From NCBI GenBank assembly GCA_032718475.1, contig JAUCBJ010002851.1, positions 1 to 34,781 of the forward strand: a DNA stretch of 34,781 nucleotides, written 5' to 3'. The notes beneath the pieces are model-generated. The model had not been told where the DNA came from, did no database searches, and saw only the letters and a program-made list of their open reading frames with translations. The translations under genes were made by a program, and so were the position numbers. Positions 1 to 34,781 of the stretch are shown piece by piece. Within the stretch, counting starts at the first letter, position 1. Each line of letters starts with the position of its first letter. This DNA comes from Nemertoderma westbladi. Its lineage: Eukaryota > Animalia > Xenacoelomorpha.

Positions 1-3000
1 TACTTACATTCCTGGCTTCGTAACTTTTCCATCTCTCCACTACTTACATTCCTGGCTTCGTAACTTTACCATCTCTCCACTACTTACATTCCTGGCTTCG
101 TAACTTTTCCATCTCCCCACTACTTACATTCCTGGCTTCGTAACTTTTCCATCTCCCCACTACTTACATTCCTGGCTTTGTAACTTGTCCATCTCTCCAC
201 TACTTACATTCCTGGCTTCGTAACTTTTCCATCTGTCCACTACTTACATTCCTGCCTTCGTAACTTTTCCATCTCTCCACTACTTACATTCCTGGCTTCG
301 TAACTTTTCCATCTCTCCACTACTTACATTCCTGGCTTCGTAACTTTTCCATCTCCCCACTACTTACATTCCCGGCTTCGTAACTTTTCCATCTGTCCAC
401 TACTTACATTCCTGGCTTCGTAACTTTTCCATCTGTCCACTACTTACATTCCTGGCTTCGTAACTTATCCATCGGTCCACTACTTACATTCCTGGCTTCG
501 TAACTTTTCCATCTGTCCACTACTTACATTCCTGGCTTCGTAACTTGTCCATCTCCCCACTACTTACATTCCTGGCTTCGTAACTTTTCCATCTCCCCAC
601 TACTTACATTCCTGGCTTCGTAACTTTTCCATCTCTCCACTACTTACATTCCTGGCTTCGTAACTTTTCCATCTCTCCACTACATACATTCCTGGCTTCG
701 TAACTTTTCCATCTCCCCACTACTTACATTCCTGGCTTCGTAACTTTTCCATCTGTCCACTACTTACATTCCTGGCATCGTAACTTTTCCATCTCCCCAC
801 TACTTACATTCCTGGCTTCGTAACTTTTCCATCTCCCCACTACTTACATTCCTGGCTTCGTAACTTTTCCATCTCCCCACTACTTACATTCCCGGCTTCG
901 TAACTTTTCCATCTGTCCACTACTTACATTCCTGGCTTCGTAACTTTTCCATCTGTCCACTACTTACATTCCTGGCTTCGTAACTTTTCCATCGGTCCAC
1001 TACTTACATTCCTGGCTTCGTAACTTTTCCATCTGTCCACTACTTACATTCCTGGCTTCGTAACTTGTCCATCTCCCCACTACTTACATTCCTGGCTTCG
1101 TAACTTTTCCATCTCCCCACTACTTACATTCCTGGCTTCGTAACTTTTCCATCTCTCCACTACTTACATTCCTGGCTTCGTAACTTTTCCATCTCTCCAC
1201 TACTTACATTCCTGGCTTCGTAACTTTTCCATCTCCCCACTACTTACATTCCTGGCTTCGTAACTTTTCCATCTGTCCACTACTTACATTCCTGGCTTCG
1301 TAACTTTTCCATCTGTCCACTACTTACATTCCTGGCTTCGTAACTTTTCCATCTCCCCACTACTTACATTCCTGGCTTCGTAACTTTTCCATCTCTCCAC
1401 TACTTACATTCCTGGCTTCGTAACTTTACCATCTCTCCACTACTTACATTCCTGGCTTCGTAACTTTTCCATCTCTCCACTACTTACATTCCTGGCTTCG
1501 TAACTTTTCCATCTCCCCACTACTTACATTCCTGGCTTCGTAACTTTTCCATCTCTCCACTACTTACATTCCTGGCTTCGTAACTTTTCCATCTCCCCAC
1601 TACTTACATTCCCGGCTTCGTAACTTTTCCATCTCCCCACTACTTACATTCCTGGCTTCGTAACTTTTCCATCTGTCCACTACTTACATTCCCGGCTTCG
1701 TAACTTTTCCATCTGTCCACTACTTACATTCCTGGCTTCGTAACTTTTCCATCTGTCCACTACTTACATTCCTGGCTTCGTAACTTTTCCATCTGTCCAC
1801 TACTTACATTCCTGGCTTCGTAACTTTTCCATCTCTCCACTACTTACATTCCTGGCTTCGTAACTTTTCCATCTCCCCACTACTTACATTCCCGGCTTAG
1901 TAACTTTACCATCTCCCCACTACTTCCATTCCTGGCTTCGTAACTTTTCCATCTCTCCACTACTTACATTCCCGGCTTCGTAACTTTTCCATCTGTCCAC
2001 TACTTACATTCCTGGCTTCGTAACTTTTCCATCTGTCCACTACTTACATTCCTGGCTTCGTAACTTTTCCATCTGTCCACTACTTACATTCCTGGCTTCG
2101 TAACTTTTCCATCTGTCCACTACTTACATTCCTGGCTTCGTAACTTTTCCATCTCTCCACTACTTACATTCCTGGCTTCGTAACTTTTCCATCTCTCCAC
2201 TACTTACATTCCTGGCTTCGTAACTTGTCCATCTCCCCACTACTTACATTCCTGGCTTCGTAACTTTTCCATCTCTCCACTACTTACATTCCTGGCTTCG
2301 TAACTTTTCCATCTCCCCACTACTTACATTCCTGGCTTCGTAACTTTTCCATCTCTCCACTACTTACATTCCTGGCTTCGTAACTTTTCCATCTCCCCAC
2401 TACTTACATTCCTGGCTTCGTAACTTTTCCATCTCCCCACTACTTACATTCCTGGCTTCGTAACTTTTCCATCTCCCCACTACTTACATTCCTGGCTTCG
2501 TAACTTTTCCATCTCTCCACTACTTACATTCCTGGCTTCGTAACTTTTCCATCTCCCCACTACTTACATTCCTGGCTTCGTAACTTTTCCATCTCCCCAC
2601 TACTTACATTCCTGGCTTCGTAACTTTTCCATCTCTCCACTACTTACATTCCTGGCTTCGTAACTTTTCCATCTCCCCACTACTTACATTCCTGGCTTCG
2701 TAACTTTTCCATCTCTCCACTACTTACATTCCTGGCTTCGTAACTTTTCCATCTCCCCACTACTTACATTCCTGGCTTCGTAACTTTTCCATCTCCCCAC
2801 TACTTACATTCCTGGCTTCGTAACTTTTCCATCTCCCCACTACTTACATTCCTGGCTTCGTAACTTTTCCATCTCCCCACTACTTACATTCCTGGCTTCG
2901 TAACTTTTCCATCTGTCCACTACTTACATTCCTGGCTTCGTAACTTTTCCATCTCCCCACTACTTACATTCCTGGCTTCGTAACTTTTCCATCTGTCCAC

Positions 3001-6000
3001 TACTTACATTCCTGGCTTCGTAACTTTTCCATCTCTCCACTACTTACATTCCTGGCTTCGTAACTTTTCCATCTGTCCACTACTTACATTCCTGGCTTCG
3101 TAACTTTTCCATCTCCCCACTACTTACATTCCTGGCTTCGTAACTTTTCCATCTGTCCACTACTTACATTCCTGGCTTCGTAACTTTTCCATCTCCCCAC
3201 TACTTACATTCCTGGCTTCGTAACTTTTCCATCTCCCCACTACTTACATTCCTGGCTTCGTAACTTTTCCATCTGTCCACTACTTACATTCCTGGCTTCG
3301 TAACTTTACCATCTCTCCACTACTTACATTCCTGGCTTCGTAACTTTTCCATCTCCCCACTACTTACATTCCTGGCTTCGTAACTTTTCCATCTCCCCAC
3401 TACTTACATTCCTGGCTTCGTAACTTTTCCATCTCTCCACTACTTACATTCCTGGCTTCGTAACTTTTCCATCTCCCCACTACTTACATTCCTGGCTTCG
3501 TAACTTTTCCATCTCCCCACTACTTACATTCCTGGCTTCGTAACTTTTCCATCTCCCCACTACTTACATTCCTGGCTTCGTAACTTTTCCATCTCCCCAC
3601 TACTTACATTCCTGGCTTCGTAACTTTTCCATCTCCCCACTACTTACATTCCTGGCTTCGTAACTTTTCCATCTCCCCACTACTTACATTCCTGGCTTCG
3701 TAACTTTTCCATCTGTCCACTACTTACATTCCTGGCTTCGTAACTTTTCCATCTCCCCACTACTTACATTCCTGGCTTCGTAACTTTTCCATCTCCCCAC
3801 TACTTACATTCCTGGCTTCGTAACTTTTCCATCTCCCCACTACTTACATTCCTGGCTTCGTAACTTTTCCATCTCCCCACTACTTACATTCCTGGCTTCG
3901 TAACTTTTCCATCTCCCCACTACTTACATTCCTGGCTTCGTAACTTTTCCATCTCCCCACTACTTACATTCCTGGCTTCGTAACTTTTCCATCTGTCCAC
4001 TACTTACATTCCTGGCTTCGTAACTTTTCCATCTCCCCACTACTTACATTCCTGGCTTCGTAACTTTTCCATCTCCCCACTACTTACATTCCTGGCTTCG
4101 TAACTTTTCCATCTCCCCACTACTTACATTCCTGGCTTCGTAACTTTTCCATCTCCCCACTACTTACATTCCTGGCTTCGTAACTTTTCCATCTCCCCAC
4201 TACTTACATTCCTGGCTTCGTAACTTTTCCATCTCTCCACTACTTACATTCCTGGCTTCGTAACTTTTCCATCTGTCCACTACTTACATTCCTGGCTTCG
4301 TAACTTTTCCATCTCCCCACTACTTACATTCCTGGCTTCGTAACTTTTCCATCTCCCCACTACTTACATTCCTGGCTTCGTAACTTTTCCATCTCCCCAC
4401 TACTTACATTCCTGGCTTCGTAACTTTTCCATCTCCCCACTACTTACATTCCTGGCTTCGTAACTTTTCCATCTGTCCACTACTTACATTCCTGGCTTCG
4501 TAACTTTTCCATCTCCCCACTACTTACATTCCTGGCTTCGTAACTTTTCCATCTCCCCACTACTTACATTCCTGGCTTCGTAACTTTTCCATCTCCCCAC
4601 TACTTACATTCCTGGCTTCGTAACTTTTCCATCTGTCCACTACTTACATTCCTGGCTTCGTAACTTTTCCATCTCCCCACTACTTACATTCCTGGCTTCG
4701 TAACTTTTCCATCTCCCCACTACTTACATTCCTGGCTTCGTAACTTTTCCATCTCCCCACTACTTACATTCCTGGCTTCGTAACTTTTCCATCTCCCCAC
4801 TACTTACATTCCTGGCTTCGTAACTTTTCCATCTGTCCACTACTTACATTCCTGGCTTCGTAACTTTTCCATCTCCCCACTACTTACATTCCTGGCTTCG
4901 TAACTTTTCCATCTCCCCACTACTTACATTCCTGGCTTCGTAACTTTTCCATCTCCCCACTACTTACATTCCTGGCTTCGTAACTTTTCCATCTCCCCAC
5001 TACTTACATTCCTGGCTTCGTAACTTTTCCATCTGTCCACTACTTACATTCCTGGCTTCGTAACTTTTCCATCTCCCCACTACTTACATTCCTGGCTTCG
5101 TAACTTTTCCATCTCCCCACTACTTACATTCCTGGCTTCGTAACTTTTCCATCTCCCCACTACTTACATTCCTGGCTTCGTAACTTTTCCATCTCCCCAC
5201 TACTTACATTCCTGGCTTCGTAACTTTTCCATCTCCCCACTACTTCCACTCCCGACTTCGTAACTTTTCCATCTGTCCACTACTTACATTCCTGGCTTCG
5301 TAACTTTTCCATCTCCCCACTACTTACATTCCTGGCTTCGTAACTTTTCCATCTCCCCACTACTTACATTCCTGGCTTCGTAACTTTTCCATCTCTCCAC
5401 TACTTACATTCCTGGCTTCGTAACTTTTCCATCTCCCCACTACTTACATTCCTGGCTTCGTAACTTTTCCATCTCCCCACTACTTACATTCCTGGCTTCG
5501 TAACTTTTCCATCTCCCCACTACTTACATTCCTGGCTTCGTAACTTTTCCATCTCTCCACTACTTACATTCCTGGCTTCGTAACTTTTCCATCTGTCCAC
5601 TACTTACATTCCTGGCTTCGTAACTTTTCCATCTCCCCACTACTTACATTCCTGGCTTCGTAACTTTTCCATCTCCCCACTACTTACATTCCTGGCTTCG
5701 TAACTTTTCCATCTCTCCACTACTTACATTCCTGGCTTCGTAACTTTTCCATCTCCCCACTACTTACATTCCTGGCTTCGTAACTTTTCCATCTCCCCAC
5801 TACTTACATTCCTGGCTTCGTAACTTTTCCATCTGTCCACTACTTACATTCCTGGCTTCGTAACTTTTCCATCTCCCCACTACTTACATTCCTGGCTTCG
5901 TAACTTTTCCATCTCCCCACTACTTACATTCCTGGCTTCGTAACTTTTCCATCTCCCCACTACTTACATTCCTGGCTTCGTAACTTTACCATCTCTCCAC

Positions 6001-9000
6001 TACTTACATTCCTGGCTTCGTAACTTTTCCATCTCCCCACTACTTACATTCCTGGCTTCGTAACTTTTCCATCTCCCCACTACTTACATTCCTGGCTTCG
6101 TAACTTTTCCATCTGTCCACTACTTACATTCCTGGCTTCGTAACTTTTCCATCTCCCCACTACTTACATTCCTGGCTTCGTAACTTTTCCATCTCCCCAC
6201 TACTTACATTCCTGGCTTCGTAACTTTTCCATCTCTCCACTACTTACATTCCTGGCTTCGTAACTTTTCCATCTCTCCACTACTTACATTCCTGGCTTCG
6301 TAACTTTTCCATCTGTCCACTACTTACATTCCTGGCTTCGTAACTTTTCCATCTCCCCACTACTTACATTCCTGGCTTCGTAACTTTTCCATCTCCCCAC
6401 TACTTACATTCCTGGCTTCGTAACTTTTCCATCTCTCCACTACTTACATTCCTGGCTTCGTAACTTTTCCATCTCCCCACTACTTACATTCCTGGCTTCG
6501 TAACTTTTCCATCTCTCCACTACTTACATTCCTGGCTTCGTAACTTTTCCATCTCCCCACTACTTACATTCCTGGCTTCGTAACTTTTCCATCTCCCCAC
6601 TACTTACATTCCTGGCTTCGTAACTTTTCCATCTCCCCACTACTTACATTCCTGGCTTCGTAACTTTTCCATCTCTCCACTACTTACATTCCTGGCTTCG
6701 TAACTTTTCCATCTGTCCACTACTTCCATTCCTGGCTTCGTAACTTTTCCATCTGTCCACTACTTACATTCCTGCCTTCGTAACTTTTCCATCTCCCCAC
6801 TACTTACATTCCTGGCTTCGTAACTTTTCCATCTGTCCACTACTTACATTCCTGGCTTCGTAACTTTACCATCTCTCCACTACTTACATTCCTGGCTTCG
6901 TAACTTTTCCATCTCTCCACTACTTACATTCCTGGCTTCGTAACTTTTCCATCTGTCCACTACTTACATTCCTGACTTCGTAACTTTTCCATCTCTCCAC
7001 TACTTACATTCCTGGCTTCGTAACTTTTCCATCTCCCCACTACTTACATTCCTGGCTTCGTAACTTTTCCATCTCCCCACTACTTACATTCCTGACTTCG
7101 TAACTTTTCCATCTCTCCACTACTTACATTCCTGGCTTCGTAACTTTTCCATCTCCCCACTACTTACATTCCTGACTTCGTAACTTTTCCATCTCTCCAC
7201 TACTTACATTCCTGGCTTCGTAACTTTTCCATCTCCCCACTACTTACATTCCTGGCTTCGTAACTTTTCCATCTCCCCACTACTTACATTCCTGGCTTCG
7301 TAACTTTTCCATCTCTCCACTACTTACATTCCTGGCTTCGTAACTTTTCCATCTCTCCACTACTTACATTCCTGGCTTCGTAACTTTTCCATCTCTCCAC
7401 TACTTACATTCCTGACTTCGTAACTTTTCCATCTCTCCACTACTTACATTCCTGGCTTCGTAACTTTTCCATCTCCCCACTACTTACATTCCTGGCTTCG
7501 TAACTTTTCCATCTCCCCACTACTTACATTCCTGGCTTCGTAACTTTTCCATCTCCCCACTACTTACATTCCTGGCTTCGTAACTTTTCCATCTCTCCAC
7601 TACTTACATTCCTGGCTTCGTAACTTTTCCATCTCCCCACTACTTACATTCCTGGCTTCGTAACTTTTCCATCTCCCCACTACTTACATTCCTGGCTTCG
7701 TAACATTTCCATCTCCCCACTACTTACATTCCTGGCTTCGTAACTTTTCCATCTGTCCACTACTTACATTCCTGACTTCGTAACTTTTCCATCTCTCCAC
7801 TACTTACATTCCTGGCTTCGTAACTTTTCCATCTCCCCACTACTTACATTCCTGGCTTCGTAACTTTTCCATCTCCCCACTACTTACATTCCTGGCTTCG
7901 TAACTTTTCCATCTCCCCACTACTTACATTCCTGGCTTCGTAACTTTTCCATTTCCCCACTACTTACATTCCTGGCTTCGTAACTTTTCCATCTGTCCAC
8001 TACTTACATTCCTGGCTTCGTAACTTTTCCATCTCTCCACTACTTACATTCCTGGCTTCGTAACTTTACCATCTCTCCACTACTTACATTCCTGGCTTCG
8101 TAACTTTTCCATCTCCCCACTACTTACATTCCTGGCTTCGTAACTTTTCCATCTCCCCACTACTTACATTCCTGGCTTTGTAACTTTTCCATCTCCCCAC
8201 TACTTACATTCCTGGCTTTGTAACTTTTCCATCCCCACTACTTACATTCCTGGCTTCGTAACTTTTCCATCTCCCCACTACTTACATTCCTGGCTTTGTA
8301 ACTTTTCCATCTCCCCACTACTTACATTCCTGGCTTCGTAACTTTTCCATCTCCCCACTACTTACATTCCTGGCTTCGTAACTTTTCCATCTCCCCACTA
8401 CTTACATTCCTGGCTTCGTAACTTTTCCATCTCCCCACTACTTACATTCCCGGCTTCGTAACTTTTCCATCTCCCCACTACTTACATTCCTGGCTTTGTA
8501 ACTTTTCCATCTCCCCACTACTTACATTCCTGGCTTTGTAACTTTTCCATCTCCCCACTACTTACATTCCTGGCTTTGTAACTTTTCCATCTCCCCACTA
8601 CTTACATTCCTGGCTTTGTAACTTTTCCATCTCCCCACTACTTACATTCCTGGCTTCGTAACTTTTCCATCTCCCCACTACTTACATTCCTGGCTTCGTA
8701 ACTTTTCCATCTCCCCACTACTTACATTCCTGGCTTCGTAACTTTTCCATCTCCCCACTACTTACATTCCCGGCTTCGTAACTTTTCCATCTCCCCACTA
8801 CTTACATTCCTGGCTTCGTAACTTTTCCATCTGTCCACTACTTACATTCCTGACTTCGTAACTTTTCCATCTCTCCACTACTTACATTCCTGGCTTCGTA
8901 ACTTTACCATCTCTCCACTACTTACATTCCTGGCTTCGTAACTTTACCATCTCTCCACTACTTACATTCCTGGCTTCGTAACTTTTCCATCTCCCCACTA

Positions 9001-12000
9001 CTTACATTCCTGGCTTCGTAACTTTACCATCTCTCCACTACTTACATTCCTGGCTTCGTAACTTTTCCATCTCCCCACTACTTACATTCCTGGCTTCGTA
9101 ACTTTTCCATCTGTCCACTACTTACATTCCTGACTTCGTAACTTTTCCATCTCTCCACTACTTACATTCCTGGCTTCGTAACTTTTCCATCTCCCCACTA
9201 CTTACATTCCTGGCTTCGTAACTTTTCCATCTCCCCACTACTTACATTCCTGGCTTCGTAACTTTTCCATCTCCCCACTACTTACATTCCTGGCTTCGTA
9301 ACTTTTCCATTTCCCCACTACTTACATTCCTGGCTTCGTAACTTTTCCATCTGTCCACTACTTACATTCCTGGCTTCGTAACTTTTCCATCTCTCCACTA
9401 CTTACATTCCTGGCTTCGTAACTTTACCATCTCTCCACTACTTACATTCCTGGCTTCGTAACTTTTCCATCTCCCCACTACTTACATTCCTGGCTTCGTA
9501 ACTTTTCCATCTCCCCACTACTTACATTCCTGGCTTTGTAACTTTTCCATCTCCCCACTACTTACATTCCTGGCTTTGTAACTTTTCCATCTCCCCACTA
9601 CTTACATTCCTGGCTTCGTAACTTTTCCATCTCCCCACTACTTACATTCCTGGCTTTGTAACTTTTCCATCTCCCCACTACTTACATTCCTGGCTTCGTA
9701 ACTTTTCCATCTCCCCACTACTTACATTCCTGGCTTCGTAACTTTTCCATCTCCCCACTACTTACATTCCCGGCTTCGTAACTTTTCCATCTCCCCACTA
9801 CTTACATTCCTGGCTTCGTAACTTTTCCATCTGTCCACTACTTACATTCCTGACTTCGTAACTTTTCCATCTCTCCACTACTTACATTCCTGGCTTCGTA
9901 ACTTTACCATCTCTCCACTACTTACATTCCTGGCTTCGTAACTTTACCATCTCTCCACTACTTACATTCCTGGCTTCGTAACTTTTCCATCTCCCCACTA
10001 CTTACATTCCTGGCTTCGTAACTTTTCCATCTCCCCACTACTTACATTCCTGGCTTTGTAACTTTTCCATCTCCCCACTACTTACATTCCTGGCTTTGTA
10101 ACTTTTCCATCTCCCCACTACTTACATTCCTGGCTTCGTAACTTTTCCATCTCCCCACTACTTACATTCCTGGCTTTGTAACTTTTCCATCTCCCCACTA
10201 CTTACATTCCTGGCTTCGTAACTTTTCCATCTCCCCACTACTTACATTCCTGGCTTCGTAACTTTTCCATCTCCCCACTACTTACATTCCCGGCTTCGTA
10301 ACTTTTCCATCTCCCCACTACTTACATTCCTGGCTTCGTAACTTTTCCATCTGTCCACTACTTACATTCCTGACTTCGTAACTTTTCCATCTCTCCACTA
10401 CTTACATTCCTGGCTTCGTAACTTTTCCATCTGTCCACTACTTACATTCCCGGCTTCGTCACTTTTCCATCTCCCCACTACTTACATTCCTGGCTTCGTA
10501 ACTTTTCCATCTCTCCACTACTTACATTCCTGGCTTCGTAACTTTTCCATCTCCCCACTACTTACATTCCTGGCTTCGTAACTTTTCCATCTCCCCACTA
10601 CTTACATTCCTGGCTTCGTAACTTTTCCATCTCCCCACTACTTACATTCCTGGCTTCGTAACTTTTCCATCTCCCCACTACTTACATTCCTGGCTTCGTA
10701 ACTTTACCATCTCTCCACTACTTACATTCCTGGCTTCGTAACTTTTCCATCTCCCCACTACTTACATTCCTGGCTTCGTAACTTTTCCATCTCCCCACTA
10801 GTTACATTCCTGGCTTCGTAACTTTTCCATCTGTCCACTACTTACATTCCTGGCTTCGTAACTTTTCCATCTCCCCACTACTTACATTCCTGGCTTCGTA
10901 ACTTTTCCATCTCCCCACTACTTACATTCCTGGCTTCGTAACTTTTCCATCTCTCCACTACTTACATTCCTGGCTTCGTAACTTTTCCATCTCTCCACTA
11001 CTTACATTCCTGGCTTCGTAACTTTTCCATCTGTCCACTACTTACATTCCTGACTTCGTAACTTTTCCATCTCTCCACTACTTACATTCCTGGCTTCGTA
11101 ACTTTTCCATCTGTCCACTACTTACATTCCTGACTTCGTAACTTTTCCATCTCTCCACTACTTACATTCCTGGCTTCGTAACTTTTCCATCTGTCCACTA
11201 CTTACATTCCTGACTTCGTAACTTTTCCATCTCTCCACTACTTACATTCCTGGCTTCGTAACTTTTCCATCTGTCCACTACTTACATTCCTGACTTCGTA
11301 ACTTTTCCATCTCCCCACTACTTACATTCCTGGCTTCGTAACTTTTCCATCTCTCCACTACTTACATTCCTGGCTTCGTAACTTTTCCATCTGTCCACTA
11401 CTTACATTCCTGCCTTCGTAACTTTTCCATCTCTCCACTACTTACATTCCTGGCTTCGTAACTTTTCCATCTCCCCACTACTTACATTCCTGGCTTCGTA
11501 ACTTTTCCATCTGTCCACTACTTCCATTCCCGACTTCGTAACTTTTCCATCTGTCCACTACTTACATTCCTGGCTTCATAACTTTTCCATCTGTCCACTA
11601 CTTCCATTCCCGACTTCGTAACTTTTCCATCTGTCCACTACTTCCATTCCCGACTTCGTAACTTTTCCATCTGTCCACTACTTCCATTCCCGACTTCGTA
11701 ACTTTTCCATCTGTCCACTACTTACATTCCTGGCTTCGTAACTTTTCCATCTCCCCACTACTTACATTCCTGGCTTCGTAACTTTTCCATCTCCCCACTA
11801 CTTACATTCCTGGCTTCGTAACTTTTCCATCTGTCCACTACTTCCATTCCCGACTTCGTAACTTTTCCATCTCTCCACTACTTACATTCCTGGCTTCGTA
11901 ACTTTTCCATCTCTCCACTACTTACATTCCTGGCTTCGTAACTTTTCCATCTGTCCACTACTTACATTCCTGGCTTCGTAACTTTTCCATCTCCCCACTA

Positions 12001-15000
12001 CTTACATTCCTGCCTTCGTAACTTTTCCATCTCCCCACTACTTACATTCCTGGCTTCGTAACTTTTCCATCTGTCCACTACTTACATTCCTGGCTTCTCA
12101 ACTTTTCCATCTGTCCACTACTTCCATTCCCGACTTCGTAACTTTTCCATCTGTCCACTACTTACATTCCTGGCTTCATAACTTTTCCATCTCTCCACTA
12201 CTTACATTCCCGACTTCGTAACTTTTCCATCTGTCCACTACTTACATTCCTGGCTTCATAACTTTTCCATCTGTCCACTACTTACATTCCTGGCTTCGTA
12301 ACTTTTCCATCTGTCCACTACTTACATTCCTGGCTTCATAACTTTTCCATCTGTCCACTACTTACATTCCTGGCTTCGTAACTTTTCCATCTGTCCACTA
12401 CTTACATTCCTGGCTTCGTAACTTTTCCATCTGTCCACTACTTATATTCCTGGCTTCGTAACTTTTCCATCTGTCCACTACTTACATTCCTGGCTTCGTA
12501 ACTTTTCCATTTCCCCACTACTTACATTCCTGGCTTCTCAACTTTTCCATCTGTCCACTACTTCCATTCCCGACTTCGTAACTTTTCCATCTGTCCACTA
12601 CTTACATTCCTGGCTTCATAACTTTTCCATCTCTCCACTACTTACATTCCCGACTTCGTAACTTTTCCATCTGTCCACTACTTACATTCCTGGCTTCATA
12701 ACTTTTCCATCTGTCCACTACTTACATTCCTGGCTTCGTAACTTTTCCATTTCCCCACTACTTACATTCCTGGCTTCTCAACTTTTCCATCTGTCCACTA
12801 CTTCCACTCCCGACTTCGTAACTTTTCCATCTTTCCACTACTTACATTCCTGGCTTCGTAACTTTTCCATCTGTCCACTACTTACATTCCTGGCTTCGTA
12901 ACTTTACCATCTCCCCACTACTTACATTCCCGGCTTCGTAACTTTTCCATCTCTCCACTACTTACATTCCTGGTTTCGTAACTTTTCCATCTCCCCACTA
13001 CTTACATTCCTGGCTTCGTAACTTTTCCATCTGTCCACTACTTACATTCCTGGCTTCGTAACTTTTCCATCTCCCCACTACTTACATTCCTGGCTTCGTA
13101 ACTTTTCCATCTCCCCACTACTTACATTCCTGGCTTCGTAACTTTTCCATCTCCCCACTACTTACATTCCTGGCTTCGTAACTTTACCATCTCTCCACTA
13201 CTTACATTCCTGGCTTCGTAACTTTTCCTTCTGTCCACTACTTACATTCCTGGCTTCGTAACTTTTCCATCTCCGCACTACTTACATTCCTGGCTTCGTA
13301 ACTTTTCCATCTGTCCACTACTTACATTCCTGGCTTCGTAACTTTTCCATCTCCCCACTACTTACATTCCTGGCTTCGTAACTTTACCATCTCTCCACTA
13401 CTTACATTCCTGGCTTCGTAACTTTTCCTTCTGTCCACTACTTACATTCCTGGCTTCGTAACTTTTCCATCTCCGCACTACTTACATTCCTGGCTTCGTA
13501 ACTTTTCCATCTGTCCACTACTTACATTCCTGGCTTCGTAACTTTTCCATCTCCCCACTACTTACATTCCTGGCTTCGTAACTTTTCCATCTCCCCACTA
13601 CTTACATTCCTGGCTTCGTAACTTTACCATCTCTCCACTACTTACATTCCTGGCTTCGTAACTTTTCCTTCTGTCCACTACTTACATTCCTGGCTTCGTA
13701 ACTTTTCCATCTCCGCACTACTTACATTCCTGGCTTCGTAACTTTTCCATCTGTCCACTACTTACATTCCTGGCTTCGTAACTTTTCCATCTCCCCACTA
13801 CTTACATTCCTGGCTTCGTAACTTTACCATCTCTCCACTACTTACATTCCTGGCTTCGTAACTTTTCCTTCTGTCCACTACTTACATTCCTGGCTTCGTA
13901 ACTTTTCCATCTCCGCACTACTTACATTCCTGGCTTCGTAACTTTTCCATTTCCCCACTACTTACATTCCTGGCTTCGCAACTTTTCCATCTCCCCACTA
14001 CTTACATTCCCGACTTCGTAACTTTTCCATCTGTCCACTACTTACATTCCTGGCTTCGTAACTTTTCCATCTGTCCACTACTTACATTCCTGGCTTCATA
14101 ACTTTTCCATCTGTCCACTACTTACATTCCTGGCTTCGTAACTTTTCCATTTCCCCACTACTTACATTCCTGGCTTCTCAACTTTTCCATCTGTCCACTA
14201 CTTCCACTCCCGACTTCGTAACTTTTCCATCTTTCCACTACTTACATTCCTGGCTTCGTAACTTTACCATCTCTCCACTACTTACATTCCTGGCTTCATA
14301 ACTTTTCCATCTGTCCACTACTTACATTCCTGGCTTCGTAACTTTTCCATTTCCCCACTACTTACATTCCTGGCTTCTCAACTTTTCCATCTGTCCACTA
14401 CTTCCACTCCCGACTTCGTAACTTTTCCATCTTTCCACTACTTACATTCCTGGCTTCGTAACTTTACCATCTCTCCACTACTTACATTCCTGGCTTCGTA
14501 ACTTTTCCATCTCTCCACTACTTACATTCCTGGCTTCGTAACTTTTCCATCTCCCCACTACTTACATTCCTGGCTTCGTAACTTTTCCATCTCCCCACTA
14601 CTTACATTCCTGGCTTCGTAACTTTTCCATCTCTCCACTACTTACATTCCTGGCTTCGTAACTTTTCCATCTGTCCACTACTTACATTCCTGGCTTCGTA
14701 ACTTTTCCATTTCCCCACTACTTACATTCCTGGCTTCGTAACTTTTCCATCTCTCCACTACTTACATTCCTGGCTTCGTAACTTTTCCATCTCTCCACTA
14801 CTTACATTCCTGGCTTCGTAACTTTTCCATCTCCCCACTACTTACATTCCTGGCTTCGTAACTTTTCCATCTCCCCACTACTTACATTCCTGGCTTCGTA
14901 ACTTTTCCATCTCTCCACTACTTACATTCCTGGCTTCGTAACTTTTCCATCTGTCCACTACTTACATTCCTGGCTTCGTAACTTTTCCATTTCCCCACTA

Positions 15001-17918
15001 CTTACATTCCTGGCTTCTCAACTTTTCCATCTGTCCACTACTTCCACTCCCGACTTCGTAACTTTTCCATCTTTCCACTACTTACATTTCTGGCTTCGTA
15101 ACTTTACCATCTCTCCACTACTTACATTCCTGGCTTCGTAACTTTTCCATTTCCCCACTACTTACATTCCTGGCTTCGTAACTTTTCCATCTCCCCACTA
15201 CTTACATTCCTGGCTTCGTAACTTTTCCATCTCCCCACTACTTACATTCCTGGCTTCGTAACTTTTCCATCTCCCCACTACTTACATTCCTGGCTTCGTA
15301 ACTTTTCCATCTCTCCACTACTTACATTCCTGGCTTCGTAACTTTTCCATTTCCCCACTACTTACATTCCTGGCTTCGCAACTTTTCCATCTCCCCACTA
15401 CTTACATTCCTGGCTTCGTAACTTTTCCATCTCCCCACTACTTACATTCCTGGCTTCGTAACTTTTCCATCTCCCCACTACTTACATTCCTGGCTTCGTA
15501 ACTTTTCCATCTCTCCACTACTTACATTCCTGGCTTCGTAACTTTTCCATTTCCCCACTACTTACATTCCTGGCTTCGCAACTTTTCCATCTCTCCACTA
15601 CTTACATTCCTGGCTTCGTAACTTTTCCATCTGTCCACTACTTACATTCCTGGCTTCGTAACTTTTCCATCTCTCCACTACTTACATTCCTGGCTTCGTA
15701 ACTTTTCCATCTCTCCACTACTTACATTCCTGGCTTAGTAACTTTTCCATTTCCCCACTACTTACATTCCTGGTTTCGTAACTTTTCCATCTCCCCACTA
15801 CTTACATTCCTGGCTTCGTAACTTTTCCATCTCTCCACTACTTACATTCCTGGCTTAGTAACTTTTCCATTTCCCCACTACTTACATTCCTGGCTTCGCA
15901 ACTTTTCCATCTCCCCACTACTTACATTCCTGGCTTCGTAACTTTTCCATCTCCCCACTACTTACATTCCTGGCTTCGTAACTTTTCCATCTCCCCACTA
16001 CTTACATTCCTGGCTTCGTAACTTTTCCATCTCTCCACTACTTACATTCCTGGCTTCGTAACTTTTCCATTTCCCCACTACTTACATTCCTGGCTTCGTA
16101 ACTTTTCCATCTCCCCACTACTTACATTCCTGGCTTCGCAACTTTTCCATCTCCCCACTACTTACATTCCTGGCTTCGTAACTTTTCCATCTCCCCACTA
16201 CTTACATTCCTGGCTTCGTAACTTTTCCATCTCTCCACTACTTACATTCCTGGCTTCGTAACTTTTCCATTTCCCCACTACTTACATTCCTGGCTTCGCA
16301 ACTTTTCCATCTCCCCACTACTTACATTCCTGGCTTCGTAACTTTTCCATCTGTCCACTACTTACATTCCTGGCTTCGTAACTTTTCCATTTCCCCACTA
16401 CTTACATTCCTGGCTTCTCAACTTTTCCATCTGTCCACTACTTACATTCCTGGCTTCGTAACTTTTCCATCTCTCCACTACTTACATTCCCGGCTTCGTA
16501 ACTTTTCCATCTCTCCACTACTTACATTCCCGGCTTCGTAACTTGTCCATCTCCCCACTACTTACATTCCTGGCTTCGTAACTTTTCCATCTGTCCACTA
16601 CTTACATTCCTGGCTTCGTAACTTTTCCATCTCCCCACTACTTACATTCCTGGCTTCGTAACTTTTCCATCTCTCCACTACTTACATTCCTGGCTTCGTA
16701 ACTTTTCCATCTCCCCACTACTTACATTCCTGGCTTCGTAACTTTTCCATCTCCCCACTACTTACATTCCTGGCTTCGTAACTTTTCCATCTCCCCACTA
16801 CTTACATTCCTGGCTTCGTAACTTTTCCATCTCCCCACTACTTACATTCCTGGCTTCGTAACTTTTCCATCTCTCCACTACTTACATTCCTGGCTTCGTA
16901 ACTTTTCCATCTCCCCACTACTTACATTCCTGGCTTCGTAACTTTTCCATCTCTCCACTACTTACATTCCTGGCTTCGTAACTTTTCCATTTCCCCACTA
17001 CTTACATTCCTGGCTTCGCAACTTTTCCATCTCCCCACTACTTACATTCCTGGCTTCGTAACTTTTCCATCTCCCCACTACTTACATTCCTGGCTTCGTA
17101 ACTTTTCCATCTCCCCACTACTTACATTCCTGGCTTTGTAACTTTTCCATCTGTCCACTACTTACATTCCTGGCTTCGTAACTTTTCCATCTCCCCACTA
17201 CTTACATTCCTGGCTTCGTAACTTTTCCATCTGTCCACTACTTACATTCCTGGCTTCGTAACTTTTCCATCTCCCCACTACTTACATTCCTGGCTTCGTA
17301 ACTTTTCCATCTCTCCACTACTTACATTCCTGGCTTCGTAACTTTTCCATCTCCCCACTACTTACATTCCTGGCTTCGTAACTTTTCCATCTCCCCACTA
17401 CTTACATTCCTGGCTTCGTAACTTTTCCATCTCTCCACTACTTACATTCCTGGCTTCGTAACTTTTCCATCTCCCCACTACTTACATTCCTGGCTTCGTA
17501 ACTTTTCCATCTCCCCACTACTTACATTCCTGGCTTCGTAACTTTTCCATCTGTCCACTACTTACATTCCTGGCTTCGTAACTTTTCCATCTCCCCACTA
17601 CTTACATTCCTGGCTTCGTAACTTTTCCATCTCTCCACTACTTACATTCCTGGCTTCGTAACTTTTCCATCTCCCCACTACTTACATTCCTGGCTTCGTA
17701 ACTTTTCCATCTCCCCACTACTTACATTCCTGGCTTCGTAACTTTTCCATCTCTCCACTACTTACATTCCTGGCTTCGTAACTTTTCCATCTCTCCACTA
17801 CTTACATTCCTGGCTTCGTAACTTTTCCATCTCCCCACTACTTACATTCCTGGCTTCGTAACTTTTCCATCTCCCCACTACTTACATTCCTGGCTTCGTA
17901 ACTTTTCCATCTGTCCAC
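1..17918. repeat. 40-bp tandem satellite, ~448 copies, running off the left edge of the window; unit TACTTACATTCCTGGCTTCGTAACTTTTCCATCT(CC/CT/GT)CCAC
   Basis: Exact 40-bp periodicity seen directly. One 38-bp monomer at 8201-8238 shifts the register by 2. The + strand is about 75% pyrimidine. One hypervariable dinucleotide plus scattered SNPs. Confidence 0.99.
17880..17885 (-). promoter_or_regulatory. 5' splice donor GTAAGT of the VPS52 exon, reiterated in most satellite units
   Basis: Minus strand reads ...CAGGAAT|GTAAGT, matching the consensus intronic hexamer. Confidence 0.85.
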
Positions 17919-18063
17919 TTTCTACCATCAACTCGGCCTCTTTTACGAATGTTATTAAACCCCCGAAACAAGGAGCAATCACCTCATCTACGTACTCTTG
18001 ACTTCTCGCCGATAAAAGTTGTTTAAATGTTTCTGACTCTTTGCTCTCATCTGCTGTCCGTTC
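17886..18063 (-). CDS. VPS52: Internal coding exon (178 bp, phase 0 in, phase 1 out) of vacuolar protein sorting 52, a GARP/EARP subunit
   Basis: Manual minus-strand translation ERTADESKESETFKQLLSARSQEYVDEVIAPCFGGLITFVKEAELMVESGQMEKLRSQE aligns without gaps to remembered human VPS52 ERAADDSKEVESFQQLLNARTQEFIEELLSPPFGGLVAFVKEAEALIERGQAERLRGEE. It is bounded by acceptor ...cattttctgatttcAG and donor GTAAGT. Confidence 0.9.
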
Positions 18064-18087
18064 CTGAAATCAGAAAATGTTGTCAAC
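18064..18087 (-). promoter_or_regulatory. 3' splice acceptor with pyrimidine tract and candidate branch point
   Basis: Minus strand GTTGACAACATTTTCTGATTTCAG|GAA lies exactly where VPS52 similarity begins. Confidence 0.8.
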
Positions 18088-18829
18088 TTCTGTAAATCTT
18101 GTAAAGTTTACATCATTAGAAATAAATTGTTATTTAATTGGACATTTTGTGGCAATTAACACTTGTTTTGGAATAACCGTAAATTTGTCGATTTCAGTTT
18201 TGTGAGATAGTGTAAGTTTGTGAGGCAACAATATAAAGGGCATGGTATTTTGAACCTAAACGCACACAGCTGTATAAATGAAGGATTACTGTATATTTTT
18301 CATATATTTTATATTTAAACAACTCTTGATTTACGAATTCAATACATACATATACCGTAGCAAAAAGAGCCTTTCCGATGTGTTTTTTGCCTTTTCTGAG
18401 ATTATAGTCAGGTTTCTGCCAAGTTATATACATTATTTATCAGTAACATAAACATAATATAATGTTTTTGTTATTATTATTATTATATTGATATTGGTTT
18501 GGTTTATATGTATCTTGCTGAGATCAAAGGCCAACAGATCATAATTATTATCATCTAAAACCATTAGTTAGAAAACCAACAGCAAACAAGTATAATAGTG
18601 TGAACCATTAAATCAGATTAATTATACTGAGCAATTCAATGTGAACAACTAATTAAACGAATTTAGGTTAATTAATATCGATATTCCTCGTTTTACCTCT
18701 AGTGAGATTAGTGATATTCTTAATTACGTAGCTACGTGCTAATTCCATTCAATATATATTTTTATCTTTATTTTCTTATACATACATCCATATATGCGCT
18801 GTGCATAGCCTTTAATTACGTTGTACCGT

Positions 18830-21543
18830 GTCCGTATGGCAAAAAACGTGCTCGTGGGGAAGGAGGGACTGCAATCTTTATCAGGGATAATATATCTCAA
18901 AATTGTGCACCACTTACCTGCAACTCAGACCGTATATCTGGGGCAATTGTCCGAAATCTCACCATGAATGATTTTGCCATAATAAACATATACATGCCTG
19001 CCGATTGCAAAAGAACAGAAGATAAAGAACTATATCTTATGGAAACTGGCAACTTATCAGCACTATTAGAAGAATGTATAAGCATTAATATACCTACAAT
19101 TGTTCTTGGTGACATAAATGGCACTCTAAGCTTTAACAGTGAGATGCATCCAAGAGGCGAAGATAAACCTTCAGATTTCGGGAAAATATTTGAAAATAAC
19201 ATTATGAGGAAATACGACCTCACAGCAGCTGATCTTAGTCACTGCGGCCATGGAGCAAAACATACGTATAGCTTTAAAGACAAGGAAGGAGACATAATAC
19301 GGACAAGTTATATAGATCATATCAATATTCCGAATACCTGGGCAGGCAAGATAATGCACACAAAGGTCCTGAGGGAAGATAAGCACAACATGTCTGATCA
19401 CAGACCAGTGATGGCTAACCTATTACTTGAGAGGCTCATTGAGAAAAGTGAAGCGTTACCAAATCGAAAAAAAGCTAAGGAGATCAGATATCATTTTCGA
19501 AGTGCGACTGAAACCCAAATCCTGCACTACAAAAGGAACAAATAGGAGCCGAACTTACTCTCATCAGTAATGGAAATCAGTCAGTGGATGAGAAGACAGA
19601 TTCGCTTATAACTATAATCACTGAGGCAGCAACTCAAAATATTCCACATTCTTATGTAAAATACAAAAAACATGTGAAACACACAATAAACACAACAAAG
19701 TTCTTGAAAAGATCATACGGAGATCATATAAGATCATTAGTTGACACAAACAAAAGGAACACAAAACAATTCTGGCGGAAAGTAAAACCAAAGGACCACA
19801 AACAAATTTACACCAAAAACCAGCTCTCACGAATTTACAGACAAACAGTACAGCACTTCAAAACAGGAAGAGATGACACTGACAATGATGCCAATCCTAT
19901 CACAGAAACAGGTACACCAGCGCAACCGCAAGATGTCACCCCAGAACAGATTGAAGCATATATAAACAAGCTTAATAGAGGAAAAGCCAGCGATATTTTC
20001 AATCTGAATGCAGAAACACTGTTACACGCTTCTTCAAGACCTTTGCATGATTTCATCGCAAATTTATTCAACAAAATAAACAGAGATGGTATCTGCCCAA
20101 TCGCGTTTACTACAAGCATCACCACTCCTGTTCCAAAACCTCAAAAACGCAAGACAATTGTTCCACAACCGATTTCAGTACGTAATATAAGCGTCATAGT
20201 GACAATCGCAAAGCTGTGGGAAATCTCACTACTAAGCGAACTTTCTGCACTGCAAGCCCATGATCTGCAATTCGGGTACAGACCAAAAATTGGGTCAGAA
20301 ATGGCACATCAATCTGTAACCAGCATCATCAACAAATTCACAAACAGCAATTCGCAGATGTACATTTTAAGCCTCGACTTATCCTCTGCATTCGACACTG
20401 TATCATACCCAAAACTATTCAGGAAAATACGATCTGCCGGGGCCTGTACTAGTCATTGATGCACTTGAAATGTACTACAACAACTCGAATGCCTACCTAA
20501 AAAGTTGCGGTTATCTCTTTACCGACAATTTTAGTTTACAACAGGGGGACCGGCAAGGTGGCGTCCTATCTCCGCTCCTCTTCAACTTTTACCTATATGA
20601 TTTAATTAGGGACATTAGCTCTTCGGAACTTGGATCACATATAGGTACAGAATCATATAGCATAATAAGCTATGCTGATGACATTATCCTGTTGGCGAAC
20701 ATTAAACCAGACCTGACCGCAATGCTGGAAAAGGCATCGAAATACTTTGAGGACCACAACCTGCTACTGAATACAAAGAAATGCCATTTCTTGTCTATAG
20801 AAACAAATGGAAAATCGAACACACATGATTATCTGGAATCAGAAGTTTTGACTCTACGTTCAGAAGCATCCTGCATGTATATGGGGCTGCCACTGCCAGC
20901 AGAACCCCATAAGATGGAGAACATTGCTAAAGCAAAAGTATGGCAGAATGTCTCTCAACTAAATCACCGCGGTCTAGCAGTAGATGAAGCATCACTAGAC
21001 ATAACAAGTCTGATATGGCGAGCCGTCTGCCTACCGAGCATATCATATGGCGCTGCCACATTATCTACTGAAACGATTTCTAATGTCAGCAAAACCTGCA
21101 GAAAGGCAATGAGGTCAATAGCTCGACAAGATAATCGTCTTCCAACTAAAGTACTTTATGGACTTTTCGAAGTCGACACCGAACTATATCTAAGGGCGAA
21201 ACAACTGAGATTGATCAACCAATTATTCAACTCCGGCAACAGGAAGATAACCTACCTATTCACAAATATTTTATGTGAACATTGTAGCGGCCGTAGTAGT
21301 GCACTTTTCAAATCGTATGTCGAAGGAGCATGGATCTACGACTTTCCAAGTCTATGCTCTTTAGCCATCCACGAGTACTCAATAAGGCAGTGCGTAAAAA
21401 TGGCTGAGAAGTCCTCATGCCAAAATATGACACCAGGGGAAAACTTCACTCTAGCCTATTGCAACGCCCTTCTTAACAAGGTTGACCAACATGCCCGTAC
21501 CCGTATTGAATTAGTTCAAAACTATCTTGATCCTTCAAGATAA
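18830..21543 (+). pseudogene. Endonuclease/reverse transcriptase ORF broken into three pieces (18736-19545, 19584-20459, 20470-21543)
   Basis: The frame changes near 19531-19545 and near 20450-20460, and the pieces are collinear in APE-linker-RT order. The N-terminal APE motifs are missing. Confidence 0.9.
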
Positions 21544-21711
21544 ATCATTAACATACTGTATCTTATGTATATAAATATCATAATCATGATGACTGTATGT
21601 ACTTATCGTTTGCCATATATATTTTATCAAATTTGTCAAATAAAGCCGCCGGGGCCTAAAACCGGATGTTGAATGGCACGCGTACGAAATTGAATTAAAT
21701 AAATAAATAAA
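18830..21711 (+). mobile_element. 5'-truncated, degenerate non-LTR retrotransposon (APE + RT; clade uncertain, RTE-X/L2-like)
   Basis: APE motifs GGTAI, NIYMP, LGDING, SYIDHI, SDH. RT motifs QFGY, LDLSSAFD, QGGVLSPLLF, YADD. Short 3' UTR with a GC-rich stem-loop (~21645-21677) and a (TAAA)4 tail at 21696-21711. The 5' boundary is approximate. Confidence 0.92.
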
Positions 21712-21890
21712 CGGAAATCCGATTATTATACTGTTGGAAAATCAAAATAATTGATTTGTGATACGATTTTAATATTCTTTAATGGTTTAATTGTAAACAC
21801 GAGAAAAGGAACAGCGAAGAAGTATTTTAGTGATTTCGGTATAGAACCTAAAAACTACCGCAAACAGAAACAATATCAATAAAATATTAA

Positions 21891-23279
21891 ATGGATCAGA
21901 AAATGGTAACAGCTTACAGCAACGTCCTATTTGGTAGTGAAGACATGTTAGGGACAGGGTCGTATGTTAACTACTTCTGTTTGTTAGTTATTCTTTGCAT
22001 TTCGACATGGTGGATATGGAACAGGCGAATGAGGAAACAAGACCCCCAAATTCAGAGAGCAATACCTGCAGATGAGAAGAACCAAAGTTCCCCACCCAAC
22101 AGTATTAGTTCCCCACCCCACAGTAATAGTTCCCCACCCCACAGTAATAGTTCCACATCCCACAGTAATAGTTTCTGTGAAATTTTCGAGTCAGTTGTTT
22201 CCTTGACGACACAAGTGAAACAATCCCTGACGAAATTAGAATGTCGTAGGGTAGAACTGCTTAACTTCAAGGTTGGTAAACTAAAGGAATGCGAAGAGGC
22301 ACTAGAGACCGCGTTAGAGAGTAGCAATATTACAACGATCGTAGAAGGGTCAAAGGGAACATCTCAACTCAATGAGTCGCTATTAGGTAAGGGCCGTAAG
22401 GTGAAGGGGTTAGGAGGAATTACATCGATAGAATGCATATTCCAACAGTTGCCCCGGTTACACGAAGACAATAAAGAGATTCTTTTTGAAACTGAACGAT
22501 TACTAAGGGAGGAAAGAGAGAGTGATGACTGTATGAGGAGTTTATTTGGCGCCATGTGGACTCCCGTTCCATCGGAAATAATAACTGAAGGTTTCATAGC
22601 AGAGAGCAAAAAGTACCAGCGGCTCCTTGAAAATGCCAGAAATGCTGACGCTAAAGTAGCAGCTAAGTACGTGTGCACTCGAGATGCCATAGCGATTCTC
22701 AGTAAACCTGATGACAAACTCCTTGAATGCTTATCACCTAGTGACTGGATGTCTGAGTTGCGTCAACTAATGGCCAGTATTGAAAAGTTGAAACGCTTCA
22801 TGAAAAGTTTAGAGAATGAAATACAGGTGGAGTTACAGAATTCCCCCATTACACCAGTGTTCACTGCTGGTCTTTCTGGAGTAGATGACACCATATCCGA
22901 AGTCGCAACAGACAACAATGCTGTTGTGGATTCTCTTAAAGCTGTTTACAACCGTCTGCAGAAAAAGTTTGTGTATTCTGTTAGGAAACATGAGATTCTC
23001 ATAGAGAAACTACATTGTGCAAATCAGTTGTTAGTTAATGAAAACCCAAGCTGGAGGACCCAAGGCTGGAGGGCTTACACACGTGAGGAGATGATAAAGA
23101 AATTGGATGTCGCCTTCAATGTATATATGGAGTTGATCTGTAATCTAAAAGAAGGGAGGAAGTTCTACAATGACGTCAACCAACTGCTGCTAAAATACAG
23201 ATGTAATGTTACGGATTTCTGTTTGGTGAGAAAACTCATTAAAGATGAGTTGAAGAGGGAAATAAATCAGAACAAGTGA
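21891..23279 (+). CDS. Intronless ALIX/PDCD6IP-like V-domain protein with an N-terminal transmembrane segment; no Bro1 domain and no Pro-rich tail
   Basis: Uninterrupted 462-aa ORF. Residues ~96-462 match the remembered ALIX V-domain (FCEIFESVV~FTDLFEKMV; LPRLHEDNKEILFETERLL~LPELLQRNREILDESLRLL; NLKEGRKFYNDV~NLKEGTKFYNEL). Hydrophobic YFCLLVILCISTWWIW is followed by basic RRMRK. Confidence 0.88.
   Translation: MDQKMVTAYSNVLFGSEDMLGTGSYVNYFCLLVILCISTWWIWNRRMRKQDPQIQRAIPADEKNQSSPPNSISSPPHSNSSPPHSNSSTSHSNSFCEIFESVVSLTTQVKQSLTKLECRRVELLNFKVGKLKECEEALETALESSNITTIVEGSKGTSQLNESLLGKGRKVKGLGGITSIECIFQQLPRLHEDNKEILFETERLLREERESDDCMRSLFGAMWTPVPSEIITEGFIAESKKYQRLLENARNADAKVAAKYVCTRDAIAILSKPDDKLLECLSPSDWMSELRQLMASIEKLKRFMKSLENEIQVELQNSPITPVFTAGLSGVDDTISEVATDNNAVVDSLKAVYNRLQKKFVYSVRKHEILIEKLHCANQLLVNENPSWRTQGWRAYTREEMIKKLDVAFNVYMELICNLKEGRKFYNDVNQLLLKYRCNVTDFCLVRKLIKDELKREINQNK
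22086..22173 (+). repeat. In-frame 21-bp coding repeat, ~4 copies (SSPPHSN linker)
   Basis: AGTTCCCCACCCCACAGTAAT units start at 22086, 22107, 22128 and 22149. Confidence 0.95.
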
Positions 23280-24132
23280 AAATTGATTTATATGTTAATT
23301 ATTAAATAATGATTTATATTTGAAGATTTAAGAAAAAAACTACATCGGCTCCAAAGACCCCACAAATCGCTGAAATAGCTAGTAATATCATACTGTAAAC
23401 ATGTAAATAAAGTGAAAAGGTGAAAACATAAATAAATATAAATAAATCTAAATGTTTTTAATTCAATAATAATTATATTGATTAAAATAAAGTATTGATA
23501 TTTGGCACACATGTATACAATGGGGGAATTATAATTTTCCAAAAATTGTTTCGAAAAATATATTTTTAGATTTAAGATTATAAATTGATGCAATTACTTT
23601 TATTTAAATGTAAAGGTTCCTATATAGATGGACGTTCTGTTCCTTTTTTGCGTAACCGGTTTATGAAACGAATGTATGACCAGAATTTTGATAAATGCTC
23701 ATTCTCAAAAGTTATTTAAAAAAACATACTTTTGGCGAAATATTTGACACATTGCCTTTTGTTTTACATAAATTTGACACTTTTTGTTATATTTCAACTA
23801 GCACAAATAAAAATATAAATAAGTGCAATAATAATACATTAAATATTCAAAAATGGGTAATACACATATAAACCACTGTACAATATGATAACATGAGTAT
23901 TTTACTTTATATGACTGCTACTTTACTCTATGGGATTTTGGGCTACTCTACCTAATTTTGATGCCGTTTGTCCGTTCAGTGTCTGAATGCCAGTCGTGTC
24001 CAGAGCGGGTCCGCTACTACCAAAGCTTTCCGAGTCCGTTCAGGCTCGTAGTTACGCCGGCGACAGAGACGCTAGAGACCGTCGTACACACAGTCCCGAT
24101 AGACAACAGGCACTTAATCAGAGTAAGATGAA

Positions 24133-25100
24133 CGAACATTCATTGATAACTATTGAACTACATTAGCTACTAATAAATTTACATAGCCCACCGTATAACA
24201 ATCAAACTAACCAACCCCCCACTCCCTAGGGTCCCCCTACAGTAGGAAAGAAACCTGTATATTTAATCATACCGTATCTTGGAACGATGTCAACACAAAT
24301 TCAACAGCGTCTTAAAATACTTTCTAGAACATTTCCACAAGTAGAACTCAAATTAATATTTAGACCCACATCTCGACTGGCTAATTACTTTCCCTTCAAG
24401 GACAGATTTCCCAAAGCGATGAGATCTCTTACTTTATATCACTTTAAGTGCACCAGCTGTAATGCTGACTACATCGGTAAATCCGAGCGCCACTTTAAAG
24501 TAAGAATCTCTGAGCACCTTGCGAAGTCTCCCCGAACAGGAAAGCCAACAGCCACTCCTAGACACTCCTCCATACATGAACATGCACTTGAGTACGACCA
24601 CCGATTCGAATACCAAGACTTTAATATTATAGGTACAGCCACTAACAACTACTGTACGATCTACTAATTAAAGAAAGTCTAATTATACAGAAACGAAGAC
24701 CATCACTTAACATACAAGACACTTCATTCCCGCTATATCTATTTTAATTATGATAACTATTACATACAGTGCAATTCTAATGTATCTACTGTAATGAACA
24801 CACTACCTAGTTAGTTTACTGCCTTTAGTCTTTGATTGCTACCGGTACTGTAATTTTTTCTATAATTTCTCTGTAATTCTGCATTTACTTCATTATACTT
24901 AGCAAAAATATTCTAATTTACATTTATCGTAATTATCCACCCTATCACATTTTGAATTTTGTTTACTCTTATCTTTTACATTAATTTTAGGTTTTTTCAT
25001 ATAATTATAGTTATTTTGTACCTACAGTATTATGGCTGATGATGTATAACGTAATATACGAAACGTTCCGGATTTAAACAATAATTATGTTCTTTCAAAT
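24133..25100 (+). mobile_element. 3' fragment of a Penelope-like retroelement (GIY-YIG endonuclease plus 3' region)
   Basis: KKPVYLIIPYLG...FKDRFPKAMRSLTLYHFKCTSCNADYIGKSERHFKVRISEH...HSSIHEH. After a frameshift it continues DLLIKESLIIQKRRPSLNIQDTSFPLYLF* (stop 24745-24747). A hammerhead motif lies downstream. Boundaries are approximate. Confidence 0.85.
25031..25072 (+). ncRNA. Minimal type I hammerhead ribozyme of the Penelope-like element
   Basis: CTGATGA (25036-25042), stem II GTATA/TATAC (25044-25048/25055-25059), GAAA (25060-25063), palindromic AACGTT helix III, and a weak stem I TGG/CCG. Confidence 0.72.
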
Positions 25101-25123
25101 CGCACTACTTATCTTATTTTGTC

Positions 25124-25484
25124 TAGTTTAGTTCCCCATCTCGGTGGGTGTATGATTAAATTAAATTAAAGCATACTACCTAGTATTAGTTTGATTGAAC
25201 ATGCTTAAATATGAAATGAATTACACCGCGCAATTGTAGGTCATACCTATTTACTGATTTAATGTAAATCTTTTATAAAAAAAAAGTTTTTATAAAACGT
25301 TCCAGATTATAATATGAAACTGTCAATACGGTATTACATTTGTATTATTATATACATTGTCGCTCCATTCATTTAAATTATGTTTATTCCTTTATTATTA
25401 CGTCACGTGAACGTGAAGTAAACAAAATTGCACCCTAACACCACGTATGAGTAATTTCAATGAAATGAAATGTAATATAGGTAG
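25124..25484. repeat. Left arm of a ~360-bp inverted duplication
   Basis: Its reverse complement matches 25782-25916 joined to 29311-29538, with a few small indels. Confidence 0.93.
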
Positions 25485-25527
25485 CATAGTACAGTAGTAA
25501 GCATATGCACACTCAGACACTTTTGAG

Positions 25528-25598
25528 TACTGTATAATGTAATAATACAATCACTAATAATGATTCACAATTAAATGCCAGAATGCCAAAGTGCCTTT
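25528..25598 (+). repeat. ~70-bp direct repeat; second copy at 29568-29644
   Basis: Both copies share TACTGTATAATGTA...ATCACTAATAATGATTYACAATTAAATGCCAGAATGCCAAAGTGCCTTT. Confidence 0.9.
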
Positions 25599-25604
25599 GC
25601 CAAA

Positions 25605-25625
25605 CCCCCCCCCCCCCCCCCCCCC
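25605..25625. repeat. Poly-C tract (C21)
   Basis: Seen directly. Confidence 0.9.
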
Positions 25626-25916
25626 ACCCCTCTGTCTCATTGACTGAGTCTGTGTCTGATTAGTGCCTCCCCCACATCATGAAGAATACGGTGGATAGCA
25701 CTAGCGTCTACCAGCACTGCTAATTAGCTAACCTGCCTTTCCATTTCCCTTCCCTGACAGCCTGATCCTGACTCTCAAAATCTACCTATATTACATTTCA
25801 TTTCATTGAAATTACTCATACGTGGTGTTAGGGTGGAATTCGTTCACGTGACGTAATAATAAAGGAATAAACATAATTTAAATGAATGGAGCGACAATGT
25901 ATATAATAATACAAAT

Positions 25917-28900
25917 GGATAGTGTTATGCAAAAATGTACTAACCAACATTTTGTTGATTTTGAGAAAAATGACTTCAAAGTTTTTGAACGTTTAGAAAA
26001 TCCCTTCAAATGCCACATTAAAGGTTTTGACTCATATGCAAAATATACGTGTTCGTCTACCTTATACTAAATATTTATGCAAAATTGTCGTTTTCTTGCG
26101 AAGTTATAAGCCTTTTTGTTGGTTAGTACATTTCTGCAAATTTGCTGATTTTAGATTCTGCATTTGCAGCAATGTACCAACGATGGACATTGGGTAAAAA
26201 ATATAACATTTGAATGCAAAATTCTTTATTTTAAATGGTTTATCTTTCGGAATCTACTTTCTTTTTTTCAGACATACTGTGCATTGTGTATAATACTACA
26301 ATCTAGGTTCGAATCCACGCAATTGTTAAATTTTTCCTACCAATTTTGCAACTTTCTCCCACATATTACGTCCCTTTTTGAAAATAATTTGTATTCTGAA
26401 ATTGTAGTTATATGATGGGTAAATTAATACTAGCACTTAAAAATGTAATAATTATACTGTATTATTGAAAGATATTGATAAATTTGCAATTATTCACTAA
26501 CTGAACTATATTTAAACCATTATGCATGACAGTTTTATTACAGTCTTGTTTACAACCCTGTATCAGAGACATCATCAGGGACATCATCAATATAATCATT
26601 TGTTTCAACTACAGTAGCGTCTCTAAGCAAGTTAGTATAAAATCTCTTGGCGTCCTTCGGTACTAGGTGCAGCAGCTCTTTAATGTCGTTACGTTTCTTA
26701 CTTGAGATTGCATTTCCATCAGGCCATAAAAATGGTAGTCCTAATTTTCCAAGGTCAGTGAAATAATTCCTACTTGTTTTTTTGCGACCCCTTGTTGCTA
26801 CTGTTCGGGCATGATCGATTTCCACGTCATCCATCTTCACAATAAATGGTTTATCTTTTCGAATAGTTATTTCATGAGTTAGAAGCCAGTTAACTCTTCG
26901 TTCTTCTGGATCCTTCTTTCGATTGACGACATCATTCAAAATTGGACTAACAGAAAGAAAGTCGACTTTGGGATTAACACGGTTAACTACAAACTTTTGC
27001 TTAACTCGTGCATTTCTCATGACATCCATAACATCAGTGTCTGTGTAGAGGCGTTGAACATGCTTCATTGCGCACTCCACGTCACCGAAATCGGAATCAT
27101 TAGGTAAATAACTGTGTCCGGAGGTTGGAAACTGAATTGTGATGGATTGCAAATGACTTGTGGTATGTAGTAGATACATCATTGCGTAGATGAACTTGAC
27201 GCTACGGTTTTGTCCGCCACAAGAATCTGCCCAAATATGTAGATACTTTACATCAGTTGACACATACTTACTCAGGTGCAATGAAACACATGATGCGACA
27301 TCCTGGGTACCTCTGCCGCCTTCCGTTTCTAACCACACATAGAAGTAGCCTCTATTCGTTGTACCAGAGTGAATTCCGAGATTGTACATAGTCAGCTGGC
27401 GTTTATAGTAAACAATGTTTGAAGGAATTCGTGGCAAGCTGTAGTACACCTTTTGCATGTCTATTGTCAGCACCTCAAATTCACAGTCTGTACTAGCTCT
27501 CTGGAAGTCTTGTTTTATTAAACTTTGACGTTTTTCCGCAGTATCTACATGAACATTATGTTCATCCTGCAGTTTTTGCACTTCCTCTCCATTTGCTGAC
27601 TGCATGTTTGCATGAAAAATATCGCATGTTTTACATGTATCTTTCTTGAGTGTCTTAAATCGAAGGTCGAATTCCTTATAAAATATATTTTTATAGGTTG
27701 AATTTGAAACCTTGCTAAACGTCAAATTAGATTCGGTATACAGGCGGTACATTAGAGACAGGGTCATATCTGGACTGAGGAACTTGGAATCAGTGTCAGC
27801 TCGGCAATAGTGGGAGTAGTACTTTGGGAAGCTCGATATATGTTTGCAAACCTCATCATGTGCGTCGCTCGATGTTTTGTTCCAGCCCCCTCGAGAATCT
27901 CCACGGTGGTCACTGAAATCATTGTTTCTATTCTTTTTCAGAGCCACATTTATGCGTTGTGGAGATATTTGCAATGTATCAAGAAAACATTTCTTACATA
28001 GTATCTTATCACCAATGGTGTATTTGCGGGTGAACGAAAGTCTCGAAATACTACCAGTAGTAGTGCGACCTACTGAGGATTGCACTACTCTACTGCATAA
28101 ATAGGCACATCTGGCTTCATATGTGCCTAGTTTCCAAAAGTTGTCAAACTCTTTTTTCCTATCCTCTGGTGATAACTGCATCAACATGCACTTTGAGGGT
28201 CTGTTACACACTAGCTTGTCATCAAACTCCTTGATTGGATTATCTCCAGTGTGGCTTAAGTTTAAATTACGTCTCTTTTTCACCTCAGCTCTACTAAACA
28301 AACCCTTTCTTTTCCTGCCTCTCTTAGGTCGCCCACAATAGCTATGGTCATTTGATGATGGTGCAGCATCACAATTACTGGTGGGGTGTTCTTCCACGTT
28401 ATGATTTTCAATACAATTAGTTCCATCTATACTATCTTCACTGCCCTCAGTAAGGTTAGGAATATAAGTCGGATCATCTATTTCACTGTTCGCAATTGTA
28501 GATTGTTTGTCATATTCTCCCTGTTCGTTCTCTAGGCAAGTGAAGTTCCCATCATCGGCGCCTATAAGGGTACCAGTGATGACAATAACAGGAGGATTGG
28601 TAAAAGCAGGATTTACATCAATAGTTGGATCAGTATTAAACAGATTCTCAGTTGCAACAACATTAGAGTTTGCAATGTCCATGGAATATTGACCTGCATC
28701 ATCATTAGCAGTATCTGTCTCAGTGGTAGTTTCCTCAGTATCAGATATATTTGCTATATCGGCCAGCAATAGCTGTAGTGCTTCTTCAGCTGTGTAGGTA
28801 TTCTTTCGTTTCGACATCACTCTATTGTTCTATTAAGAATCTAGCCTAATATAGTCTTTAGAAAACAGCCAAGTACTAATGTTTACTAACATAACCTACT

Positions 28901-29306
28901 ACCTACATTACTTACAGCCTATTGTATTTCATATTATTTATTGTTTTTCCAGTTTTAACGTACCGGTACCACCTGTAGATCAGTATAAATAGCATTTGTT
29001 TGAAGTAATGACTGCTAAAACATAGTACAATGGCTACAGGACTAAGTTAGTACATTTTTGCAAAATAGATTAACAACCAATAACATTGTACTAACTACTA
29101 GGTTATACATTAGTACATTTCTGCAAAATAGACAATCCTCCAAAAAGTATTTGAAGAAAATATTCCGCTCTTTTATAGCTTCAAGGTATTGCTACGTGAC
29201 AATTTGACATGTTTAAATGAATTTCCAGCATCCCGCGCATCACGTGACGTCGCTAACTCCATTTTGTCAAAAATGTTGGTTAGTACATTTTTGCATAACA
29301 CCGTCC
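25917..29306 (-). mobile_element. Full-length Sola (Sola1-type) DNA transposon, 3390 bp
   Basis: 37-bp TIRs GGA(TA/CG)GTGTTATGCAAAAATGTACTAACCAACATTTT at 25917-25953 and 29270-29306. 4-bp TSD AAAT at 25913-25916 and 29307-29310; AWWT targets are described for Sola1. The empty site is present in the left arm near 25338. Confidence 0.9.
26550..28817 (-). CDS. Sola-type DDD transposase, intact (755 aa from the ATG at 28817)
   Basis: Motifs TIDMQK, YYKRQL, WLETEGGRG, WADSCGGQN, GHSYLPNDSDFG. Cys/His motifs CKKC, HYCR, DTCKTCD. Basic NLS-like RPKRGRKRK. Confidence 0.88.
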   Translation of the reverse strand: MSKRKNTYTAEEALQLLLADIANISDTEETTTETDTANDDAGQYSMDIANSNVVATENLFNTDPTIDVNPAFTNPPVIVITGTLIGADDGNFTCLENEQGEYDKQSTIANSEIDDPTYIPNLTEGSEDSIDGTNCIENHNVEEHPTSNCDAAPSSNDHSYCGRPKRGRKRKGLFSRAEVKKRRNLNLSHTGDNPIKEFDDKLVCNRPSKCMLMQLSPEDRKKEFDNFWKLGTYEARCAYLCSRVVQSSVGRTTTGSISRLSFTRKYTIGDKILCKKCFLDTLQISPQRINVALKKNRNNDFSDHRGDSRGGWNKTSSDAHDEVCKHISSFPKYYSHYCRADTDSKFLSPDMTLSLMYRLYTESNLTFSKVSNSTYKNIFYKEFDLRFKTLKKDTCKTCDIFHANMQSANGEEVQKLQDEHNVHVDTAEKRQSLIKQDFQRASTDCEFEVLTIDMQKVYYSLPRIPSNIVYYKRQLTMYNLGIHSGTTNRGYFYVWLETEGGRGTQDVASCVSLHLSKYVSTDVKYLHIWADSCGGQNRSVKFIYAMMYLLHTTSHLQSITIQFPTSGHSYLPNDSDFGDVECAMKHVQRLYTDTDVMDVMRNARVKQKFVVNRVNPKVDFLSVSPILNDVVNRKKDPEERRVNWLLTHEITIRKDKPFIVKMDDVEIDHARTVATRGRKKTSRNYFTDLGKLGLPFLWPDGNAISSKKRNDIKELLHLVPKDAKRFYTNLLRDATVVETNDYIDDVPDDVSDTGL

Positions 29307-29972
29307 AAATGTAATACCGTATTGACAGTTTCATATTATAATCTGGAACGTTTTATAAAAACTTTTTTTTTATAAAAGATTTACATTAAATCAGTAAATA
29401 GGTATGACCTACAATTGCGCGGTGTAATTCATTTCATATTTAAGCATGTTGCATGATCAATCAAACTAATACTAGGTAGTATGCTAGTTTTTAATTTAAT
29501 TTAATCGTACACCCACCGAGATGGGGGAACTAAAACTATGCTATTATGCTATGCACTATTCATGATATACTGTATAATGTAGGCCTAGTAATATCATCAC
29601 TAATAATGATTTACAATTAAATGCCAGAATGCCAAAGTGCCTTTAGGGAACTCTTTTAAGGATTTATACTACAGTTCCCCAAAAGCGTTGAAAGCGTTCC
29701 CCGGTGAAAAAGCTGTATGACTGCCTGTGGCTGTGACACTGAAATTATCCTGACAAAATAAATTAGGGTTTTGGTAGGTCTTGCTCAATAGATCCTATAT
29801 AAGCCTACCGGGTACAGTTAGTTATAGCATAGCCTATACCTGTATACTGCTGTAAGCATACGGTCTAATACAGTAATACTGTAATACAGTAATACTGTAA
29901 TATCAATACTGCAATAAAAAGATACTGCAATACTGCCTGACTGGTGAGTGCCGGCACCGGTAATAAACAACG

Positions 29973-30524
29973 ATGAACACATTCCTTTCCAGACTGAACA
30001 ATGTGTTCGCATTTACTCTCACTGTACTGGCCGCTCTTTGTGTCGTGTGTTGTCTGTCCACCTTCTACAAAGATTACAGTCGGGCCGTAGGAATACAGGC
30101 GGTCTCCTCGTTGGTCAAAAACGTGCCTGACTTCCAGATAGACCGCCGTGTCAAACACGACCTAGGTGTGGTCTACTTCGACATCGAGGCTAACTTCAGC
30201 GAGATATTCGATTGGAACACTAAACAGTTATTCGTCTACTTAACAGCGGAATACAGTACCAAGCGGTACCCCGTCAACCAAGTCGTGCTGTGGGATAAAA
30301 TCCTGCTCCGAGACGGAACCCCCCACACTATCAGCCATCGCGGACTCAGTCCCAAGTACTACTTCTTCGACGAGGGAAGCGGACTCCGAGCTAACAACCT
30401 CACTCTCACTCTCTCGTGGAACGTGATCCCCAATGCCGGTATCGCACCGCTGGTGGCCTCCCCGACGACGCATCGGATAACGTTGCCGGCGGACTACAAC
30501 GAGGAACTACGGATCCGGGATTGA
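29973..30524 (+). CDS. SPCS3: Signal peptidase complex subunit 3 (SPC22/23), intronless and full length
   Basis: MNTFLSRLN, a TM helix, IFDWNTKQLFVYLTAEY, NQVVLWDKI, KYYFFDEGSGL, LTLSWNVIPNAG. The 183-aa length is typical for the family. Confidence 0.96.
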   Translation: MNTFLSRLNNVFAFTLTVLAALCVVCCLSTFYKDYSRAVGIQAVSSLVKNVPDFQIDRRVKHDLGVVYFDIEANFSEIFDWNTKQLFVYLTAEYSTKRYPVNQVVLWDKILLRDGTPHTISHRGLSPKYYFFDEGSGLRANNLTLTLSWNVIPNAGIAPLVASPTTHRITLPADYNEELRIRD

Positions 30525-30682
30525 TTAACCGATCGCCGCGGGTTGTAGAGTGCAGTTGGAGTGGGGTGGGGTGTACCCGAGTGCGGAGTTCGGTTTCAGT
30601 AAAGCTAAGCCATTGTTCTACCACGAAGATATTACTGTATTATTGCAGTATTCTGGTATTAACGTCTTCATTTCTGAGTGTT

Positions 30683-31423
30683 AGGCCCGTTCACGCGCTG
30701 CTTTCTTTCTTTAGAGCTATTTTTAGTTGAGAAAAATAAAATTTATAGCAATTGCTTCAAGTTGAATCTGAGAATTTTAGAAAGTTAAATCTTAAAATAT
30801 AGAATACAGCCCGGCCCGGTTCACAGATAGGCCTATACACTTCTAAAGCTAAAAAAACGAATAAGAAACTTGAAAAAAGCTCATAAACACGCATTAAAAC
30901 CTGATATATAAGCAGGGTCGATATTTGTAAAAATTTACAGTAATTAATCCTAAAGTTTGAATAATGCGCAAATTTAATTTATAGAACATTAACATCTTAT
31001 TCACATGTCACACCGCCACCAATTTATATGATAATCAAATTAAAAAAATATGATTATACGTATAAAGTTAATTAGTGGCGGCGTGACATGTGAATAAGAT
31101 GCAAATGTTCTATAAATTAAATTTGCGCATAATAATTAAAATTTTGGGATTCATTACAGTAAATAAAAGGAAGTTGACTAGTAAACCATTTTACTTATAA
31201 ACAACAAATAAAATGAGTCAATGCCAAGTATTATATTATACATTTATAGGAAGGGATCTATGGGTCTTAACCTCGAATGATAAGTTTATCACACAGATTG
31301 CCAACACATTATTACTATTAATGCAAAGTATCTAATTCTAGAACATTAATAATAGACTGAATGTTATAAAAGGCAAAAAACACTCATAAATTCGCAAATA
31401 AAAAGCAGCGCGGAAACGGGTCT
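30683..31423. mobile_element. MITE-like element with ~24-bp imperfect TIRs (Harbinger-like ends) and a central palindrome
   Basis: AGGCCCGTTCACGCGCTGCTTTCT (30683-30706) versus the reverse complement of 31400-31423, AGACCCGTTTCCGCGCTGCTTTTT. No clean TSD. Confidence 0.55.
30933..31164. repeat. ~230-bp imperfect palindrome (foldback)
   Basis: ATGCGCAAATTTAATTTATAGAACATT..CATCTTATTCACATGTCACACCGCCAC pairs with GTGGCGGCGTGACATGTGAATAAGATG..AATGTTCTATAAATTAAATTTGCGCAT. Confidence 0.9.
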
Positions 31424-31615
31424 GTTCGTGTTATCATTTAATTCCTATTTCTGGGTTCACTTATTGTTGGTATTGTTGTAACTTTAGCGGAAAAAATAGG
31501 TCGTTTGTTATTTTATTATAATATTTAAACTAGGACTAATACTTTCCTTCCACATTATGTAGAGGGTACAGGGGGGACTGCTGGTCATGCTGGATTGTAT
31601 ATGAGGGGGTAGGGG

Positions 31616-32322
31616 CAAGGGTTGTCAAAAATTAATTGAGCTGCAATTAATTGATCCCAATTAATTGATCCCAATTAATTGATTGCTCGCTTTTTGATAA
31701 TTTAATAATTAATTGGGCGATGTCCAATTAATTGATTTATTAGAGCAATTAGTTGCACTTGAAACTCAATTAATTGCACTTGAAACGTTCTCGATTAAAC
31801 GTTCCCTGTCCTATCTGAATGCCTCTCCGATTATTTAAAATAGTATAGGGTACTCAACTGTGCAGTACAACAGTAGAATAAATACCCGAAACCACTGCTG
31901 AGCTCACCAGTCACCAGACCACCCATAAACAGTCAAAGTACTGGAGTTAGATCTTGGCTGGACGACTATACTGTAAACTAAACTATAGGCCTAAATCACC
32001 AAACTGTAAGTATTGTTAAACTGCCCGCCCCTGCATGGCCTGCAACGCCTATCTACTGTATCATTGCACTTACTTATTGTATACCGGTACTACTGGTACC
32101 GGTACCGTTACCATAACCCATAATGAAATTGATAGTTTTTACTTTCTGTATACAAATGATATGTAGGCAAGGCATACCTACCTATTTCGCTTAAACAGTC
32201 AGGATTTTTTTATTGCAATTAATTGAATAATTGATTTTGAGTACCTCAATTATTCAATTAATTGATTGGCAGCTCAACCAATTGCAATTAATTGATTGGT
32301 GCCATGCAATTAAATTGCAATC
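31616..32322. mobile_element. Putative non-autonomous DNA transposon with subterminal clusters of the palindrome CAATTAATTG
   Basis: At least 8 exact copies in two clusters (~31630-31780 and ~32213-32320). TTGAGCTGC and GCAGCTCAA are in inverted orientation. The right terminus was not found. Confidence 0.55.
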
Positions 32323-33342
32323 GAGGGTAATCGGGGTAGACGACTCGGAAATTTTTTTTCGAGTTTTCGTTGGTTTCATGTGAAAGAGCATGTGAAAAAA
32401 CCCCAGAGAGCAATTAGACTTCAAAAAAATTAATATTGGCCGAGTTATAGCGATTTTAAAACGCAAAATTAGCAACATCGAAAAATCAGGCCGTTTCAGA
32501 AAACTGCACGAGTGACGTCAGCCATAACACAGCAACAGTTGTCAAGTGCAGTTGATTGGCTAATATAAAGTATAATATTACAGTATCTAAAATAAAACAA
32601 ATAATAAATGTAGCTAAGTATTTATTTGGATGTGTATTTATGTTGTGTTAAGAATCGATTATAGGGTAGCGGTATGGAGGCAAATTATTCATATCAAGTT
32701 AATTATTCTAGAATAATATTTATTTCGCCCATACCTGTATCGTAGAGCTGTAGCTAAAAATAAATATAGCTAGCTAAATACTGCCAGACGTTTCATTAAT
32801 CTATTTTTTAATTGTTTTTACAGCGAACAATGCGGGATGGGTAGATTAGCACTAGATGGAAATTATTTAGTTTTTTTTTGTACAGTTCACTGTAAAGTGT
32901 TACTGGTACTAGTGTTGCACGTGTCACCATTATTCTGCCTTTCTTAATAGCTGTTTTTGGTTTGACATCCAAAACTATAAAAATACCAAAACATATTGTT
33001 TTGGGCTATTAATTTGTCATATTTGACATATTTTGGCGAGTTACATGTGAAAAAAAATGTTTTAAAGAAAATAAAAACAAATGTTTGTGGTAGCTATTGT
33101 TTTCAATGGTATGTACTGTTTTAATAATGTAGAGTGTTTTTATAAAATACCACAAAATCTTATTTTTGGATGCCATTTCAGATGCCATTACACCAACGCA
33201 TGTGGTAGAAGTAAAATGTCCAACATCAAAACTAATTAATAACTAATAACTAATTAATATAGGTATAATTAATAAACTATAAACATTGCAGCATTATCTC
33301 AATTTGTACACGAAATTTCCATTGCGAAATGTATTCCTTCAC

Positions 33343-33794
33343 GGGACATTACCTTTACTGCAGCTGGGACAGTACCTTTACTGCAGCTGGGACAGTACCT
33401 TTACTGCAGCTGGGACAGTACCTTTACTGCAGCTGGGACAGTACCTTTACTGCAGCTGGGACATTACCTTTACTGCAGCTGGGACATTACCTTTACTGCA
33501 GTTGGGACAGTACCTTTACTGCAGCTGGGACAGTACCTTTACTGCAGCTGGGACATTACCTTTACTGCAGCTGGGACATTACCTTTACTGCAGTTGGGAC
33601 AGTACCTTTACTGCAGCTGGGACAGTACCTTTACTGCAGCTGGGACATTACCTTTACTGCAGCTGGGACATTACCTTTACTGCAGCTGGGACATTACCAT
33701 TACTGCAGCTGGGATATGACCTTTATTAGCTGGGACATTACCATTACTGCAGCTGGGATATGACCTTTATTAGCTGGGACATTACCATTACTGC
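33343..33794. repeat. 23-bp minisatellite, ~20 copies (CTGGGACA(G/T)TACCTTTACTGCAG)
   Basis: Seen directly. The last copies alternate with a 21-bp variant, CTGGGATATGACCTTTATTAG. Confidence 0.97.
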
Positions 33795-34079
33795 TACATA
33801 TTGAGTTATTCCAATATACATTTTGATTATATACGGCAATTTTTGGTGAAATTCAAAACTGTTTTGAGATTTGGAATCTGCAGACGAAGGCGGCTTAATG
33901 ATATCTAGATCACATTTAAAATGGGAAGAATAAAGCCGGCGTAGGAGGTAAAGTATTGCTCCATAGACATTTTTATCGACTTTGCATTGCAGCTAAATAA
34001 TTTGAAAATAGAAAAATCCGGCCAGGACCATAAATAAAATCGGGTCATAACGCCGAAAACGTGTGAGGAAAAGTGTGTT

Positions 34080-34240
34080 GGGCGAGCCACAAAAATAAGC
34101 GAGCTCAGCATACGGGTACCAGTATCACAATCGGTATGTCTGTCGTTCTGTCGTGTCCAATTTTAAACGTTAATAACTTGGCCAATCCTCGATGAAATCC
34201 AACCAAACTTGGTATCACATGTTATTTGGCAAACCAAGTT
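34080..34240 (+). mobile_element. Possible Helentron-associated (HINE/DINE-1-like) element fragment
   Basis: A degenerate GTCT/GTCG microsatellite (TGTCTGTCGTTCTGTCGTGTCC) followed by AATAACTT...CAACCAAACTTGG resembles remembered HINE cores. Pattern recognition only. Confidence 0.35.
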
Positions 34241-34611
34241 GCATTTGCGTGTTTTCGAGAAGTTAAGATAAATTCAGTTAATTAAGTTGATTGCGGTTAA
34301 AACAGCATTTTTCCGCCTATTCTTTCCACGGAAATTAATTAATTTCTAGTATAAAATTTAAATAATTATACTTAAAAATTATACAGCTGTAATCCCCATA
34401 CCCCATTCCATTATAGTTTTTAATAAGTTCAAGTGATTTGCTTTAAATTAAAAAAATGTGTTTTAATTGATCTAAACGTAATTAATTTATTACAATGCCC
34501 CTTCTCTCCACGCTACTTCCATCTCCCCATAGAATTCTGTAGGGATCATGCCATGGCGTACTTGCTATTGTCTGGCTATGGCTGGTAACCAATCTCAACT
34601 TAAATGTGACT

Positions 34612-34627
34612 GGGGGGGGGGGGGGGG
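34612..34627. repeat. Poly-G tract (G16)
   Basis: Seen directly. Confidence 0.9.
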
Positions 34628-34724
34628 TAATTAAATTTGTATTAGGACAGGCAGTGTAAGGAGCCAGACTAATAAGACAGCTTGCTTATTGTTTATCTCG
34701 CAAAATGATTGGCTGAGTATTTAA

Positions 34725-34762
34725 TGGTGATTCTTTAGAATTACCATTCTAAAGAATCACCA
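34725..34762. repeat. Perfect 17-bp hairpin with a 4-nt loop
   Basis: TGGTGATTCTTTAGAAT-TACC-ATTCTAAAGAATCACCA. Confidence 0.93.
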
Positions 34763-34781
34763 GTCTTCTTAATTACCAATT

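Follow-up and report, generated by a model that had tools for sequence, protein, structure and literature searches.

A tandem array of at least 448 VPS52 exon/intron junctions behind a single-copy exon spliced mainly at its first donor

Tandem repeats that reiterate a splice donor have been described at several exon/intron junctions. In human F7, a 37-bp minisatellite in intron 7 (5–9 copies) has a first monomer that straddles the exon/intron boundary with 4 exonic nt; splicing takes the most upstream donor, and added monomers left this choice unchanged. The same paper gives 10–26 copies for junction repeats of 6-16, CBS, LMNB2 and PDGF, and reports that splicing of 6-16 and CBS also makes use of the one or two copies that follow the first (PMC1557585). 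For the 25-bp VNTR in intron 18 of human ABCA7, the largest allele has about 427 donor-bearing units (10.7 kb), and a transcript spliced at a later donor runs into a premature stop. Greater VNTR length is reported to accompany lower expression and more frequent skipping of exon 19, and retention of one unit did not vary with length (PMC5954066, PMC13747324). 'Exon stuttering' in chicken consists of exon-edge arrays in 236 introns, where the neighbouring intron has received copies of the exon edge and its splice site and the exon itself is left intact. The median exon part is 36 bp, spans reach 23.5 kb, and the 1–44 exon copies are imperfect and loosely ordered; most cases lie on dot chromosomes, and high GC or G4 has been proposed as the cause. 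Under the heading VPS52, the supplement presents an exon-stuttering track for the chicken gene (PMC12954441). In the accessible sections of PMC10078293 nothing was found on reiterated donors. Our search of the literature outside subscription journals returned no report of the locus described below or of an equally large exon-derived donor array.

The window analysed here is a stretch of 34,781 nt from Nemertoderma westbladi (contig JAUCBJ010002851.1); its features are collected in Table 1. TRF reported an array at 1–17919 with a period of 40, 448.0 copies, 96% matches and a score of 32247, and the unit parse gave 448 head-to-tail units in 47 distinct strings, with a mean identity of 97.1% to the majority unit. 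The array runs off position 1, with the next exon beyond the window, and copy number and length (17.9 kb) are therefore minimums. An earlier sequence-only reading of this DNA had announced about 448 tandem copies and an intron expanded by at least 17.9 kb; the copy count is borne out and the expansion holds as array length, both as lower bounds. The 40-nt unit that it quoted is a real type, the one at the exon end, but accounts for 67 of 448 copies only, and the majority type (175/448) departs from it at unit positions 6–7.

Table 1. Features of the 34,781-nt window (all on the minus strand)
Feature	Position	Strand	Remark
Tandem array, 448 units of 40 nt (34 nt exon end + 6 nt donor)	1..17919	-	open at position 1
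Unit 243, sole indel of the array (2-nt deletion)	about 8202..8239	-	unit parse
Units 72-160, with 12 of the 15 GT-less units (locally amplified variants)	11520..15079	-	
In-frame TAG at the join of units 1 and 2	17878..17880	-	met by any transcript reading past the first donor
Source unit (the first): 34 nt from the exon end + intron +1..+6	17880..17919	-	
Authentic 5' splice site GTAAGT	17880..17885	-	RNA contig loose end starts at 17886; donor position shared by L001 and L002
VPS52 coding exon, 178 nt (59 codons + 1 nt)	17886..18063	-	residues 566-624 of the 712-aa homologue P0122
3' splice site, AG + pyrimidine tract (10/12)	18064..18077	-	RNA loose end agrees
Upstream intron, putatively at least 16.7 kb, with transposons and antisense ORFs	18064..34781	-	no other VPS52 exon

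Rare variants are locally clustered along the array (11 of 13 at p<0.01), and repeated blocks extend over 12–13 units, as compared with 6–9 in 28 of 30 shuffled arrays; no higher-order period was detected by autocorrelation. GC content is about 0.44 in the array and 0.29–0.45 in the flank. Hairpins or a G-quadruplex were considered as drivers of expansion and rejected, since the predicted folds (run without a shuffle control) are weak and canonical G4 motifs number 0. Microhomology was sought at the period-40 boundary and none was clear. Apart from one 13-nt match, the window contains no further copies of the unit, and a 32-nt unit pattern had 0 matches among metagenome contigs.

The exon adjoining the array starts in phase 0 and ends in phase 1, with the donor GT beginning at 17885 and the acceptor AG ending at 18064. 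The terminal unit is continuous with this exon up to the acceptor, as had been claimed. The 59-aa sequence aligns without gaps to all 76 full-length VPS52 homologues, with 42–64% identity. Searched alone, it gave no Vps52 match against Pfam (a weak Sec3_C-term hit only, E 0.06), no match in a word-indexed protein search and none among solved structures. The corresponding exon of a distant animal (contig L001) likewise misses the Vps52 Pfam models, and the exon upstream of it in L001 matches Vps52_C (8e-12). Judged by homology to named proteins and by its matching neighbouring exons, the exon is VPS52, which upholds the earlier assignment of the peptide. VPS52 (PF04129/PF20655 proteins) is a GARP/EARP tethering subunit. 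An Atlas search with the 59-aa exon placed a Vps52_C cluster at rank 13 (score 0.90), a lead only, and a 26-residue match between the exon and L003 (E 6e-5) was dropped. On the other side of the exon, a profile search of 898 six-frame segments of the window yielded one match, the known exon; no RNA joints were found from 18064 up to 33300 and no Rfam matches in 17000–34781. The upstream intron, too, would be large (at least 16.7 kb), and it holds no array of this sort; great intron length is therefore nothing special at VPS52.

In the distant animal, contigs L001 and L002 contain the same 178-nt exon with the same donor position and one donor. The introns that follow measure 358 and 707 nt when counted on the sequence, and no tandem array was found in L001. 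Protein identity to this comparator is 61% and both contigs apparently belong to one assembly; the array is therefore undated by them. As far as sequence comparison reaches, the exon and the phase-1 position of its donor are shown to be ancestral. This agrees with the sequence-only reading, which had also proposed to check related species for a single-copy junction; the distant animal provides a single donor before a short, repeat-free intron. The direction of origin can be read from the codon of Gln51. Glutamine is the commonest homologue residue at this position (42/76) and its codon is kept in the exon-end unit, whereas it is gone from most copies, a C-to-G change at unit position 7 being present in 338 of 446 aligned 40-nt units. 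The presence of the conserved codon in the exon-end unit and its loss from most copies argue for the direction exon to array, and the proposal that the array was born from the junction stands on this ground.

Donor choice was examined in run X4. This run is listed as 'DNA?'; its cover is confined to exons, its ends are spliced and one loose end, at 31538, is poly(A), from which we infer that it is RNA. Runs X1–X3 have no loose ends of this sort, and the alternative that X4 is a DNA run containing a retrocopy was therefore rejected. A 2731-nt contig of X4 (depth 645) matches 17886–18064 with 0 differences and has loose ends on both sides, each with 10 in-frame residues of which 8 are identical (by eye) to the adjoining L001 exon. 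Splicing in this contig is in frame and falls precisely on the first donor, and neither of the two X4 contigs on 17880–18700 joins unique exon sequence to intron. The RNA junction at 17886 that the sequence-only reading proposed to check thus leads to next-exon-like sequence, at contig level. The first donor is the main one used, as shown by these contigs; exclusive use would go beyond contig-level data, which come from one RNA-like sample and from which rare isoforms drop out. Decay would mask mis-splicing, and minor use of later donors is compatible with the X4 contigs. The majority unit also appears in X4 as a 70-nt loop with a depth of 200, which for each copy in the window amounts to 0.14% of the mRNA depth; its source could be intron RNA, carried-over DNA or rare transcripts with an extended exon.

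Taken together, the locus is very probably a tandem expansion of the VPS52 exon/intron junction, grown by slippage or unequal exchange, likely in a neutral manner, behind an exon that remained single-copy and whose first donor is the one used in RNA. The seed would have been one 40-nt tandem duplication across the donor, after which selection on the protein may have held the exon-end copy. Growth and turnover would have proceeded in blocks of several units, a process suggested by the repeated blocks and by the local clustering of rare variants. In the mRNA, as shown at contig level, the unique exon sequence passes through exactly one 34-nt copy to the next exon, in frame. The first donor would win, to judge from F7 and from the anatomy of the locus, because, of all the donors, it comes first after the only acceptor; no further acceptor is present in the purine-rich unit, with at most 6 pyrimidines out of 12 before any AG inside the array. 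From any later donor, translation would meet the same stop two codons beyond the exon. Transcripts using such a donor would lose about 82 C-terminal residues and would probably be removed by nonsense-mediated decay. Most likely, the array is tolerated and not functional.

It is conceivable, but rather unlikely, that the 40-mer, having arisen here, now forms a larger satellite family with members at other loci as well, or that the array itself is several times longer than assembled; this alternative is compatible with the preferred explanation as regards origin. The array is open at position 1, and in run X2 the repeat 31-mers are 2.2–3.2 times deeper than predicted for 448 units. In X1, however, they reach 0.15–0.18 times the prediction, so that short-read depth gives about 70–80 units from X1 and about 1000–1400 from X2. 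X1 and X3, which come from one sample, differ about tenfold in repeat depth, and contig depth was rejected as an unreliable measure of copy number; the assembled DNA may itself derive from X1 and X2. Moreover, among the pieces listed, no long contig leads from the unit into other unique DNA, and the far end of the array is absent from the contigs listed. We would hold as a tentative possibility only, of the same low order, that an array on the scale of a satellite (at least 40 kb and about 1000 copies or more, possibly with some already at other loci) was born from the end of a housekeeping coding exon, with its source unit frozen by the protein code. If true, this would be the largest exon-derived donor array in the literature searched and a dated record of the birth of a satellite, in a gene that survived through co-transcriptional first-donor choice and a built-in stop. 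The word 'satellite' used in the sequence-only reading goes, in its heterochromatic or multi-locus sense, beyond the single locus seen.

We regard as improbable the idea that the array is a length-tunable regulator, in which longer alleles would shift splicing to later donors or cause skipping of the next exon and so lower VPS52 output through decay, as in ABCA7. Its appeal lies in the common stop behind every later donor, in the ABCA7 precedent outlined above, in the presence of repeat-unit sequence in X4 and in the state of the donors: the –3..+6 donor is intact in 431 of 448 units, units 2–71 included, with GT lost in 15 and other changes in 2. The 'hundreds of near-identical 5' splice sites' of the earlier reading are therefore real, apart from these 17. 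Nevertheless, there is no selection signal on the donor columns. Derived alleles number 24 in the 34 exon-derived columns versus 4 in the 6 donor columns, which indicates that donors are neither kept nor purged. The two X4 contigs examined give no read-through, F7 donor choice was unmoved by added monomers, and one-unit retention in ABCA7 was independent of length.

It seems very improbable that we are dealing with an orphan exon duplicate or a mis-join, with a working VPS52 elsewhere that has no array, or that the array length is an assembly artefact. The window does lack a second VPS52 exon. However, exon and upstream flank form one contig of flat, single-copy depth in all three DNA runs (18, 36.5 and 31.6), X1–X3 show no loose ends at the exon edges, and the RNA matches the exon without a difference. 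The tandem join, where the sequence goes back 40, was found in 3/3 DNA runs, so the repeat is not an invention of the assembly, and 47 locally clustered unit strings would be unexpected from a collapsed or looped one. Hardly any weight is left for an older satellite that inserted at the exon end, or replaced it, and supplied a new donor: mean identity to the homologues is indeed lower inside the repeat part (0.38 versus 0.59 in the rest of the exon), which tempers the conservation claimed there earlier, but the distant animal has the same exon length and donor position, the homologues differ among themselves across this stretch, and G50 (60/76), Q51, L55 (53/76) and E59 (74/76) match the commonest homologue residue.

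The VPS52 array thus probably belongs to a known type of repeat, of which it would be a harmless member of very large size. It indicates that exon-junction arrays are not limited to vertebrate minisatellites or avian dot chromosomes, and that hundreds of near-identical copies can lie behind a housekeeping exon while the main mRNA is still correct. Its evolution can be followed from a known source unit, and, with about 50 times as many copies as F7, it is a clean natural example of the first-donor rule. By itself the array reveals no new mechanism. Reiterated donors are known and the RNA contig uses the first one, so the 'extreme splice-site-choice problem' of the sequence-only reading is not new; the birth of a satellite from coding DNA, which it also proposed, keeps its junction origin, but exon-end arrays have already been described genome-wide in chicken. 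The VPS52 locus resembles F7 in that the first monomer spans the boundary, donors are reiterated head-to-tail and the first donor is used (in contigs), and differs from it by its at least 448 copies and by a unit of which 34 of 40 nt are coding-derived. Unlike in 6-16 and CBS, use of later copies was not seen in VPS52 RNA, at contig resolution. With ABCA7 it shares hundreds of donor-bearing units directly behind an exon and a premature stop after a later donor, whereas the ABCA7 unit starts at GT without exon sequence, and length variation and an effect on splicing have been measured there. As in chicken stuttering, an exon edge with its splice site has been copied and the exon is intact, the exon part being 34 nt here. 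In contrast to chicken, copies are ten times more numerous and follow one 97%-identical period with one indel in 448 units, in a non-avian animal, at a GC content of about 0.44 and with no canonical G4 motif. The kind of array is already known from F7, 6-16, CBS, LMNB2, ABCA7 and chicken; what is new is the scale of an exon-derived unit.

Tandem Repeats Finder returned a single array at 1-17919 (period 40, 448.0 copies, 96% matches). Parsing the minus strand gave 448 units and 47 distinct strings, with a mean identity of 97.1% to the majority unit and a sole indel, a 2-nt deletion in unit 243. These sizes (448 units, 17919 nt) are minimums, as the array runs open at window position 1. The purine content of the unit is 74%. 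The sequence-only reading had described the terminal unit as the last 34 nt of the exon followed by GTAAGT; the array is real, and the parse bears this description out. The unit that it quoted also exists, yet this exon-end type makes up only 67 of the 448 copies, and the majority type (175/448) differs from it at positions 6-7. The whole -3 to +6 donor is intact in 431/448 units. GT is lost in 15, 12 of these within units 72-160 counted from the exon, and other donor changes occur in 2; GT is present in every one of units 2-71.

Features of the VPS52 exon and of its neighbours in the window
Feature	Coordinates	Strand	Description
Coding exon	18063-17886	-	178 nt, open in frame 0
Acceptor	AG ending at 18064	-	Pyrimidine tract 10/12, in unique sequence upstream of the array
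Donor GT	starts 17885	-	First unit of the array
LINE-like element	18724-21543	+	Three overlapping frames, RVT_1 matches
ALIX V domain ORF	21891-23279	+	Intronless, 462 aa, E 2.5e-51; 21-bp repeat (x4.2) near start
145-aa ORF	24230-24667	+	No Pfam match, multi-copy by depth
759-aa ORF	26550-28829	-	Intact, no Pfam match; X2 depth ~69
SPCS3/SPC22 ORF	29967-30524	+	Intronless, signal peptidase subunit, 185 aa, Pfam E 2.7e-53
23-bp tandem repeat	33343-33794		19.8 copies, 91% matches (Tandem Repeats Finder)

Queried directly, the 59-aa exon peptide gave no VPS52 identification via Pfam, word search of proteins or solved structures. A scan of metagenome contigs found two, L001 and L002, that encode a matching stretch (61% identity across all 59 residues). 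The upstream exon of L001 matches Vps52_C (E 8e-12), and its exon matching that of the window retrieved 158 proteins, VPS52 being the name of most named ones. The window peptide aligned without gaps to all 76 retrieved homologues of at least 600 aa at 42-64% identity; beyond the aligned stretch these homologues continue for a median of 82 residues. The peptide corresponds to residues 566-624 of P0122, a 712-aa homologue (E 2e-24). An unindexed protein search with the same peptide gave 137 proteins at E <=0.001, several of them common to the 158-protein set. The gapless alignments and the Vps52_C match next door in L001 thus confirm the proposed VPS52 identity of the exon. A VPS52 profile built from 50 of 70 full-length homologues matched only the 178-nt exon among 898 six-frame window segments outside the array; we therefore infer that the VPS52 intron upstream of the exon is also long, at least 16.7 kb.

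L001 and L002 share this 178-nt exon, including its acceptor in phase 0 and a single donor in phase 1; their downstream introns, counted from sequence, are 358 nt and 707 nt long, and no tandem array was found in L001. Both seem to derive from a single distant animal and therefore fix the ancestral state, not the age of the array. The unit-encoded residues G50, Q51, L55 and E59 are the commonest homologue residue in 60, 42, 53 and 74 of 76, respectively, with a mean identity to homologues of 0.38 inside the unit-encoded part versus 0.59 in the remaining exon. The Gln codon is kept in the exon-end unit, and 338/446 aligned units carry a change at position 7. Judged from these sequences, the array derives from the exon: the one-donor exon of L001 and L002 and the Gln codon pattern bear out the earlier claim of an ancestral exon from whose junction the array was born.

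The window flank was found in four sequencing runs (X1-X4), X1 and X3 being one sample, and X1 and X2 possibly the source reads of the window DNA. In each DNA run the exon and flank form one contig, at depth 18 (X1), 36.5 (X2) and 31.6 (X3), without loose contig ends at the exon edges, and the tandem join of array units is present in all three. Repeat 31-mer depth gives about 70-80 units in X1 versus about 1000-1400 in X2; because these estimates disagree, depth is evidence of high copy number, not of array length.

X4 belongs to a different sample and study. Although it carries the label 'DNA?', it behaves as poly(A) RNA: it leaves the intron adjoining the exon uncovered, shows SNPs relative to the window elsewhere and, behind SPCS3, ends in poly(A). 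A 2731-nt X4 contig (depth 645) aligned to 17886-18064 with 0 differences and extends beyond the exon by 571 nt (3′) and 1981 nt (5′), a size that fits a whole VPS52 mRNA. Both loose ends, read by eye, are in frame, and each matches the neighbouring L001 exon at 8/10 residues; the assembled mRNA therefore contains the 34 nt once only and exits at the first donor. The RNA junction at 17886 proposed as a check on the sequence-only reading is thus found at contig level, leading in frame into sequence like the next exon of L001. The other of the two X4 contigs aligned to 17880-18700 is a loop of 70 nt made of the majority unit; it has no 31-mers in common with the exon, and its depth of 200 corresponds, per window copy, to about 0.14% of that of the mRNA. 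The repeat is thus present in the X4 individual as well; the loop may stem from RNA of the intron, from carried-over DNA or from rare extended exons.

Among rare variants (4-30 copies each), 11 of 13 are clustered locally (p<0.01), and repeated blocks are 12-13 units long, some with 6-7 different unit types; in shuffled controls blocks reached 6-9 units in 28/30, and 10 and 12 units once each. Such clustering and block repeats suggest that the array grew several units at a time, by slippage or unequal exchange. Derived alleles number 24 in the 34 exon-derived columns and 4 in the 6 donor columns, and donors are therefore neither preserved nor purged. No acceptor was found within the unit (at most 6/12 pyrimidines before any AG in the array), and the use of later donors could therefore do no more than extend the real exon. 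Every transcript using one meets TAG at 17880-17878 (minus); its product would be about 82 residues short, and decay of the transcript is predicted. First-donor choice plus decay of mis-spliced transcripts is likely why VPS52 tolerates the array. The F7 minigenes described in PMC1557585 use their most upstream functional donor however many monomers are present.

Several other elements lie in the window. The SPCS3 ORF has an X4 depth of about 4000-6000 with its poly(A) end at 31538, and lies antisense within the inferred upstream VPS52 intron; it is therefore likely a nested gene. Its identity is at most 59% to best matches, with named animal proteins at about 55%; on sequence grounds the source organism is taken as an animal on a long branch. 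X2 depth is 14.4 at the ALIX V domain ORF versus 36.5 at the VPS52 exon, which suggests that this ORF, possibly a partial retrocopy, is on one haplotype only. An X2 contig (depth 21.8) connecting 18835 to 21673 across the LINE-like element suggests an allele without it. Inverted repeats surround the 759-aa ORF (~25127-25342 with 29306-29534; 25907-25953 with 29270-29316), a region that looks like a DNA transposon; the ORF presumably resembles a transposase, and the 145-aa ORF looks like part of a Penelope-like element, from its endonuclease end.

The array resembles an F7-type junction minisatellite in that its first monomer spans an exon/intron boundary, the donor recurs head-to-tail in the intron and, in the X4 contigs, the most upstream donor is the one used. 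The F7 repeat has 37-bp units in 5-9 copies, and is listed beside repeats in 6-16 (25 pseudo-sites), CBS (15-20), LMNB2 (10-15) and PDGF (16-18) (PMC1557585). Avian exon stuttering is reported for 236 introns in chicken, with 1-44 copies, a median of 36 bp for the exon part and spans of at most 23,555 bp (PMC12954441). It is alike in working, whereas the VPS52 array has a regular near-perfect period, lacks a GC-rich or G4 setting and holds about ten times as many exon copies as the highest count in chicken. Supplement page 55 of that paper, headed VPS52, carries in its text an exon-stuttering track for the chicken gene, the intron not being visible there; exon-edge amplification in VPS52 may have arisen independently in birds too. 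The donor count is similar to that of the longest ABCA7 alleles, which reach about 427 units of 25 bp starting at the donor GT and where retention of one unit causes a frameshift (PMC5954066; the repeat is also treated in PMC13747324). Our literature search returned no report of the VPS52 locus or of an exon-derived array of comparable size. The VPS52 array belongs to a known type of repeat and is distinguished by its scale.
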